64,000 nucleotides of DNA from Longimicrobiales bacterium (GTDB taxonomy: Bacteria > Gemmatimonadota > Gemmatimonadetes > Longimicrobiales > RSA9): assembly GCA_036381195.1 (NCBI GenBank), contig DASVDH010000078.1:10250-74249 (forward strand). The letters run 5' to 3'. Numbering within the stretch: position 1 is the first letter of the stretch; every line of letters begins with the position of its first letter. The translations under genes were made by a program, and so were the position numbers. Positions 1 to 64,000 of this stretch are shown piece after piece. Below the pieces are notes generated by a model. That model worked only from the letters and a program-made list of their open reading frames with translations, searched no databases and was not told the DNA's origin.

Positions 1-1
1 C

Positions 2-448
2 CTCGAGGAGACGGTGGACCGGGTTCTCGCCGCGGACGCGATCGCCGTGGTGCCCTGGGGCTTCGGGAAATGGTGGCTCGGCCGGGGGAGGCGGGTCGCC
101 CGGCTGATCGAGCGCGCTCCCCCGGGCCTTTTCCTGGGCGACAACGCTGGCAGGCCGGAGCTCGGCCGGCGCTCCAGACTCTTCGACCTGGCGGCCGAGC
201 GCGGAGTGCGCGTGCTTCCGGGGACCGATCCCCTGCCCTTCCGGAGGAGCGCGGCGCTGCCGGGGCGCTACGGGTTCGCGCTGCCCGCCGGACTCCATCC
301 GCAACGGCCTGCGGAAGGGTTGAGGCGGGCCCTCCTCGACGCGACCGCGCAGCCGCGCATTTTCGGGCGGCGCGCGCGGCCGCTCCGGTTCCTGCGCGAC
401 CAGACGATGATCAACCTGAGAAAGTACGTCGGAGGGCCGGCCGCGTGA
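2..448 (+). CDS. hypothetical protein, C-terminal part (5' end lies outside the window)
   Basis: The frame of ORF 14..448 stays open back to nt 2. Composition is coding-like (...VVPWGFGKWWLGRG...LFLGDNAGRP...). Its TGA (446-448) overlaps the GTG start of the next gene (GTGA). No family recognised. Confidence 0.5.
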   Translation, partial: LEETVDRVLAADAIAVVPWGFGKWWLGRGRRVARLIERAPPGLFLGDNAGRPELGRRSRLFDLAAERGVRVLPGTDPLPFRRSAALPGRYGFALPAGLHPQRPAEGLRRALLDATAQPRIFGRRARPLRFLRDQTMINLRKYVGGPAA

Positions 449-1620
449 GAGTCCTCGTCGTCGCCCCCGAGCCCTTCTTCTCGCCGCGAGGCACGCCGTT
501 CAGCGTGTACTACCGCACCCTCGTCACGGCCGAGCTGGGAGCGCGCATCGATCTGTTGACGTACGGCGAGGGGGACGACGTCGACATCCCCGGAGTCCGG
601 GTCATCCGCATCCCGCGGTTCCCGTGGCTCGGGCCGATCCGGATCGGGCCCTCGTGGCCGAAGCTCCTCCTGGACATCGTCCTCCTCGCGTGGACGGTGG
701 CCCTCCTCGCCCGAAACCGCTACGACGTCGTCCATGCGCACGAGGAGGCCGTGTTCTTCTGTCGTTACCTGAAGCCGATCTTCGGGTTCAGGCTGATCTA
801 CGACATGCATTCCAGTCTTCCGCAGCAGTTGCGGAACTTCCGGTTCAGCTCCTCACGCGCGCTGATCCGGGTGTTCGAGGGCCTCGAGGACAGCAGCTTG
901 CGGGCGGCCGATGCGGTGATCACGATCTGTCCGGATCTCGCCGATTACGCCGTGCGCCGCATTCCGGACCCGAAGCGTCATTTCCTGATCGAGAACTCGA
1001 TCTTCGAGCCGGTTCGGCTGCGAGCGGGCGCGCCGCGCCGCGCGGCCGGAGCCCTGGCTCCACCCGAGCTGCCGGGCGATCGGCTGATCGTGCTCTATGC
1101 CGGGACGTTCGAACCCTACCAGGGGCTCGACCTCCTCATCCCCGCGTTCGCGCGGGTCCGGGCGAGCCGGCCCGATGCGCTGCTCGTGCTGGCAGGAGGC
1201 CAGCCCGCGCAGGTGGACCGTTACCGCCGGCTGGCCGAGGAGGAGGGCGTCGGCGAGGCCTGCGTCTTCACGGGCATGCTGGAGCAGGAGGCGGTGCGCC
1301 AGCTCGCGCGCCGGGCGGCGGTGCTGACGTCGCCGCGGACGGCGGGCATGAACACGCCGCTGAAGATCTACGAGCAGTTGGCGAGTGGGATCCCGCTGGT
1401 CGCCACGCGTGTGGCGGCTCACACCCAGGTCTTGAACGAGGACGTCTGCTTTCTCGTCGACCCGGAGCCGGACAGTCTGGCGGCCGGGATCCTGGCCGCG
1501 TTGCGCGGCGATGAGCGGTGCCGCCGGGTCGTCGCCGCCGCGCGCGCCCTCTACGACGCCCACTACTCGCGTACCGCGTACGAGGCCAAGATGCGGGCGC
1601 TCCTGCAGGCCGTCTCCTGA
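445..1620 (+). CDS. glycosyltransferase, GT4/group-1 type (GT-B fold)
   Basis: Same frame as ORF 70..1620, whose first ~125 aa are Arg/Pro/Ala-rich junk. GTG at 445 gives VRVLVVAPEPFFSPRGTPFSV..., a typical GT-B N-terminus. The C-terminal part (...SPRTAGMNTPLKIYEQLASGIPLVATRV...) resembles the EX7E region. GTGA overlap with the upstream stop. Confidence 0.85.
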   Translation: MRVLVVAPEPFFSPRGTPFSVYYRTLVTAELGARIDLLTYGEGDDVDIPGVRVIRIPRFPWLGPIRIGPSWPKLLLDIVLLAWTVALLARNRYDVVHAHEEAVFFCRYLKPIFGFRLIYDMHSSLPQQLRNFRFSSSRALIRVFEGLEDSSLRAADAVITICPDLADYAVRRIPDPKRHFLIENSIFEPVRLRAGAPRRAAGALAPPELPGDRLIVLYAGTFEPYQGLDLLIPAFARVRASRPDALLVLAGGQPAQVDRYRRLAEEEGVGEACVFTGMLEQEAVRQLARRAAVLTSPRTAGMNTPLKIYEQLASGIPLVATRVAAHTQVLNEDVCFLVDPEPDSLAAGILAALRGDERCRRVVAAARALYDAHYSRTAYEAKMRALLQAVS

Positions 1621-3500
1621 TGTGCGGCATCGCCGGCATCATCTCGCTCGGCGGGGCGGCCCCCACGCACGAGGCGCTCCGTGCCGCCTGCGACGCCCTG
1701 GTGCATCGCGGGCCCGATGACGAGGCGATCGACATCCGCGGCCAGGTGGGGCTGGGGATGCGGCGCCTCGCAGTCATTGACGTGGCCGGCGGGCGCCAGC
1801 CGTACGTCAACGAGGACGGGACGGTCCGCGCGGTCTTCAACGGCGAGATCTACAACTTTCGCGAGCTGCGGAGATCTCTCGCGGCGCGTGGGCATCGGTT
1901 CACATCCCGGACGGACGGGGAAGTGATCGTCCATCTCTGGGAGGAACACGGACCGGAGTTCCTCCGCATGCTCAACGGGATGTTCGCGATCGCGCTCCAC
2001 GATGCCCGGCGGCAGCGTGTTGTCCTGGCGCGCGACCGGCTGGGCGTGAAGCCGCTGTACTACGCGCGGACGAGGGACCACCTCGTCTTCGGCTCGGAGG
2101 TGAAGGCGATCCTCGCCTCGGGCCTGGTGGACCGGGGGCTGGACGTGGATGCGCTGGGCGAGTTCCTGGCGTGGGAGTACGTGCCCGCGCCGCGCACGCT
2201 GTTCACCGGGATCATGAAGCTGGAGCCCGCCCAGTCGCTCGAGATCCACCTCGCGAGCTCACGGCTGTGCTTCCGCACCTGGTGGGACATCCCGCTGCCG
2301 GAGGAGCAGGAGGGGCTCGCGCCGAGGGGGGCCGGCGAGTGGGCGGAGGCGGTGGAGGAGAAGATCCGGACGGCGGTCCAGCGGCAGCTCATCAGCGACG
2401 TGCCCCTCGGCGCGTTCCTGTCCGGAGGCGTGGACAGTTCGCTGGTGGTGGCCGGCATGGGGGATGCCCGCGTCTTCACCATCGGGTTCGACGACCCCAC
2501 CTACAACGAGCTGCGATGGGCGCGCGCCGTGGCGGCGCACCTGGGCGTGCGCCACGAGGTGGAGGTGATCCGGCCGGACGCGATCGAGCTCTTCGATCGA
2601 ATCATGCCGTTCCTCGACGACCCGATCGCGGACTCGTCCGTCTTCCCGACGTACCTGGTTTCGCGTCTGGCACGCCGGGAGGTGACGGTCGCCCTCACGG
2701 GTGACGGCGGGGACGAGCTGTTCGGCGGATACGAGACGTACGTCGCGCAGCAGCTCGCAGGGGCGTGGGCGCGAGTCCCGCGACTCTTGAGGGAGAGGCT
2801 GCTCGCGCCCCTCATCCGGCGCATGCGGCCGCGCCCCGCCAAGAAGGGCCTGGTCAACAAGGCGAAGCGGTTCGTGGACGGCCTCGAGCACGACGAGGCG
2901 CTGGGGCATGCGCGGTGGCGGCTGTTCCTGGGCGAGCGCTTGCGGCGGGAGCTGTTCACGCCGGAAGCGGAGAGCGCGCTGCGCGCGCCGGCCGGCAGCC
3001 ACATCCTGCGGCTGATGAAGGCCGCCGGCCCGCGATCTCCGCTGGCGAGCGGGCTCTACACCGACGTGAAGAGCTACCTCAGCGACAACTGCCTGCTGAA
3101 GGTGGACCGGATGTCGATGGCGTGCTCGCTCGAGGTTCGGGTGCCGTTGCTGGACCACGAGCTGGTCGAGCTCGCGTTCGCCGTGCCGGATGGATTGAAG
3201 GTCCGGCGCGGCGAGACGAAGGTCCTGCTGAAGGAGGTCGCGGCGCGCGCGGTTCCGAGGTCCTGCGTCTACCGCCAGAAGGAGGGGTTCAGCACGCCGA
3301 TCAAGCATTGGCTGCGCGGGCCGTTCCGCCCGATGCTGGAGGAGGCACTGGCGCCCGAGCGCGTGCGTCGGGAGGGGCTGTTCCGGGCCGAGGCCGTCGA
3401 GACGCTCAAGCGAGAGCACCTCGCGGGCCGGGCCAATCACAGTCACGTGCTGTGGGCGCTCCTGGTCTTCCAGGATTGGCGGCAGCGCTGGCGCGTATGA
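1620..3500 (+). CDS. asnB: asparagine synthase (glutamine-hydrolysing) family amidotransferase
   Basis: The internal ATG at 1620 gives MCGIAGI... (Ntn-type Cys2 nucleophile). Also present: GPDDE, FNGEIYN and the PP-loop SGGVDSS. The ATG shares one nt with the upstream TGA (TGATG). Confidence 0.9.
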   Translation: MCGIAGIISLGGAAPTHEALRAACDALVHRGPDDEAIDIRGQVGLGMRRLAVIDVAGGRQPYVNEDGTVRAVFNGEIYNFRELRRSLAARGHRFTSRTDGEVIVHLWEEHGPEFLRMLNGMFAIALHDARRQRVVLARDRLGVKPLYYARTRDHLVFGSEVKAILASGLVDRGLDVDALGEFLAWEYVPAPRTLFTGIMKLEPAQSLEIHLASSRLCFRTWWDIPLPEEQEGLAPRGAGEWAEAVEEKIRTAVQRQLISDVPLGAFLSGGVDSSLVVAGMGDARVFTIGFDDPTYNELRWARAVAAHLGVRHEVEVIRPDAIELFDRIMPFLDDPIADSSVFPTYLVSRLARREVTVALTGDGGDELFGGYETYVAQQLAGAWARVPRLLRERLLAPLIRRMRPRPAKKGLVNKAKRFVDGLEHDEALGHARWRLFLGERLRRELFTPEAESALRAPAGSHILRLMKAAGPRSPLASGLYTDVKSYLSDNCLLKVDRMSMACSLEVRVPLLDHELVELAFAVPDGLKVRRGETKVLLKEVAARAVPRSCVYRQKEGFSTPIKHWLRGPFRPMLEEALAPERVRREGLFRAEAVETLKREHLAGRANHSHVLWALLVFQDWRQRWRV

Positions 3501-5002
3501 TCGAGCGGCGGCCCTCGGATTTCGCCCGGGACCGGTACGACCTGCTCGTCGTGGGCGGAGGGGTCTACGGCGTCGCGCTCACGCTGGAGGCGGCGTTGCG
3601 CGGGCTGCGGCCGCTCCTCGTGGAGCGAGCCGACTTCGGGGGCGGGACGACATGGAACAGCTTCCGGATCATTCATGGGGGCCTGCGCTATCTGCAGACC
3701 CTCGACCTGCGGCGCTTCCGGGAATCGGTGCGTGAGCGTCGATGGTTCTTACGCCACTTCCCTGAGGTGGTCCGGCCCTTCCCGTTCGTGATGCCGATCT
3801 CCGGCAAGGGGATGCGCCGGGTACCCGTCCTCCGCGCCGCGCTGCGCCTCAACGACCTGCTGTCCTCGCGGCGCAACCATGGGGTGGAATCCACGCACCA
3901 CATCGGCGGAGGCCGGATCCTGGGCGTGCCGGAGGCGCTGGAGCTGGTACCGGGCCTCGACCGCCGCAAGCTCCGCGGAGCCGCGCTCTGGTACGACGGC
4001 GTGATGACGTGTGCGCCGCGCGTGCTCATCGAGATGCTCCACTGGGCGTGCGCGGCCGGAGCGCGCGCGCTGAACTACGTCGAGGCGAAGCGGCTGCTGG
4101 TGGAGGGGACGCGGGTGGCCGGGCTCGAAGCCGTGGACCGCACTAATGGCGAGACCCTGGTCTTCCGGGCGCCCGTCGTGGCCAACTGCGCCGGCCCGGA
4201 CGTGCGTGGCCTGGCGCGGCGGTTGGATCGCGATGTCCCGCACCTGTTCTCGCCCTCCATGGCGTTCAACCTCCTGATCTCCAGGTCGGCGCCATCCCGG
4301 TTCGGCGTCGCGGTGACGGCGGACCGCCCCGGCGCGAGGACGTATTTCGTGCGGCCGTGGGGCGACTGGTCGTTCGCGGGCACGTGCCATGTCCCGGCGA
4401 GCGACGAGGCGGCCGTACACGGGCCCGGCCCGCGCGACGTCGAGGGGATGATCGCCGACCTGAACGCCGGATTGCCGGGCTGGGGCGTGACGACGGACGA
4501 CGTGCGCCGCGTCTTCTGGGGCGTGCTCCCGGTCGCGACCCGCGGGACCGTTCGCTTGTCGACCCGGCCCGTGCTGCACGATCATGCACGGAGCGGCGGG
4601 CCCGCCGGGCTGTTCAGCGTGTCGGGCGTGAAGTTCACGACGGCGCGCCGGGTTGCCGAGGTCTTGCTGGCGGCGATCCTCGAGCGGGTGCCCGGCATGC
4701 GGCCCGGCCCGGTTTCCCCGATCGAGCGCCCGGAGCCTGCCCCCGTCCCCACCGCCTCCGAGTTCCGCTCGCTGCTGCAAGCGGAGCCCGCAGCCGCCCG
4801 TTCCCTCGTCGCCCGGCTGATGGAGCGCGAGGCCGTCATCGCACCGGATGACCTGCTCCTGCGACGGACCGATTGGGGAGCCGACCCGGAGCAGCGGGAC
4901 GTGTTCGCCAGGGAGTTGGGGAGCGTGCTCGATGCGCGCTCCCACGGGCCCGGGGCGGTCGAGCAGCCGGCGGCGGCAGGCGGGGCCGAGGGCCGCGCCT
5001 GA
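3497..5002 (+). CDS. FAD-dependent oxidoreductase, glycerol-3-phosphate dehydrogenase/oxidase-like
   Basis: ATG 3497 overlaps the asnB stop (ATGA). N-terminal dinucleotide-binding motif DLLVVGGGVYGVALTLEAALRG. RIIHGGLRYL motif and a GlpD-like C-terminal extension. Confidence 0.8.
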   Translation: MIERRPSDFARDRYDLLVVGGGVYGVALTLEAALRGLRPLLVERADFGGGTTWNSFRIIHGGLRYLQTLDLRRFRESVRERRWFLRHFPEVVRPFPFVMPISGKGMRRVPVLRAALRLNDLLSSRRNHGVESTHHIGGGRILGVPEALELVPGLDRRKLRGAALWYDGVMTCAPRVLIEMLHWACAAGARALNYVEAKRLLVEGTRVAGLEAVDRTNGETLVFRAPVVANCAGPDVRGLARRLDRDVPHLFSPSMAFNLLISRSAPSRFGVAVTADRPGARTYFVRPWGDWSFAGTCHVPASDEAAVHGPGPRDVEGMIADLNAGLPGWGVTTDDVRRVFWGVLPVATRGTVRLSTRPVLHDHARSGGPAGLFSVSGVKFTTARRVAEVLLAAILERVPGMRPGPVSPIERPEPAPVPTASEFRSLLQAEPAAARSLVARLMEREAVIAPDDLLLRRTDWGADPEQRDVFARELGSVLDARSHGPGAVEQPAAAGGAEGRA

Positions 5003-5637
5003 GGAGCTCTTCCCGGACGGCGAGCGAGCGACCCGCTCCCGAGCGTAGAAGGCCGCCGTTGCGTCCGGGCCACAGTTGTCGCGCTGTCGTCCGGAGGCTC
5101 GCCGCCGCATCCCGCAGCCGCGGACGCGTCCAGGTCCGGATCCGCCGCGGGAGAGGGCAGTACTCTGCGATGCCGCCCCGGGCGCCGGTGACGTGTCCCG
5201 CCGAGCCGCGCCGTGGCGGGCTTCGTGCATCGCGCGCGGGCCGAGGTCAGGGCCAAGGTGACCTCGTGTGCATCCTGCCGGACGGAGCGGGGGACCCGGA
5301 AGGATCGAGCCTCCGCCGGGGCGGACGACACGGACTTCTGCGCCCCCGCACCAGGACGTGGAATTCGATCGAGACTCGAAGCCGCCGCCACGTGGGGTCT
5401 GGCCGCGCGGCGCCGCGGCCGGGGCGTCGTTCGCGTGGACGGCTCCCGTCGGCTTGCGGTGAGGCGGCGACGGCGCTGATGCGCCGCCGCCCCCGGCGCC
5501 ACGGCTGATTTCACGCGGCTGCCGCTCCGCGCGCTCCGGCTCGTTCGGCGCGTTGCAATGCCCGTATCGCCGGCGCGCCGTTGCATCACCACCGGTTGCG
5601 TTCGGGTGCGACGGGGAACCAAGCACGAGAGGGCCGC

Positions 5638-7512
5638 ATGATCCTGGGGACCATCGAGGTGCCCTCCTGCCCCGGCCGGATCGCGGAGCGCTGGACGGCC
5701 TGGGGACTCGGCGACGGCGACGCGGCCTTCGAGCGCTGGGAAGAAGACGGCTTCCTTGCCGCGATCATCTCGAGCGGCGCACCTGCGCTGGACGAAGGCC
5801 GGCTGCTGCATCACGATCCCGCCTCGCGGGTGACCGCCATCCTCTACGGGGAGCTCCACGATGCGAGCGAGCTGGTCCGGCGGCTCGGCGGAGGACCGCG
5901 GCCAAAGGATGGGTCGCTGCTCGTGGAAGGGTATCTCCGCCTCGGGACCGAGCTCTTCCGCCTGCTCAACGGCAGCTTCGTCCTGGTGATTCGCGATCCC
6001 GCCCGGGGCCGGGTGTGGATCGCGCGGGACCATCTCGGCATCGAGTCGCTCTACTACCGCCGGACTGGCGAGGCGGTGCACTTCTGCTCCGAGCTGCGGC
6101 CGCTGACGAACGTCGGTGGCGGCCCGTGTCTGGAGCCGGCCGTGGTGCTCCGCTACCTCCTGCTCAACTACAACCCCGGCTTCGAGACGCTCTACCGCGG
6201 GATCGAGAAGCTCCGCGCTGGGCACGTGCTTCGGATCGAGGCTGGCGGCATCCGCACCGAGCGCTACTGGGCGCCATCGTTCCGCGAGAATCCCGTCAAG
6301 TCGCGCGAGGAGTACCGCGAGGAGCTCCGTTCGCTGATCCGCGATGCGGTCCGCATCCGGCTCCAGCCCGGCTACGCGGCTGGCGCGTACCTGAGCGGCG
6401 GCATGGACAGCAGCTCGGTCGTCTGCCTGATGACCGAGGAGCTCGGCTCGCCGATCCACACGTTCTCGTTCCGCTGCGCCGTCAAGTCGTTCGACGAAGC
6501 GATCTATGCCCGAGCCGTGAGCCGGCACTGCGGCACCCGACACCACGAGGTGCCCTACGACGCGGGCAGCGCGCGGGAGATCGTCGAGCTCGTCCGGCTG
6601 CTGCACGAGCCGATCGCCGATGTCGGGATCGAAGTCGCGACGTTTCTCCTGGCGAAGAAGGCGGCAGGGCTGGCCGGTTACGTGCTGACGGGCGATGGCG
6701 GCGACGAGCTGTTCGCGGCGCACCCGGTCTACGCGGCGGACAAGGCGGCCGAGTGGTTCGAAGCGCTTCCGCCCCTCGTCCGCCGGCCGCTCGTCAACGT
6801 GCTCCAGCGGCTCCCGGACAGCAGCAAGAAGAAGAGCGCCATGGTCAAGCTGCGGCGCTTCGCATACAGCGTCGGGTTCCCGGGAGAGTTCCACAGCAAC
6901 CGGTGGCGGATCTACTACAAGCCGGATGAGCTCAGGCAACTGCTCTCTCTCGACTGGCAGGCGGTCCTGGACACGGCCGATCCGCTCGCGCCGCTCCGGA
7001 CGATCTACGCCGAGGCGGATGGCCCCGATCATCTGAGCAGGAGCCTGTACGGGGACTACCAGACCGTGGTGGACTTCTATCTGCGCCGGATGCAGGTGGT
7101 CCGGCGGTTGGGTTTCGTGGGGCGCTACCCGCTACTCGACCACCGCCTGGTCGAGTACGCGGCGCGGATCCCCTCGGGCCTGAAGGTCACGAGTGATGCG
7201 GCCACCAAGTTCCTGTTGCGGGACGCGATGGCCGACGTGCTCCCCCCGGAGATCCTGGCGCGCAAGGACAAGCTGGGCAACAGCGTGCCGCTCAAGAACT
7301 GGCTGCGGGAACGCCCCGAGCTCCAGTCGCTCGTGGAGGAGTGTCTCTCGCCGGAGGCGGTGCGGCGGCGCGGCATCTTCGATCCGGACTCCGTACAGCA
7401 GCTCTGGCATCGCCATCTCGGTGGCCGGGAGAACAACAGCCATCGCATCTGGGCGATGGTGGTGTTCGAGCTGTGGTGCCGGAACAACATCGATGCGGGG
7501 GCCTCCGCATGA
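5638..7512 (+). CDS. asparagine-synthase-family protein lacking the N-terminal Cys nucleophile
   Basis: The ATG at 5638 gives MILGTIE.... No Cys follows the start in this or any in-frame extension. AsnB-like core is retained (LNGSFVLVIRD, HLGIESLYY) with an intact PP-loop LSGGMDSS. Confidence 0.8.
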   Translation: MILGTIEVPSCPGRIAERWTAWGLGDGDAAFERWEEDGFLAAIISSGAPALDEGRLLHHDPASRVTAILYGELHDASELVRRLGGGPRPKDGSLLVEGYLRLGTELFRLLNGSFVLVIRDPARGRVWIARDHLGIESLYYRRTGEAVHFCSELRPLTNVGGGPCLEPAVVLRYLLLNYNPGFETLYRGIEKLRAGHVLRIEAGGIRTERYWAPSFRENPVKSREEYREELRSLIRDAVRIRLQPGYAAGAYLSGGMDSSSVVCLMTEELGSPIHTFSFRCAVKSFDEAIYARAVSRHCGTRHHEVPYDAGSAREIVELVRLLHEPIADVGIEVATFLLAKKAAGLAGYVLTGDGGDELFAAHPVYAADKAAEWFEALPPLVRRPLVNVLQRLPDSSKKKSAMVKLRRFAYSVGFPGEFHSNRWRIYYKPDELRQLLSLDWQAVLDTADPLAPLRTIYAEADGPDHLSRSLYGDYQTVVDFYLRRMQVVRRLGFVGRYPLLDHRLVEYAARIPSGLKVTSDAATKFLLRDAMADVLPPEILARKDKLGNSVPLKNWLRERPELQSLVEECLSPEAVRRRGIFDPDSVQQLWHRHLGGRENNSHRIWAMVVFELWCRNNIDAGASA

Positions 7513-8654
7513 CGAGACCACGCGTGCAGGCTCCGGGGACCGCCGCGCCCACACCGCTTCCACGGCGAGACGGAGGTGCTTCGCCAGGGGTCGAGCGCCG
7601 GCCGTCCGCGGTGGAGCGCGACCTCAGCGCAGCCGGCGTCGCCATCGCGGTATTGAACTACAACGGGCGCCCGGTGCTTCCGGACTGCCTCGACTCGATC
7701 AGGCGGCTGGCGTCCGCGCCTGGCGAGATCCTGTTGGTGGATGATGGCAGCACGGACGGCAGTCCCGCCTGGGTTCGCAGTCATTACCCCGAGGTCCGCG
7801 TCGTCGAGCTGGGCGCGAACACGAGGTGTCTGAACAAGGTGCGGAATCGTGCCCTGCGGGAGGCGGAGCGGGATCTCGTGCTCCTGGTGGACAACGACGT
7901 CGTACTCCGCCCCGATTGCCTGCGCGAGCTCCTCGCGGCGATGGCGGCGCTGCCGAACGCGGCTGTCTGCATGCCTCGCACGCTGTACCAGCACGACCCC
8001 GGCCGGATCTATCAGGATGGACAGGTCCTCCACTACGTCGGCGCGACCTGCGCCATCAACCGGAATCACCCCCTGGCGGAGGCGGACTCGGCGCCCCGCC
8101 TCAGCATCGGCTGGGGAGTCCAGCTCATCGACCGGCGCAAGGCGATGGAGGTCGGGCTCTTCAACGAAGAATACGTCATGGGCTGGGGTGATGACGGCGA
8201 ATTCAACCACAAGATGAACCTGGCGGGCCACTTCTGCTACCACGTGCCGACGGCGGTCGTGTACCACAAGCGAGTGTCCGGCGCCCGGCGCTACTACGGC
8301 AGCGTCCGCAACCGCTGGAGGTTCTTGCTGGAGTGTTACCAGCTCAGGACGCTCCTCCTCTGTGCACCCGGGCTGCTCGCGTACGAGGTCGCACAGGTCG
8401 CTTTTCTGGCCATGAAGGGTGCACTGCGGGATTACCTCCGCGCTGCAGCCTACATCGGGCGGAATCTGCCAGCGATCCTGCGGGAGCGGCGCCGCATCCA
8501 GCGCCGAAGGCGCGTCGGCGATGCCCAGCTCATGGGGAGCGGAGAGATCTTCATCGTTCCGGAGTACGTGGATTCACCGGTCCTGGCCGTCGGCATTCGG
8601 GTGCTCAGCGCGATGCTGGATCTGAATTGGCGGCTCGTGCGCCCGTTCATCTGA
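7509..8654 (+). CDS. glycosyltransferase family 2
   Basis: ATG 7509 overlaps the upstream stop (ATGA). Motifs VAIAVLNYNGRP, LLVDDGSTDGS and LLVDNDVVL. Confidence 0.85.
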   Translation: MTRPRVQAPGTAAPTPLPRRDGGASPGVERRPSAVERDLSAAGVAIAVLNYNGRPVLPDCLDSIRRLASAPGEILLVDDGSTDGSPAWVRSHYPEVRVVELGANTRCLNKVRNRALREAERDLVLLVDNDVVLRPDCLRELLAAMAALPNAAVCMPRTLYQHDPGRIYQDGQVLHYVGATCAINRNHPLAEADSAPRLSIGWGVQLIDRRKAMEVGLFNEEYVMGWGDDGEFNHKMNLAGHFCYHVPTAVVYHKRVSGARRYYGSVRNRWRFLLECYQLRTLLLCAPGLLAYEVAQVAFLAMKGALRDYLRAAAYIGRNLPAILRERRRIQRRRRVGDAQLMGSGEIFIVPEYVDSPVLAVGIRVLSAMLDLNWRLVRPFI

Positions 8655-8655
8655 C

Positions 8656-9753
8656 ATGAGTCTCGCGCTCGGGAACACGCTGCGTGAGGGCGCGTCGTTC
8701 CTCCGCGCGTACGTCGGAGGGGGATACCCCGCCTTCATCTATCCTCCTGGCCGGCTCGGCGATGAGCTCCCGGTCTTCTTCTACCACGGCGTGGACGGCC
8801 GGACGTTCGAGCGGCACCTCCAGTACCTGCAAGCCAACGGGTATCGGACCGTGGCCTGTGACGAGGCCGTCGAGCTCGCTGCGGAGCGGCGGAGCGGGGG
8901 CCGTGCCGTGATGCTGACGTTCGATGACGGGCTCGCGAGCGTATACCTCAGCGCGTTTCCCCTCGCACGACGCCACGGCGTGAGGATCGTCCTCTACATC
9001 GTGCCGTCCCGCATCGGGCGTCCGGGGTTCCTGACGTGGGAGCAGTGCCGGGCGATGCACCGTTCGGGCCTGGTCGACATCCAGTCCCACTCGTATGCGC
9101 ACAAGCGCGTGGTCACGGCACTGGCGGTCCAGGGGATCCTGAACGGGCCCCCGGCCGATGCGTGGGGAGTCCCCGGCCTCGACCCGATCGGGCTGCCGGA
9201 GCGGCCGGCCCACCTGCCGGTTTTCGAGGCGGCATCGTTGTTCGAGGCGTCGCGGGCGTACCGGTTGCCGGCGGCCTTCTGGGAGGACTGGCTCGCTCTC
9301 CAGCGCCGCGAGGGGGCGAGCCGGGCCCGTGCGCTGCGCGGTCGATTGCTCGAGCTCCTCGAGGCGCACGCGCGTGGCGTGCAGGTCGTGGACGGCGAGG
9401 CACTGCGCCGGGAGATCCGCGAGGACCTCGAATCCTCGAGGGCCTGCATCGAAGACCAGCTCCCGGGTCACCGGGTGCGCCACTTCGCTTATCCCTGGCA
9501 CCGCCACGGCCCCGCCGCCTGGATGGCCCTGGAAGCGGCCGGCTTCCGCTCGGCGGCGATCGGGCTGGGGATCCCGGAAGGGAGAAAGCCGGCCGGTCTC
9601 GCGGAATCGGTGCTGGAGCTGCGCCGCGTGAACGCGGACTTCCTGCTTTGCCTGCCGGGCAGAGGGCGGACACCGTTCCGGCGGGTGCTCGCTGGCAAGG
9701 CGATGCGACGCTTCAGGAGCACGAACCGAGGAGGGCAGGGTGGCCATGTCTGA
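8656..9753 (+). CDS. polysaccharide deacetylase (NodB-homology/CE4-like)
   Basis: VMLTFDDGLASVY and IQSHSYAH motifs. Starts 2 nt after the upstream stop. Confidence 0.8.
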   Translation: MSLALGNTLREGASFLRAYVGGGYPAFIYPPGRLGDELPVFFYHGVDGRTFERHLQYLQANGYRTVACDEAVELAAERRSGGRAVMLTFDDGLASVYLSAFPLARRHGVRIVLYIVPSRIGRPGFLTWEQCRAMHRSGLVDIQSHSYAHKRVVTALAVQGILNGPPADAWGVPGLDPIGLPERPAHLPVFEAASLFEASRAYRLPAAFWEDWLALQRREGASRARALRGRLLELLEAHARGVQVVDGEALRREIREDLESSRACIEDQLPGHRVRHFAYPWHRHGPAAWMALEAAGFRSAAIGLGIPEGRKPAGLAESVLELRRVNADFLLCLPGRGRTPFRRVLAGKAMRRFRSTNRGGQGGHV

Positions 9754-10696
9754 GCGACGCGAGGCCGGTACACCGTCCGTCTCCGTGGTCGTGGTCAACT
9801 GGAACGGCAAGAACGTGCTCCCGCAGTGCCTCGACTCGATCCTCGCCCTCGAGTACCCGATCAAGGAGACGATCGTCGTCGACAACGGATCCGTGGACGG
9901 CTCCGGGGCGCTCCTGAGGGAGCGCTACGGGGAGCGGGTGACCGTCATCTGGAACGAACGCAACCTTGGCGCGCCGGTGGCAAGGAACCAGGGCATGCGG
10001 CACGCCGTGGAGTCGGGCAGCGATTTCGTGTTCACGCTCGACAACGACCTGACCATCGCCCCCGATGCGATCGCGCCGCTGGTCAGGCTGATGCAGGGCG
10101 ATCCGAAGATCGCGATGGCGGGCGCGCTCATCCTCCACCAGGATCGTCCCGACGTGATCTTCTCGGCGGGCCACATGGTCAACTGGACCCAGAACCTGGT
10201 CCGGACGCTCGGCGCCAACCAGAGATTGCAGGGCCAGTTCAGGGAGATCTGGGACGTGGATTACGTCGGCAGCGGGGCGATGCTCACTCGCCGTTCCTAC
10301 ATCGAGCAGCACGGCTACTTCGATGAAACGCTGATCGGCTACGGTTACGAGGACACCGAGTACGGATACCGCGCCAAGCAGTTGGGGTTCAGGGTCGTCT
10401 GCTGCGCCGATGCCAGGGTGTGGCACCGGCCGCATTCGGGGATCGGGCGCTACAGCTATCGCAAGAAGTACCTGGAGGCGCGCAACGCCGTGGTGTTCAT
10501 GAAGCGGCACGGCAACCTGTTCCGCTGGTCGAAGTACCTGTTCTACGTGCTGCTCGGATTCGGTTATGCGGCGGTTCGCGAGGGGCTGCGCGGCAACTTC
10601 GCGGGAGTGAGGGGAAAGATGCGCGGGTTCATCGACGGCCTGCGCGGTCGCGAGGATCTGGCGTACCGACTCCTGGACCCGAGCGAGCCGGCATGA
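9740..10696 (+). CDS. glycosyltransferase family 2
   Basis: VSVVVVNWNGKN, VVDNGSVDGS and TLDNDL motifs. GAGGAGGG lies at 9728-9735. The start is either GTG 9740 or ATG 9746. Overlaps the upstream gene end. Confidence 0.85.
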   Translation: MAMSERREAGTPSVSVVVVNWNGKNVLPQCLDSILALEYPIKETIVVDNGSVDGSGALLRERYGERVTVIWNERNLGAPVARNQGMRHAVESGSDFVFTLDNDLTIAPDAIAPLVRLMQGDPKIAMAGALILHQDRPDVIFSAGHMVNWTQNLVRTLGANQRLQGQFREIWDVDYVGSGAMLTRRSYIEQHGYFDETLIGYGYEDTEYGYRAKQLGFRVVCCADARVWHRPHSGIGRYSYRKKYLEARNAVVFMKRHGNLFRWSKYLFYVLLGFGYAAVREGLRGNFAGVRGKMRGFIDGLRGREDLAYRLLDPSEPA

Positions 10697-12246
10697 CGGA
10701 CACGGCGAATCAGGAAACCCGCGTCCTCGGCGCCGGCGCGAGTGTTGCGCTGGGAGGAGCCCTGGCCGGGAGCGCGCTGACGTACCTCACGGGGCTCATC
10801 GTCTCCCGGCTGGTGGGAGCCGAGCTCCTCGGCGTCTACTTCCTGGCGATCATCTGGCTCACCCTCGGCAGCACCATCGCCCGACTGGGCCTGTCGGATG
10901 CGCTGTTGCGCTTCGTTCCACCCGCGCGGCTGCGCGGGGATCGCACGGAGGCCAGTCTCGCGATCAAGACCGCGGTCTGCCTCGGGGCCGGGGCCGGGAT
11001 CGTGTTGGCCGGGTTGTTCTCGATCCTCCTCGTGTGGCTCCGTGCCGGTTCCTCCAACAGACTCGTGGCCTCGTATCTCGGCTGGTTCCTCTGGGCCCTG
11101 CCACTCCATGTGATCTTCACGCTGCTGCTGATGGTGATCCAGGCGCACCAGTGGATGGGCCGGGTCGCCGCGATCCGGGATCTCCTGCAGCCATTGCTGT
11201 TGATCGGCCTCACGGTCGCCCTCGTGCGCGTTGCGGGGCCCCGGATCGGGCTGGTGGGCGGATTCGTCCTGTCCCTGGCGCTGGCGATCCCCCTCGCCCT
11301 GCTCAGCGTCGAGCGGATCGCGCCCGGCGCGTTCACGACCCCGGGGTGGGCGCCGGTTCGCCCCATGTTGTTGTTCTCCCTGCCCGTGATGCTGAGCGAT
11401 GCGAGCAGCTACGCCTACCGCTGGCTGGATACGCTGGTCATTGGCCGCCTCCTGACGCTCCGCGACGTGGGGATCTACAACGCGGCGAGCCGGACCGCGC
11501 TGCTCGTGTCGCTGGTTCTGACGGGCGCCAACGCCATCTATGCCAGCGTCGCCGCCGGGTACTTCAACACTTCCCGGGTGGACCAGCTCCAGCGGGCGCT
11601 GCACGCCGCCATGCGCTGGTGCCTCCTGCTCGCGCTGCCGCTGGTCCTCTTCCTGGTCGTCGGCGGCGATTGGATCCTGTCGCTCTGGGGGCGCGAGTTT
11701 TCCGAAGCCGCGCCGGCGCTCGTCATCCTGGCCGGCGCGCACCTCGTCGGAATTCCGGCGGGCCTGTTCGCGTACACGCTGGTGATGTGCAACCGGGAGA
11801 GGGTGGAGCTGCTGAACACCCTCGTTCTGCTGGCTCTCCTGCTCGCGACCAATCTGCTGTTGATCCCGCTCGTGGGGTTCCCGGGTGCGGCCGTTGCGTT
11901 GTTCGTGGTCAACACGCTGGCGCTGCTCGTCCGTGGCTATGAGGTGCGCCGGCTGCTGGGAGTGCAGCCGTTCGCGGCGAGTCTCCTGAAGCCGATCGGC
12001 GTGGCGCTGCTCGCGCTGGTCGTCGCCTCCGTCGTGAGGAGCACGATTCCCCTGCTGCTGCCCGCAGCCGGGCCGGCGCCGGCCGTGGCGGACGCGCCTG
12101 CGCTGCTCGCATCACTCGCCGTGCTCGGCTCGATCGTCGCGATCGCGTTCTTCGGCCCCTGCCTGCTGGTGGACGCCCAGGGACGGGAGCTGGTCCGCGT
12201 GTCCCTGCTCCGGCTCCTACGCCCGGGCCGTCCCGCCGCGGAGTAG
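10693..12246 (+). CDS. Wzx-type oligosaccharide flippase / polysaccharide biosynthesis protein (MOP superfamily)
   Basis: ATG 10693 overlaps the upstream stop (ATGA). 517 aa with hydrophobic segments throughout (about 12-14 helices by eye), typical of Wzx/RfbX-like proteins. Confidence 0.8.
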   Translation: MTDTANQETRVLGAGASVALGGALAGSALTYLTGLIVSRLVGAELLGVYFLAIIWLTLGSTIARLGLSDALLRFVPPARLRGDRTEASLAIKTAVCLGAGAGIVLAGLFSILLVWLRAGSSNRLVASYLGWFLWALPLHVIFTLLLMVIQAHQWMGRVAAIRDLLQPLLLIGLTVALVRVAGPRIGLVGGFVLSLALAIPLALLSVERIAPGAFTTPGWAPVRPMLLFSLPVMLSDASSYAYRWLDTLVIGRLLTLRDVGIYNAASRTALLVSLVLTGANAIYASVAAGYFNTSRVDQLQRALHAAMRWCLLLALPLVLFLVVGGDWILSLWGREFSEAAPALVILAGAHLVGIPAGLFAYTLVMCNRERVELLNTLVLLALLLATNLLLIPLVGFPGAAVALFVVNTLALLVRGYEVRRLLGVQPFAASLLKPIGVALLALVVASVVRSTIPLLLPAAGPAPAVADAPALLASLAVLGSIVAIAFFGPCLLVDAQGRELVRVSLLRLLRPGRPAAE

Positions 12247-12252
12247 CCCGCG

Positions 12253-13905
12253 ATGAGCGAGCATCCGACGGGTGCGCGAGTCGTGCGGCAGAGGGGGCGA
12301 CGCGCCTGGCCACGACTGCTGTGCATGGCGGTCACGGGCGCTCTCTACATCGTCCTCGCAAACGATGGCAGGCACCACTGGCACGAGTGGCGCCACGTCT
12401 ACTCCGCGGCGCACTTCACCATCGAGCAGCTCGCCGCGGGCGAGTTCGACCCCGGGCCACCCCCGGAGAGAACCGCCACCGAGGCGGCCGGCTGGTACTG
12501 GGGACAGTTGGGGCACGAAGCCCTCCTGCGCGCCATCATCCGGCTGGCGGGGCCGGGGCTGGGGACGGTCGCGCTCCTGGAATGGCTGTACGGCCTGCTG
12601 GTTCCGCTGGCGGCGCTCCTGACCTTCCTCACGCTCCGGCGCCTGCCGCTCGGAACCGATCCGTCCCTGATCTCCGCCGCCACCCTCCTGTCGCCCCTCG
12701 CGGTCTACCTGGGGTTCAAGCTGATGGGGGAGGTGCCGGCGCTGCTCTTCGCGGCGTTCGCCGGATACCTCTTCCTGGCGGGCCTCCGCGCGCGGCATCG
12801 CCTTGCGGCCGCGGCGCTCCAAACGGGAGCCGGGCTGTCCCTCGCGCTCTGCTTCCTGTGCAAGGTGTTCATGCCCCTCTCGTTCTTCGGGTTCGCGCTG
12901 GCGTTGCCCGCCGCGTTCCCTGAATACGGCTGGAGGCGGGTGTCGGGGCGATTGCTGCTCACGACGGGAGTCGCGGCCGCGGCTGCGGCCTGGGCAGGCG
13001 CCGCGGTTTCCGTTCGGCCCGCGGACTGGGCGCTGGTGTACGTCTTCTTCAGGGACTACCGGCAACCGGCGGCGGCTTCCGCCTTCGGCCTGCTGAGCGC
13101 CGGGTCCCTGCTCTACGCGCTGGTCCCGTTCTCCTTCCTCGCCCGGGACTCGAGGGCGGTGCGGTTCTTCGCTGCGTGGCTGGGCTTCACGGCGGCTCCG
13201 GTGCTCCTCCTGGCGACCAATTTCGTCGAGGCCCGCTACCTCGCCGTCGCTCTGGTTCCGTTCGCGGGCCTGGGCGTTGCCGGCCTGGAAGAGATCGTGC
13301 GCCGCGTTCGCGGGCCCGTGGGAGATGCGGCCCTTCGAACGCGCAGCGCCATCGCCACCCTGGTGATCGTGCCCGTGGCGACGGCCGGCGCGCTCCCCTT
13401 CCTCCCGTACGAGATGAGCTGCCGGGAGCTGGTCAACCTCGTCACCCGGATCTGGGGCGAAGATCCGGATGCCGCCCTCCTGGTGCCGTGGAATTACACC
13501 GATTATCACCTCCTCGCGTTCGCCTTCCCGGGCCGGCCCATCTACCTGGTCCAGTCCCCCGTTGACGACCGCGGCGTCGTGTACCGGGACAGTCTTTGGG
13601 AACGGCGCCAGGAGCGGAACTACGGCCCGGCGTTCATTCCCGGCCCGGAGGACCTCGGCCGCGTGGCGGAGACGACGAGGGTCTACCTCGGCCACGGCGT
13701 GCTGCCCCCCATTGCCAATCTCCGGAAGCTCGCCTCGAGTCTGGGCATCACGCCGATCGTCCGGAGCCTGGACGCGCTGCAGCCCCGGAGGCACATCACG
13801 GAGAGCTGGCTGTGGAGCAGTCCGGAGGTACGGCTGCAGGAAGCGCTGCGCGTGGGCCGGTACGCCGCTTACCGTGTCGAAGCTACGCCGGCGGCTCCGC
13901 CCTGA
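12253..13905 (+). CDS. polytopic membrane protein, GT-C (ArnT/PMT, GT39/83)-like glycosyltransferase
   Basis: N-terminal ~380 aa contain many hydrophobic helices. A C-terminal ~150 aa soluble domain ends ...YAAYRVEA. Layout matches the ArnT/PMT_2-like proteins at 27599 and 41681. Confidence 0.6.
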   Translation: MSEHPTGARVVRQRGRRAWPRLLCMAVTGALYIVLANDGRHHWHEWRHVYSAAHFTIEQLAAGEFDPGPPPERTATEAAGWYWGQLGHEALLRAIIRLAGPGLGTVALLEWLYGLLVPLAALLTFLTLRRLPLGTDPSLISAATLLSPLAVYLGFKLMGEVPALLFAAFAGYLFLAGLRARHRLAAAALQTGAGLSLALCFLCKVFMPLSFFGFALALPAAFPEYGWRRVSGRLLLTTGVAAAAAAWAGAAVSVRPADWALVYVFFRDYRQPAAASAFGLLSAGSLLYALVPFSFLARDSRAVRFFAAWLGFTAAPVLLLATNFVEARYLAVALVPFAGLGVAGLEEIVRRVRGPVGDAALRTRSAIATLVIVPVATAGALPFLPYEMSCRELVNLVTRIWGEDPDAALLVPWNYTDYHLLAFAFPGRPIYLVQSPVDDRGVVYRDSLWERRQERNYGPAFIPGPEDLGRVAETTRVYLGHGVLPPIANLRKLASSLGITPIVRSLDALQPRRHITESWLWSSPEVRLQEALRVGRYAAYRVEATPAAPP

Positions 13906-13915
13906 TCGCCAGCGA

Positions 13916-13929
13916 CTGAGCCGGCTCAG
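13916..13929. terminator. possible bidirectional hairpin between convergent genes
   Basis: Perfect 14-bp palindrome CTGAGCCGGCTCAG in the 66-bp gap between convergent stops. No U-tract. Confidence 0.25.
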
Positions 13930-13971
13930 CCGTGCAGGCGTCGCATACCATCGGTGGGATGACGCCAGGAT

Positions 13972-15582
13972 TCACCGGTAGATGTGCAGCACCCAGTCCG
14001 CGCCTGCGGGCTTTTCGAACCGCCGGACCCCGCCTCCGGCGATCTCTGCCGTGATGGCCGTCCGCACGCCGCTCCGCGGGTCCAACCACTCCGCGCGCAG
14101 GGTCCCGTCCGCCCCCGTCAGATCGACCTCCACCGGGCCGCCGTTCTCGAGGTAGACGATGTACTCCTGCCCTGGATCGGCCAGGCACAGCGCTCCGGCG
14201 GACACGAGCTCCTGGGAAGGAGTCATCGTGGAGAAGGGGACGCTCGCCATGAAGTCGTACAGGATGGAGAGGTCGTCGTGCGCTTTCCCCATCCCGTGCG
14301 GCCCGATTCCTTCGCCATCGAGATCGAACTCGCCATAGAGAAAGAATCCGCCCGCGAGGGTGATCCCCCACGCGCCGCGGCGAACCTGGTCCGCCGTGAG
14401 CTTCTGAGGACCCTCCCACACCATTTCGGCGGCTGCCACCGGCTTCCCGCGATAGTGCTCGGCGACGAATCGGTAGGCCAGGTCCGCTCCGCCGGCTCTG
14501 CCCGCATCGTACTGCAGGTTCGCGAGGTCCAGCCAGGGTTCCTCCAGGAGCTGGTCGGCATCCTGCGTGTCATGGACCGTGGTCAACAGGCCGAACGGAT
14601 CGATCGACTCGAGGTAGCTGCCGATCCGCCTCACGCGGTCGAGCGACATGAACTCCCAGAACTCGAACGTGAGGTTGTGGATCAGATTGGAGTACACGCC
14701 GACGCGGGCCACCACGTAGCGGAGGTAACGACGCTCCAGCTCGGGGTCGTCGGGAAACCTCGGAGGCAGGTTCGGAAAGTACCCGTCGAAGAGGTAGACG
14801 TAGACCCCATGCTCCTGGAGGTAGCGCAGCACCTCGTCGAGTTTCCGCCACGACCGCAGGTCGTACTGGTTCCACAGGACCCGCTCACCATCCCGCAGCC
14901 AGGGGAAGAAGGACGGCCGGCCGTACCTGCGGCGGTTCCAGCCGTTCTGCAGGAGGTGGTCCGCCTGGGTGGTGAGAATGCTCACCATGTTGTAGCCGCG
15001 CTCGATCACGTGCTCGCGTACGTCCTGTCGCCACGTGTCGCCTACGGTGAAGAGGAGGTCGTGGAGGTAGAACCAGCGCGGCAGGAACGGCCCATCCCCT
15101 TCCCGGACCAGCCAACGCGGGTTCGCCGGGTGCACTCGCAAGGGGGGAGCGACCCCTTCGCCCCGGCACTCGAATTCCCCGCTGGCGCCCGGCGCGCCAT
15201 CCGTGAACTCCGCGGACCAGGTCCAGGCGCCTTCCTCCAGGCACATGAACCGGATGCGCCAGACGTTCCCCTCCTGTCCGCCCTTCCCATTGCCGTCATA
15301 AAACCCGAAGAAGGAGTAGACCTTGCCGGATGGCGACGTGAAGGTGGTCAGGAGCTCCGTCTCGTTGAAGGGGTCCTCGTACTCTCTCGAGTTGGTGAGT
15401 GTCGCATCGAAGACCCCCCAGAGCGGCACCACCTGCCGGGAACCGGGAGGAGGCGGGGATGTCGCCGGTCTGCCGGGCGCGCCATCACACGCGGCGGGGA
15501 GCGCCGAGGCCGCGATCAGCAGCAGCGCGCTCCGCCACGCACGCGCCAGCACGCGGCGCCTCAGCGAGCCCGCGACGGGCAT
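13972..15582 (-). CDS. secreted lipoprotein, glycoside-hydrolase-like (DUF5060/DUF4038-type TIM-barrel candidate)
   Basis: ATG 15582 gives MPVAGSLRRRVLARAWRSALLLIAASALPAAC, a signal peptide plus lipobox. GTG 15552, preceded by TGAGG, is an alternative start. N-terminal beta-sandwich-like segment (VWRIRFMCLEEGAWTWSAEF) is followed by a catalytic-domain-like region. The family call is from memory only. Confidence 0.6.
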   Translation of the reverse strand: MPVAGSLRRRVLARAWRSALLLIAASALPAACDGAPGRPATSPPPPGSRQVVPLWGVFDATLTNSREYEDPFNETELLTTFTSPSGKVYSFFGFYDGNGKGGQEGNVWRIRFMCLEEGAWTWSAEFTDGAPGASGEFECRGEGVAPPLRVHPANPRWLVREGDGPFLPRWFYLHDLLFTVGDTWRQDVREHVIERGYNMVSILTTQADHLLQNGWNRRRYGRPSFFPWLRDGERVLWNQYDLRSWRKLDEVLRYLQEHGVYVYLFDGYFPNLPPRFPDDPELERRYLRYVVARVGVYSNLIHNLTFEFWEFMSLDRVRRIGSYLESIDPFGLLTTVHDTQDADQLLEEPWLDLANLQYDAGRAGGADLAYRFVAEHYRGKPVAAAEMVWEGPQKLTADQVRRGAWGITLAGGFFLYGEFDLDGEGIGPHGMGKAHDDLSILYDFMASVPFSTMTPSQELVSAGALCLADPGQEYIVYLENGGPVEVDLTGADGTLRAEWLDPRSGVRTAITAEIAGGGVRRFEKPAGADWVLHIYR

Positions 15583-15949
15583 CCGGGGCCGATGCCCCGG
15601 CGCCGGAGCGCGATCACCGCGACGCGGGCGTCCCTGAACCCGGCGTCCTCGAGGGCGAAGGGCCGGGGCGTCCCCGCATGCCTGCGCGGGGTCGCGGATG
15701 CGCGCAGCGGATCCAGCCACCGTCTTTCTCCTTCCTGGCCGGTCGCTCGCCTCTGCCTCACCGCCCGGCATCGGACCCGCAGACGGCACGTTGCCGCCCG
15801 ATGACGACATCACACTCATGCACGCCAACCCTAGCGGCGTCGCGGAGGCGATGGCTGTCCGCGGGTCCGCGTGGGCCGAATCCAAGATGGCCCGTGCTCC
15901 GGCGGCATGAAAGTGCCGCGGCTACGCCCGGCTCGATGCGAGCGCGGAT

Positions 15950-16927
15950 TCAGCGCCGGATGCGGCCACGCTCGCCGTCCCTCCCTGGCCGGCGGCCGTC
16001 GGCATCGCTCCGTTGCCGCGGGCGCGCCGCCGCAGTGCGCCTTTTCCGACGGTCAGCGATGCTGGCCACCCAGAAGCAAGCCAGCAGCGCGAGCCCGAGA
16101 TACGACGGGTAATCCCGGTGCCCCCCATGGCGATGATACCTCGCCACGCGGACGCTATCCGGCGTGATGAACGTCCCTTCGATCGAAGCCACCCGTGCCC
16201 CGTCGAGTGGAGGGCCGACGAGGGTGATCAGCTCCCTGCCGGTGGTCCTGACCATGAGCGCGCCATCGCGCCGCACGATCTCCGCACGGTCGAACCCCAC
16301 CCGCTGTCCGACCCGGTCCTCGCCGCGGCGCAGCGTCCCGACGAAATGACTGTCGCTCGCCTCGACGCTCGCGGTGAAGAGCAGCGGGCCGGCGACGTAG
16401 GTTGCCAGGAGCGAGAGCGCGAGCATGGCCCGCGCCGGCCGCCAGCGGGCCGGGCCGATCGCGTATCGCGTCCGGCGCGGCCACTCCGAGGCCACGAACG
16501 CCGCTCCGCACAGCGTCAGCCCCAGGACGATGCCGCTCTCGGGCCAGAACCAGCCGAAGTTGAGGTCCCTCCACGAGAACGGCGCGAAGAGGTGTACGCC
16601 GTTTCCCCATTTCGTCTCGGCGGCGTCGAGGAGGAGATGCAGGAACGCTCCCGTCGCCAGCAGGGCGAAGACTTGCCGGGGCATGGCAGAGCAGAGGGCG
16701 AGCGCGCCGCAAAGGACGAGGGAGAAGGCGAGCGATGCCTGCACGATGGCGTAGAGCCGCATGGTGTAGGGGGCCAGCACCGGGCCGAGCATCCCGTTCA
16801 GGCGCTGGAGGATCCAGGGGATGTCGGGGATGATGCAACTGAGGAGGAGCCACTTCGGATCGGCCTGCCGGAACGTCAGCCGGGCGGCCGCTCCCTGTGC
16901 TGCGAAATGCGCCAGGGCGTTGGGCAT
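15950..16927 (-). CDS. membrane-bound metal-dependent hydrolase-like protein (DUF457/YdjM-like N-terminus)
   Basis: N-terminal ~170 aa have His/Asp-containing hydrophobic helices (HFAAQG, FLHLLLDAAE). A further soluble segment is followed by a C-terminal TM and an Arg-rich tail. Confidence 0.55.
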   Translation of the reverse strand: MPNALAHFAAQGAAARLTFRQADPKWLLLSCIIPDIPWILQRLNGMLGPVLAPYTMRLYAIVQASLAFSLVLCGALALCSAMPRQVFALLATGAFLHLLLDAAETKWGNGVHLFAPFSWRDLNFGWFWPESGIVLGLTLCGAAFVASEWPRRTRYAIGPARWRPARAMLALSLLATYVAGPLLFTASVEASDSHFVGTLRRGEDRVGQRVGFDRAEIVRRDGALMVRTTGRELITLVGPPLDGARVASIEGTFITPDSVRVARYHRHGGHRDYPSYLGLALLACFWVASIADRRKRRTAAARPRQRSDADGRRPGRDGERGRIRR

Positions 16928-17024
16928 GGGTCGCTATTGCAACCTTTGGCTCGGAAGGCGCCGGGCATCGCCGGGAGCATGCCGATCAGTCGCTTGCGCG
17001 TCTGCGGTGTGGGGCGCCCCGGCG

Positions 17025-17192
17025 TCAATCCTTGCGCGCCCAGAAGAACGCGATCTGCTCGAAGCCAGGCGTGGTCGGGCGAGATAAGCCCACCTCGCCA
17101 ACGATGCTCAGCATTTGCCTCACGCTCTCAATGGTGTACGAATGGATATGCCCGTAGCGGTTGACTCCTGGCTGTACCAGAGAGTCTCCGCG
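17025..17192 (-). pseudogene. C-terminal remnant of a class I SAM-dependent methyltransferase-like gene
   Basis: The minus-strand frame reads RGDSLVQPGVNRYGHIHSYTIESVRQMLSIVGEVGLSRPTTPGFEQIAFFWARKD*. This matches the GH(I/L)HxYTxES(V/L)xxxL pattern at the C-termini of Methyltransf_11/23-type enzymes. The upstream part would overlap the carbamoyltransferase gene, and no start codon is available. The stretch is locally lower in GC. Confidence 0.35.
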
Positions 17193-17266
17193 GCGCGCCG
17201 CGGGCGGGCGCCGGGATGCCGGAGAGCGTCCATTGCCGCGAGGCGCGGTTCGGCCCCGCGGCCAGA

Positions 17267-19078
17267 TCAGTGACTGCTGCCGCGCGCCGCGGCTGGTGCG
17301 AGCGCCGAGCTCGGCACCGGCCGGCGTGCCGGGCGGGGGTGTTTCACGATGAAGCGGCCGATCGCGAGATAGTCGAGCTTGCCATCGAGGAACGCCCGGA
17401 CGCAGTCGTCCGCGCTACAGACGATGGGCTCCTCGTGCATGTTGAAGCTGGTGTTGATGATGCCGGGCAGGCCCGTGCGCCGGTGATACGCCTCGATGAT
17501 GCGGTGGTACTCGGGATTCACCTCCCGCCGGACGAGCTGGGGGCGGGCGGTGCCATCGATGTGCACGACCCCCGGCATGCGGCGGCGCATCCAGGGCGTG
17601 CAATCGAAGGTGATGGTCATGAACTCCGCCGCGTGCTCCCCGCCTGCGAGGTCCTCGAAGCACGCCTCGCGATGCTCGTAGAGGACGGACGGCGCGAACG
17701 GCATGAACTCCGTGCGGTGCAGGTTCTTGTTCAGCCAGTCGTTCACGCCCGGGTCGGTCGCCTGGTAGAGGATCGAGCGATTGCCGAGCGCGCGCGGGCC
17801 GTACTCCATGCGGCCGGCCGCACGGGCGACGACGTGCCCGGCGGCAAGGAGCTCGGCGATGCGTTCCTCGAACGGAGCGCCAGCGTCGTCGGAGCGTTCC
17901 GGAGTCAGGCCGTACTTCCGCAACGCGGCGGCGATCTCATCGTCATCGAAGCCCGGGCCGAGATAGACGTGCTCGAGGGGGTTCGGGTCCGGCGTCATCG
18001 GGACCGGGAGGAGTCCCGGCACGCAGGCGGCGAGTGCGGCGCCGACGCCGAGACCGCCGTCGCCCATGTGGGGATGGATGAAGATCCGATCCACTTCGGG
18101 AAGCCGATGGACCTCCTGGTTGACCCGGACGTTGGCGAAGACGCCGCCCGCCACAGCCACGTTGCGCAGCCCCGTGCGGCGCGCCCAGTGCTGGACGAAG
18201 CGCGGGACGAGCTCCTCGAAGTGCCGCTGGATGCTCGCGGCCAGGTCCTCGCGCTTCCAGCCCGCCGGCAGCCGCCTCTCCAGTTGCCGGGCCGCCTCGC
18301 CGAAGACGACGCCGGCCCGGTTGATGAACGTGCCGTTCTCTTCGACGATCATGTCCCGCAGGAGGGGGAGGAAGCGCGGCTCCCCGTGTGCGGCCAGGCC
18401 GGTGAGCTTCCCTTCGTGCTTCTGGGCCTTGAACCCGCAGATGTGCGTGGCGTAAGCGTAGTAGTTCCCGAGCGAGTTGAACGCCGCGATGGTGTGGAGG
18501 TGCTCGAGACGGCCGGTTCTGGCGGCGTACACCGTCCCGCTCTTGCCGTCGCCGCCGCCATCGAGCGAGATCACCAGGGCGTCATCGAAGCCGCTGGTGA
18601 AGTATGCCGACGCGATGTGCGCGAGGTGATGGTCCACGAAGTGGATCGGGCACCGGACCCCGAACTCCCGGCGCAAGATGCGACGGATGCTCCGCCGGCG
18701 GTGCCGGAAGGTCGGCTCGAGGAGGAGGTAGTACGCCCTCTCAAGCCCCGGGAGGCGGTCGCGATACCGCGAAAGCTTGCCGGCGGCGCGCTTGATCGTC
18801 CCGCCGAGCCCGGCCGCGCGCTCCCAGTGCTGGAACCAGCCCTCGAAGGGCTGCAGTTCGTCCACGAAGAGATCCTGCCTGGATGACACAAGCACGGCGT
18901 CCAGCTCCTCCACCGTGGTGGCGGCCAGGCGGAGCGTCTCCCGGATGGACGTGCGCGGGAATCCTTCGACCAGCTTCATCCTGGACGTCCGCTCCTCGTT
19001 CAACGCTGCGAGGATGCGGCCATCCTCGGCGATCGCGGCTCCGCTATCGCCCTCTGTGGCGATTCCGAGGACTTTCAT
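17267..19078 (-). CDS. carbamoyltransferase (NodU/CmcH family)
   Basis: ATG 19078 is preceded by GAGGAA. MKVLGIATEGDSGAAI..., HHLAHIASAYFTSGF, and the YrdC/Kae1-like architecture typical of NodU/CmcH. The upstream 181 aa of ORF 17267..19621 are Arg/Pro-rich junk. Confidence 0.9.
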   Translation of the reverse strand: MKVLGIATEGDSGAAIAEDGRILAALNEERTSRMKLVEGFPRTSIRETLRLAATTVEELDAVLVSSRQDLFVDELQPFEGWFQHWERAAGLGGTIKRAAGKLSRYRDRLPGLERAYYLLLEPTFRHRRRSIRRILRREFGVRCPIHFVDHHLAHIASAYFTSGFDDALVISLDGGGDGKSGTVYAARTGRLEHLHTIAAFNSLGNYYAYATHICGFKAQKHEGKLTGLAAHGEPRFLPLLRDMIVEENGTFINRAGVVFGEAARQLERRLPAGWKREDLAASIQRHFEELVPRFVQHWARRTGLRNVAVAGGVFANVRVNQEVHRLPEVDRIFIHPHMGDGGLGVGAALAACVPGLLPVPMTPDPNPLEHVYLGPGFDDDEIAAALRKYGLTPERSDDAGAPFEERIAELLAAGHVVARAAGRMEYGPRALGNRSILYQATDPGVNDWLNKNLHRTEFMPFAPSVLYEHREACFEDLAGGEHAAEFMTITFDCTPWMRRRMPGVVHIDGTARPQLVRREVNPEYHRIIEAYHRRTGLPGIINTSFNMHEEPIVCSADDCVRAFLDGKLDYLAIGRFIVKHPRPARRPVPSSALAPAAARGSSH

Positions 19079-19184
19079 GGATTCCTCAGGTGGAGGGCTG
19101 CGGTTCGACCCCGGTACGGCAGACTCGGCTCCGCCACCGGGGGATCGCGACATTGTACTGGATGCTTGCTCGCAGCCCGCTACC

Positions 19185-19200
19185 TGCAAGGAGGATGCCG
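19185..19200 (-). promoter_or_regulatory. candidate sigma-54 (-24/-12) promoter for the carbamoyltransferase gene
   Basis: Minus strand reads CGGCAT-CCTCC-TTGCA against consensus TGGCAC-N5-TTGCW. GG and GC have exact spacing. Predicted TSS is near 19173, about 95 nt upstream of ATG 19078. Confidence 0.5.
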
Positions 19201-19615
19201 GCAAGGGATGGGGGCCGGGGCAGGCCGGTATCGGGGGCGAGTGAGGGGGAACGCGCATGGCCGTAGGAGATGCGGCAGGCGGGTGCCGGCGGGCTGATCG
19301 GTCCGCCCGGCGGGCGCGGGCCCGCGCGCAACGACCGTGGCAGCGGGGCCACACCCCGGCGCCGCGCGCGGCCGCGGCATCGCCGGGGCGGCTCCCGGCA
19401 CGACGTGGCGGGCGCGTGTTGCGGGCCGTCCGTTCCGGTGCGCCAGCGGATGCGCGCTGCCGCTTCCCGAGGGAAGGCCGCCGGCCGGCCGGTGACCCGC
19501 GCGTAGCCCGTAGACCTGCCGCTCGATGCCGGCCGTTGGTGACGGGGTTCCCGGTACGGGCCGGAGGTCGGCTCGTGCCGGTCCACGCGAGACCCCTGCG
19601 GCCGCCGGCCTCGAC

Positions 19616-19631
19616 GGGCACGTGTCTTGCT
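19616..19631 (+). promoter_or_regulatory. candidate sigma-54 (-24/-12) promoter for the deacetylase-FemAB-DegT-GT operon
   Basis: Plus strand reads GGGCACG-TGTC-TTGCT against consensus TGGCACG-N4-TTGCW, with only the first base deviating. Predicted TSS is near 19643, followed by AGGAG at 19654-19658. Confidence 0.65.
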
Positions 19632-19665
19632 CCCCGGGCAGCGCCACGTCGACAGGAGTTCCACG

Positions 19666-20493
19666 CTGATTCACCATTTCACGATCGACGTCGAGGAGTA
19701 TTTCCAGGTTTCCGCGTTCGAGGCATGCGTGCCGCGGGAACGCTGGGATCTGCTCGAGAGCCGTGTGGCGCGGAGCGTCGCGCGACTGCTGGAGCTGCTG
19801 GCCCGGCATCGCGCACGTGCCACCTTCTTCGTCCTCGGCTGGGTCGCGGAGCGCCACCCCGGCATCGTCCGGGACGTGGTGGGCGCCGGGCACGAAGTCG
19901 CTTCCCACGGCTGGGACCATGCGCGCATCCCGGACCTGCGGCCGGAACGCTTCCGACTGGAGGCGCGGCGGACCAAGCAGGTCCTGGAGGACCTGGCGGG
20001 TGCGCCCGTCGTCGGGTTCCGGGCGCCCAGCTTCTCGCTGTTGCCGGGATACGAGTGGGCGCTGGACATCCTGCTGGAGGAGGGCTACCGCTACGACTCC
20101 AGCCTCTTCCCCGTTCGTCGCCCCGGCTACGGCTACCCGAACGGGAAACGAGACCCGCACTGGCTGCGGCTGCCGGGCGGGCGGCTCGCCGAAGTGCCTC
20201 CGACGACCCTGCGGCGCTGGGGCCTCAACCTCCCGGCAGGGGGCGGGGCCTACTTCCGGTTGCTGCCGTACCGGCTCGTCCGCGAGGCGCTCCTGGACTG
20301 CGAGCAGAGGGGCGTGCCGGGGACCTTCTACATCCACCCGTGGGAGCTGGACCCCGGGCAGCCGCGGCTGCGGGCGCCGTTCCTGACGCGGATCCGGCAC
20401 TACGGCGGGTTGCAGAGGACGGAGCGCCGGCTCGTGCGCCTGTTGGAGGAGTTCCGCTTCGGGCGGATCATCGACACGGTGGCTACGCTGTGA
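19666..20493 (+). CDS. polysaccharide deacetylase, XrtA/PEP-CTERM-system-associated type (CE4 domain + DUF3473-like C-terminus)
   Basis: HHFTIDVEEYFQVSAFE..., ATFFVLGW, SHGWDH, and the C-terminal YIHPWELDPGQPR motif typical of the TIGR03006-like family. The ORF-track start (TTG 19627) lies inside the sigma-54 promoter match. I place the start at CTG 19666 (or ATT 19669), 7-10 nt after AGGAG. The start is uncertain. Confidence 0.8.
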   Translation: MIHHFTIDVEEYFQVSAFEACVPRERWDLLESRVARSVARLLELLARHRARATFFVLGWVAERHPGIVRDVVGAGHEVASHGWDHARIPDLRPERFRLEARRTKQVLEDLAGAPVVGFRAPSFSLLPGYEWALDILLEEGYRYDSSLFPVRRPGYGYPNGKRDPHWLRLPGGRLAEVPPTTLRRWGLNLPAGGGAYFRLLPYRLVREALLDCEQRGVPGTFYIHPWELDPGQPRLRAPFLTRIRHYGGLQRTERRLVRLLEEFRFGRIIDTVATL

Positions 20494-21560
20494 GCGTCGC
20501 GGGATCCGTCGTTGCAGAGAGTCGGCGCTCGGCGCCGACCGTGGTCGCGCCTTGGGATGGCGACGCGCGCGCCTGGGACGAGTTCGTCCTGCGGGCGGAG
20601 GGCGGGACGTTCTGCCACCTGTCCTCCTGGCGGGAGGTCATCGGCGAGGTCCTGGGGCACGAGTGCCTGTACGCGGCCGCGCTGGCGCCGGGCGGCGAGC
20701 TGGTCGGCGTGCTGCCCCTGATTCGGGTCCGCAGCCCGATCTTCGGCCACTACCTCGTCTCCATGCCCTTCCTCAATGCGGGCGGGCCGCTCGGCTCGGG
20801 CGAGGCCCAGGAGCGCCTGGTCTCGTGGGCGGTCGAGGAGGCGCGGCGGTCGCGGGCAGACCTGCTGGAGCTGCGGAGCCGCGATGCTGCCGCGCCGGAG
20901 CTGGCTCGCTCGGACCGGAAGGTGACCGTGCTGCTGCCCCTCCCTGCGTCTGCGGAGACGTTGTGGCACCAGACGTTCCGGTCGAAGCTGCGGAGCCAGA
21001 TCCGGCGCGCCCAGAAGGCGGGGATGGAGGCCCGCTTCGGGCCGGACCAGGCGGAAGCGTTCTACGAGGTCTTCACGCGGAACATGCGGGACCTGGGCAC
21101 GCCGGTGCTGCCGTGGCGCTTCTTCGATGCGATCCGCGCGCGCTTCGAGGAGATTGTGGTCTTCGCGGCCGTGTACCGGCGAGGCGAGCCCGTGGCGGGG
21201 GGGTGTGGTTTCGCCTTCCGTGGCACGTTCGAGCTGACGTGGGCCTCGTCGCTCCGGCGCTATGCCCCGGAGGCGCCGAACATGCTCCTCTACTGGTCGC
21301 TCATGGAGCACGCGATCGCGCGGGGGATGGAGGTGTTCGACTTCGGCCGCTGCACCCCGGGCGGCGGAACGCACCGGTTCAAGCTGCAGTGGGGCGGCGC
21401 GGACCAGCCGCTCCCCTGGTCGCGGTGGTCGCCGCGCGGGCTCGCTGCGCCGCCGACGCCGGACCGGCCGGTCTACCGGGTCGCGGGCGCGGTGTGGCGG
21501 CGGCTGCCTCTCGCGGTCACGAAGGCCGTGGGGCCGCTCCTCGCCCGGAGTCTCCCGTGA
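20490..21560 (+). CDS. FemAB-family protein, PEP-CTERM/XrtA-system-associated type
   Basis: GTG 20490 overlaps the upstream stop (GTGA). WDEFV, LPLIRVRSPIFGHYLVSMPFLNAGGP and FDFGRCTPGGGTHRFKLQWGG resemble the TIGR03019-like FemAB/GNAT-fold family. Confidence 0.85.
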   Translation: MSVAGSVVAESRRSAPTVVAPWDGDARAWDEFVLRAEGGTFCHLSSWREVIGEVLGHECLYAAALAPGGELVGVLPLIRVRSPIFGHYLVSMPFLNAGGPLGSGEAQERLVSWAVEEARRSRADLLELRSRDAAAPELARSDRKVTVLLPLPASAETLWHQTFRSKLRSQIRRAQKAGMEARFGPDQAEAFYEVFTRNMRDLGTPVLPWRFFDAIRARFEEIVVFAAVYRRGEPVAGGCGFAFRGTFELTWASSLRRYAPEAPNMLLYWSLMEHAIARGMEVFDFGRCTPGGGTHRFKLQWGGADQPLPWSRWSPRGLAAPPTPDRPVYRVAGAVWRRLPLAVTKAVGPLLARSLP

Positions 21561-22831
21561 GCGCGCCGGCGGTGACCCGGGTGCGGGCGAGGGCCCGCGG
21601 GGGGCGGACGAGCGAGCCGCGGCTCGGCGGGCCATTCCGGCATCAGCCGCCGGTCCGCTCGCCGGTCCCGCCGGGCGCGTTCGTTGCCGCCATCCGGCAG
21701 CTTCTCCGGCTCGCCCCCGATCCGCGACCGCGCCTTTCGGCCCTGCTGGAGGCGGTGTACGGAGCCGAGCGCGTGGTGCTCTGCTCCAGCGGCACGGCGG
21801 CGCTCCAGCTCGCGATCCGGGTCGCGGCGGCGCACGCGGGCGAGCCGGGGCCGGTCGCGCTCCCGGCGTTCACGTGCTACGACGTCGCCTCCGCGGCGAT
21901 CGGCGCGCAGGCGAGTCTCGTGCTGTACGACGTCGAGCCCTCGGCGCTCGCGCCGGATCTCGCGTCGCTGGAGCGGGCCCTGCGCGTCGGCGCCCGTGTC
22001 GTGGTGGTCTCGCCGCTGTACGGGATCCCGGTGGATTGGGGGGCCGTCCAGGCGCTGTGCGACCGCTACGGCGCGGTGCTCATCGAGGATGCGGCCCAGG
22101 GCCACGGCGCCGCCTGGCGCGGCCGGCCGATCGGCTCGCTCGGCGCGATCAGCGTGCTGAGCTTCGGCCGCGGGAAGGGGTGGACGGGCGGCAAGGGAGG
22201 CGCGTTGCTGCTCCGGGGCGCTGCTGCCGGAGCGCACGCTCGGGTGGCGGAGGAGCTGGCAGGGACGTCCGCATTCGTCGAAGCCCGCGTGGTCGCCGGA
22301 TCGCTGGCGCAGCAGGTCCTCGGGCGTCCCGGGCTCTACGCCCTGCCTCGCGCGGTGCCGTGGCTGCACCTCGGCGAGACGCGGTACCGGCCGCCCGTCC
22401 CGCCCGCGGCGTTGCCCAGGGCGGCGGCAGCGCTCCTGCAGGCCTCCAAGGATGCCGCGGATCGGGAAGCCGCACGGCGGCGGGCGAACGGCGAGTTCTT
22501 CCGTGCACGGCTCGACGGCATCGCAGGCATTGGGGTACCGGCCCCGCCGCCGCAGGCGAGCCCCGGGTACCTGCGCTTCCCGGTGCTGGTCCGGGGCGGA
22601 GCCGGGGCGCTCGGTCCCTCGGCCCTCCTCCGGCGCTTCGGGGTGGAGGCCGGGTACCCGCAGCCGCTCTCGGAGCTCGGCCCCGTGCGTGGGCGGCTGG
22701 CCACCGACCCCGGTCCGCTGCGAGGCGCGACGGCCCTGGCGCGGGAGCTGGTGACGCTGCCGACGACTTCGCTACTCGGTGATTCGGAAAAGCACGGCCT
22801 GTTGCGTCTCCTCGATCGATTGCGACGGTGA
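21557..22831 (+). CDS. DegT/DnrJ/EryC1/StrS-family (PLP-dependent) aminotransferase-like protein
   Basis: GTG 21557 overlaps the upstream stop (GTGA). CSSGTAALQLAI, LIEDAAQGHGA and the candidate PLP-Lys region SFGRGKGWTGGKGGALL. Confidence 0.75.
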   Translation: MSAPAVTRVRARARGGRTSEPRLGGPFRHQPPVRSPVPPGAFVAAIRQLLRLAPDPRPRLSALLEAVYGAERVVLCSSGTAALQLAIRVAAAHAGEPGPVALPAFTCYDVASAAIGAQASLVLYDVEPSALAPDLASLERALRVGARVVVVSPLYGIPVDWGAVQALCDRYGAVLIEDAAQGHGAAWRGRPIGSLGAISVLSFGRGKGWTGGKGGALLLRGAAAGAHARVAEELAGTSAFVEARVVAGSLAQQVLGRPGLYALPRAVPWLHLGETRYRPPVPPAALPRAAAALLQASKDAADREAARRRANGEFFRARLDGIAGIGVPAPPPQASPGYLRFPVLVRGGAGALGPSALLRRFGVEAGYPQPLSELGPVRGRLATDPGPLRGATALARELVTLPTTSLLGDSEKHGLLRLLDRLRR

Positions 22832-23853
22832 ACGGTCTGGACCGGGAACGGAGCGGACCTCACGGTTGGGCCACGACGGCCAGTGCCGGAGGCAGCTCGG
22901 AGCCCGGGCCGGCGCTGTCCGTCGTCGTGCCGCTGTACAACGAGGAGGGGAACATCCACCCCCTGGTTTCCGCCGTCCGGGAGGCGCTCGCGGCCGTGGA
23001 ATCGTGGGAGCTTCTCCTGGTGGATGATGGCAGCACGGACGGGACGGCCGCGCGTGCGCTGGAGTGCTGCGGCGCGGACCCGCGGGTGCGGCTGTTGAGA
23101 CTCGCCAGGAACTACGGGCAGACCGCCGCGATGCAGGCGGGGTTCGACCACGCGCGGGGGGCCGTGGTGGTCAGCATGGACGGCGACATGCAGAACGATC
23201 CCGCCGACATCCCACGGCTGGTTGCCCGGCTCGACGAGGGGTTCGACCTCGTGGCGGGCTACCGCGAGCGGCGGCGGGACAAGGTCCTGACACGGAAGGT
23301 GCCCTCCTGGCTGGCGAACCGACTGATCCGGCGCGTGACGGGCGTTCCGATCCGGGACAACGGCTGCTCGCTGAAGGCGTTTCGCCGGGACCTGCTGCAC
23401 CGGCTGCACCTGTACGCGGACCTGCACCGGTTCATTCCCGCGGTGGCCGCAGCGACGGCCGGCGCGCGGATCACGGAGATACCGGTTCGGCATCATCCCC
23501 GGCAGTACGGCCGGAGCAAGTACGGTCTTTCGAGGACGGTGAAGGTCCTGCTGGATCTGCTGACGGTCCGGATGATCCAGCGGGTGCGGGAGCGGCCGCT
23601 CCAGCTCTTCGGCGCCGGCGCGCTCGCCGCGTGCGTGTGCGGCGCCGTGTTCGCGGCCTTCGCGGCGATCGCATACGCCAGGTTCGGTCCGGACAAGGCC
23701 TACTCCGTCGTGTTTCCGGCCGTGTCCCTGCTCTGGTTCGGGCTCGGGGCCTACCTGCTCATGCTCGGGCTGATCGCCGAGGCCGCGCTGCGGGAGGACC
23801 TCCCGGGACACGGACGGAACGCGCCGGTCGTGCGTGAGGTGTCGGGCTCATGA
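22828..23853 (+). CDS. GT2 polyprenol-phosphate sugar synthase-like glycosyltransferase (ArnC/GtrB/DPM1 type)
   Basis: GTG 22828 overlaps the upstream stop (GTGA). LSVVVPLYNEEGNI, LLLVDDGSTDGT and SMDGDMQNDP, plus two C-terminal TM helices as in ArnC/GtrB. Confidence 0.8.
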   Translation: MNGLDRERSGPHGWATTASAGGSSEPGPALSVVVPLYNEEGNIHPLVSAVREALAAVESWELLLVDDGSTDGTAARALECCGADPRVRLLRLARNYGQTAAMQAGFDHARGAVVVSMDGDMQNDPADIPRLVARLDEGFDLVAGYRERRRDKVLTRKVPSWLANRLIRRVTGVPIRDNGCSLKAFRRDLLHRLHLYADLHRFIPAVAAATAGARITEIPVRHHPRQYGRSKYGLSRTVKVLLDLLTVRMIQRVRERPLQLFGAGALAACVCGAVFAAFAAIAYARFGPDKAYSVVFPAVSLLWFGLGAYLLMLGLIAEAALREDLPGHGRNAPVVREVSGS

Positions 23854-24887
23854 ACAGCGCGGATACGGCGGTTTCCGGGAGCGCGGCGTTCACGACTGCC
23901 GACCTGCGGCCGTCGACGGTCTCCGTGATCGTGCCGGTCACGGAGAGGCCCGAGCCGCTGGCGGAGCTCTACCGCGAGTACGCCGCGCCCCTGCGCGCGG
24001 CGGGGCACTCATTCGAGTTCCTGTTCGGCTGCGAGCCGTGGGCCCGCGGGCTTGCAGGGCCGGTGGCTGCGCTGGCGGACGCGGGCGAGCCCGTACGGGT
24101 GCTGGAGGTGGCGAACAGCGCCGGGGAGACGACGCTGCTGAAGGCGCTGGCGGCGCGCGCGGAGGGCGGGATCGTGATCACGCTGCCCGCGTACCGACGC
24201 GTGGAGTCGGCCGTGTTGCCCGTGCTGATCGCGCGGGTCGAGCAGGGCGCCGACATGGTGCTCGCCCGCCGCTGGCCGCGCCGCGACTCGTGGATCAACC
24301 GCCTCCAGAACCGGCTCTTCCACGCTCTCGTCGGCCGCGTGTCGGGCGGCGAGCTGCACGACATCGCGTGCGGGGTCCGGGCGATGCGGCGAGAGGTGCT
24401 GCTGGACCTCCCCGTCTATGGCGACCTGGCGCGGTTCCTCCCGCTGTTCGCCGTGCGGGAGGGCTACGACGTCCGGGAGGTCGATGCGCCGCAGCACCGC
24501 GCCGACGTCCATACGCGGATCTACGGCGCCGGCACGTACCTGCGGCGCCTGCTCGATGTGCTCGGGCTCTTCTTCCTGCTGCGATTCACGGACAAGCCAC
24601 TGCGCTTCTTCGGCCTGATCGGCAGCTCACTCCTGCTGGGCGGCGCGGTCCTGCTGCTCGTGCTCTTCATCCAGCGCCTGGGCGGGGAGGGCATCGCGAA
24701 CCGGCCGTTCCTGCTCCTGGGCTCGCTGCTCGCCGTTCTCGGGGTGCAGGCCATCGCGCTCGGACTCGTCGGCGAGATCATCGTGTATCTGCACGCGCCC
24801 TCGCGCCGGCCGTACCGGCTCGCGCGGACGCGGACACCGCGGTCCGAGGAGGCGGTGGCAACGCCGGTGGCCGCGGATCGGCAATGA
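23850..24887 (+). CDS. GT2-like glycosyltransferase, divergent, with C-terminal TM helices
   Basis: ATG 23850 overlaps the upstream stop (ATGA). VSVIVPVTERPEPL. Same topology as the preceding gene, with two C-terminal TM helices. The DDGS-type motif is not conserved (FLFGCEP). Confidence 0.7.
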   Translation: MNSADTAVSGSAAFTTADLRPSTVSVIVPVTERPEPLAELYREYAAPLRAAGHSFEFLFGCEPWARGLAGPVAALADAGEPVRVLEVANSAGETTLLKALAARAEGGIVITLPAYRRVESAVLPVLIARVEQGADMVLARRWPRRDSWINRLQNRLFHALVGRVSGGELHDIACGVRAMRREVLLDLPVYGDLARFLPLFAVREGYDVREVDAPQHRADVHTRIYGAGTYLRRLLDVLGLFFLLRFTDKPLRFFGLIGSSLLLGGAVLLLVLFIQRLGGEGIANRPFLLLGSLLAVLGVQAIALGLVGEIIVYLHAPSRRPYRLARTRTPRSEEAVATPVAADRQ

Positions 24888-24912
24888 CCGGAGGAAAGGC
24901 GACGAACGTTCG

Positions 24913-26085
24913 ATGAAAGAGGCTGGATTGGATCCGAGGCCAGTCGCGCTCGAGCGGTGTGACACGTTCGTGGGCAGGACCATGAACTGGCTCTACGACC
25001 ATCTTCGGGTGGTCCCGCGCCATTCCCCGGTCGTGCTCGCCGACCGGCTGCAGAACCGGGACGAGTTCCCCGAACTGGTCGCCATGACCCTGCGCAGCTC
25101 CGTCGGGGGGCGGATCTGGCGGAGGCTCGCCCCGGAGAGGATGTACCCTGGCCACGTGCGGACGCTGCGGCGACACGGGCCCAGGTTGCTGCACTCGCAC
25201 TTCGGCTACGTCGCCGCGGGAGACGACCAGCTCCACGCGGCGCTGGGCGTCCCCTGGTTCGTGAGCTTCTACGGCGCTGACGTCTACATGCTGGGCAGGC
25301 AGCCCGAGTGGGTGGACACGTACGGGCGGGTGTTCGAGAAATGCCAGCGGGTGCTGGCGCTCGGTCCCCGCATGGCCGAGGAGCTGCAGCGGCTGGGGTG
25401 TCCCGCGGAGAAGATCTCGATCCACCCGCTCGGCATCGATCCGGCCGGACTTCCGAGCGTTCCGCGCGAGCTCCGGAACGGCGAGCCGTTGCGGGTGCTC
25501 TATGCCGGCACCTTCCGGGAGAAGAAAGGGATCCCGTACCTGCTGGATGGGGTCGCGCTGGTGCGTGATGCCGGTGTCCGCGTGGAGCTGCACCTGGTGG
25601 GCGATGCGGCCGCGAAGGATGGCGATGCCCAAACGAAGGAGGAGGTGTTCCGCCGGATCCGCGGACACGGCCTGGAGGACTGCACGCACCACCATTCCTG
25701 GCTCCGCTTCGACGATCTCGTGCGGCTCGCCCTGCAGTGCCACGTGTTCGTGGCCCCGAGCGTCACGGCGAAAGACGGCGATGCGGAAGGAACGCCCTTC
25801 GTCATCCAGCAGATGATGGCGACCGGGATGCCCGTGATCTCGACCCTGCATTCGGACATCCCCTTCATCTTCGGGCCGCATGCGCACCTCCTGGTTCCGG
25901 AGCGATGCGGACAGGCGATCGCTGATCGGCTGAAGGCGTATGCGGAGGAGCCCTCCCGCCTGACGGAAGACGGCCGACGGCTCGGCAGTCATGTCCGGGA
26001 AGCGCTCGACGTGCGCAGGTGTGCGGCTGCGTTGAGTGACCTCTACGACCGGTACGCGGGGAGCGGGTCGCCCGGGGAGCGGTGA
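24913..26085 (+). CDS. glycosyltransferase, GT4/group-1 type
   Basis: C-terminal half is typical of GT-B: LRVLYAGTFREKKGIPYLL, VFVAPSVTAKDGDAEGTPFVIQQMMATGMPVIST. The start may alternatively be ATG 24982. Confidence 0.8.
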   Translation: MKEAGLDPRPVALERCDTFVGRTMNWLYDHLRVVPRHSPVVLADRLQNRDEFPELVAMTLRSSVGGRIWRRLAPERMYPGHVRTLRRHGPRLLHSHFGYVAAGDDQLHAALGVPWFVSFYGADVYMLGRQPEWVDTYGRVFEKCQRVLALGPRMAEELQRLGCPAEKISIHPLGIDPAGLPSVPRELRNGEPLRVLYAGTFREKKGIPYLLDGVALVRDAGVRVELHLVGDAAAKDGDAQTKEEVFRRIRGHGLEDCTHHHSWLRFDDLVRLALQCHVFVAPSVTAKDGDAEGTPFVIQQMMATGMPVISTLHSDIPFIFGPHAHLLVPERCGQAIADRLKAYAEEPSRLTEDGRRLGSHVREALDVRRCAAALSDLYDRYAGSGSPGER

Positions 26086-26100
26086 TGGTGCCGTTGCGGC

Positions 26101-27576
26101 TCAGCTCGCGACCTGCGGCTCCGGCCTCTGGCTCCGCCGCATCGAGCGGATCAGGTCGCGGAGCTCGGAGATGACCGGCAGCCCGGTGGCGAGCACGAGA
26201 GCCGAATAGCTGACCATGCCGAGCCCCACGAGGACAACGAGCGTCGTCGCGGGTGACCAGCTCGCGGGGAGCAGGTGCCCGGCGGCCCAGACGAGAACGG
26301 CCATCGCCATGGCGCAGAGGAGCGGGCCGCTGACCGAGCGCGCGACCTCGGAGAAACGCAGGTCGATGAGGCGTCCCGCGATGGCGATGCACGGGTAGCA
26401 GATCACCACGTTCGCCAGGAAGTACCAGAGCGCGACGGCCTGCACGGTCCCCTGGAGGACCCCGACGACGATCCCGACGATCAGCGTTCCGGATCCTCCG
26501 ACCCCCCACCAGAACATCCGGTCGGTCCGGCCCTGCGATGTGTAGATCCACCCCGTCGGGCTGCACATGGACTGGATGACGCCGACGAAGCAGAGGATGC
26601 GGAGCAGCGGCGCGACTCCGATCCACCGCTCGCCGAAGAGCGTCAGGACGAAGGGTTCCGCGACCACGACGAGGCCCAGCATCATCGGGAAGGCGATCAG
26701 CGCGATCGTCGGCATGGCGCGCAGGTAGATCCGCTTGACGCGCGCCCGATCCTGCTGGATGGACGACAGCGCCGGGAACATGACGTTACCGAGCACGGAG
26801 ATCACCTCGCTGATCGGGAGGAGCATCAGGCTGTACGCCCGGCTGTAGATGCCGAGGGGGGCGGATCCGAGAAACTTGCCGATCAGCAGGTTGTCGGCGT
26901 TGCGGGCCCAGTAGTTGATCACCCCGAAACCGACGAGGTTGCTGCTGTAGCCCAGGAGCTCGCGGACCGCGGAAACCGAGAACTGCAGGGTCGGCCGCCA
27001 GCGCGAGAATGCGAGGGCGAGGCCGCTGGTGGAGGCCGCCGAGACGAGTCCCTGGATGACGAGGGCCCACGCCCCCAGGCCGGCGTAGGCGAGCCCCACC
27101 GCGACGATCCCGGCCACCAGGGCGGCGAGGACGTTCAGGGCGGCGACGCGGTCGAACGCCATGCGCCTGCGGAGGAGCGCGGCGGGGACGATGCCGAACG
27201 CGCTCAGCAGGAAATTCAGCCCGATCGCCCGAGTGATGCCCACGAGCATCGGGGTCTCGTAGAAGGTCGCAACGAAGGGTGCGGCGACCCAGAAGACGGT
27301 CGCGAGCAGCGCGCCCGCCGCGACGTTCACCCAGAAGATGCTGGCGAGGTGGATGGGCCGGAGGTCGGGCCGATAGACGACGGCGGAACTGAACCCGAAC
27401 TCGGCGAACAGGGTCGCGAAGCCGATGAACACGGCGACCATGCCGACGAGGCCGTAGTCCTCCGGAAGGAGCAGGCGGGCGAGGATGACGGAGAGCGTGA
27501 ACTGGATCGCTTGCTGGATGACACGCGCGACGGTGTTCCAGGCGATGCCCGTGACTGTGCGCTCCTTCAACGACAT
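26101..27576 (-). CDS. Wzx-type flippase / polysaccharide biosynthesis protein (MOP superfamily)
   Basis: ATG 27576 gives MSLKERTVTGIAWNTVARVIQQAIQFTLSVILARLL..., a typical N-terminus for this family. 491 aa and polytopic. The upstream 162 aa of ORF 26101..28062 are junk. Confidence 0.85.
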   Translation of the reverse strand: MSLKERTVTGIAWNTVARVIQQAIQFTLSVILARLLLPEDYGLVGMVAVFIGFATLFAEFGFSSAVVYRPDLRPIHLASIFWVNVAAGALLATVFWVAAPFVATFYETPMLVGITRAIGLNFLLSAFGIVPAALLRRRMAFDRVAALNVLAALVAGIVAVGLAYAGLGAWALVIQGLVSAASTSGLALAFSRWRPTLQFSVSAVRELLGYSSNLVGFGVINYWARNADNLLIGKFLGSAPLGIYSRAYSLMLLPISEVISVLGNVMFPALSSIQQDRARVKRIYLRAMPTIALIAFPMMLGLVVVAEPFVLTLFGERWIGVAPLLRILCFVGVIQSMCSPTGWIYTSQGRTDRMFWWGVGGSGTLIVGIVVGVLQGTVQAVALWYFLANVVICYPCIAIAGRLIDLRFSEVARSVSGPLLCAMAMAVLVWAAGHLLPASWSPATTLVVLVGLGMVSYSALVLATGLPVISELRDLIRSMRRSQRPEPQVAS

Positions 27577-27598
27577 CGAGGGATCTCGCTCCGCAGTC

Positions 27599-29293
27599 TC
27601 ACTGAGAAGAGACCCGCGCGACTCCAGCGGGGCAGGCGCTGGCATCGGCTGCAGGGTTGCGCCACCGGAACGCAGTGAGCCGGAGGCCGGCAGGGAGTGA
27701 GAGGGTCTCCGTATGGTCCCGCAGGTAAGCAGCGGTGGCTGGAGGCACCGACCAGGTCTGGCCCAGGTGCTTGTCCTCGACGACGACGAGGCCGCTGCGC
27801 TGGCACGCGATGAGGCGCGCCACGGATTCCGGGTGCGTGATGGTCGGCCGGAGCAGGTTGGACGCGATCGAGAACTCGGGTTCGCTCCCGAGCGCGGTGG
27901 CGGAGAGGACCACGTCCACGCGGCCGAGATAGAAGAGGGCCTTGAGGCCCGATGACGACACGATGACGGCGGAGCTGTCCACGACGGTTCGCAAGGCAGC
28001 GGTCGCCGCCGCCCAATCGGGCTCGCCTCGATAGAGGATGGGCGCGGCCCAGTCCGCGTCATCGACCGTCAGCATCTTGTAGCTCAGCCGGTAGGCGCTG
28101 TTGGCGGTGACCAGGTAGCCGATGACGATCGCGAGCGAGACCTTCGTTGCGGGCGCGGCGAGCCGCCGGGCAGTGGCGGGCCAGCGAGCGCTGTGCCACA
28201 GGGCCCGCACCCGCCGGGAGGTCCACCGTAGCGCCGCCGCCGCGGCGATGCCCCACAGGGCGAAGAGGAGCGGCATCGCGTAGAACAGGAAGCGCGGGTT
28301 CTTCCAGGCCGCGAGCGAGTGGGTCGCGAACGCGATCAGGAAGATGGCGCCGGCGAACGCCGCGAACCGCGGGTGGCGGTGCAGGGCCACGACGAGCACG
28401 ATGGGCAGCAGGGACCACATCGTGGGATAGCCGTCGAGCAGGAAGCGGACGTAGTAGAGAGGATCGTCCGCCATCCCCGCGGCCCAGAGGTCGGCGTAGG
28501 TGAAGAGCTCGAGGTAGCGCGGGAGCAGACGGCGGGCCGCGAAGGCGGCCGGCAGTGATGCGACGAGCAGAGCGGGAAGCCACCACCGCCATCGACGCCC
28601 GACCGCCGCGAGGGTCTCGCCGCGGACGAGCAGCAGCAGTGCGGCGAGGGTGACGCCTCCCAGCCCGATCACGGTCGTGACCTGCAGATGATACGCCAGC
28701 CCGAACGCGCCGAACGCGCCCGCGATGAGCGCTGCGCGGCGGGCCGAGGACAGGGGCGCTGTGCAGAGGTGGAACACCGCGATCGCGCCCAGCAGGAAAA
28801 GCAGCGCATGGATCGTGTAGAAGCGCGTGAGCTGGGAGAGATAGAGCGCAGTGGGGTCGAGGCACAGGAAGAGCGCGGCGAGCCACGCCGCGGCGCGCCC
28901 GGCAACGGATCGCGTCCAGAGGAACAGGACCGCGATGAGCGCCGTGCCGGCGAGCACGGCCGGGATCCGCGCGACGACCACGCTCTCGCCGAAGAGCCGG
29001 AACATCGCTGCGACGAGATACGTGAACGCGCGCGCCCGCGTGTACATGCCGCCATCCTCTCCGAGGCGGAGCGTTCCATCCTCGAGGAGCGAACGTGCGG
29101 CGAGGATGTGGTTCAGCTCGTCGACCTGGACCGTGTGGTCGAGCCGGATCGAGCGGATGGCCAGCGCAATGGCCGTGAGGAGCGCCAGATCCCGCCACGG
29201 GATGCCCCCGAGCGCCGCGGTGGCATGGAAGGGAGCCGCGCGGGGAAGCACCCGGCTCCCGGTCTCAGGCACAGCGATCCCGGTCGATCCCAT
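27599..29293 (-). CDS. GT-C (ArnT/PMT, GT39/83)-like membrane glycosyltransferase
   Basis: ATG 29293. The polytopic N-terminal part has a loop-1 acidic motif region (VDELNHILAARSLLEDG). A C-terminal ~150 aa soluble domain ends ...LTAFRWR. Confidence 0.65.
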   Translation of the reverse strand: MGSTGIAVPETGSRVLPRAAPFHATAALGGIPWRDLALLTAIALAIRSIRLDHTVQVDELNHILAARSLLEDGTLRLGEDGGMYTRARAFTYLVAAMFRLFGESVVVARIPAVLAGTALIAVLFLWTRSVAGRAAAWLAALFLCLDPTALYLSQLTRFYTIHALLFLLGAIAVFHLCTAPLSSARRAALIAGAFGAFGLAYHLQVTTVIGLGGVTLAALLLLVRGETLAAVGRRWRWWLPALLVASLPAAFAARRLLPRYLELFTYADLWAAGMADDPLYYVRFLLDGYPTMWSLLPIVLVVALHRHPRFAAFAGAIFLIAFATHSLAAWKNPRFLFYAMPLLFALWGIAAAAALRWTSRRVRALWHSARWPATARRLAAPATKVSLAIVIGYLVTANSAYRLSYKMLTVDDADWAAPILYRGEPDWAAATAALRTVVDSSAVIVSSSGLKALFYLGRVDVVLSATALGSEPEFSIASNLLRPTITHPESVARLIACQRSGLVVVEDKHLGQTWSVPPATAAYLRDHTETLSLPAGLRLTAFRWRNPAADASACPAGVARVSSQ

Positions 29294-29669
29294 GACGGAG
29301 CCCTCGTGAGGAGAGCGCCCACCGGTCTGCCGTCCCGACCCGTCGGTCGGTTCGGCGAGAGCGACGCACGCCCTGGCGTCGCGGGGCAGGAGAAAAACGA
29401 GCGGCGCACGCCGGTGGCGGTGCCGGGCCGGCGCGGCCGCAGCCGCCGGGTCGCGTGCAAAGTCTGTGCACCCGGAGGGCATCGCCGGACGGGCGGGCCG
29501 AGGGCGGCAGGCACGCGGCGCGGCCGCGGGTTCGGCGCACCTGGCAGCCGGGGGGCTGTGGTCAGGCGGGGCAATGTGTAGCGCGGCCGCAACGCCGCGG
29601 CCGAGCCGGCGGCGGGCACGCCGGCGCCGGCGCGAGGGTCGCAGGCGAGCGGCCGGCGAACGCGTTGCG

Positions 29670-29685
29670 TGGTACTCGCCTTGCA
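29670..29685 (+). promoter_or_regulatory. candidate sigma-54 (-24/-12) promoter for the GT4/GT2 pair
   Basis: Plus strand reads TGGTAC-TCGCC-TTGCA, one mismatch to TGGCAC-N5-TTGCA. Predicted TSS is near 29697, only ~8 nt before ATG 29704. Confidence 0.6.
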
Positions 29686-29703
29686 ACTCCGCGGTGGGCT
29701 GGA

Positions 29704-30846
29704 ATGCACAGCGATCCCGAACGCGCCGCCGCACGCCTCTCGATCCTGCACGTGCTCGCCCCGGCCCGGGTCGGCGGTCTCGAGCGCGTGGTCCATGCCC
29801 TTGCGATCGGCCAGCATCGGGCCGGGCACGATGTCCGGGTCGCAGCGGTCCTGGAGCCCGGGGCGGAAGAGCATCCGTTCGTGCGCCCGCTGGAGGATGC
29901 CGGCGTTCCCGTCGTGGGGATCGTGCTCGGCTCCCGATCCTACCTGCGGGAAAGGCGGGATGTTGCGCGGATCTGCCGGGCAGGGCGGCCCGCGGTGATG
30001 CACACGCACGGGTACAGGACGGATGTTCTGCATGGCGGGCTCGCGCGGTCGCTGGCCATCCCGGTGGTGACGACGGTGCACGGCTTCACGGGTGGCGGCC
30101 TGAAGAACCGGGTGTACGAGTGGCTGCAGCGCCGCGCGTTCCGCCGGTTCGACGCGGTGGTCGCCGTGTCGCGTCCACTGGGCGAGGCGCTCGGTCGCGC
30201 GGGCGTGCCGCGGCACCGGCTGCACGTGGTCCCCAACGCGTGGCCGGGGGACCGTCACCTGGAGGAGCGTGACGCGGCGCGGAGAGCTCTCGGCGTTCCG
30301 GCGGACGCCTTCCACATCGGCTGGGTCGGCCGCCTCAGCCCCGAGAAGGGGCCGGATGTGATGCTGGAGGCGCTGGGACAGCTGCGGGACCTGCCGTTCG
30401 TCGCTTCCTTCATCGGAGCCGGGCCGGAGCAACCGGCGCTGGAGCGGCGGGCCGCGCGGCTGGGCCTCGCGAAGCAGGTCCTGTGGCACGGCGTGCTGCC
30501 GGAAGCGGGCCGGTGGTTCCGCGCATTCGACGTGCTGGTGCTGAGCTCGCGCAGCGAAGGGACGCCGATCGTGCTCTTCGAGGCCATGGCGGCCGGCGTG
30601 CCGATCGTGGCGACGCGGGTCGGCGGTGTGCCCGATGTGCTGGGCGAGGGCGCGGCGCTGCTCGTGGAGCCGGAGGCGCCGGCGGCCATCGCCCGCGCGC
30701 TCCGCGCGATTCACGAAGCGCCGGCCGCGGCAGCCGAGCGGGCGCGCGCGGCGCGCGAGCGGCTGGCGCGCGAGTTTTCCATGGAGCCGTGGCTGGCCCG
30801 CTACGAAGCGATCTACCGGGCCGTGGCGCGGCAGCAGCGCGCCTGA
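29704..30846 (+). CDS. glycosyltransferase, GT4/group-1 type
   Basis: The ATG at 29704 gives MHSDPERAAARLSILHVLAPARVGGLERVV.... The C-terminal part reads VLVLSSRSEGTPIVLFEAMAAGVPIVATRVGGVPDVL. Confidence 0.85.
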   Translation: MHSDPERAAARLSILHVLAPARVGGLERVVHALAIGQHRAGHDVRVAAVLEPGAEEHPFVRPLEDAGVPVVGIVLGSRSYLRERRDVARICRAGRPAVMHTHGYRTDVLHGGLARSLAIPVVTTVHGFTGGGLKNRVYEWLQRRAFRRFDAVVAVSRPLGEALGRAGVPRHRLHVVPNAWPGDRHLEERDAARRALGVPADAFHIGWVGRLSPEKGPDVMLEALGQLRDLPFVASFIGAGPEQPALERRAARLGLAKQVLWHGVLPEAGRWFRAFDVLVLSSRSEGTPIVLFEAMAAGVPIVATRVGGVPDVLGEGAALLVEPEAPAAIARALRAIHEAPAAAAERARAARERLAREFSMEPWLARYEAIYRAVARQQRA

Positions 30847-30874
30847 CGGGCGCGCAGCGACAACCCGACCGACG

Positions 30875-32050
30875 ATGCCGATCCTCTATTCCATCGCCTG
30901 CGTCTCCATCGCGCTGATCCTTTACACCTACGCGGGCTATCCACTCATCCTGGGCGTGCTGGGCCTGCTGCGCCGGCGGCCGCGGCCGCCGGCGCCCCCG
31001 GCGGTCTGGCCGATGGTCAGCATCAGTCTCCCGGTCTACAACGAGGAAGCGCAGATCGGGCAAACCCTGGAGAGTCTGCTCGCGCTGGACTACCCGCGGG
31101 ACCGATTGCAGATCGTGGTGATCTCGGATGCGTCGACCGACCGGACGGACGAGATCGTCAAGGGGTTCGCGGATCGCGGCGTCGAGCTGCTCCGCCTGGC
31201 GCGGCGCGGTGGGAAGACCGCCGCGGAGAACGTGGCGCGCTCGCACCTGCGCGGGGAGATCGTCGTCAACACGGATGCCTCGATCAGGCTGGCGCGGGAT
31301 TCGATCAAGGCGCTGGTCGCGTGGTTCGGCGACCCGACGGTGGGGGTCGCATCGGGCAGGGACGTGAGCATCAGCCGCGTGTCCCGCGATGCGAACACGG
31401 GCGAATCGGGTTACGTGGGATACGAGATGTGGGTGCGCAGCCTCGAGACGCGGGTGGACGGGATCGTCGGCGCGTCGGGGAGCCTCTACGCGATTCGGGC
31501 GGAGCTGAACAGGCACGTGCTGCCGGAGGCGTTGAGCCGGGACTTCGCGGCGGCGCTGGTCGCCCGCGAGGCGGGGTATCGCGCCGTATCCGTTCCCGAG
31601 GCGGTGTGCTACGTGCCACGCGCCCCCTCGTTGCGCCGCGAGTACCGGCGAAAGGTCCGGACGATCACGCGAGGGCTCGGGACGCTCCATTACAAGCGCC
31701 ACCTCCTGAACCCGCTGCGCTACGGCGTGTTCGCGTGGATGCTCTTCAGCCACAAGCTGTGCCGCTGGCTCGTGCCCTGGGCGCTGGCGATGCTCGCGGT
31801 CGCAGTTGCGGCGCTGGCGCTGGTCGAGCCGTGGGCGCGGGTGGCCGCGGGCGCGATGGGCCTCGGGCTCGCGCTCGCGGGCGCGGGATGGTTGTGGCCG
31901 ACGGAGCGAGGCATGCCCCGGTTGCTCGGGATCCCGGCGTACCTCGTCGCCGGCAACATTGCGGCGCTGCACGCATGGATCCGGGCGTTCCGGGGCCAGC
32001 TGAATCCGATCTGGGAGCCGACGCGGCGGGAGCCCGTGCGGGCCGGGTGA
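30875..32050 (+). CDS. glycosyltransferase family 2, membrane-integrated (processive/synthase-like topology)
   Basis: The ATG at 30875 gives an N-terminal TM helix (MPILYSIACVSIALILYTYAGYPLILG). VSISLPVYNEE, VISDASTDRT and C-terminal TM helices are present. Confidence 0.8.
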   Translation: MPILYSIACVSIALILYTYAGYPLILGVLGLLRRRPRPPAPPAVWPMVSISLPVYNEEAQIGQTLESLLALDYPRDRLQIVVISDASTDRTDEIVKGFADRGVELLRLARRGGKTAAENVARSHLRGEIVVNTDASIRLARDSIKALVAWFGDPTVGVASGRDVSISRVSRDANTGESGYVGYEMWVRSLETRVDGIVGASGSLYAIRAELNRHVLPEALSRDFAAALVAREAGYRAVSVPEAVCYVPRAPSLRREYRRKVRTITRGLGTLHYKRHLLNPLRYGVFAWMLFSHKLCRWLVPWALAMLAVAVAALALVEPWARVAAGAMGLGLALAGAGWLWPTERGMPRLLGIPAYLVAGNIAALHAWIRAFRGQLNPIWEPTRREPVRAG

Positions 32051-32052
32051 GC

Positions 32053-32075
32053 GCGGGCGGGGGACGCCCGCCCGC
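32053..32075. terminator. GC-rich hairpin between convergent genes (possible terminator)
   Basis: 9-bp perfect stem GCGGGCGGG/CCCGCCCGC with a 5-nt loop, starting 3 nt after the TGA of 30875..32050. No U-tract. Confidence 0.35.
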
Positions 32076-32166
32076 AGGATGCGGGTTGCCCTCCGCCTTG
32101 ACGGCGCGACCCTCGCGCGTGCGGATGTCCAGGGCGGATCGTGCCGGGGCGACGCGGCCGGCGTCC

Positions 32167-33513
32167 TCAGGCCGGCCGGGGGCCGGACGGGCCGTCGGCC
32201 TTTCTCAGCAGCCGGTCCATCTCGCTTGCGAGCGTCGGGTAGTCGATGGCGGCCGCGGGCTCGATCCGGGCGGGCTGCGCCCGCAGCCACAGCCGCCGGA
32301 GGACGGAGACGATCCCGTCGATGTCCGTCGGCTCGCACGCGATCGCGCCGATCCGGCGCGCCTCCCGCGCGGCAGCGCTCGATGACTCCCCGATGACGAG
32401 CGTCGGCAGCCCCAGCGCCACGCACTCGTAGAGCTTGGCGGGGACCTGCATCTCCTGATCCTGGGCCAGGACCAGCGCGAGGTGCGACCGGCAGAGGAGG
32501 CCGAGGGCCTCGTCGCGCGGCAGGATGCCGTGCGTCTCGACGATGTCGCCGAGCGCGCCGGCCGCGACCTGTTCGCGGAGGCGCGCCTCGTGAGGACCGG
32601 CGACCGCGCCGGCGAGGTGCAGCCGCGTCATCGCCCGGGCGTCCGGGTGCTCGGCCAGGAACCCACCCAGCGCCGCCAGGACGGGCCCGAGGTCGCGGCC
32701 CGCGTAGAGCGTGCCGACGTGCGCGACCGAGAGGCCTGGCCCCGGCTCGGCGCTCCGCGCCGGGAGAGGTTCGGGGTCGATTCCGTTGGGGATCCACTCC
32801 ACGGCGAGCGTGGGATACTTGCGACGCGCGGCTTCCGCGAACTCGGCGGTGTTGGCAATGACGAGGGCCGCGCGGCGGAGCACCGCGCGCTCGAGACGTG
32901 GGGTCAGCCAGCGGGCGACGCGGGAGGAAGAAAGGCCCGTGCTCCAGGTCTTGCCGAGCAGGTCCGACCACGGGTCGCGCATGTCGACGCGGTGGAGTCC
33001 GGGTCTCCCGAGAGTGGCGAGCATCCCGGCGACATGGGCCGAGTGTGGCGGGCCGCTGCTGACGACTGCGTCGAAGGCCATGCGCCGCAGCAGGCGGCGC
33101 GCCGCCAACGCGCTCTTCAGCACCCAGCCGCGGGCGTAGTCCGGGAGCTCGAGCAGGATGGCGAGCTCGGCCCGGATGCGCTGGAGCGGGGTGGGCGCCG
33201 ACTCCGTGGCCGGGCCCGCGGCGCCGGAGCCAGTCGGTGCGCCGGGACGCGCGGAGCGGATCCGGCGTGCGACGGCGTTGTAGGCGTCGTTGAGCGTGCG
33301 CGCCCGACGGCAGGTGTGCACGTGGACGCCGGGGACGGCCGTCGCCGCCTCGGCCGCGGTGATCACGTGCACCTCCCAGCCGAGGCGGGCGAGGTACTTG
33401 GCGTACCCAGCCCAACGCAGTCCGCCGACCGACCCGTCCGGCGGGTAATGATACGTGATCACGAGCAACCGCCGTGCGGCGGCGCCGGCCGTTCCCGGCT
33501 CTCGATCGCTCAC
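32167..33513 (-). CDS. glycosyltransferase, GT4/group-1 type
   Basis: GTG 33513 overlaps the stop of the ATP-grasp gene (GTGA). RLLVITYHYPPDGSVGGLRWAGYAKYLARLGWEVHVIT. C-terminal GT-B region. Confidence 0.8.
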   Translation of the reverse strand: MSDREPGTAGAAARRLLVITYHYPPDGSVGGLRWAGYAKYLARLGWEVHVITAAEAATAVPGVHVHTCRRARTLNDAYNAVARRIRSARPGAPTGSGAAGPATESAPTPLQRIRAELAILLELPDYARGWVLKSALAARRLLRRMAFDAVVSSGPPHSAHVAGMLATLGRPGLHRVDMRDPWSDLLGKTWSTGLSSSRVARWLTPRLERAVLRRAALVIANTAEFAEAARRKYPTLAVEWIPNGIDPEPLPARSAEPGPGLSVAHVGTLYAGRDLGPVLAALGGFLAEHPDARAMTRLHLAGAVAGPHEARLREQVAAGALGDIVETHGILPRDEALGLLCRSHLALVLAQDQEMQVPAKLYECVALGLPTLVIGESSSAAAREARRIGAIACEPTDIDGIVSVLRRLWLRAQPARIEPAAAIDYPTLASEMDRLLRKADGPSGPRPA

Positions 33514-34715
33514 GGCGTTCCCTTCCCTGCCCTCGCGAACCAGTCCAGGGACTCCCGCAGCGCCGGCGCGGGATCGGACCAGCGGAAGACCTCGCTGCGG
33601 TCGCCGGGTCTCCACGGCACGAGGACAGCCAGGAGCGACCGCCACCTGGGCGGGAAGTCCGGCGGGAGGGCGAGCTCCTCCCGCGATCGCCTCAGGATCG
33701 CGAGCAGGTGATCCACGTCCCCCCACCACCACCGGCTCCGGACGCCCGCGCGGTACGGCGGCTGCGGCGGCAGCGGCTCGCCGAGCGCCAGCCGGACGAG
33801 CCGGACCGGAAAGTCCACACCGGCGTCCACGGCGAGCTGGAGCGAGCCCCAGAACCTGCCGTTCACCTCCATGAGGTATGGCTCGCCCGTGGACGCGTCG
33901 ACCTTGTACTCGACCATCGCCACGCCCTGCCAGCCGAAGCCTGCCAGGAGCGCCGTCGAGGCGCGGACCAGCTCCGGATCCGGCGGGATGCTCTCGCGGT
34001 AGACGCTGACCCCGCCAGCGGGTGGCCTCTCGCGGATCCGGCGGTGGGAGAACACCGCGTCCGTGCGGCCGTCCCACAGCAGGAGGAAGATGCCGACGCC
34101 GGGGCCGATGATCCGCTGCTGGAGCAGGACGGGGAAGGCCGCATCCGGCAGTTGCGCCAGGCGCCGGCGCAGCTCGCCCTCGTCGCGGGCGAACGCCACG
34201 CCGAGCTTCAGCCTTCCGTGGCCGCTCTCGGCCACGGACCGCGCCGGCTTCACGACGAGCGGGTAGCGCAACGAATCCAGATCCAGGGCGCCGGCGTCCT
34301 CCGGGCGGGCCAGGATCCGCTGCTCGGGGACCGAGATCCCGACCTGCCGCGCCGCTGCGAGGACGCGCGCCTTGTCGCAGGCCGCGCGGAACACGGGCTC
34401 TTCCGGGAAGGGGACGCAGATGCCGCCGAAGCGGGAACGCTCGCTGAGGACCGCGAGGAGAGAGGCCTCGGTGACGGGGAGGAGGACGCGCGCGCCGGTG
34501 GTCCGGGCACGCTGCTCGACTGCCTGCACGAACCCGCGTGCGTCGCGCAGCGGGTCGGGCACGCGCTGCTCATCCGCGCAATACCTCGAGGCGCCCGCGA
34601 GGGAGCGCCCCCGCGTCGAGCAGACGTGGACCGTGTATCCGGCCCGCCCCAACGAGCGGACAACGGCGAGAGCAGCGCGCTCGTCACCATCCGTCACGAG
34701 GACCGGGATAGCCAT
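33510..34715 (-). CDS. ATP-grasp domain protein (carboxylate-amine ligase type)
   Basis: MAIPVLVTDGDERAALAVVRSLGRAGY (pre-ATP-grasp), YPLVVKPARS, VLLQQRIIGPGVGIF and MVEYKVD...YLMEVNGRFWGSL. Confidence 0.8.
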   Translation of the reverse strand: MAIPVLVTDGDERAALAVVRSLGRAGYTVHVCSTRGRSLAGASRYCADEQRVPDPLRDARGFVQAVEQRARTTGARVLLPVTEASLLAVLSERSRFGGICVPFPEEPVFRAACDKARVLAAARQVGISVPEQRILARPEDAGALDLDSLRYPLVVKPARSVAESGHGRLKLGVAFARDEGELRRRLAQLPDAAFPVLLQQRIIGPGVGIFLLLWDGRTDAVFSHRRIRERPPAGGVSVYRESIPPDPELVRASTALLAGFGWQGVAMVEYKVDASTGEPYLMEVNGRFWGSLQLAVDAGVDFPVRLVRLALGEPLPPQPPYRAGVRSRWWWGDVDHLLAILRRSREELALPPDFPPRWRSLLAVLVPWRPGDRSEVFRWSDPAPALRESLDWFARAGKGTP

Positions 34716-34725
34716 TCGGGGCAGG

Positions 34726-36177
34726 TCAGGAGCGCGGGCGCCGCACGGGGATTCGGGCGGCCACCTGCCGCGGGTGCGCCCCAGCTACGCGGTCGGCCAC
34801 GGCGGGGCGCCCGTGGACGGAACGGACGCCCGTCACCTTGGCGAGCCCGACGATGACGCCGTGGACGACGAACATGTACGCAGCATACGCCTGAGACAGG
34901 AAGAAGCCGCAGATCACGTAGCCGATGATGGTCCCCGCGAGCGCGTGGCCGAGGACCACCTCGTCCGATTGGGTGGTCCCGCGGCCCGGCGCAGGATCGA
35001 TGCTGCGTGCCGTCCTGTACGCATGGACCAGGAGGAGCACGAGTGCGACCAGGCCGCCGATCCCGAGCTCCGCGCCGATCTCCACGAAGGAGTTGTGCGC
35101 AGCGGACCACTTCAGGCCGATTCCGTACTCCTGCCGCTCGGCCAGCGGAGAGATCGTGCCCTCCGCGACCGGGAACGCGCGGACGCCGACGCCCGTCACG
35201 GGGCGGGACAGCATGTAGCCGATTCCTCGTTTCCAGACCTCCATCCGACCGGCCTCGGAGTTGCCGCTCCAGTTGTAGTCCTGCGTAGGATGGAGCAGCG
35301 TGCGCATCATGCTCCAGTAGGTGTCGTTGCCGGCCAGCAGCAGCAACGCCAAGCACGCGCCGACCGCCGCCATGCGCACCTTCACGGGGACCGACCGGAA
35401 CGCCAGCAGGAGATAGCCGCCCACGCCGAGCAGGCCCAGGAACGCCCCCCGCGAGCCCGTCTTGATGATCACAAGCACGAACAGACCGATGCAGAGGGCG
35501 GCGGCGGCGCGCCCGAGGAGAGTGCGTCCGCGGAGCACGAAGAAAACGGCGAGCGGGAGGGAGCAGACGAGCAGCATGCCGAGGTCGTTCGCATCGTAGT
35601 AGACGATGTTTCCCAGACGTCCGCTCGGCCCGATGCTCAGATTCAGATACACGAACTGTGCGTAGATCGCGCCGCCGATCACGATGAAGGCGGCGTAGCG
35701 GCGCACATCCTCCAGCGTCCGGATGCTCGCCGCGAGGATGATCATGAGCAGGAAGTTCTTGCTCAGGTCATCCTTGATGAAGCCGAAGCTCAGTCCCTGA
35801 TAGAGACTGGTGGGGACGGAGGCCACGGCGAGCGCCACGATCGCGATGACGCAGGCGGTCACCGGATGCCGGATCGTGTTCAGCTTGCGCCGAGGATCCC
35901 CGTCCATCACGTAGAGGCCATACATCGCGAGCGAGGCGAGGATCGGCAGCTTGACCGTCGCGAGGATCGGGTAGAGGTCCTGGACGCGCCAGACGTACGT
36001 CAGGATGCTCACTGCCACCGCGAGCAGGAGCATGTCTACTTTCGCGGATTGCCGGGCCGCGACCACGCGCGTGCGCCCTGCCCGCGCCCCTGCCACGGGC
36101 GGAGCGGGAGGTCGCCGGATGCCGGCCGGGGTTCGGCCGATCGTGCCAGGTGGAAGACGGATCGACATGCGCCTCAT
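34726..36177 (-). CDS. O-antigen ligase/polymerase (Wzy_C-domain) family membrane protein
   Basis: Polytopic. KTGSRGAFLGLLG and SAAHNSFVEIGAELGIGG motifs are typical of the O-antigen-ligase domain. The N-terminal 48 aa are Arg/Pro-rich, so the true start may be ATG 36033. Confidence 0.75.
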   Translation of the reverse strand: MRRMSIRLPPGTIGRTPAGIRRPPAPPVAGARAGRTRVVAARQSAKVDMLLLAVAVSILTYVWRVQDLYPILATVKLPILASLAMYGLYVMDGDPRRKLNTIRHPVTACVIAIVALAVASVPTSLYQGLSFGFIKDDLSKNFLLMIILAASIRTLEDVRRYAAFIVIGGAIYAQFVYLNLSIGPSGRLGNIVYYDANDLGMLLVCSLPLAVFFVLRGRTLLGRAAAALCIGLFVLVIIKTGSRGAFLGLLGVGGYLLLAFRSVPVKVRMAAVGACLALLLLAGNDTYWSMMRTLLHPTQDYNWSGNSEAGRMEVWKRGIGYMLSRPVTGVGVRAFPVAEGTISPLAERQEYGIGLKWSAAHNSFVEIGAELGIGGLVALVLLLVHAYRTARSIDPAPGRGTTQSDEVVLGHALAGTIIGYVICGFFLSQAYAAYMFVVHGVIVGLAKVTGVRSVHGRPAVADRVAGAHPRQVAARIPVRRPRS

Positions 36178-36316
36178 CCGTGAAAGGAAGCCGAAGCACG
36201 TGCACGTGGGCCGCAGCCGATGCCGCCGCCGGGGAGCCCTCCGGCGGGTGCGACCGCAGCGCGCTGGCTGCCGACGCCAGTCGTGGGCGGACCCGCCGCG
36301 ATCGGAGCCGGTCCGT

Positions 36317-37231
36317 TCATGCGTGGAAAAGCCCCGCCGCGCGGAGCGCGAAGCCTCGCCGCGAGCTGCCCGCCGGGATATTGATCCGCGGGAGCGCGTA
36401 CCGCTGCATCCCTCTGCGAGGCAGCAGGCCGCCGGTGACTCGCAGTGCTGCGGCGTAGCCCGCCCGGGCGACGGCCGCCTCCACCGCGGGCGAGGTCATG
36501 CCGTAAGGATACGATAACCAGGGCAGGACCCGCTCGAAACGCTCCCGCAACCAGCGTAGCGGCAGCTCCAGCTCCTGGGCGAGCTCGGCCGCCAGGAGTC
36601 GGACGAGATTGGGATGACTCCACGTGTGTGAGCCGAGCGACAGGCCGGGATGCTGGAGCGCGCACGCCAGTTCCTCCTCGCTGGCTGCACGCGCGTGCGC
36701 CGGAACGGTCGTCTGCGCGATTCCCGCCTGTGCTGCCCAGCGCCGGATCTCGGAATCCACTCCTCGCAGACCCGCGAGCGCGTGGGCGCGAAGCTCGGCA
36801 TCGAGCCCCTCGGGGCCCGAGGCCAGGCTGTCCCACCAGAAGGATCGGCCACCGACGAATGCCGGTGCGACGAAGACCGTGGCCGGAAGGCCGCGGGCAC
36901 GCAGCTCCGCCACGCCGCAGGTGATCGCGCCGCGGTACGCGTCATCGAAGGTGATTGCCACGCGGGGCCGCCGCGGCGGCCTGTCGGGCGGTCGCAGGAG
37001 CGCATCCAGCGGCACGACCTCGTGGGTCTCGACGAGATGATCGAGCTGGGCCCGGAACTGCTGAACCGGCAGATGCAGCGAGCGATCGCCCGCCGGCTCC
37101 TCGCCTTCAGGGACGATGTTGTGGTACGCGAGCACACACCCGCGGCCCGTGCTGAGGCGGCGGGCCAGCGCGGCAGCGCCGCATCCCATCAGAACCGCCT
37201 CGAGCGACGCCTTCAGATGCTGCCGGATCAT
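36317..37231 (-). CDS. polysaccharide deacetylase (NodB-homology/CE4-like)
   Basis: ATG 37231 overlaps the upstream stop (ATGA). VAITFDDAYRG and GSHTWSHPNL motifs. Confidence 0.8.
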   Translation of the reverse strand: MIRQHLKASLEAVLMGCGAAALARRLSTGRGCVLAYHNIVPEGEEPAGDRSLHLPVQQFRAQLDHLVETHEVVPLDALLRPPDRPPRRPRVAITFDDAYRGAITCGVAELRARGLPATVFVAPAFVGGRSFWWDSLASGPEGLDAELRAHALAGLRGVDSEIRRWAAQAGIAQTTVPAHARAASEEELACALQHPGLSLGSHTWSHPNLVRLLAAELAQELELPLRWLRERFERVLPWLSYPYGMTSPAVEAAVARAGYAAALRVTGGLLPRRGMQRYALPRINIPAGSSRRGFALRAAGLFHA

Positions 37232-38616
37232 GTCGAGCCGTCCCGGGTCCGAAGGGGCTCGCCGCCTGAACCGTGGGTTGCGGATGTGTCCACGGCAACG
37301 CCGGTACCGGCCGCCACGAGGTGCTCCGGCCAGCCGAGCACTTCCAGGTACTCGCGGACCAAGGCCCTGCCGACCACGTCCCAGCTATAGAGCTGCTCCA
37401 CCGTCCGCCGGCCGTTCGCGCCGAGACGGCGGCGCAGGCGCGGGTCGACCATCACCTGGCGGATCGCCTCGGCAAAGCTGCCCGGGTCATCGCGGATCAG
37501 GATGTTCTCACCGTCCACCGCGTGGAGCCCTTCGCACCCGACGCTGGTGCTGACCACGGCCTTCCCCATGGCCCACGCGGTGGTGATCTTCAGCCGGGTC
37601 CCGCCCCCGATGCGGAGCGGGACGATGGTGCAGAAGGCGTCACGCACCCATGGACGTACGTCATCGACGTAGCCCGTCAACTCGACGGAGTGCCGCGCCC
37701 GATAGTGGGCGATCTGCTCGGGGCTGGCGCGCCCGATCCAGCGAACGGGGACGGAACGCCCATCGCGCCGCAAGATCGGCAGGATCTCCCCGCAGAAGTA
37801 CTCGAGCGCGTCGAGGTTGGGAAACCACTCGGTTCCGCCGAGGTAGGCGATGAGCTCGTCCGTGCCGTCCAACGGGACGTATTCGGCGATGTCGACGCCG
37901 TTCGGCGCCACCGTGATGCGCGCGCCCGGGGCGATGCGGAGGAGCCCATCCCGGTCCGCATCGGAGACGGCAACGTTGATCGCCGCCGAGCGGCACCAGC
38001 GCATCTCCTCCGATTCGGTGAGCGCGGCCTGGAGCCGCAGATACCAGGATCGAAGACCCGTCCCGTTCTGTGCACGGCGCCGCAGCAGCTCGGATTCCAC
38101 GTTGTGGTGTGTGCAGGCCACGGGGACGCGGTCGAGGAGCGGGAGGTAGGCAGAGAGGTCCGAGCTGTCCACGTGGACGATATCGAAGCGCTCCGAGCGG
38201 AGCAGCTCGAGCAGACGGCGCCGATACGGTCTCGCATCGTAGGCGAAGCGCGTGTACGCCCTGCCCGACGCGAGGCTCCGGAGGTGGTCCCAGAGGAAGC
38301 GGAGCCGGCTGTGCTCCTGGGGGATCGGGAAGGCTTCGACCCGGGCGATGCCGGAGAGAGCCGCGAGGCTCGCGGACACCTGCGCTGCAGACCCGTGCGC
38401 CTTCACTCGGTAGAAGCAGAGGGCCGTCACGTCGAAGGCGGCCGCGAGCTGGCGGAGCACGTTGTAGGTGCGGATCGCTGCGCCGCTGCTCGGCGGGTAC
38501 GGCAGGGCGTGCGACAGGAAGAGGAGCTTCGGCTTTGCCATGTGCGGTGCGGCCGCCACGGGTTCGCTCACGGCGAGCGACTCGCCAGCGGAACGTCCCA
38601 GCCGTGACCGGTTCAT
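37228..38616 (-). CDS. glycosyltransferase, GT4 type resembling the PEP-CTERM/XrtA-associated TIGR03087-like family
   Basis: KPKLLFLSHALPYPPSSGAAIRTYNVLRQLA, compared with the R-I-P-Y-P-P-x-K-G-D-K-I-R signature as I remember it. ATG 38616 overlaps the asnB stop (ATGA). An alternative start is ATG 38541. Confidence 0.75.
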   Translation of the reverse strand: MNRSRLGRSAGESLAVSEPVAAAPHMAKPKLLFLSHALPYPPSSGAAIRTYNVLRQLAAAFDVTALCFYRVKAHGSAAQVSASLAALSGIARVEAFPIPQEHSRLRFLWDHLRSLASGRAYTRFAYDARPYRRRLLELLRSERFDIVHVDSSDLSAYLPLLDRVPVACTHHNVESELLRRRAQNGTGLRSWYLRLQAALTESEEMRWCRSAAINVAVSDADRDGLLRIAPGARITVAPNGVDIAEYVPLDGTDELIAYLGGTEWFPNLDALEYFCGEILPILRRDGRSVPVRWIGRASPEQIAHYRARHSVELTGYVDDVRPWVRDAFCTIVPLRIGGGTRLKITTAWAMGKAVVSTSVGCEGLHAVDGENILIRDDPGSFAEAIRQVMVDPRLRRRLGANGRRTVEQLYSWDVVGRALVREYLEVLGWPEHLVAAGTGVAVDTSATHGSGGEPLRTRDGST

Positions 38617-40565
38617 GCCAGCCATCGATACCGCCATGCCTGGAACATCAAGACGGCCCAGAGCCCAATCGCGAGCTGGTCATGGCCATCCTGCAGCGCG
38701 GCCCAGGCGCGATGGACGCTGACGCCGCGGAGGATGCCGTCCCGATCCAGGGCGTCACGGTCGAGGAGGTCCTCGGCCCACGGTCGCAGCGCGCCGCGCA
38801 GCCACGTGGCGATCGGCACCGAGAACCCCATCTTGGGGCGATCCACCAGCTCCTGCGGCACGCGACGGTAGAGCGCCTGGCGCAAGAGCCACTTCCCCTG
38901 GCGCCCGCGGATCTTGAGGTTGCGGGGCAAACACCAGGAGAACTCGATGATGCGGTGATCGAGCAGAGGGACGCGGACCTCCAGGCTGACCGCCATGCTC
39001 GCACGATCCACCTTGGCCAGCAGGTCGTCGGGGAGGTACATCGCCTGGTCCGTCAGCATCATCCGTTCGAGCAGCGGAAACGCCGCGCCCGCCTCGAACG
39101 CCCGGTCCACGGGACTCGGCTGCGACTCGCCGCAACGCAGGATCCGGCCGGGCTCCTGCCACGCGCTGAGCAGTGAGCGGTACATCTCGAGCGGCGAGTC
39201 CCAGCTCATCAAGGCCCCGAACTTGACGATCTTCTCGCCGGGCAGCCGGTGGCGCGCTGCCACCGGGAGTACGGGACTGACCGAGCGGTAGAGCCGGTCC
39301 CAGGAGCGGGACGAGACGCGGCCGATGCCGGCCGCGACGACGCGCCGGAGCGGCCTGGGCATCCGTTGCAGCCCCCCGATCGCCTGCTCTCCCTGGATGT
39401 AGCGGTGGTAGCCCGCGAAGACCTCGTCACCGCCATCGCCTGAAAGCGCCACGGTCACGCTCCGTCGCGCGAGCTGGGACACCAGGAAGGTCGGGATCTG
39501 CGAGGGATCCGCGTGCGGCTCGTCGAAGATGTCGGGCAGCCGCGGGACCACGGCGCGCGCGTCTTCGTCCGTCAGCACGAGCTGCGTATGATCGGTGCCC
39601 ACGTACGCGGCGACCCGCGCCGCAGCCGGCGCCTCGTCGTAATCCGGGTGATCGAATCCGATGGAGAACGTCCTGACCGGGCGCGACGAGAGACTCTGCG
39701 CGACGGCGGTCACCGTCGAGGAATCGATCCCGCCCGAGAGGAGCGTGCCCAGGGGGACATCCGACAGCAGGCGCAGGCGCACCGAATCCGTGAGGAGCGC
39801 ATCGAACTCCTCGAGCGCCTCCATCTCCGTGCCCCTGAACGGAGCGGCACGTCCGCGCGCAGCCGCATCGACCAGCGACCAGTACGGCCGTGACGCGGGG
39901 AGCGGCTCGTCCACCGAGCGGACCGTCAAGATGTGGCCGGGGGGCAGCTTCGAGGCGTCGGCGTAGATCGTCCTGGGTGCGGGGACGTACAGGTACCGTA
40001 GGTACGCCGCCAGCGCAGCGGTGTCGAGCTCACGATCGAATTCAGGGCCCTCGACCAGGGACTTGAGCTCGGATCCGAACGTCAGGATGCCGGGTTGCCA
40101 CGAGATGTAGAGGGGCTTGATCCCGAGGCGGTCCCGCAGCAGGAAGATCTCACGGGTGGCGGCATCCCAGACGGCCATCGCGAACATCCCGATGAAGCGG
40201 TGGACTGCGGGCTCGACGCCCCAACGCTCGAACGCCGCCAGGATCGTCTCCGTATCCGAGTGGCCGCGAAAACGGAAGCCGGCTCCCTCGAGCTCCGTGC
40301 GGAGGGCCCGGTGGTTGTACACCTCGCCGTTGAAAACCAGAGTGTAGCGCCCGGAAGGCGAGCGCATCGGCTGGCGGCCGTTCGCCGAGAGATCGAGGAT
40401 GGCGAGTCGCCGGAAACCCAGCGCGATGCCGGCCTCGGCATCCGCCCAGACCCCTTCGTCATCGGGACCGCGGTGCGCGATGGGCGCGATCATCCGCCGC
40501 ACCGCCGCCTCCAGCCCAGCGCGCTCGTATCCTCGAGTCGAGACTATTCCCGCAAAGCCACACAT
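38613..40565 (-). CDS. asnB: asparagine synthase (glutamine-hydrolysing) family amidotransferase
   Basis: The ATG at 40565 gives MCGFAGIV.... HRGPDDEG, FNGEVYN and the PP-loop LSGGIDSS are present. Confidence 0.9.
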   Translation of the reverse strand: MCGFAGIVSTRGYERAGLEAAVRRMIAPIAHRGPDDEGVWADAEAGIALGFRRLAILDLSANGRQPMRSPSGRYTLVFNGEVYNHRALRTELEGAGFRFRGHSDTETILAAFERWGVEPAVHRFIGMFAMAVWDAATREIFLLRDRLGIKPLYISWQPGILTFGSELKSLVEGPEFDRELDTAALAAYLRYLYVPAPRTIYADASKLPPGHILTVRSVDEPLPASRPYWSLVDAAARGRAAPFRGTEMEALEEFDALLTDSVRLRLLSDVPLGTLLSGGIDSSTVTAVAQSLSSRPVRTFSIGFDHPDYDEAPAAARVAAYVGTDHTQLVLTDEDARAVVPRLPDIFDEPHADPSQIPTFLVSQLARRSVTVALSGDGGDEVFAGYHRYIQGEQAIGGLQRMPRPLRRVVAAGIGRVSSRSWDRLYRSVSPVLPVAARHRLPGEKIVKFGALMSWDSPLEMYRSLLSAWQEPGRILRCGESQPSPVDRAFEAGAAFPLLERMMLTDQAMYLPDDLLAKVDRASMAVSLEVRVPLLDHRIIEFSWCLPRNLKIRGRQGKWLLRQALYRRVPQELVDRPKMGFSVPIATWLRGALRPWAEDLLDRDALDRDGILRGVSVHRAWAALQDGHDQLAIGLWAVLMFQAWRYRWLA

Positions 40566-40706
40566 CTCGGGCCTCGTGACAGCGCACGCGTTCGACGCGG
40601 TGGCACCACCACCGAGGGGTCCCGAAGGGGCGCGCAGCGGATGACCGCGCTCCACTCCGGCAACGCCACGTGCGCCGTTGGCCGGCCGCCTCCCGCGGCG
40701 TGTTGG

Positions 40707-41510
40707 CTAGAACGCGAGCGAAGTCGGAGCCAGCGCCCCGTCGACGCTCTGGGATTCGAGGTCGAGCAGGGCCACCTGGGGCTGGTCGTAGAAGCCACGG
40801 AGCAGATTGCCGCGGATCACCAGCAGATCGCGGGCCATGCGGAGCGAATCGAGCGCGAGATTGACGCGCGAGCCGGGCTTGTGCGTCCAGTTGACCGGAA
40901 CCTCCGTGACCCGGTACCCGGCCCGGCGCGCCATCAGCAGCACCTCGACATCGAAGCTGAAGCCGTTCATCCGCATGCGCGAGAAAAGGTCGTGCGCGAC
41001 CGAGTCGCGGAACAGCTTGAAGCCGCACTGCGTGTCGGCAATGCCGCCGACGGCCAGGGTTCGCACCAGGAGATGGAAGGCCCGGCCGATGACGCGCCGG
41101 TACAGGCGCGCCCGCACCTCCACTCCCGACGCCCGCAGGGCGCGGGAGCCGATGGCAATGTCGGCCCCCGCATCGATCGCCGCCTCCAGGCGCTCGAGCT
41201 CGGCGATGGGCGTCGCGCCGTCCGCGTCGGCGAACAGGACCAGCCGCCCCGTGGCGTTGACGACGCCCACCCGCACCGCGTAGCCCTTGCCGCGGTTGCC
41301 GGGCAGCCGGAACAGGCGGATCTCGGGGTAACCCCGCGCCAGTCGCGCGACCAGAGCACTCGTGCCGTCCCGACTCCCATCATCGACCACCAGGATCTCG
41401 GCGGCGCGGCGCCGTTCCCGGAAATACGAGACGGTCTCGCGAAGCGTGGGCTCCAGCCGTGCTTCTTCGTTGAACGCGGGAATGATGACGGAGAGCTCGG
41501 GTCGCAACAC
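40707..41510 (-). CDS. GT2 glycosyltransferase, DPM1/ALG5/GtrB-like (polyprenol-phosphate sugar synthase candidate)
   Basis: GTG 41510 is preceded by AGAGGA, 5 nt upstream. LSVIIPAFNEEARL, ILVVDDGSRDGT and LFADADGATP motifs. No C-terminal TM. Confidence 0.8.
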   Translation of the reverse strand: MLRPELSVIIPAFNEEARLEPTLRETVSYFRERRRAAEILVVDDGSRDGTSALVARLARGYPEIRLFRLPGNRGKGYAVRVGVVNATGRLVLFADADGATPIAELERLEAAIDAGADIAIGSRALRASGVEVRARLYRRVIGRAFHLLVRTLAVGGIADTQCGFKLFRDSVAHDLFSRMRMNGFSFDVEVLLMARRAGYRVTEVPVNWTHKPGSRVNLALDSLRMARDLLVIRGNLLRGFYDQPQVALLDLESQSVDGALAPTSLAF

Positions 41511-41545
41511 GTTGATCCTCTTCGGTTGTAGTCGGCCCCGCCACG

Positions 41546-41561
41546 GGCAAGTCTGATACCA
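41546..41561 (-). promoter_or_regulatory. candidate sigma-54 (-24/-12) promoter internal to the long minus-strand gene array
   Basis: Minus strand reads TGGTAT-CAGAC-TTGCC. GG and GC have exact spacing. Predicted TSS is near 41534, about 25 nt before GTG 41510, with an AGAGGA Shine-Dalgarno in between. Confidence 0.5.
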
Positions 41562-41680
41562 GCAGGGGGAGGGGCGGTGTCGGTGCGGACGGGAGCCCGA
41601 GGCGCCGCGAGGGGCTGGCCGCCGCCGCCGGGCCCCCACATCTGTAGTGGGCCCGCCACAGCACCCCCGTCGGCGGCGGC

Positions 41681-43174
41681 TCAGCCATCCCCGAGGGGGG
41701 GCCCGCACAGGTGGAGGTCGACGCGGTACACGCGGTAATCGAACCGTGGGCGTTGGTGCGAGTGAGTCAGGCGGCAGTGCCGGTCGAGCCAGGGGGCGAC
41801 CTCGCCGGAGCCATCGAAGGCGAGGCCCTCGCGCCGGACCAGGGCCACCACCCAGAAGGGGGATCCGCCCGCAAGCATTTCATCGAGCTGGGCCGTGTTC
41901 ATTTTCAGCTCGCGGCCATCGAGCTCGGGCGCGTAATGCCGCTGGAAGATGATCGGCGTCGTGAGGACCGGGAGCTCCGGCGCTGTCCCGGCGATCACGC
42001 GGAACGCGGGCCGCGGATCGAACCGCATCCCATCCGACAGGTGGGAGACGAGGGATGGCGCGAGGCCCGCGCCGATGACCGCCATCACCGCCGCCGCCAG
42101 CAGGCCCCGCCGCTCGACGGCCCGTTCCGCCACGAGATGGATCAGGCCGCCGGCAGAGACGAACACCATGGGCAACATGACGACGGCGTAGTCCGCGTAG
42201 ACGTTCGTCACGGCGGAAGCGGCGAGCAGCGCCGCGAGCGTGCTCACCCCACCACTGATGGCAAGGACGGCCCACCGGCGCTGCCGGGCGCTCGACGCGA
42301 GGGGCAGGAGGGCGAGTGCGCCGGCCGCCGCGGCCGCGACCAGCACGGGGGTCAACCATTCGACGATGGCCGGCAAGAGCCGGAGCGTCGCCTCCAGACC
42401 CCGGCCGCTGAAGTTCCGCAGAGAAGAGCCGCGTCCCAACAGGGACAGGGTCAGGTAGCCCGCGCCCGCGATCGCCGCGAACGGCAGCCAGAGCGCCGAC
42501 CACGCCGCCCGGGACGGCCACGCCCAGCCCAGCCGGCCGGACCGCCCGACCAGCACCGTCGCGAGGGCCACGCCCGCCACCGGGAACAGGAAGGTCGGGT
42601 GGGTGGCCGTGCCCAACACCAGGGCCACGAGCGCGGCGAGGTAGTCGCGCGGCCGATCGGTGTCCCAGGCGCGGATCAGGAAGAGCAGGAAGAGCGCGGA
42701 CAGGAGATAGAGCAGCGACCCGTACCGCGCCATTCCCGAGACGTGGAGATGCCAGGGCGCCAGCGCCACCCAGAGCGCGGCGGCGATGGCGCCGAGCCGG
42801 CCGAAGAGCTCGGCCCCGAGCTTCCAGGTGACGTAGATGCCCAGGATGCCGAACAGGAGCGGCAGCAGCCGCATCCCCACGTGGTTGGGAGGCACCCACT
42901 CGAAGAGCACGTGCTGCAGGAGGTAGTAGAGCGGACGCGCCTCGATCCCGGGCCGGAGGGGCGAATCGAACAGGCGCGTCGCCTCGATGACCGTATAGAG
43001 CTCGTCCTCCTCGAACGGGTAGGAGCCGAGGCCGTAGAGCCGCAGGAGGATCCCCAAGCCGAGCACGAGTGCCGGCAGCATTGCGCCCCCGCCGATGCGG
43101 CCTGCCGGCTGCCCGGGTACGGCGGATCGTGTCGCGGCACTCTGTTTCGCCCGAACCAAAAAGGAGGCAACCAT
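41681..43174 (-). CDS. GT-C (ArnT/PMT, GT39/83)-like membrane glycosyltransferase
   Basis: ATG 43174 (the ORF track uses TTG 43180). LRLYGLGSYPFEEDELYTV is the ArnT/PMT-type first-loop acidic motif. Polytopic, with a C-terminal soluble domain ending ...YRVYRVDLHLC. Confidence 0.7.
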   Translation of the reverse strand: MVASFLVRAKQSAATRSAVPGQPAGRIGGGAMLPALVLGLGILLRLYGLGSYPFEEDELYTVIEATRLFDSPLRPGIEARPLYYLLQHVLFEWVPPNHVGMRLLPLLFGILGIYVTWKLGAELFGRLGAIAAALWVALAPWHLHVSGMARYGSLLYLLSALFLLFLIRAWDTDRPRDYLAALVALVLGTATHPTFLFPVAGVALATVLVGRSGRLGWAWPSRAAWSALWLPFAAIAGAGYLTLSLLGRGSSLRNFSGRGLEATLRLLPAIVEWLTPVLVAAAAAGALALLPLASSARQRRWAVLAISGGVSTLAALLAASAVTNVYADYAVVMLPMVFVSAGGLIHLVAERAVERRGLLAAAVMAVIGAGLAPSLVSHLSDGMRFDPRPAFRVIAGTAPELPVLTTPIIFQRHYAPELDGRELKMNTAQLDEMLAGGSPFWVVALVRREGLAFDGSGEVAPWLDRHCRLTHSHQRPRFDYRVYRVDLHLCGPPLGDG

Positions 43175-43307
43175 GCTCAAGAACTCTCAGGAGCCGCGCG
43201 ACACGCTCACCCGCCGTACCCGCGGTGCCAGCGCAGGGATCGCCTGTGCCGCCCGCCCCGCGCTGCAGATCGCGGGCTCGGAGACGTACAGAGCGTAGCC
43301 GAGCGAG

Positions 43308-44480
43308 TCATCGGTTGACGGCGCTCGAGAGAGCGCCGCGGCGTGGGCGAATCGTCCGTTCTCGCGCCACCCGATACGCTCGCTCATACTCGTTCGCCAT
43401 GGCCTCAATGCTGAACGCCTCCTCCGCGCGCCTCCGCGCCTCGTTGCCGATAGCCCGACGAAGGGCCTCGTCGCGCAGCAGGCGAGCGAGCGCCGTGGCG
43501 AGGCCATCCGGGTCTCCGGGAGGCACGAGCAGCCCCTCCTCCTCATGCGTGATCACCTCGGGGATGCCCCCCACGGCCGAGGCGACGATCGCCTTCCCAG
43601 CGAACATCGCCTCCAGCATCGCCATCGGCAGACCCTCTGAGAGCGAGGGCATGGCGAAGATGTCCGCAGCGGCCAGGAGATCGGGCACGTCCGTCCGGAA
43701 CCCCAGGAGGTGCAGGCGGTCCGAGAGGCCGTGCTCCTCGGCGAATCGCCGCAGGGCGGGGCCCTCACCGCCGGCCGTGCCCCCGAAGCCGTCGGTGCCG
43801 GCGATTGCCAGGCGCCATTTCAGCTCGGGATGGAGCTCCCGCAGCACGGCGAGTGCCTTGAGCAGGACGAGGTGGCCTTTCACCGGATAGAGGTTCCCCA
43901 CGGCGACGATCACGGATTCATCGTGTGTCGCGCCGAGCTCGCGGCGCACCCCATCGCCATGAGCCCCGGGCACGAACCGGATGCCGTTGCGAACGACGTG
44001 AATCCCGCCCCTCGGCTCGCCGAGCGTTGCCAGGAGCTCTGCCCGGCTCGCCTCCGAGACAGCGACAACGCCGCCACTGTGCCTGAACGCCCATCGGAGA
44101 GCCATTCTCCTCCGCCTCGCCCCGAGGGCGTGCTTGCCTCCATGCATCGTGACCACGGACCCGATTCGCGTCACGCGCGCCGCCGCCGTACCGTACACCG
44201 CCATTGTGAACTCGTGGCAGTGCGCGACTTCGATGCTCCGCTGGCGAAAGATTCGGACGAGGTCGCGGAGGCATCCCAGATCGAGCGGCCGCCTCAAGCT
44301 GAAAGACTCGGTGTCGAATCCCGCTTTCCGGAACTCGCCCCCGAGCCAGCCGCAGCCGTTCGCGGGACCGATGAAGCAAATCGAGTGACCCCGGCGGCGG
44401 AGCTCCTCGGCGAGCTGGAGCACCATCATCTCCGCACCGCCGGGACCATCACTCTCGAGGAGGAGGGCAACCCGTCGCAT
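43308..44480 (-). CDS. glycosyltransferase, GT4/group-1 type
   Basis: MRRVALLLESDGPGGAEMMVLQLAEEL.... IFAMPSLSEGLPMAMLEAMFAGKAIVASAVGGIPEVI. Confidence 0.85.
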   Translation of the reverse strand: MRRVALLLESDGPGGAEMMVLQLAEELRRRGHSICFIGPANGCGWLGGEFRKAGFDTESFSLRRPLDLGCLRDLVRIFRQRSIEVAHCHEFTMAVYGTAAARVTRIGSVVTMHGGKHALGARRRRMALRWAFRHSGGVVAVSEASRAELLATLGEPRGGIHVVRNGIRFVPGAHGDGVRRELGATHDESVIVAVGNLYPVKGHLVLLKALAVLRELHPELKWRLAIAGTDGFGGTAGGEGPALRRFAEEHGLSDRLHLLGFRTDVPDLLAAADIFAMPSLSEGLPMAMLEAMFAGKAIVASAVGGIPEVITHEEEGLLVPPGDPDGLATALARLLRDEALRRAIGNEARRRAEEAFSIEAMANEYERAYRVARERTIRPRRGALSSAVNR

Positions 44481-44481
44481 C

Positions 44482-45561
44482 TCAGTGCGCGCGAACTCGA
44501 TGAGTCATCAGCCTTTTCACCTTGTGCAACGAACGCAGGACCGGGACCGGGAGCAGGCTGGCGGCATACAATCCCAGAGAATAGAGTGAGACAGCCGCTC
44601 CAGTCTCCCATGCTCGCGCGATGGCGACCCGGGCAGCACCACGGTCCAGTGTGGAAAGGTGTGCATAAGCCAGCCGGAGCAACAATCTCTGCTGCCCTTC
44701 TTCAAACGCTTTGCGTTCAGCCGCGGTCGGATTGGCACGCAATGCCAGCGCGCGCCGGCCGCTTTCCAGCGCTCCCAGGATCAAGGACGCCGTGTTTGAC
44801 GGTGAGGTCAGCGCGTCACCCTGCCCCATCCGATAATCCACGAGGGGGGTCATGATCATTGCCGCCGGGAATCTCGCGGCGACGCGGTGAAAGAACTCCG
44901 TTTCCTCGGCCTTGCGGAAGGCCTCATCGAAAAGCCCGACGCGCTCGATCACGCGGCGATGCAGGATCGCCGCCGAGGGGAGGACGAAGTTTCCATGGAA
45001 CAGCAGCTCGAAGACATCGCCCACGAACACGGTATGCGACCCGGCAGCGGCCTGCATTGAAACGCGCTCGAGTCGCGACTCGAAGAGCGCCTCCGGGGAG
45101 AGGCCGAGAGCGTCGAAGATCGGAAAGACCTGCCGGAGCCCGTCGGCGGGTCGGAGCTGGGCGCCGTGCTCGTCGATGACGTCGCACGCGCAGGTGCACC
45201 ACCCGGCCGTGGGGAACTTTTGCAAGGCCGCAAGCTGCGTCTCCAGCTTGGTGGCGTGCCAGACATCATCGGAATCCAGCAGCGCGACGTATTCCCCTTT
45301 GGCCTCCCGAAGGCCGCGGTTCCTGGCCGCGGAGACGCCGGCGTTTTCCTGCCGGACATATCGTACCGGCTCCGGAAGCGACATACAGATGGCGGCGGTG
45401 TCATCCACCGACCCATCGTCGACAATGATCACCTCGGCAGGCCGGTGCGTTTGCGCCAGGACGGAGCGAACCGCCGCCTCCAGGTACGCCGCGCGATTAT
45501 AGGTCGGGATGATCACACTGACGGCGGGCTCGTCGTAGTCGAGATTCGGGGCTGTGCGCAT
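44482..45561 (-). CDS. glycosyltransferase family 2
   Basis: VSVIIPTYNRAAYL, IIVDDGSVDDT and LLDSDDVW motifs. Start is ATG 45561, or TTG 45600 as in the ORF track. Ends 1 nt before the next gene. Confidence 0.85.
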   Translation of the reverse strand: MRTAPNLDYDEPAVSVIIPTYNRAAYLEAAVRSVLAQTHRPAEVIIVDDGSVDDTAAICMSLPEPVRYVRQENAGVSAARNRGLREAKGEYVALLDSDDVWHATKLETQLAALQKFPTAGWCTCACDVIDEHGAQLRPADGLRQVFPIFDALGLSPEALFESRLERVSMQAAAGSHTVFVGDVFELLFHGNFVLPSAAILHRRVIERVGLFDEAFRKAEETEFFHRVAARFPAAMIMTPLVDYRMGQGDALTSPSNTASLILGALESGRRALALRANPTAAERKAFEEGQQRLLLRLAYAHLSTLDRGAARVAIARAWETGAAVSLYSLGLYAASLLPVPVLRSLHKVKRLMTHRVRAH

Positions 45562-46015
45562 AAAGGGTTCCGGGAGGTGACGCTTCGGGGCACTGGCCAA
45601 CAGCAGCGGAGTGCAAGGTCCGAGCTAAGGGTAACGGGAGGCGGCCACCTCGAATTCGGGCCGGGCCTTCTGCGATCCGGGCCACTTGGCGCCTTCCGCC
45701 CGCACCTGCGGGATTGTGGGATTGACGCCACACGCGGTGGCCCAGGTGCAGCGGTATGGGCCGGCGGTCGTTGCGTCCAACGGTGCTCCGTACCGCGAAA
45801 GGCCTGGGCGGATCAGGGAAGAGATACCTGGGAGATATCAGGCCGGGTGGCTGGCGCGGGCGGGCCGGCGCCGGCATCCATGTTTCCGTAGGAGCCGAGG
45901 CCATGGACCCGCAGGGCAGCGTCCAGCTCGAGCGCGAGCGCGGGGAGGGTGGCACCCCGGGCCCTCCTCCGAGGCGACCGCGGCGCCGCGGCCAGCGGCG
46001 GCAGCAGAGTTTCCG

Positions 46016-47716
46016 TCATCGGCGTGGGGAACGGGCAGCGATGCTGCGGATCGTGAACGTCCCCACGGAGCGCGACGACGGTTCGACCGGAAAGGCGGCG
46101 AGGGCGGCGATGACCCGATCCGGCCCGTATCCGGCCGCGGCGAGGGCCTTCCATGGGTTCTGTTTCGGGGGAACGTCGTAGATGGAGACGATGTCGACCC
46201 GGCCGCCGCCCTCGAGCGCCTGGCGGATGCGGGCGGCGAGGGTGTCCAGTCCCTCCGGCGCAGGATAGCGATCGGCGAGGGAGGTGACCGAAAGCCTGCG
46301 CGTGCGGTCCGGACCGTCGACGAAGAAGAGGAGCTGGTCCACCTCGTCGTAGCCCGGGTAGATCACGAGGTCCGCGCCGGCCAGGGCGTGCTCGAGGAGC
46401 GCGACGCGTTCGGCCCGTGGGTACAGGACGCGGTTTTTCACCATGTCGAGCGCGTTCCAGCCCAGCGTCAGGAGCACGAGGGCGAGGATCGCCGCAAGCC
46501 GACGCCCCCGCAGACGGATTCCCGTCAGCAGGGCCCCCATCGCGATGCCGAGCTGGAAGTAGAACTGGTCGTCCGAGTTGTTCCAGTAGACCGCGAACGT
46601 GAACACCGCGATGCCGATGCCGGCCGCGAGGAGGGGAGCGATCCCCCTCGTTCCGGGCGCGTCCGGATCCGGGGCCACCAGGGAATCGCGGAGCGCGAGC
46701 ACGAGCACGAGAACCCCCGCCAGGCAAAAGGCCAGCGGAGCCAATGACGCGGGCGTCAGCGTCCTGCCATCCCGGATCGCCTCGACCACGGGGGCGAGAT
46801 CGACGATGCTGCTGAGCGAGCCGTACACTGCCCGGGCTGTTGAAACGGTGATCGCGCGGACCGAGAGGTCCGCGCCGTAACCCGCCGCCAGCAGGCCGGG
46901 GGATGCATCGCCACCATAGCTGGTGATCCACGAAACCGGCCCCACCTCTGACGGGCCGACCACGGCCCACGCCGCAATGAGCCCTGCGAGCGCCGTGAGG
47001 ACCGCCCCCAGGCCCAGGCCGGCCGCGATCTGGACGACTCGCCGCACCTCGCGCCGCAGGGCGTACCGCATCCCGATGACGCCGGCAATTGCGAGCGGAA
47101 TCAGGATGTTCGAGATGTAGGCCAGTGCAGCCGCTCCTCCGACCAGGCCAGCAAACACCGCCAGCATCCAGCTCGGGCGCGCCACGTAGGCGACCACCAG
47201 CGCTGCCACACCGGCCAGGAACGGCATCTGGAGCATGTGGATCTCATCCGAGATCCAGAGGCGCGAGAACGCCGACCCCAGCGCAACCCACGCGGTGGCG
47301 AGGTTTGCTTCCAGCCGACCGGGGGCCAGGGGGCCGGCGACACGCCAACGAAAGATGCCGAGCGCAGCCGCACCGCACACGATGCTCAGCCATTTCAGCC
47401 GGTCGGGAGCCGGGCGCGCCGAGCCCAGCCCCGCCGTCACCGCCTGCCACCAGCTCCCCACGGGCTCCAGCAGCAGGTGATTCGGGTTCCACGTCCAGGT
47501 GCCGCGGGTGAACGTCGCGCTGTGCGCGAGACCATCCCCGGAAACGAAGCCGATCGGCACGACGCACAGCACCAGAGCCGGTACGACGAGCCAGAGCAGC
47601 GCGTCTATACGATCGGCTCCGCTTCGTCCGAGCGCTCGGCCGGCAGGCCCAATCGCATGCACGGGCGTGCCCGGCGCGGGGGCAATCGCCTGAGGCTTGG
47701 AATCAGGGGGCACCAT
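46016..47716 (-). CDS. uncharacterised polytopic membrane protein with C-terminal soluble domain (GT-C-like layout)
   Basis: 566 aa with many hydrophobic helices through ~aa 430. The soluble tail runs ...LVIYPGYDEVDQLLFFVDGPD...FTIRSIAARS. No family recognised. Confidence 0.6.
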   Translation of the reverse strand: MVPPDSKPQAIAPAPGTPVHAIGPAGRALGRSGADRIDALLWLVVPALVLCVVPIGFVSGDGLAHSATFTRGTWTWNPNHLLLEPVGSWWQAVTAGLGSARPAPDRLKWLSIVCGAAALGIFRWRVAGPLAPGRLEANLATAWVALGSAFSRLWISDEIHMLQMPFLAGVAALVVAYVARPSWMLAVFAGLVGGAAALAYISNILIPLAIAGVIGMRYALRREVRRVVQIAAGLGLGAVLTALAGLIAAWAVVGPSEVGPVSWITSYGGDASPGLLAAGYGADLSVRAITVSTARAVYGSLSSIVDLAPVVEAIRDGRTLTPASLAPLAFCLAGVLVLVLALRDSLVAPDPDAPGTRGIAPLLAAGIGIAVFTFAVYWNNSDDQFYFQLGIAMGALLTGIRLRGRRLAAILALVLLTLGWNALDMVKNRVLYPRAERVALLEHALAGADLVIYPGYDEVDQLLFFVDGPDRTRRLSVTSLADRYPAPEGLDTLAARIRQALEGGGRVDIVSIYDVPPKQNPWKALAAAGYGPDRVIAALAAFPVEPSSRSVGTFTIRSIAARSPRR

Positions 47717-47758
47717 TGCGTTGGGGCAATCGGGTCTTGAGGCAGGGCCGCTGGGCGT

Positions 47759-47774
47759 TGCAAGAACGGGGCCA
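47759..47774 (-). promoter_or_regulatory. candidate sigma-54 (-24/-12) promoter
   Basis: Minus strand reads TGGCCC-CGTTC-TTGCA, one mismatch to consensus. It lies in the 111-bp gap. Predicted TSS is near 47747, about 30 nt before ATG 47716. Confidence 0.55.
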
Positions 47775-47827
47775 ACCGACGACGGCCCGGCTATGGCGGG
47801 GCTTCGGGCCGGAGCCCCCTCTTGCCG

Positions 47828-49384
47828 TTACGGCGGAAGCGGCTCCGATTCCCGGCCAGGAACAACCCGGTACAGCGTGACCTCGCCTTTGTGCGCCACG
47901 GGCTCGGCGTGTTCCATGATCAGCGCGCTCGCCCGTGGATCATCTCCCGCTTCTACGATGAACTCGTACTGGGCGAGAATGCGGTCCCAAGCGAGCGGGC
48001 TGTATTGCCTCGTGCCCCAGTCGTCGCCCGGATGGTAGAGGCGATCCGGCACCCAGAAATGGAGGAGCTGCTGCCCGTTCCCGTTACCGGAGAAGAGGTT
48101 GGGAGCACGACCCTGCCGCTTGATCGTATGCCAGTGAGCGAAGTGGCGGTAAGCCGGGATTCGGCCGTGCCGGCGCTGATCCGAGACCAGCGGTAGCACG
48201 TTCGACCGGGCGGGGAGCAAGTCCAGTACGGCAGCCATGTCCGCCAGCTCCCGATCGATGACGACGGCGCGATGCCCTATGACGGCAGCGTGCACCAGGC
48301 ATCCGAGAAACGGCAGCAACAAGAAGACGCGCCTCGGCGGCGACTCGCGAGCAGGACAGCAGAAGATCAGGAGCAGGCCGGGAAGGAGGAAGCGGACATC
48401 GACATCCTCCGCGCCCATGAACGTCGCCGGAAACACCAGATAGGCGATAAAAAGGCCGGCCGTAGCGAGCGCGAGGGAATCCCGCTTCCGCTGGAAGCGG
48501 TGCCAGACGCCAAACAGGAGGACTGACGCGAAATAGGTGCCTGCCATGAGCGCGGCCTGCGCGGGCGAAAAGGAGTAGAACGGCGCGAACACGTGGGTCG
48601 CCTTGCTCAAGGCGCCGCGCATCTCGGTCGTGTACGCGGGCAAGGGAGCGCCTGGCGCGTAAGCTTTGGCAGCCAACCACGCGCTGCCGACCGCCAGCGT
48701 GACCGCCACTGTCGCCCAGGTCCGTTGGTCGCGGATCGCTCGCCGGACGTGGAGCTCCCCCGAGCCGAGGTGGAGCGCTGTATCCGTCCACGCCACGATC
48801 AGGGCGACGGCGGCGGCGGAGAGGTGCACGAAGTAGAGCGCCAGGGCGCCTACCGCCAGCAAGAGGCCGGCTGCGGCCGATGGGTGCGTGCGGTATCGCC
48901 ACCATCCCGCGATCCACAGCATGGCCAGACCAACGCCCACGGCATAGCTGACGAATCCGATGAGGAAGAACCAGTTGAACGCGAGCAGCGCTCCGATCAG
49001 GGCCCACCCGCGTGCGGCCGGCGCCTTGGCCCGGAGGAGCAAGTACATGGCGACAGGGGTGAGATTCACGGCCACGAGAGACAGCACTCGTTGCGCAGCG
49101 AGCGGCGGCATCAGCCCGACCAGGATCGCGCCCACTGCATCCATGCCCAGATAGGCGGTGGGAACGAATCGGAACTCGGCAGGAAACGGTGGCGGTTCTC
49201 CTCCCCAGATCTGCGCCAGCAGGACGTATCGGGCCAGGTGGTTGGTCGCATCCGTGTACGGGAAGTACTGCACCGTCAGCACGACGGCGGTGTTGGCCGC
49301 GATGGCGATTCCCAGGAGCAGCGCCTCCCGGGAAAGCATGCGGTGTCGGCCCCCATCCGCTCTCGTCGAGTTCCAGGATGGCAT
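47828..49384 (-). CDS. uncharacterised polytopic membrane protein with C-terminal soluble domain (GT-C-like layout)
   Basis: ATG 49384 is preceded by AGGAG, 7 nt upstream. 518 aa with hydrophobic helices through ~aa 370. The soluble tail ends ...KGEVTLYRVVPGRE. No family recognised. Confidence 0.65.
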   Translation of the reverse strand: MPSWNSTRADGGRHRMLSREALLLGIAIAANTAVVLTVQYFPYTDATNHLARYVLLAQIWGGEPPPFPAEFRFVPTAYLGMDAVGAILVGLMPPLAAQRVLSLVAVNLTPVAMYLLLRAKAPAARGWALIGALLAFNWFFLIGFVSYAVGVGLAMLWIAGWWRYRTHPSAAAGLLLAVGALALYFVHLSAAAVALIVAWTDTALHLGSGELHVRRAIRDQRTWATVAVTLAVGSAWLAAKAYAPGAPLPAYTTEMRGALSKATHVFAPFYSFSPAQAALMAGTYFASVLLFGVWHRFQRKRDSLALATAGLFIAYLVFPATFMGAEDVDVRFLLPGLLLIFCCPARESPPRRVFLLLPFLGCLVHAAVIGHRAVVIDRELADMAAVLDLLPARSNVLPLVSDQRRHGRIPAYRHFAHWHTIKRQGRAPNLFSGNGNGQQLLHFWVPDRLYHPGDDWGTRQYSPLAWDRILAQYEFIVEAGDDPRASALIMEHAEPVAHKGEVTLYRVVPGRESEPLPP

Positions 49385-49683
49385 GGCGTCGCTCCTGATG
49401 TCCCCGTGCTAGCGGCCGGGACTCCTCGCGCATCCTCGAGGCGGGAGGGGAGGGGGATACGCTCAACAGCCCAAGAGGGCGAGGCCGCCACTCGAGCCCA
49501 GCGGACGGAGTGAACCGCCCTCAACCGGAGGAGCGCCGTCGCCGGATCCGCGCCGCCCAAGATATGGCCAGCGATCGGGGCTGTCGAGGCAATCCTGAGC
49601 AGTCCGTGATCCGCTGGATGCCTTCTCGCAGGCCGGGAGACGCCACGCGCTCGGCGCGGGCGAAGTGGGATGCACACAGAAAC

Positions 49684-49715
49684 GGGGCCAGCCGCACATG
49701 TCGGCGGCTGGCCCC
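49684..49715 (-). terminator. intrinsic-terminator-like hairpin downstream of the Big_2 lipoprotein gene
   Basis: 12-bp perfect stem GGGGCCAGCCGC/GCGGCTGGCCCC with an 8-nt loop, 40 nt after the stop at 49756. On the minus strand it's followed by GTTTCTGTGTG. Confidence 0.6.
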
Positions 49716-49755
49716 ACGAAACCCGCGATTGAAAGCAGGGGTCGGAGGGCCCGGG

Positions 49756-52700
49756 TCAGTCCGGGGTCCAGATCACGATGTCCCAGATATACTCGACCTG
49801 GTCCATCCGCGGCGAATTGAAGACGGACGGCAGTGCAAATCCGCGGAAGCCCTGCACGTCCATCGCCGCGGTCGTGTCCATGATCTTGGTGCCGTTGACC
49901 CACGCCACGATGCGCCCGTCGCTTCGGCCCGGAGCCGTCGCGGCCTGGTAATACACGGTGATCGTCAGGTCCTCCGCGATGTGGTCCTCCGGGAACCAGT
50001 TTGCGTACCTCGCCACCCCCTCGGTATCCAGGCGCACGCTGAACCGCGACGGCGCCGGACCGCCCCAGATCACGTCGGTTCTGCCGTCGTTCCCGGCATC
50101 ACCACCCGTCGACGGGTCACCCCGGCCCATGATCGTCATCTTGCGCCCCGCGTTCCCGCCCGTACCGCAGTTCGGGTTCGTGATCGCGAATTCGTTCACC
50201 GCGCCGAAGGAGGTGTTCGTATCGGCGGGGTGGCGGCCCATTCGCATCTTCCATTGCATGTAGATGCGCCTGGGGGAGCTGCCCTGCTGCTCGCCTGCGA
50301 AGACGTGCGCGATCTTGTGCGTTTGCTCGGAACAGGTCCCGCCCCAGCCCCGCCATTCGATGCGATAGGCGTTCGTGCCCCGGCCATTGAAATTGCGACT
50401 GAACTTGATGCCGGACGTGTACTCGAGGCCAGCGATCGCTTGCTGGAGCGACGTAGCGCTCTGGAGCGATGCCCGCGTATCGAACAGGATGCGGTCACCC
50501 TGTCCTGGCTGCGGATCCCCGCCCTGAGAGGGCCGCGTCACGGTAATGGTCGCACTCCCGCTCTTCCCCTCGCTCCTGGCGGTGATCGTGGCAGTCCCTT
50601 CCCCCACGCCCCGGACGAGCCCGCCGGACGTCACCGTGGCCACGCCGGTGTTGGAGCTGGACCACTCCACGGCGCGGCCGTTGAGCGTGTTCCCGCTCTC
50701 GTCCTTCAGCGTCGCCGTGAGCTGGAGCGTGCCGTCGACCGGGATCGTCCCGGAGGACGGCGAGACCGTGACCGTGGCCACGGGCGCCGGCCCGCTTCCG
50801 CCGCCGCCGGAGCCGCCGCCGCAGCCGATCCGCTGTGTGCTGACGACCAGGTTATCGAAGTAGCGCTCCTGTTGCCGCGGCGCTCCGTTGTTCCAGTAGT
50901 TTTCCAGGAACAGGGCGTTGATCCCGTAGGCGCTGTAATTGCCCACCCAGTTCAGGTTCGTCGCGCGTGCCTCGAGCTGCCCGTCGATCCACAGCTCGAA
51001 CACCCCGTTGCTCTGCCCGGGGTCGTTCACCCGCACGTGGGATTCGATGCAGTGCCATTCTCCGACATGCGCGGCGTCGAAGATCGGCGTGCTGCTCGTC
51101 TGCGCGCCCAGCCAGCGCAGGTTGCCGAAGTCGTTGTACCCGGTCGTGCGGACGTTGCCCTGCTCGTCCGTGCCCGATGCAGGATCGAGCACCAGGTAGT
51201 TGTTCCCGCTGCCGCCGCTCCAGACGTGGGCGATGAGCGCCTCCGACCAGTCCTCGCGCGCGAAGATGATCGCACGGGCCAGCTTGTCCCCGCCGCCTCC
51301 GCTCCAGTCGGGCGCGTTGCGGAGGTAGACCCGCCAGTAGATGTCCCGATAGTTGGCGGTGCCGGCATCGACCGGCCGCATGTAGGACGACGGTGTCTTT
51401 CCGAATGCGAGCTTCAGGTTCCCCGCGTTGACCTGGCCGGCGCTGAACCGGGCCCGCATCCCCCCCGAACCATCGATCCCCACGCCCGCCGCGCGCACGA
51501 AGGCGCCGCCGCGCTCGTCGTACTCGAAGTACTGGCTGAGGCGGTCCTGATCGAAGTCGTCGCACCAGATCCAGCCGTCGCCCGGTTGGGAGCACTCGTT
51601 GACGAGGCTCGCGCTGCCGCCGCCTCCACCGCCGCCACCACCACCGCTCACCGTGATGTGCGCTTCCGCGCTCTGGTCCCCGCTCTCGGCCCTGATGGTC
51701 GCCTCGCCGGGGGCGACCCCCCGCACCAGGCCGGTTTCGTCAACCGCGGCGATGGCTTCGTCGGAAGACCTCCAGGCGATCTCCGCCCCCGGGATGGGGT
51801 TGCCGTTGGCATCGGCCGCGGTGGCGGTCAGTTGGAGGGTCTCGCCGACGCCGACCGTGCCCGTATCGCGGTCGAGCGACAACGAGGCCACGACCTGCCG
51901 CACCTCGATGCCGGCGGTGTCCGCCTCGCCACAGCAGACGGCCGTGGCGACGATCAGTGCGGTCCCGACGGCTTTGGCCGTGACTCTGCCCATGGTGTCC
52001 ACCGTTGCAATGTGTGAATCAAGGGAGGTCCACACGATCCGGACGCCGGACACGACCGAGCCGTCTGCCGTGTAGGCGGTGGCTCCAAGTTGCAATGTAG
52101 CGCCGATGGCGTCCAGGGTGCCCGTGTGGGGTGTGATCTCGACTCGCGCGACCGCCGCCTCCTGCCGGACCGCGACGGTCACGGTGTCCGCAATGTCTCC
52201 GGCCGACGCGACGATCTTCGCGTCCCCGCTCTGATGGGCCGTGGCGAGGCCGCTCTCGTCGATCGAGACGACGGCCGGCGCCAGGGAAGCCCAGCTCACC
52301 GCGACGTCGGGGATCTCGTGCCCGTTGCGGTCCCGGGCGATCGCCACGAAACGGAGCGTGTCGCCGAGCTCCACGACCACCTCTTCCGGGGGCTCGCCGT
52401 CCGGAGACGTGCCCGCCGGGAGCGCCGACAGGGAGGCGACCTTCTGGCGGACGGTGATGGTCGCGGTGTCCGCGAGAGAGCTCACGGATGCCTCGATCCG
52501 GGCTGTTCCGACCGCTTCCGCCCGGACCAGACCGTCCGGGCTGACGGTCGCGATCTCCGGGTCGAGACTGCGCCACGAGATCTTCGCTCGTGGGCTCAAG
52601 AGTCCGTCCGCCGTCTCGAGTTCCGCCGAGAGACGGATCGTATCCCCCAACGCCTCCAGCTCGGCCGTGCTCGGTTCGAGCACGATCCGGAAGGCATCCG

Positions 52701-52791
52701 GATTCGACTCGATCAGATCTCCGAACTCGCAGGCGGAAGCCACGACCAGACCAACCGCCATCAGAAAGATCCCGGTCCCGCGCCTGAGCAT
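49756..52791 (-). CDS. large secreted lipoprotein: 5 Big_2 (bacterial Ig-like group 2) domains + two beta-jelly-roll (ConA/polysaccharide-lyase-like) domains
   Basis: ATG 52791 (GAGG 8 nt upstream) gives MLRRGTGIFLMAVGLVVASAC, a signal peptide plus lipobox. Four tandem ~85-aa repeats have the Big_2 pattern (...LxLxAxxxDxxGxxxxxxxVxWxSSDxxIATVxxxGxVxAxxxGxAxI...). Then come a poly-Gly linker, a ~230-aa jelly-roll-like domain, a GS linker, a fifth Big_2 and a second ~250-aa beta-rich domain. Confidence 0.8.
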   Translation of the reverse strand: MLRRGTGIFLMAVGLVVASACEFGDLIESNPDAFRIVLEPSTAELEALGDTIRLSAELETADGLLSPRAKISWRSLDPEIATVSPDGLVRAEAVGTARIEASVSSLADTATITVRQKVASLSALPAGTSPDGEPPEEVVVELGDTLRFVAIARDRNGHEIPDVAVSWASLAPAVVSIDESGLATAHQSGDAKIVASAGDIADTVTVAVRQEAAVARVEITPHTGTLDAIGATLQLGATAYTADGSVVSGVRIVWTSLDSHIATVDTMGRVTAKAVGTALIVATAVCCGEADTAGIEVRQVVASLSLDRDTGTVGVGETLQLTATAADANGNPIPGAEIAWRSSDEAIAAVDETGLVRGVAPGEATIRAESGDQSAEAHITVSGGGGGGGGGGSASLVNECSQPGDGWIWCDDFDQDRLSQYFEYDERGGAFVRAAGVGIDGSGGMRARFSAGQVNAGNLKLAFGKTPSSYMRPVDAGTANYRDIYWRVYLRNAPDWSGGGGDKLARAIIFAREDWSEALIAHVWSGGSGNNYLVLDPASGTDEQGNVRTTGYNDFGNLRWLGAQTSSTPIFDAAHVGEWHCIESHVRVNDPGQSNGVFELWIDGQLEARATNLNWVGNYSAYGINALFLENYWNNGAPRQQERYFDNLVVSTQRIGCGGGSGGGGSGPAPVATVTVSPSSGTIPVDGTLQLTATLKDESGNTLNGRAVEWSSSNTGVATVTSGGLVRGVGEGTATITARSEGKSGSATITVTRPSQGGDPQPGQGDRILFDTRASLQSATSLQQAIAGLEYTSGIKFSRNFNGRGTNAYRIEWRGWGGTCSEQTHKIAHVFAGEQQGSSPRRIYMQWKMRMGRHPADTNTSFGAVNEFAITNPNCGTGGNAGRKMTIMGRGDPSTGGDAGNDGRTDVIWGGPAPSRFSVRLDTEGVARYANWFPEDHIAEDLTITVYYQAATAPGRSDGRIVAWVNGTKIMDTTAAMDVQGFRGFALPSVFNSPRMDQVEYIWDIVIWTPD

Positions 52792-53001
52792 GCAGCTGCC
52801 TCGTTCGTCGCGATTGAACCAAAGACCACCGAGCGTGAATCCCCCGGAGGGCAAATCTCCGGATCACCGGCGGCCAAGCGGGCGTGGCGGGCGGGGAGCC
52901 CGCTGTAGCCCTCGACTCTGCGCTCCCGTCTTTCCGCGGGTTTGCTCTGAGCAACGACGATGGTGGGCTTTGGTCTTGTTCGCGGCTCGGTCGCCCGGAG
53001 C

Positions 53002-53017
53002 GGCAACAGCGGTGCCC
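53002..53017 (-). promoter_or_regulatory. candidate sigma-54 (-24/-12) promoter for the Big_2 lipoprotein gene
   Basis: Minus strand reads GGGCAC-CGCTG-TTGCC; GGCAC and TTGC are perfect. Predicted TSS is near 52990, about 200 nt upstream of ATG 52791. Confidence 0.6.
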
Positions 53018-53043
53018 GGCGCGGCACGGACCCGTGCCGCGCC
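53018..53043. repeat. 26-bp near-perfect palindrome abutting the -24 element
   Basis: GGCGCGGCACGG-ac-CCGTGCCGCGCC, with 12-bp arms. It's followed by a second 12-bp palindrome, CCAAGCGCTTGG (53046-53057), and then ATTTTC. Confidence 0.6.
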
Positions 53044-53582
53044 GCCCAAGCGCTTGGATTTTCGGGAGATCACGGCTCGCCGCGGCTCGACGGAGTGGCG
53101 GAACGACCCGGCCGCCGCCGGGACTTCATTGCCGGCCGACGTGCATTCTTTTCAGCGGCGGGCCGCGGGCGTGCCTTGCTGGTCGCGGCTAGCGAGAGTC
53201 GGCAGAGGACTCATCGCCACGATTGGAATCGAAATCGTCGTGTAATGATAAGCGATCGCCGCCCAATAGCCGGCCGGAGGCAGTTCGGGAGTGACTGTAT
53301 CGCTATTCTGCCGGCTTGCGGGTCGTCGTGGCCCACGTCCACCGAGAAGCCCGGCAAACCGGATCCCGGGCGCGGCCGCGACGCCAGACCGGGAAGACAG
53401 CGACGGGTCCGAGCAGCAGGCCGTGGCCGACATCGGGGTGGCGGAGCCCGTCGCGGCCCCGCGTCAGCGTGGGCTGCCGGAAGCGGAGCGGGAAGGTCGC
53501 GGCGGCTGTGCGATGGCCGGCCGCGTGGTACCGGCGCCGTCGCCGGGGTGCGCCCGGCGGCGGAGCGCCTCGAGGGGTCACA

Positions 53583-54356
53583 TCACCACGCGCCCAACCT
53601 GAACGCGATGACGGGGAGGGTGCGGAGCATGATCTTGAGGTCCTCGAGGGCGGACCTGCGCTGGATGTATTCGAGGTCGTACTGGAGCTTGCGGCGCACG
53701 TCGTCGATGGAGCTGTCGTAGTGATGGTTGATCTGGGCCCAACCCGTGATGCCCGGGAGCACGTGCTGCCGGTCGGAGTACCGCTCGATCTGGTCGCGGA
53801 GCCGCATGAAGATGGCGGGCTGCTCGGGACGCGGCCCCACGATGTTCATGTCGCCCTTGAGGACGTTGATGAGCTGGGGCAGCTCATCCAGGCGGTAGGC
53901 GCGCAGGATGCGCCCGATCCTCGTGACGCGGGGGTCGTCGGGCGCGGCCCAGACGGCGCCGGCACGATCCGCGTCGGGGACCATCGTGCGGAACTTGTAG
54001 AGCTTGAAGAGCCGCCCGCCGTAGTCCACGACGCGGCGGTGTCCGCCGGGCGAGCGTTTGCCGCGCCGGCGGTCGATGCCGACCCGGATCTGGGTGAAGA
54101 AGACGGGTCCTGGGGAGGTGAGCTTGATCGCGATGGCGATGACGAGCATCAGCGGCGCCGCCAGGAGGAGGCCGATGGCCGCGACCGAGAGGTTGAGCAG
54201 CCGGAGGGACCAGGAGTCCCGTGCCGGGATGTGTCGAACGACCGCGGTGGTGTCCAGGCCGTGCAGGTCCGGGGCGGTGCCATGCGCGTAGCGGCCATCG
54301 ACGGGGCGCGGCCGCACGCGGAGTTGTCGTACGCTGGCGATGCTCTTGGATGTCAT
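53583..54356 (-). CDS. polyprenyl-phosphate sugar-phosphate transferase (bacterial sugar transferase, WbaP/EpsB C-terminal type)
   Basis: ATG 54356. One TM helix (LLNLSVAAIGLLLAAPLMLVIAIAI) is followed by SPGPVFFTQIRVG, KFRTM, DELPQLINVLKGDMNIVGPRP and GITGWAQI. Confidence 0.9.
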   Translation of the reverse strand: MTSKSIASVRQLRVRPRPVDGRYAHGTAPDLHGLDTTAVVRHIPARDSWSLRLLNLSVAAIGLLLAAPLMLVIAIAIKLTSPGPVFFTQIRVGIDRRRGKRSPGGHRRVVDYGGRLFKLYKFRTMVPDADRAGAVWAAPDDPRVTRIGRILRAYRLDELPQLINVLKGDMNIVGPRPEQPAIFMRLRDQIERYSDRQHVLPGITGWAQINHHYDSSIDDVRRKLQYDLEYIQRRSALEDLKIMLRTLPVIAFRLGAW

Positions 54357-54435
54357 GCGCTTCTCTGCGTGCTGATCGGGGTGCGATACCTCGCATAGGG
54401 CCCAACCGGGCGAGGGTGGGCGGGCGGGAAGCAGG

Positions 54436-54451
54436 TGCAACGGTCGTGCGC
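54436..54451 (-). promoter_or_regulatory. weak sigma-54 promoter-like sequence upstream of the sugar transferase gene
   Basis: Minus strand reads GCGCAC-GACCG-TTGCA. The -12 element is perfect, but only one of the two invariant -24 G residues is present. Confidence 0.25.
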
Positions 54452-54613
54452 GTGGCGGGAGGGGTGGAGCTGCGGTCGTAAGTCGCTCTGTTGCCGCTAG
54501 TTGCGATCGTGAGGGTGGTTGGCGCCGGGGCGGCGGTCTTGTGGCGGGGTGGCGACTTCTGTGGGCGGGGCGCCACACGGGGTGTGGCGGCGGGAGGGGG
54601 CGGGCGCCCTGGG

Positions 54614-55731
54614 TCAGACGAGGGCCGCGGGGGGCAGGTGGAGCTCGAAGAAGAACCGTGTCCCCCACCCTCGCCGGGTTTCGAAGCGGAGCTCGGAATC
54701 CATCGCCGCGAGGAGCTTGCGGCAGATGGCGAGGCCGAGGCCGGTGCCGGAGAAGCGCCAGCCGCTCGCGCGGTGGCGGTCCGGGCGGAAGGGTTGGTAG
54801 AGCGAGGCGACGACGTCGGGGTCGATGCCGTTGCCGGTGTCGCGGACGGAGAACTCGACGCGAGAGGCGGCGCAGGGGTGGGCGACGATCTCGATGAACC
54901 CCTCGTCGGTGAACTTGAGCGCGTTGCTCGTGAGGTTGAGGAGGACGCGGCTGAGGGCGACGGGGTAGCCGAGGCGCCGGTCCGCGTCCGGGGGCAGGAG
55001 GCGGATGGTGAGCCCTTTTTCCTCTGCCATGGGCTGGACGATGTCGGCGACGGACTGCAGGATCTCCGTGACGGAGAACGGAGAGGGCTCCGTCTCGGTG
55101 AGGCGATCGCCGCTGCGGGCGAGCTCGATGACGTCGCTGGCGACGGAGATCAGGCCGAGGGCGGCGCTGTAGATGATGCCGAGCTGGCGCCGCTGGGTAT
55201 CGCTCACGGGTCCGCTCCGGCCTCGCCGCAGGGTTTCAGCGAGGAAGAGGATGGAGGTCAGGGGGGACCGGAGGTCGTGCGCGAGCTCGATGGCGAGCTC
55301 CAGGCCGTCCGGGCGCAGCAGGCGCATGGCGAAGGAGTCGGCATCCACCGGCTCTGGCTCGGTGGATCCGCGCAGCCGCTCGAGGTTCTGGAGCGTGCGC
55401 AGCATCTCGGGGGTCGGGGGCGACACGGGCGCACGCGCCCACTCCAGCAGCAGCTCGGCCCTGAAGCGGTCGAGGATGGGCGGCGGGAGGAGGGGGCCGG
55501 CGCTGTCCTGCGCGAGGCGCGGGGCGTCTGGCGCGTCGGACTCGATCGCGCGGGCGAGAGCGATGAGCTCCCGGATGGGGAGTTCGCCGTGGCCGCCGCG
55601 CGAGGGGTCGGCGGACTCCTCGGCGATGCGGCGGACGGCGGCCCGCAGGGCCGGGGAACGGATGGTTTCGAGCGAGCAGGAGTCGGCGGCAGCGGCGTCG
55701 CGCGATGGTCGTCGTTCGAGCTCGGGCAGGC

Positions 55732-55735
<4 letters not shown>
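54614..55735 (-). CDS. soluble sensor histidine kinase (HisKA + HATPase_c)
   Basis: ATG 55735 overlaps the stop of the response-regulator gene (ATGA). H-box ELAHDLRSPLTSI, N-box LLNLTSNALKFT, G1 VRDTGNGI and G2 GTGLGLAI. No hydrophobic helix in the ~150-aa N-terminal region. Confidence 0.85.
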
Positions 55736-57282
<1,547 letters not shown>

Positions 57283-57903
57283 GGGGGGACTACCTCCGTC
57301 GAACGATACAAGATTGGATCGTGGCGCGGGCCGGAGTCGGGGCGAGTCCGAAGCCGTCCGGCGGGGCGGCGGCCGTCCGCGACCGACTCGGTCGCAGGTC
57401 TATCGGGCCGGGCCGGCGCATCATTGGGGAACGGCGGCTGGTGCCGCTTCTCGCCGTGAGCGCCCTGGCGGCGCGCGACGCACGACGCGGAGCGGACGTG
57501 CGGGGCGTTGCCGGCACCGGGATCGCGAGCCAGGGGACGACCGCTCGAGCCGACACTCGTGAGTTCCTTGGCTGCGCTGCCGACCCGGGAGCGAGTGATG
57601 AAGGCCATGGCAGCGTCCATGGACGGACTCCACACCATCGGCAACGCTGGCCGATGCGGCCGGCAGAGCGGTCGCGGCGGCCTCAAGTAGATAGCTGAAA
57701 CGGGTGGCGCTGTCAATGGCCGAGGCACCGTTTCGTAGCGGGGGCGCGACAGGCCCCGGGCGGAGGAGGGGGCGCAAAGTGTGGTGCTCGCGCAACAAGA
57801 CGAGGGGCGGGCTGCCCGGGATTTGACGCCCGTGTGCGGGGAGAGCGGCGGCACGGCGCGGATCACGAGGCAGGCGTGGGCGGGCGCGGTGCGGATCCGC
57901 CTG

Positions 57904-57919
57904 CGGTACCGGGATTGCG
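57904..57919 (+). promoter_or_regulatory. candidate sigma-54 (-24/-12) promoter upstream of the Wzc-like gene
   Basis: Plus strand reads CGGTAC-CGGGA-TTGCG. GG and GC have exact spacing, with two flanking mismatches. Predicted TSS is near 57931, about 67 nt before ATG 57998. Confidence 0.4.
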
Positions 57920-57997
57920 GGCGAGCCCGCCGCGAGCCGTGGGTGGAGGCGACCGGGGTGGTGGCCGTTTCAGACGTTCAAGAGGTGGCTTCGATCG

Positions 57998-60418
57998 ATG
58001 TCGAGCAATCTTCCGACGACGCCAGGGCCGGTGGAGCTGCAGATGGCCGCGAGCGAGCCGGGCCAACCGGCCCGGGCGGTGCCTGAGCTGGGCGCCGGTG
58101 CCTCGTTCAACTGGCGCCGCTACGTCTCGATGGTGCTGAGGCGGAAGTGGCTGGTGCTGGGCATCACGGCGTTCGGCCTGGCGGCGGGCGTCCTGGCGAC
58201 GCGGTTCATGAGCCCGGTGTACGTGGCAAACGCGACGCTCTGGATCGAGGCGGACGACCGGCGCGGGTCGAGCCCCGGACCCATCCGCCCGGATGGATTG
58301 CTGGAGGCGTGGGGGTGGCGCGAGCTGCTGAGGTCGTACGTGGTGCTGGACCACGTGGTGCGCGAGGCGCTGCTGTACGTGACGCCGCAGTCGCCGGCTG
58401 ATTCGGCGTTGTTCAAGGGGTTCGGGCTCAAGGAGTCGTTCCGGGTCGGAGAATACTCGCTGAACGTGGCGGAGGACGGGCGGACGTTCGTGCTCGCGGG
58501 TGAGGGCGGCGTCGAGATCCAGCGGGGCGTGGTCGGCGATTCGGTGGGTGCGGGCGTCGGTTTCCAGTGGGTCCCGCCGGCAGAGGAGATGCGGCCGGGC
58601 CGGGTGGTGAAGTTCAGGGTGGGGTCACCGCGGGATGCGGCGGATGCGCTGGCTGCGGCCCTGGACGTACGCATGTCCGAGCGAGCATCGAACTTTATGC
58701 GGATCTCGCTGGAGGGCACGGATCCGGTGCGGATCGCGCGGACGGTGAACGCGGTGGCGGAGCGGTCGGTGGAGGTGGCGGCGGAGCTGAAGCGGGCGAA
58801 GCTGGACGAGTACACGGAGATCCTGCGGGCGCAGTTGGAGACGGCCGAGCAGAATCTGGCGGCGGCGGAGACGGCCCTGGAGAGTTTCCGGGTCCAGACG
58901 ATCACGTTGCCGTCGGAGCGGACGGTGATGCAGGTGGCGCCGGGGCTGCAGCAGACGCGGGATCCGGTGTTCGCGCGCTACTTCGACATGAAGGTGGAGC
59001 TGGACGAGGTGGCGCGTGCGCGGGAAGGGATCGAGCGGGTGCTGGCGGAGGCGCGAGGGGGAGAGCTCTCAGTGGCAGGCCTGGAGGCGATCCCGGCGGT
59101 GCAGCAATCGTCGGAGCTGAGGGCGGCATTGAGCGAGCTGACGGATGCGCGTGCGGAGTTGCGGGCGCTGCTCCACCAGTACACGCCGGAGCATCCTGCG
59201 ACGCGGCGGCTGGAGGCGCAGATCGACACGCTGGAGCGGCGGACGATTCCGCGGCTTGCGACGGTGCTGATCGGGGAGCTGGCGACGCGGGAGGCGGAGC
59301 TCGCGGCGCAGGTGCGAGGCGCCTCCGCAGAGCTGCAGGCGATTCCTCCGCGGATGATCGAGGAGGCGCGGCTGATGCGCCAGGTCGCGATCGCGGCGGA
59401 CCTGTACCAGTCGCTGCAAGCGTCATATGAGGAAGCGCGTCTCGGGGCGGAGAGCAGCATCCCGGACCTGCGGATCCTGGACATGGCGGCGGTTCCGCGA
59501 CGGCCGGTGAGGGATGAGCGGCCGAGGGCGATTCTCCTCGCGTTCCTGGGGAGTCTGGGGCTCGCGGTGGTGGGCGTGGTGTTGCTGGAGAAGGTGGATC
59601 CACGTGTGCGGTACCCGGAGCAGGTGACACGGGAGCTCGGGCTGCCGATCCTGGGCGCGGTGCCCCGGCTGGAGACGCCGGGCGGGTCGGTCCAAAGCGG
59701 GTCGGAGAGCGCGGCGCATGTGATCGAGGCGTTCCGGGGGATCCGGCTGAACCTCGCCTATGCGGCAGCGGCGGACGGCGGGCCGCTGCAGGTGACGGTG
59801 ACGAGTCCGGGTGTCGGGGATGGCAAGTCGTTCGTCAGCTCGAACCTCGCGCTGGCCTTCGCGGAGCTGGGGAAGCGGACGCTGCTCGTGGATGCGGACA
59901 TCCGGCGGGGTGTGCTCCACCGGCTGTTCGGGCGGACCCGCAAGCCCGGCTTGACCGATTACCTGGCGGGGGATGTGACCCGGGAGGCGCTGGTCCAGAG
60001 GACGCGGTACCCGATGCTGGACCTGATCGGATCGGGCACGCGGATGCAACGGGGGCCGGAGCTGCTTTCGACTGCGGCGCTGGGGGAGCTGCTCGACGCG
60101 CTGCGCTCGGAGTACCAGGTCATCATCGTGGACACAGCGCCGTTGAGCGCCGGTGTGGACCCGTTCGTGTGCGGGACGGTGACAGGCCGCGTGCTGATGG
60201 TGCTGCGGACAGGGATGACGGACCGTGAGCTGGCGGGTGCGAAGCTGGGCGTGCTGGACCGGCTGCCCGTCGAGGTGGTAGGGGCGGTGCTGAACGACGT
60301 GACCCGGAGTGGCACGTACGGCTACTACTATCGGCTGTACGGCTACTCGGCGAATTACGAGGTGGTGGGGTCGGAGGAGGAGACGGAGACGCTCGTGGCC
60401 GGCGAGCGGCGGAGCTAG
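57998..60418 (+). CDS. polysaccharide co-polymerase / BY-kinase (Wzc/GumC-EpsG type, chain-length determinant fused to tyrosine autokinase)
   Basis: N-terminal Wzz-type region with TM helix (WLVLGITAFGLAAGVLATRF), a long coiled-coil and a second TM. Walker A SPGVGDGKS, A' LLVDADIRRG and B VIIVDTAPL. Tyr-rich tail GTYGYYYRLYGYSANY. Confidence 0.9.
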   Translation: MSSNLPTTPGPVELQMAASEPGQPARAVPELGAGASFNWRRYVSMVLRRKWLVLGITAFGLAAGVLATRFMSPVYVANATLWIEADDRRGSSPGPIRPDGLLEAWGWRELLRSYVVLDHVVREALLYVTPQSPADSALFKGFGLKESFRVGEYSLNVAEDGRTFVLAGEGGVEIQRGVVGDSVGAGVGFQWVPPAEEMRPGRVVKFRVGSPRDAADALAAALDVRMSERASNFMRISLEGTDPVRIARTVNAVAERSVEVAAELKRAKLDEYTEILRAQLETAEQNLAAAETALESFRVQTITLPSERTVMQVAPGLQQTRDPVFARYFDMKVELDEVARAREGIERVLAEARGGELSVAGLEAIPAVQQSSELRAALSELTDARAELRALLHQYTPEHPATRRLEAQIDTLERRTIPRLATVLIGELATREAELAAQVRGASAELQAIPPRMIEEARLMRQVAIAADLYQSLQASYEEARLGAESSIPDLRILDMAAVPRRPVRDERPRAILLAFLGSLGLAVVGVVLLEKVDPRVRYPEQVTRELGLPILGAVPRLETPGGSVQSGSESAAHVIEAFRGIRLNLAYAAAADGGPLQVTVTSPGVGDGKSFVSSNLALAFAELGKRTLLVDADIRRGVLHRLFGRTRKPGLTDYLAGDVTREALVQRTRYPMLDLIGSGTRMQRGPELLSTAALGELLDALRSEYQVIIVDTAPLSAGVDPFVCGTVTGRVLMVLRTGMTDRELAGAKLGVLDRLPVEVVGAVLNDVTRSGTYGYYYRLYGYSANYEVVGSEEETETLVAGERRS

Positions 60419-61338
60419 ACGGGGCGGGTGGCGCCCTCGGTCTGGAAGTCATCGGCGACCTGGACCGGGCTCTCGCTGCTCCCGGCCTTGTGGAGCGCGA
60501 GGGTCGCGCGGACCAGGAGGTCCGCCGGGGCGATCGCGGTTTCGCGGAAGCTCGAGACGCCGGCGCAGCCGACGCGGAACTGGCGCGGCGTGTCGCCGGC
60601 GGGGTCGGGCGCGCGTTCCCGGATCACGCGGAGGATGCGTTCGGCCGCGATCCGGGAGCCCGCGGGTCCGGTGCCGGTGGCGAGGATGACGAACTGGGAT
60701 GCGCCGAGCCGGCCGACGACATCGGACTTGCGGACCGTGTCGCGGAACGTTTCGGCGAATCGCCTTAGGAGATCGGGGTCGTCGGGGCCGGGCGCGAGCG
60801 CGAAGATGATGCACGCCATGGGGCGGTCGTGGCGCGCGGCGTCAGCGCCGATCTCCCTGGCGCGCTGGAGAATGCCGCGCAGGTTGTAGAGGCCGGTGGC
60901 CTCGTCGAGAAGGCCGTGATCGCGCGCGTGATCGCTGTCGAGCTTGGCGCGCGCGAACGCGTTGAGCTTGAGCACGAGCTCTTCGGCATCGAGCGGGAAC
61001 CCGATGATGTCCCAGGCGCCGGCCTTGAGGGCCTCGAGTCGCTGTTGTCTGGTCGCGGGGCCCGCGGTGGTGAGCAGGACCGGCGTGCTCCTCAGGAAGC
61101 CGGGGTCCCTGCAGATGAGCCGGCAGGTCTCGATGCCGTCGGGCTCGGGCAGGTCCACATCGAGCAGCAGGATGTCCGGGCGGGAGTTGCGGAACGCTTC
61201 GATGGCGTGCTTGCCGCTGGAGGCCCGCAGGACGGCGAATCCGTGGGGGCCGAGGATGCTCTCAATGGACCAGCCGATCCATTCCTGATCGCTGGCAACG
61301 AGGACGAGGGGTGCCGCCGCGCCGTTCGCTGGCTTCAT
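60415..61338 (-). CDS. response-regulator receiver fused to a degenerate GGDEF domain
   Basis: ATG 61338. REC (PDILLLDVDLPEPDG, VLLTTAG). GGDEF-like domain (DEATGLYNLRG..., RKSDVVGRLGASQFVILA, ...LLVRATLALHKAG). The active site reads GASQF instead of GG(D/E)EF. RKSD occupies the RxxD I-site position. The stop shares the tetranucleotide CTAG with the Wzc stop. Confidence 0.8.
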   Translation of the reverse strand: MKPANGAAAPLVLVASDQEWIGWSIESILGPHGFAVLRASSGKHAIEAFRNSRPDILLLDVDLPEPDGIETCRLICRDPGFLRSTPVLLTTAGPATRQQRLEALKAGAWDIIGFPLDAEELVLKLNAFARAKLDSDHARDHGLLDEATGLYNLRGILQRAREIGADAARHDRPMACIIFALAPGPDDPDLLRRFAETFRDTVRKSDVVGRLGASQFVILATGTGPAGSRIAAERILRVIRERAPDPAGDTPRQFRVGCAGVSSFRETAIAPADLLVRATLALHKAGSSESPVQVADDFQTEGATRPV

Positions 61339-61777
61339 GTGCTCGCTGTTCCGTGTTGTGACGCACGGGAAGCGGAGAGTCAGATCGAGGAGCGGCTTGC
61401 CGCGAAGGGCAGCCACTCGCGGGACGGATTCCGGCCTCTCGCTTTCGGGCCCGTGATGTTGCAGGAATCGTGCGACGAGAGGGACGAGGGCGCCGCGCCG
61501 ATGCCTGTGGCCCTTGCGCATCCGCGGGCCGCGCCGGCCGGGAGGCCGGTTGCGGCGCGGAGGCGACACTTTGCTCCCGGGCTGCTACACGCGGGCCGCC
61601 CGGCGGAGAGCGAAGAGGGGTCGTCGGAGGCGGAAGCGGCCCGGAGAGAACGGCGTGCAGCCGTGCTGCCGCCGGCCGGCGCCGAGGCGGCATCGATCTT
61701 GAAAACGCGGCGGCCCGGATTGATCATCGCGCTGCCGAAGGCGCCATCTTCGGCGTGTCCTATTCCAGAGTGGGAGC

Positions 61778-61793
61778 GGGGACATGCTTTGCG
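61778..61793 (+). promoter_or_regulatory. weak sigma-54 promoter-like sequence upstream of the Wza-like gene
   Basis: Plus strand reads GGGGAC-ATGCT-TTGCG. GG and GC spacing is exact, with a C-to-G mismatch in the -24 element. It overlaps the ATG of the small ORF 61784..62020, so the two calls are mutually exclusive. Confidence 0.3.
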
Positions 61794-62020
61794 AACGGTG
61801 CTCGGCCAGCCGGGCCCGGCGGGGGGCGAGGGCGGTTCCAGCGGCACCGGATTGTCCGGCGGGAGAACGTTCGTTGGCAGGGGTGGTCTGCGCGTCCTGC
61901 GGCGCGTTGTTGCCGCAGGATGCGACGGACGTGCTCCTCGAGACGCTGGCGCAGCTCGCGCGATTCGGGCTGGTCCCGGAAGGGCAGCCGCTGTTCGAGA
62001 GCGTGCGGGCACGGAGCTGA
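61784..62020 (+). CDS. possible small zinc-ribbon protein (78 aa)
   Basis: ORF-track ORF MLCERCSAS...(29 aa)...VVCASCGALL..., i.e. CxxC-N29-CxxC. By my count about 80% of third codon positions are G/C. The C-terminal half is non-repetitive (DATDVLLETLAQLARFGLVPEGQPLFESV). No homologue recognised. Confidence 0.35.
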   Translation: MLCERCSASRARRGARAVPAAPDCPAGERSLAGVVCASCGALLPQDATDVLLETLAQLARFGLVPEGQPLFESVRARS

Positions 62021-62096
62021 ATTGGGAAGGCCGGGTGCGACGCGTGCCCCCTCCGGGCACGCAGCGCCGTTGGATCGGCGGATCGGAGAGTCCATC

Positions 62097-62921
62097 ATGG
62101 GCAGTACTGGAAGGAAGGTTCTCGGCGTGCTGAAGCCGGGCTCGATGGCGGTCCTGCGCGTGGTCCTGGCGGGTTGCGCGGTGCTGCTGGGCGGGCGGGC
62201 AGCGCAGGGGCAGACGGCCGCGTCGTGGGATCCCGGCCGGCCGAACATGACGCGCGCGGCGCTGGAGGATCTCCTCGCCCGCTATGAGCAGGCGACGGCA
62301 TCGCCCGGGTACACGGAGGAGATGCGAGAGCGGGCGCGCTACGAGGCATCCTTGATCCGGGCGCGGTTGGAGGAGGGGGATTTCCAGGTGGGGGATCGCA
62401 TCCTCCTGGTCCTCGAAGGTGAGGAGCAGCTCTCGGATACGTTCGCGGTGGCGCCGGGCCCGGCGCTCCTGCTGCCGGTGGTGGGCGAGATCCCGCTGAA
62501 GGGCGTGCTGCGGTCCGAGTTGGAGGACCACATCAGGGAGCACCTCACGCGCTTCTACCGGAATCCCGTGGTGCGGGCGCGGGCGCTGATCCGGATCGAG
62601 GTTTACGGGGAAGTGACGCGGCCGGGGTTCTACGTGCTGGCGCCGGAGACGCCCGTGACGGACCTGTTGATGAGGGCGGGTGGGATGACGCGGGAGGCGG
62701 ACCAACGGTCCATCCGGGTGGAGCGAGGTGACCGCACCATCTGGGGGGCCGAGGCGCTGCGGCAGGCGATCATCGAGGCGCGGACCCTGGACCAGCTCAG
62801 CGTGCGGGCGGGGGATCGGCTCGTGGTGCCGCGTAAGAGCACATGGAGCCTCGGCGAGATGCTGCGCGTGGGGGCGTTCGTGCTCCCCTCCGTGGTCACG
62901 CTGGTGACGCTGCTCAGATGA
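62097..62921 (+). CDS. polysaccharide export lipoprotein (Wza/Poly_export + SLBB-like, short form)
   Basis: ATG 62097 (GGAGAG 8 nt upstream). Signal peptide with lipobox VLAGC. DFQVGDRILLVLEGEEQLSDTF (Poly_export-like), GEVTRPGFYVL and VRAGDRLVVP (SLBB-like). C-terminal hydrophobic helix. Confidence 0.8.
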   Translation: MGSTGRKVLGVLKPGSMAVLRVVLAGCAVLLGGRAAQGQTAASWDPGRPNMTRAALEDLLARYEQATASPGYTEEMRERARYEASLIRARLEEGDFQVGDRILLVLEGEEQLSDTFAVAPGPALLLPVVGEIPLKGVLRSELEDHIREHLTRFYRNPVVRARALIRIEVYGEVTRPGFYVLAPETPVTDLLMRAGGMTREADQRSIRVERGDRTIWGAEALRQAIIEARTLDQLSVRAGDRLVVPRKSTWSLGEMLRVGAFVLPSVVTLVTLLR

Positions 62922-62977
62922 CGGAGGGCGAGCACCGGGCGACGGGGAGCGGCGGGAGGATTCACGGTCCAGGATCC

Positions 62978-64000
62978 ATGATCAAGGTCATGCATGTCGC
63001 GGGCGCGCGGCCGAACTTCATGAAGGTTGCGCCCGTGATGGAAGCACTGCGCCAGTACCCGCAGGTCTGCCAGCATCTGGTCCACACGGGCCAGCACTAC
63101 GATGACCGTCTCTCCCGGACGTTCTTCGAGGAGCTGGAGATCCCCCGCCCGGACGTGAATCTCGGGGTGGGTTCGGGGACGCACGCAGCCCAGACCGCGC
63201 GGGTGATGCAGGCGTTCGAGCCCGTGTGTCTCGAGCGGCGGCCGGACGTGGTGGTGGTGGTCGGAGACGTCAACTCGACGCTGGCGTGCGCGCTGGTGGC
63301 TGCGAAGCTGGGGATCGGAGTCGCGCACGTGGAGGCGGGGCTGCGCTCGTTCGACTGGTCGATGCCCGAGGAGATCAACCGGGTCGTGACCGACCGGCTC
63401 TCGGACCTGCTGTTCACGACGGAGCCGAGCGCGAACGAGAACCTGCGGCGGGAGGGCGTGCCGCCGGAGCGGATCCATTTCGTGGGGAACGTGATGATCG
63501 ACACGTTGCTCCGGCACCGCGCGCGTGCGCGCGCGTTACGCATGCCCGATCGTCTCGGGCTCGTCCCCGGGCGCTTCGCGCTGGTGACGCTGCATCGGCC
63601 GTCGAACGTGGACTCGCCGCGGACGCTGGCGCCGATCGTGGCGGGGCTGGAGCGTGTGGCCGCGGAGGTGCCGGTGGTGTTCCCGGTGCATCCGCGGACG
63701 CGAGGAACGCTCGAGGCGGTGCTCGCCGCGGGCGGCCGTTCCTCCATCCGGCGGCTGGAGCCGCTGGGCTACCTCGAGTTCCTGGGCCTCATGTGCGATG
63801 CGGGAGTCGTCGTCACGGATTCCGGCGGGATTCAGGAAGAGACGACGGTGCTGGGCGTCCCGTGCCTGACGGTGCGGCCGAACACCGAGCGTCCGATCAC
63901 GATCGAGCAGGGGACGAACCGGCTGGTGCGCGCGGAGCCGCGTGCGATCGCCGACGCCGCGCTGGCCGCGCTCGAGGGCGAGCGCCGGGACGGGCGGCGC
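62978..64000 (+). CDS. wecB: UDP-N-acetylglucosamine 2-epimerase (non-hydrolysing), 3'-truncated by window edge
   Basis: Not in the ORF track because no stop falls in the window. My own translation gives MIKVMHVAGARPNFMKVAPV...HTGQHYD...GSGTHAAQTA...VVVVGDVNSTLA...HVEAGLRSFD...MPEEINR...DSGGIQEE. An alternative upstream ATG at 62918 overlaps the Wza-like stop (ATGA). Confidence 0.9.
   Translation, partial: MIKVMHVAGARPNFMKVAPVMEALRQYPQVCQHLVHTGQHYDDRLSRTFFEELEIPRPDVNLGVGSGTHAAQTARVMQAFEPVCLERRPDVVVVVGDVNSTLACALVAAKLGIGVAHVEAGLRSFDWSMPEEINRVVTDRLSDLLFTTEPSANENLRREGVPPERIHFVGNVMIDTLLRHRARARALRMPDRLGLVPGRFALVTLHRPSNVDSPRTLAPIVAGLERVAAEVPVVFPVHPRTRGTLEAVLAAGGRSSIRRLEPLGYLEFLGLMCDAGVVVTDSGGIQEETTVLGVPCLTVRPNTERPITIEQGTNRLVRAEPRAIADAALAALEGERRDGRR

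Follow-up and report, generated by a model that had tools for sequence, protein, structure and literature searches.

In an exopolysaccharide (EPS) locus of a Longimicrobiales bacterium, a gene for a receiver (REC) domain joined to a degenerate GGDEF domain abuts the gene for a Wzc-like tyrosine kinase (BY-kinase). This arrangement raises the question of whether the encoded protein makes or senses cyclic di-GMP (c-di-GMP), and to which of its neighbours it passes on its output. The original prediction for the same window (the whole 64,000-nucleotide stretch of DNA analysed here) took the protein to be a non-cyclase with an intact I-site that couples second-messenger levels to the BY-kinase and export machinery. 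The first part of this interpretation stands up to the analysis described below; the coupling to the BY-kinase and export, which had been read from the abutting genes, is less well supported.

A receiver joined to a degenerate GGDEF domain

The open reading frame starts at an ATG at position 61338, in agreement with the N-termini of homologues, and its product (termed here the REC-dGGDEF protein) matches the NCBI Longimicrobiales protein P0001 with 100% identity and 100% coverage. Pfam recognizes a Response_reg domain at residues 12-125 (64.1 bits; cutoff 30.2) and a GGDEF domain at residues 190-287, aligned to positions 58-156 of the PF00990 profile (43.4 bits; cutoff 23.8); a match to TIGR00254 (43.6 bits; cutoff 37.4) likewise places the protein among those with a GGDEF domain. 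The secondary structure of an AF2 model (pLDDT 87.4) is that of the GGDEF fold, and a Foldseek search with this model returned DgcR (6zxb; TM 0.70/0.73) as the best full-length structural match, along with WspR, PleD and 3ign. The open reading frame and its Pfam domains thus bear out the predicted architecture and minus-strand location. The predicted sharing of a single CTAG by two stop codons is likewise found: on the plus strand it occupies 60415-60418, where the wzc stop TAG takes up 60416-60418 and the opposing minus-strand stop 60415-60417.

Table 1. Positions of the genes, domains and sites discussed (window coordinates).
Feature	Position	Strand	Basis
Priming sugar transferase gene (Bac_transf)	53583..54668	-	Pfam Bac_transf, 204 bits
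Histidine kinase gene (373 aa)	54614..55735	-	HisKA, HATPase_c (Pfam)
NtrC-type sigma-54 activator response regulator gene	55732..57282	-	Sigma54_activat 224 bits, REC, HTH_8 (Pfam)
Sigma-54-type -24/-12 element CGGTACCGGGATTGC, 80 nt upstream of the wzc ATG	57904..57918	+	Consensus scan
Wzc-like BY-kinase gene (806 aa), convergent with the REC-dGGDEF gene	57998..60418	+	Pfam Wzz, GNVR, AAA_31, CbiA; TIGR01007
REC + degenerate GGDEF gene (P0001, 307 aa)	60415..61338	-	ORF, Pfam, NCBI protein match
Degenerate GGDEF domain, residues about 142-290	60469..60915	-	Pfam, TIGR00254, PDB alignments, AF2 model
R234 codon	60637..60639	-	Alignment with PleD R390 / DgcR R237
GASQF (G212-F216), replacing catalytic GG(D/E)EF	60691..60705	-	Aligns with GGEEF of PleD, DgcR
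RKSD (R203-D206), primary I-site RxxD	60721..60732	-	Aligns with PleD R359xxD362, DgcR R206xxD209
R169 codon, equivalent to DgcR R163 (secondary I-site arginine)	60832..60834	-	Profile alignment to 6zxm/6zxb
Atypical receiver, residues 12-125	60964..61305	-	Alignment to PleD REC1; Pfam
D60 codon, phospho-acceptor position	61159..61161	-	Aligns with PleD D53
Zinc-ribbon-like small ORF, CxxC...CxxC (78 aa), divergent from the REC-dGGDEF gene	61784..62020	+	Called in loci L001, L085
Wza-like outer-membrane polysaccharide export gene	62097..62921	+	Pfam Poly_export + SLBB

Motifs within the GGDEF domain were placed by HMMER alignments to PleD, DgcR, 5euh and 3ign. The alignments to PleD and DgcR agree with the original assignments: DEATGLYNLRG and LLVRATLALHKAG fall on GGDEF landmarks, GASQF takes the place of GG(D/E)EF, and ACIIFALAP lies at the metal site. 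Because ACIIFALAP replaces the '..IDIDFFKKINDTFGH' segment of the reference cyclases, with an 8-residue deletion relative to PleD, the protein has no metal-binding Asp residues and no GTP loop. Hence the window protein has neither the GG(D/E)EF motif nor the metal Asp and GTP loop of an active cyclase.

These losses extend across the family, which was sampled as a close set of 195 homologues and a diverse set of 150 cluster representatives (31-49% identity). Position 179, which aligns with the metal-binding Asp that ends strand beta1, is F, L, V or I, rarely M, C or A, and is Asp in 0 of the 345 sequences; the GTP-binding loop (the region of K332, N335 and D344 in PleD, where the metal Asp is D327) is deleted or variable in length; and the second Gly of GGDEF occurs in none of the close homologues and in only 6 of the diverse representatives, the family consensus at the A-site motif being G-[PRQ]-[STG]-[ED]-F. 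With catalytic positions lost family-wide, the window protein is very unlikely, on sequence grounds, to be a diguanylate cyclase, as had been anticipated.

The receiver is likewise altered. As the original prediction had it, the phospho-acceptor Asp is kept (D60) and the Lys of the KP motif is replaced, the residue equivalent to CheY K109 and PleD K105 being F114; this Lys is present in no member of either set. Instead of DD, the acidic pair reads S16-D17, and in the family it is mostly N or S followed by D or S; T90 is present, and is kept in 50% of the diverse representatives. Of the features of a phosphorylatable receiver, therefore, the window protein has the acceptor Asp and lacks the Lys and the acidic pair. 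D60 itself, which takes the acceptor position at the end of strand beta3, is found in 96% of the close homologues versus 62% (93/150) of the diverse representatives, the other 57 having A, S, N, E, G or H, and one member with Ala at this position retains the same genomic context. Because D60, D17 and T90 are kept, the window protein may still be phosphorylated.

At the I-site, RKSD precedes GASQF by five residues, the same spacing as in PleD, and alignment of the relevant columns shows the A-site to be degenerate and RKSD to occupy the I-site position originally assigned to it. Two further arginines, R234 and R169, also align with positions in the reference structures, the equivalence of R169 to DgcR R163 using a chain-to-paper numbering offset of +5 derived from R206. 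DgcR R163 contacts c-di-GMP, and the role of PleD R390 in such contact has been described (PMC8041772). All four residues are present in 195 of 195 close homologues; among the 150 diverse representatives, R203 and D206 occur in 147 and R169 and R234 in 148 each (the remaining two having gaps at R234), which puts the conservation of these known c-di-GMP-contact positions at 98-99%. Five columns are invariant in the 40 most divergent representatives, and three of these are the I-site R, D and R. Because the I-site and A-site motifs are conserved across hundreds of homologues, their placement is not due to chance. Since the catalytic site has been lost and the c-di-GMP-contact residues have all been kept, the window protein is probably a c-di-GMP sensor, as far as its sequence can tell, and conservation of the four contact positions throughout the family strengthens its earlier nomination as a candidate c-di-GMP receptor. 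With the catalytic apparatus gone and the receiver devoid of its Lys, the I-site could only serve sensing.

Gene neighbourhood and its conservation

The REC-dGGDEF family is uncharacterised and is without a curated family model. Relatives turned up in 298 species genomes, and scores above 287 bits are reached by more than 150 clusters formed at 50% identity. The family is widespread in the Gemmatimonadota, a phylum that is abundant in soil and sediment and whose signalling genetics is almost nil; Gemmatimonas aurantiaca has an orthologue. Because canonical RxxD-GGDEF proteins are present in related Gemmatimonadaceae loci, c-di-GMP synthesis exists in the phylum.

Within the window, the product of the convergent gene matches the TIGR01007 model at 124 bits (NCBIfam cutoff 108) and displays the hallmarks of a BY-kinase, namely a Wzz/GNVR periplasmic part, a Walker A/A'/B ATPase and a C-terminal Tyr cluster (GVGDGKS, LLVDADIRRG, VIIVDTAP and YGYYYRLYGYSANY). 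The sigma-54 activator has a canonical REC, a GAFTGA motif and an HTH_8 domain; its best NCBIfam match, TIGR02915 (PEP_resp_reg), scores 371 bits, below the cutoff of 502.6, and its assignment to the PEP-CTERM PrsR type was rejected. The first ~150 residues of the histidine kinase are without a Pfam-recognised domain, and no transmembrane segment was noticed there or elsewhere in the kinase on inspection by eye. The Bac_transf gene lies directly downstream of the kinase gene on the same strand, an order kept in loci L002 and L085. The small CxxC ORFs of L001 and L085 are homologous, and an iterated HMM locates this ORF at the same place in 52 of 77 loci, with no further match elsewhere in these loci. 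Besides Wza, Wzc and Bac_transf, the locus carries glycosyltransferases; Pfam finds no pel genes. An unusual motif, A[LY]RAG[AV]W[DE][YF][LI], is common to the locus's two receivers.

Synteny was drawn from 80 related genomes, with denominators that vary by neighbour (68, 62, 56 and 49 loci). A convergent Wzc gene lies next to the REC-dGGDEF gene in 47 of 68 loci (~70%), and Wza is the divergent upstream neighbour in 43 of 62; a sigma-54 activator occurs within 4 kb of the REC-dGGDEF gene in 56 of 56 loci. A histidine kinase, belonging to one soluble kinase family, is present in 49 of 49. Kinase orthologues (55-59% identity) also lie directly downstream of two distant REC-dGGDEF members, both of which are without wzc and the sigma-54 activator nearby. 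Layouts with and without an intervening wzc are intermixed in the same sequence clusters: the activator gene directly follows the REC-dGGDEF gene in 24 loci, and in 22 of these Wzc is absent within 10 kb, although only 13 of the 24 have full 10-kb flanks. Overlap of the stop codons with wzc occurs in the window, L086 and L093 and is seen in few lineages only; in L001 the overlap between the two gene calls is 4 nt. In one divergent locus, three paralogues sit in an EPS cluster and one of these converges on Wzc; no two-component system lies within 8 kb. The most constant partner of the REC-dGGDEF gene is the histidine kinase/sigma-54 activator pair rather than the abutting tyrosine kinase gene, and on these counts the proposed coupling to the BY-kinase and export machinery is not well supported.

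The sigma-54-type element ahead of wzc recurs as well: on the wzc strand, such a site precedes wzc in 31 of 41 loci versus 6.4 expected from shuffles, and on the opposite strand of the same loci there are 9. Matches to the sigma-54 consensus are not enriched across the window as a whole, and in L085, where wzc has moved, no sigma-54 site was found upstream of it.

A proposed path from probable sensor to output

The preferred reading, which is given about an even chance of being right, is that a dead REC-GGDEF c-di-GMP sensor feeds the kinase/sigma-54 system that drives wzc. By analogy with the inhibited states of DgcR and PleD, the stalk formed by the REC and linker helix would hold the protein as a dimer, and intercalated c-di-GMP dimers would cross-link the two GGDEF domains and thereby shift the geometry of the REC stalk. 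The gene neighbourhood suggests that the output would reach the histidine kinase and the NtrC-type sigma-54 activator that are conserved alongside the gene, with docking of the pseudo-receiver on the kinase as the likeliest means, and that this output would tune the sigma-54 promoter ahead of wzc. If so, c-di-GMP would set BY-kinase expression in a Wzx/Wzy-type exopolysaccharide locus instead of acting on the Wzc protein directly. A more specific proposal is offered tentatively, as possible but doubtful: that this is a phylum-wide, stand-alone pseudo-response regulator whose sole conserved functional site is the I-site, and whose c-di-GMP-bound form docks via its receiver on the soluble kinase or heterodimerises with the receiver of the activator, gating sigma-54 transcription of the BY-kinase gene. 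The sensor, soluble kinase, sigma-54 activator and sigma-54 promoter at wzc make up a conserved regulatory module in exopolysaccharide loci, which, if the proposed wiring is true, would be a previously undescribed c-di-GMP route to Wzx/Wzy-type exopolysaccharide and a new connection into two-component signalling. Confirmation would also furnish a clean natural case of selection retaining an allosteric site after both catalysis and phosphorylation have been lost.

Conservation of the I-site fits equally well with a post-translational adaptor that, when bound to c-di-GMP, targets either the Wzc cytoplasmic kinase domain or the Wza/Wzc export machinery and so controls polymerisation or export directly. 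Convergent Wzc and divergent Wza are frequent enough to suggest this, as do the overlapping stops of the window, L086 and L093 and the divergent locus in which a paralogue converges on Wzc away from any nearby two-component system. This is nonetheless unlikely: Wzc is missing within 10 kb in nearly all of the loci in which the activator follows directly, and the proteins encoded there are intermixed with the Wzc-adjacent ones; genes that converge do not share a transcript; the kinase and the sigma-54 activator accompany the gene more constantly; and no precedent for control of a BY-kinase by c-di-GMP through a GGDEF receptor was found in the literature searched.

Two explanations remain. In one, the protein is an ordinary second response regulator of the neighbouring kinase, driven by phosphorylation, or else a phosphate sink, and the RxxD and arginines are kept for structure or dimerisation rather than for sensing a nucleotide. 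This would account for the retention of D60, D17 and T90 in the window protein (and of D60 in most close homologues), for the histidine kinase gene that is always beside it and for the motif common to both receivers. It is improbable, however, given that every member lacks the receiver Lys and that the 57 representatives without the acceptor Asp still have every I-site residue and, in those cases where it was seen, an unchanged context. The RxxD residues and two I-site arginines lie on the surface in GGDEF structures. Moreover, c-di-GMP binding is the documented role of these positions (PMC8041772). That the protein still works as a weak diguanylate cyclase by means of an unusual active site, as some AGDEF-type enzymes do, is scarcely credible, even though the D-x-TGL-x-N element at the N-terminal side of the domain is conserved and a Vibrio cholerae cyclase with an AGDEF motif is reported to be active (PMC3974145). 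GASQF differs at three of the five motif residues, the metal-binding position is never Asp, the GTP-binding loop is deleted or of varying length, and alignment to the Pfam model begins only at profile position 58.

Relation to known systems

As a class, c-di-GMP-sensing degenerate GGDEF domains are already known. The window protein most resembles DgcR of Leptospira biflexa (6zxb/6zxc/6zxm), its best match both by profile and by full-length structure: each joins a single REC to a GGDEF domain through a long linker helix, the RKSD of the primary I-site is identical, and the positions of R163 (secondary I-site) and R237 are conserved. DgcR, however, has GGEEF, the metal Asp residues and a canonical receiver, makes c-di-GMP, and uses its I-site for product inhibition.

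PopA of Caulobacter crescentus, a PleD paralogue, combines REC with a GGDEF domain whose A-site is degenerate and whose RxxD I-site is intact, and is a phosphorylation-independent c-di-GMP receptor. It has two receivers and is a polar adaptor for ClpXP-dependent proteolysis, whereas Pfam and the AF2 model give the window protein a single receiver, for which reason a PopA-type (REC-REC-GGDEF) effector was rejected. PopA also belongs to another phylum and another context, whereas the present gene lies in an EPS locus that includes a sigma-54 two-component system; beyond the common domains there is no specific sequence relationship between PopA and the window protein. Degenerate GGDEF domains of the PelD, PssE, CdgA, CdgG and GdpX6 type bind c-di-GMP through RxxD, and PelD and PssE turn on exopolysaccharide synthesis; unlike the window protein, none of these receptors has a receiver. 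PelD serves a synthase-dependent system as a membrane GAF-GGDEF subunit, whereas the window locus is of the Wzx/Wzy type with Wza and Wzc; with REC in place of GAF and no pel genes at the locus, a PelD-type receptor was likewise rejected.

The receptor element of the Myxococcus xanthus kinase SgmT is a GGDEF domain with an I-site. SgmT has been identified as a receptor for c-di-GMP and, together with the DNA-binding response regulator DigR, regulates how the extracellular matrix is made up (PMC3509222). The logic proposed here is the same, in that c-di-GMP is fed into a two-component system, but SgmT carries the GGDEF domain and the kinase in one polypeptide, whereas here the GGDEF domain belongs to a distinct protein that has a (pseudo-)receiver of its own, and the regulator acting downstream is a sigma-54 activator. 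A sigma-54 activator, TacA, is also the downstream regulator of the histidine kinase ShkA of Caulobacter crescentus. There, c-di-GMP controls the kinase by binding its pseudo-receiver (PMC7010744). The ShkA-TacA system thus differs from the one proposed here in that c-di-GMP acts on a pseudo-receiver inside the kinase, with no GGDEF I-site, and its regulon is that of the cell cycle and morphogenesis.

Domain architecture and site residues

The REC-dGGDEF gene (encoding a receiver and a degenerate GGDEF domain) corresponds to a 307-residue ORF; its product has an identical counterpart at NCBI, which carries no annotation beyond 'response regulator [Longimicrobiales bacterium]'. A GTG start at 61569, which would yield a 384-residue ORF, was rejected: both the homologue N-termini and the NCBI call agree with the ATG at 61338. 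The G+C content of the window is 70%. Pfam assigns residues 12-125 to a receiver domain (64.1 bits) and residues 190-287 to a GGDEF domain (43.4 bits, covering profile positions 58-156 only). No specific NCBIfam family applies: PleD (89.5 bits, cutoff 474) and DgcR match best, and the only model to exceed its cutoff is the generic one for the GGDEF domain. In an AlphaFold2 model from 30 homologues (mean pLDDT 87.4), a receiver and a GGDEF fold are joined by a long helix (residues 118-141); compared over its full length, the solved structure that it matches best is that of DgcR, a small Rec-GGDEF cyclase (TM 0.70/0.73), and WspR and PleD come next.

Residues were mapped through HMMER alignments to PleD, DgcR, 5euh and 3ign. 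The original prediction held that GASQF replaces the catalytic GGDEF motif, that ACIIFALAP replaces the metal-binding region and that an RKSD motif corresponds to the RxxD of the I-site, and the alignments bear out all of this: G212-A-S-Q-F216 aligns with GGEEF; ACIIFALAP, with an 8-residue deletion relative to PleD, stands in place of the segment carrying the metal-binding Asp residues and the GTP loop; and R203-K-S-D206, with five residues between RKSD and GASQF, falls on the RxxD of PleD (R359/D362) and of DgcR (R206/D209), where the motif likewise reads RKSD. Moreover, R234 aligns with PleD R390 and DgcR R237, and R169 aligns with DgcR R163, an arginine of the secondary I-site through which the partner subunit contacts c-di-GMP (PMC8041772). 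The A-site is lost and both halves of the I-site are preserved. The receiver is atypical: as had been proposed, D60 aligns with the phospho-acceptor and the conserved Lys is replaced (by F114); its acidic pair, which the prediction had passed over, is S16-D17.

Conservation within the family

At least 530 homologues occur in a 90%-clustered database, and relatives were found in 298 genomes that each represent a species; Gemmatimonadota account for nearly all of the best 80 (three short contigs among these 80 are assigned to other phyla and may be binning errors). When 1.84 billion cluster representatives were searched with a profile, 2333 matched at E ≤ 1e-30, and the top 150 all exceeded 287 bits. 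Because the genome scan used peptide patterns over residues about 23-33 and 155-164, the 100% conservation of R159 and E162 is partly circular; the I-site positions lie outside these patterns. Among 195 distinct close homologues, R203, D206, R234 and R169 are each 100% conserved, neither the second Gly of GGDEF nor the receiver Lys occurs even once, and the metal-Asp position is F, I, L or V (with one M). Within a diverse set of 150 representatives, which share 31-49% identity with the window protein, the four I-site residues are 98-99% conserved, the phospho-acceptor Asp is present in 93 and the beta4 Thr in 75. The 40 most divergent sequences have just five invariant columns, three of which are the I-site R, D and R.

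This conservation of the I-site alongside the loss of catalytic and phosphorylation residues indicates that selection retained the c-di-GMP site while catalysis was lost and, in many lineages, phosphorylation as well. The pattern points strongly, though indirectly, to a c-di-GMP receptor whose receiver domain is atypical or a pseudo-receiver, and the REC-dGGDEF protein is, judging from its sequence, probably a non-catalytic c-di-GMP binder.

Gene neighbourhood and a predicted wzc promoter

Window neighbours were mapped by tblastn onto related loci (the REC-dGGDEF gene and its flanks in other genomes), with the REC-dGGDEF gene set to the + strand in each. Two layouts emerged. In layout A (47/68 loci) a Wza-like gene (-) precedes the REC-dGGDEF gene (+), which converges on wzc (-), beyond which lie a sigma-54 activator (+) and a kinase (+); in layout B (21/68) the REC-dGGDEF, activator and kinase genes follow one another on the + strand. 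Wzc is absent from the whole fetched locus in 22 of 24 layout-B loci, a set that includes three with a short downstream flank and 13 with full 10-kb flanks on both sides. Where the flank was long enough, the activator was always found within 4 kb of the REC-dGGDEF gene (56/56 loci), and the kinase was always no more than 6 kb away (49/49). The layouts are mixed inside sequence clusters of REC-dGGDEF proteins and are rearrangements around one orthologous gene, not two paralogues.

Contexts of divergent members were sampled by single look-ups, leaving out two contigs that were too short. One D60-to-A member and one further distant member are in layout A; another D60-to-A member sits between a LuxR-type response regulator and the kinase; in one case the kinase alone comes next; and one member is divergent from Wza-Wzc, the next gene starting with a receiver that resembles the activator's. 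The kinases encoded next to distant members are orthologous to that of the window, with 55-59% identity over about 290 residues, which exceeds the identity between the respective REC-dGGDEF proteins; linkage to one kinase family is constant. A 54,870-bp contig from JGI sample 3300067032 carries three paralogues (317, 307 and 313 residues) at most 7 kb apart in one EPS cluster, the third being convergent with Wzc-Wza-Bac_transf; no two-component system occurs within 8 kb.

Features of the window and of related loci
Feature	Position	Strand	Remark
REC-dGGDEF gene	60415-61338	-	ATG at 61338
Shared stop codons	60415-60418		CTAG, common to REC-dGGDEF gene and wzc, as originally predicted
wzc	57998-60418	+	
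Sigma-54 activator gene	55732-57282	-	overlaps kinase gene at 55732-55735
Kinase gene	54614-55735	-	
Bac_transf gene	53583-54668	-	activator to Bac_transf: 53583-57282
Wza-like gene	62097-62921	+	
78-residue ORF	61784-62020	+	zinc-ribbon-like
GGGGACATGCTTTGC	61778-61792		rejected promoter
Sigma-70-like match	61699-61727	+	near 78-residue ORF
CGGTACCGGGATTGC	57904-57918	+	-24/-12 sigma-54-type element, 80 nt 5' of wzc ATG
Second sigma-54 match	57512-57526	+	weaker
ALKAGAWDII	60997-61026	-	REC-dGGDEF receiver
ALRAGAWDYL	about 56857-56886	-	activator receiver
1032-residue protein gene	49756-52854	-	
Large ORFs after 1032-residue gene	47828-49384; 46016-47716	-	coding-like GC3
TGGCGCGGCAATTGC	about 11000-11025	+	L065, L071, L072, L077, L078, L081
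TGGCCCCGACCTTGC	about 17300-17420	-	same six loci
Canonical GGDEF gene	18182-19648	-	L026
Canonical GGDEF gene	18024-19229	-	L044
Canonical GGDEF gene	18928-20436	-	L051

The window kinase contains HisKA and HATPase_c domains; its N-terminal region of about 150 residues has no Pfam match, and no transmembrane segment was seen by eye. The activator has a canonical receiver and the GAFTGA motif. Although only 27% identical overall, its receiver and that of the REC-dGGDEF protein have in common an unusual alpha4-beta5 motif (see table): ALRAGAWDY[LI] occurs in 57/66 activator orthologues, and the REC-dGGDEF family shows 99% conservation of the Trp. A common interface or a common kinase may lie behind this.

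Activator, kinase and Bac_transf (priming sugar transferase) genes follow one another head to tail, their ends overlapping or abutting, and this arrangement suggests a single transcript for the two-component system and the first enzyme of EPS biosynthesis. Two related loci (L002 and L085) show the same gene order. The region is a Wzx/Wzy-type EPS locus: glycosyltransferases, an AsnB-type amidotransferase and a Big_2/polysaccharide-lyase-like protein are encoded between about 37 and 54 kb. A 1032-residue protein there has five Big_2 repeats, Big_1 domains and a weak polysaccharide-lyase-14 match; the two large ORFs after it have no Pfam match.

Upstream of wzc, on the wzc strand, 31 of 41 related layout-A loci carry a sigma-54-type element (GG-N10-GC with up to 2 mismatches) vs 6.4 from shuffles; on the opposite strand the count is 9 vs 5.3 expected. 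This strand-specific test on wzc upstream regions is the only informative one, a scan of the whole window yielding no enrichment (48 matches vs 51 expected). Nor are such elements enriched between the Wza-like and REC-dGGDEF genes of related loci, or upstream of the REC-dGGDEF gene where the activator is directly next. The convergence of wzc on the REC-dGGDEF gene makes it probable that wzc has a transcript of its own, starting from the predicted promoter CGGTACCGGGATTGC; control by the divergently encoded activator is likewise probable. Rfam (E up to 1) detected no c-di-GMP riboswitch or other RNA family in 57000-62300. In six related loci a near-consensus element, TGGCGCGGCAATTGC, lies between the REC-dGGDEF and activator genes and another, TGGCCCCGACCTTGC, about 6 kb beyond, hinting at autoregulation of the activator-kinase operon where the activator directly follows.

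Divergent from and immediately 5' of the REC-dGGDEF gene is the 78-residue ORF, with a CxxC...CxxCG pattern and a conserved C-terminal LAQLARFGL motif; it belongs to no Pfam family (zinc-ribbon matches are all sub-threshold) and, by iterated HMM searches, occurs at this position in 52/77 related loci and nowhere else in them. Its start is the ATG of GGGGACATGCTTTGC, which was dropped as a promoter. In Gemmatimonadaceae loci, canonical GGDEF proteins with intact RxxD and GGDEF motifs (e.g., RRVDYVCRYGGDEF) are encoded 8-9 kb from the REC-dGGDEF gene; thus active-looking cyclase genes occur in REC-dGGDEF neighbourhoods.

Proposed mechanism and known systems

By analogy with c-di-GMP-inhibited DgcR and PleD dimers, c-di-GMP dimers would cross-link both GGDEF domains in a homodimer held together by its stalk, thereby repositioning the receiver domains; as synteny suggests, these would then act on the kinase/sigma-54 activator pair, which in turn would govern wzc transcription. 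The chance that this entire chain holds, from c-di-GMP binding to wzc transcription, is about even. Direct action on Wzc itself, as originally predicted, would suit the convergent genes of layout A; with Wzc missing from nearly all layout-B loci and the kinase retained, it seems unlikely. A purely phosphorylation-driven regulator, for which D60 could serve in those members that keep it, is more doubtful still, the receiver Lys being absent throughout the close homologues and the I-site nearly invariant. Residual cyclase activity is exceedingly improbable, the second Gly of the GGDEF motif being absent from all 195 close homologues.

A literature search found neither an account of the REC-dGGDEF family nor a Gemmatimonadota receptor for c-di-GMP, and no case in which a GGDEF receptor acts on Wzc. 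The protein is a predicted, uncharacterised degenerate-GGDEF I-site receptor, and its regulatory context is possibly new. It lacks the defining features of an active cyclase, the two receivers of PopA, and the GAF domain and membrane segments of PelD. In architecture and I-site it resembles DgcR. In regulatory logic it resembles PopA, and also SgmT/DigR (PMC3509222) and ShkA-TacA (PMC7010744).
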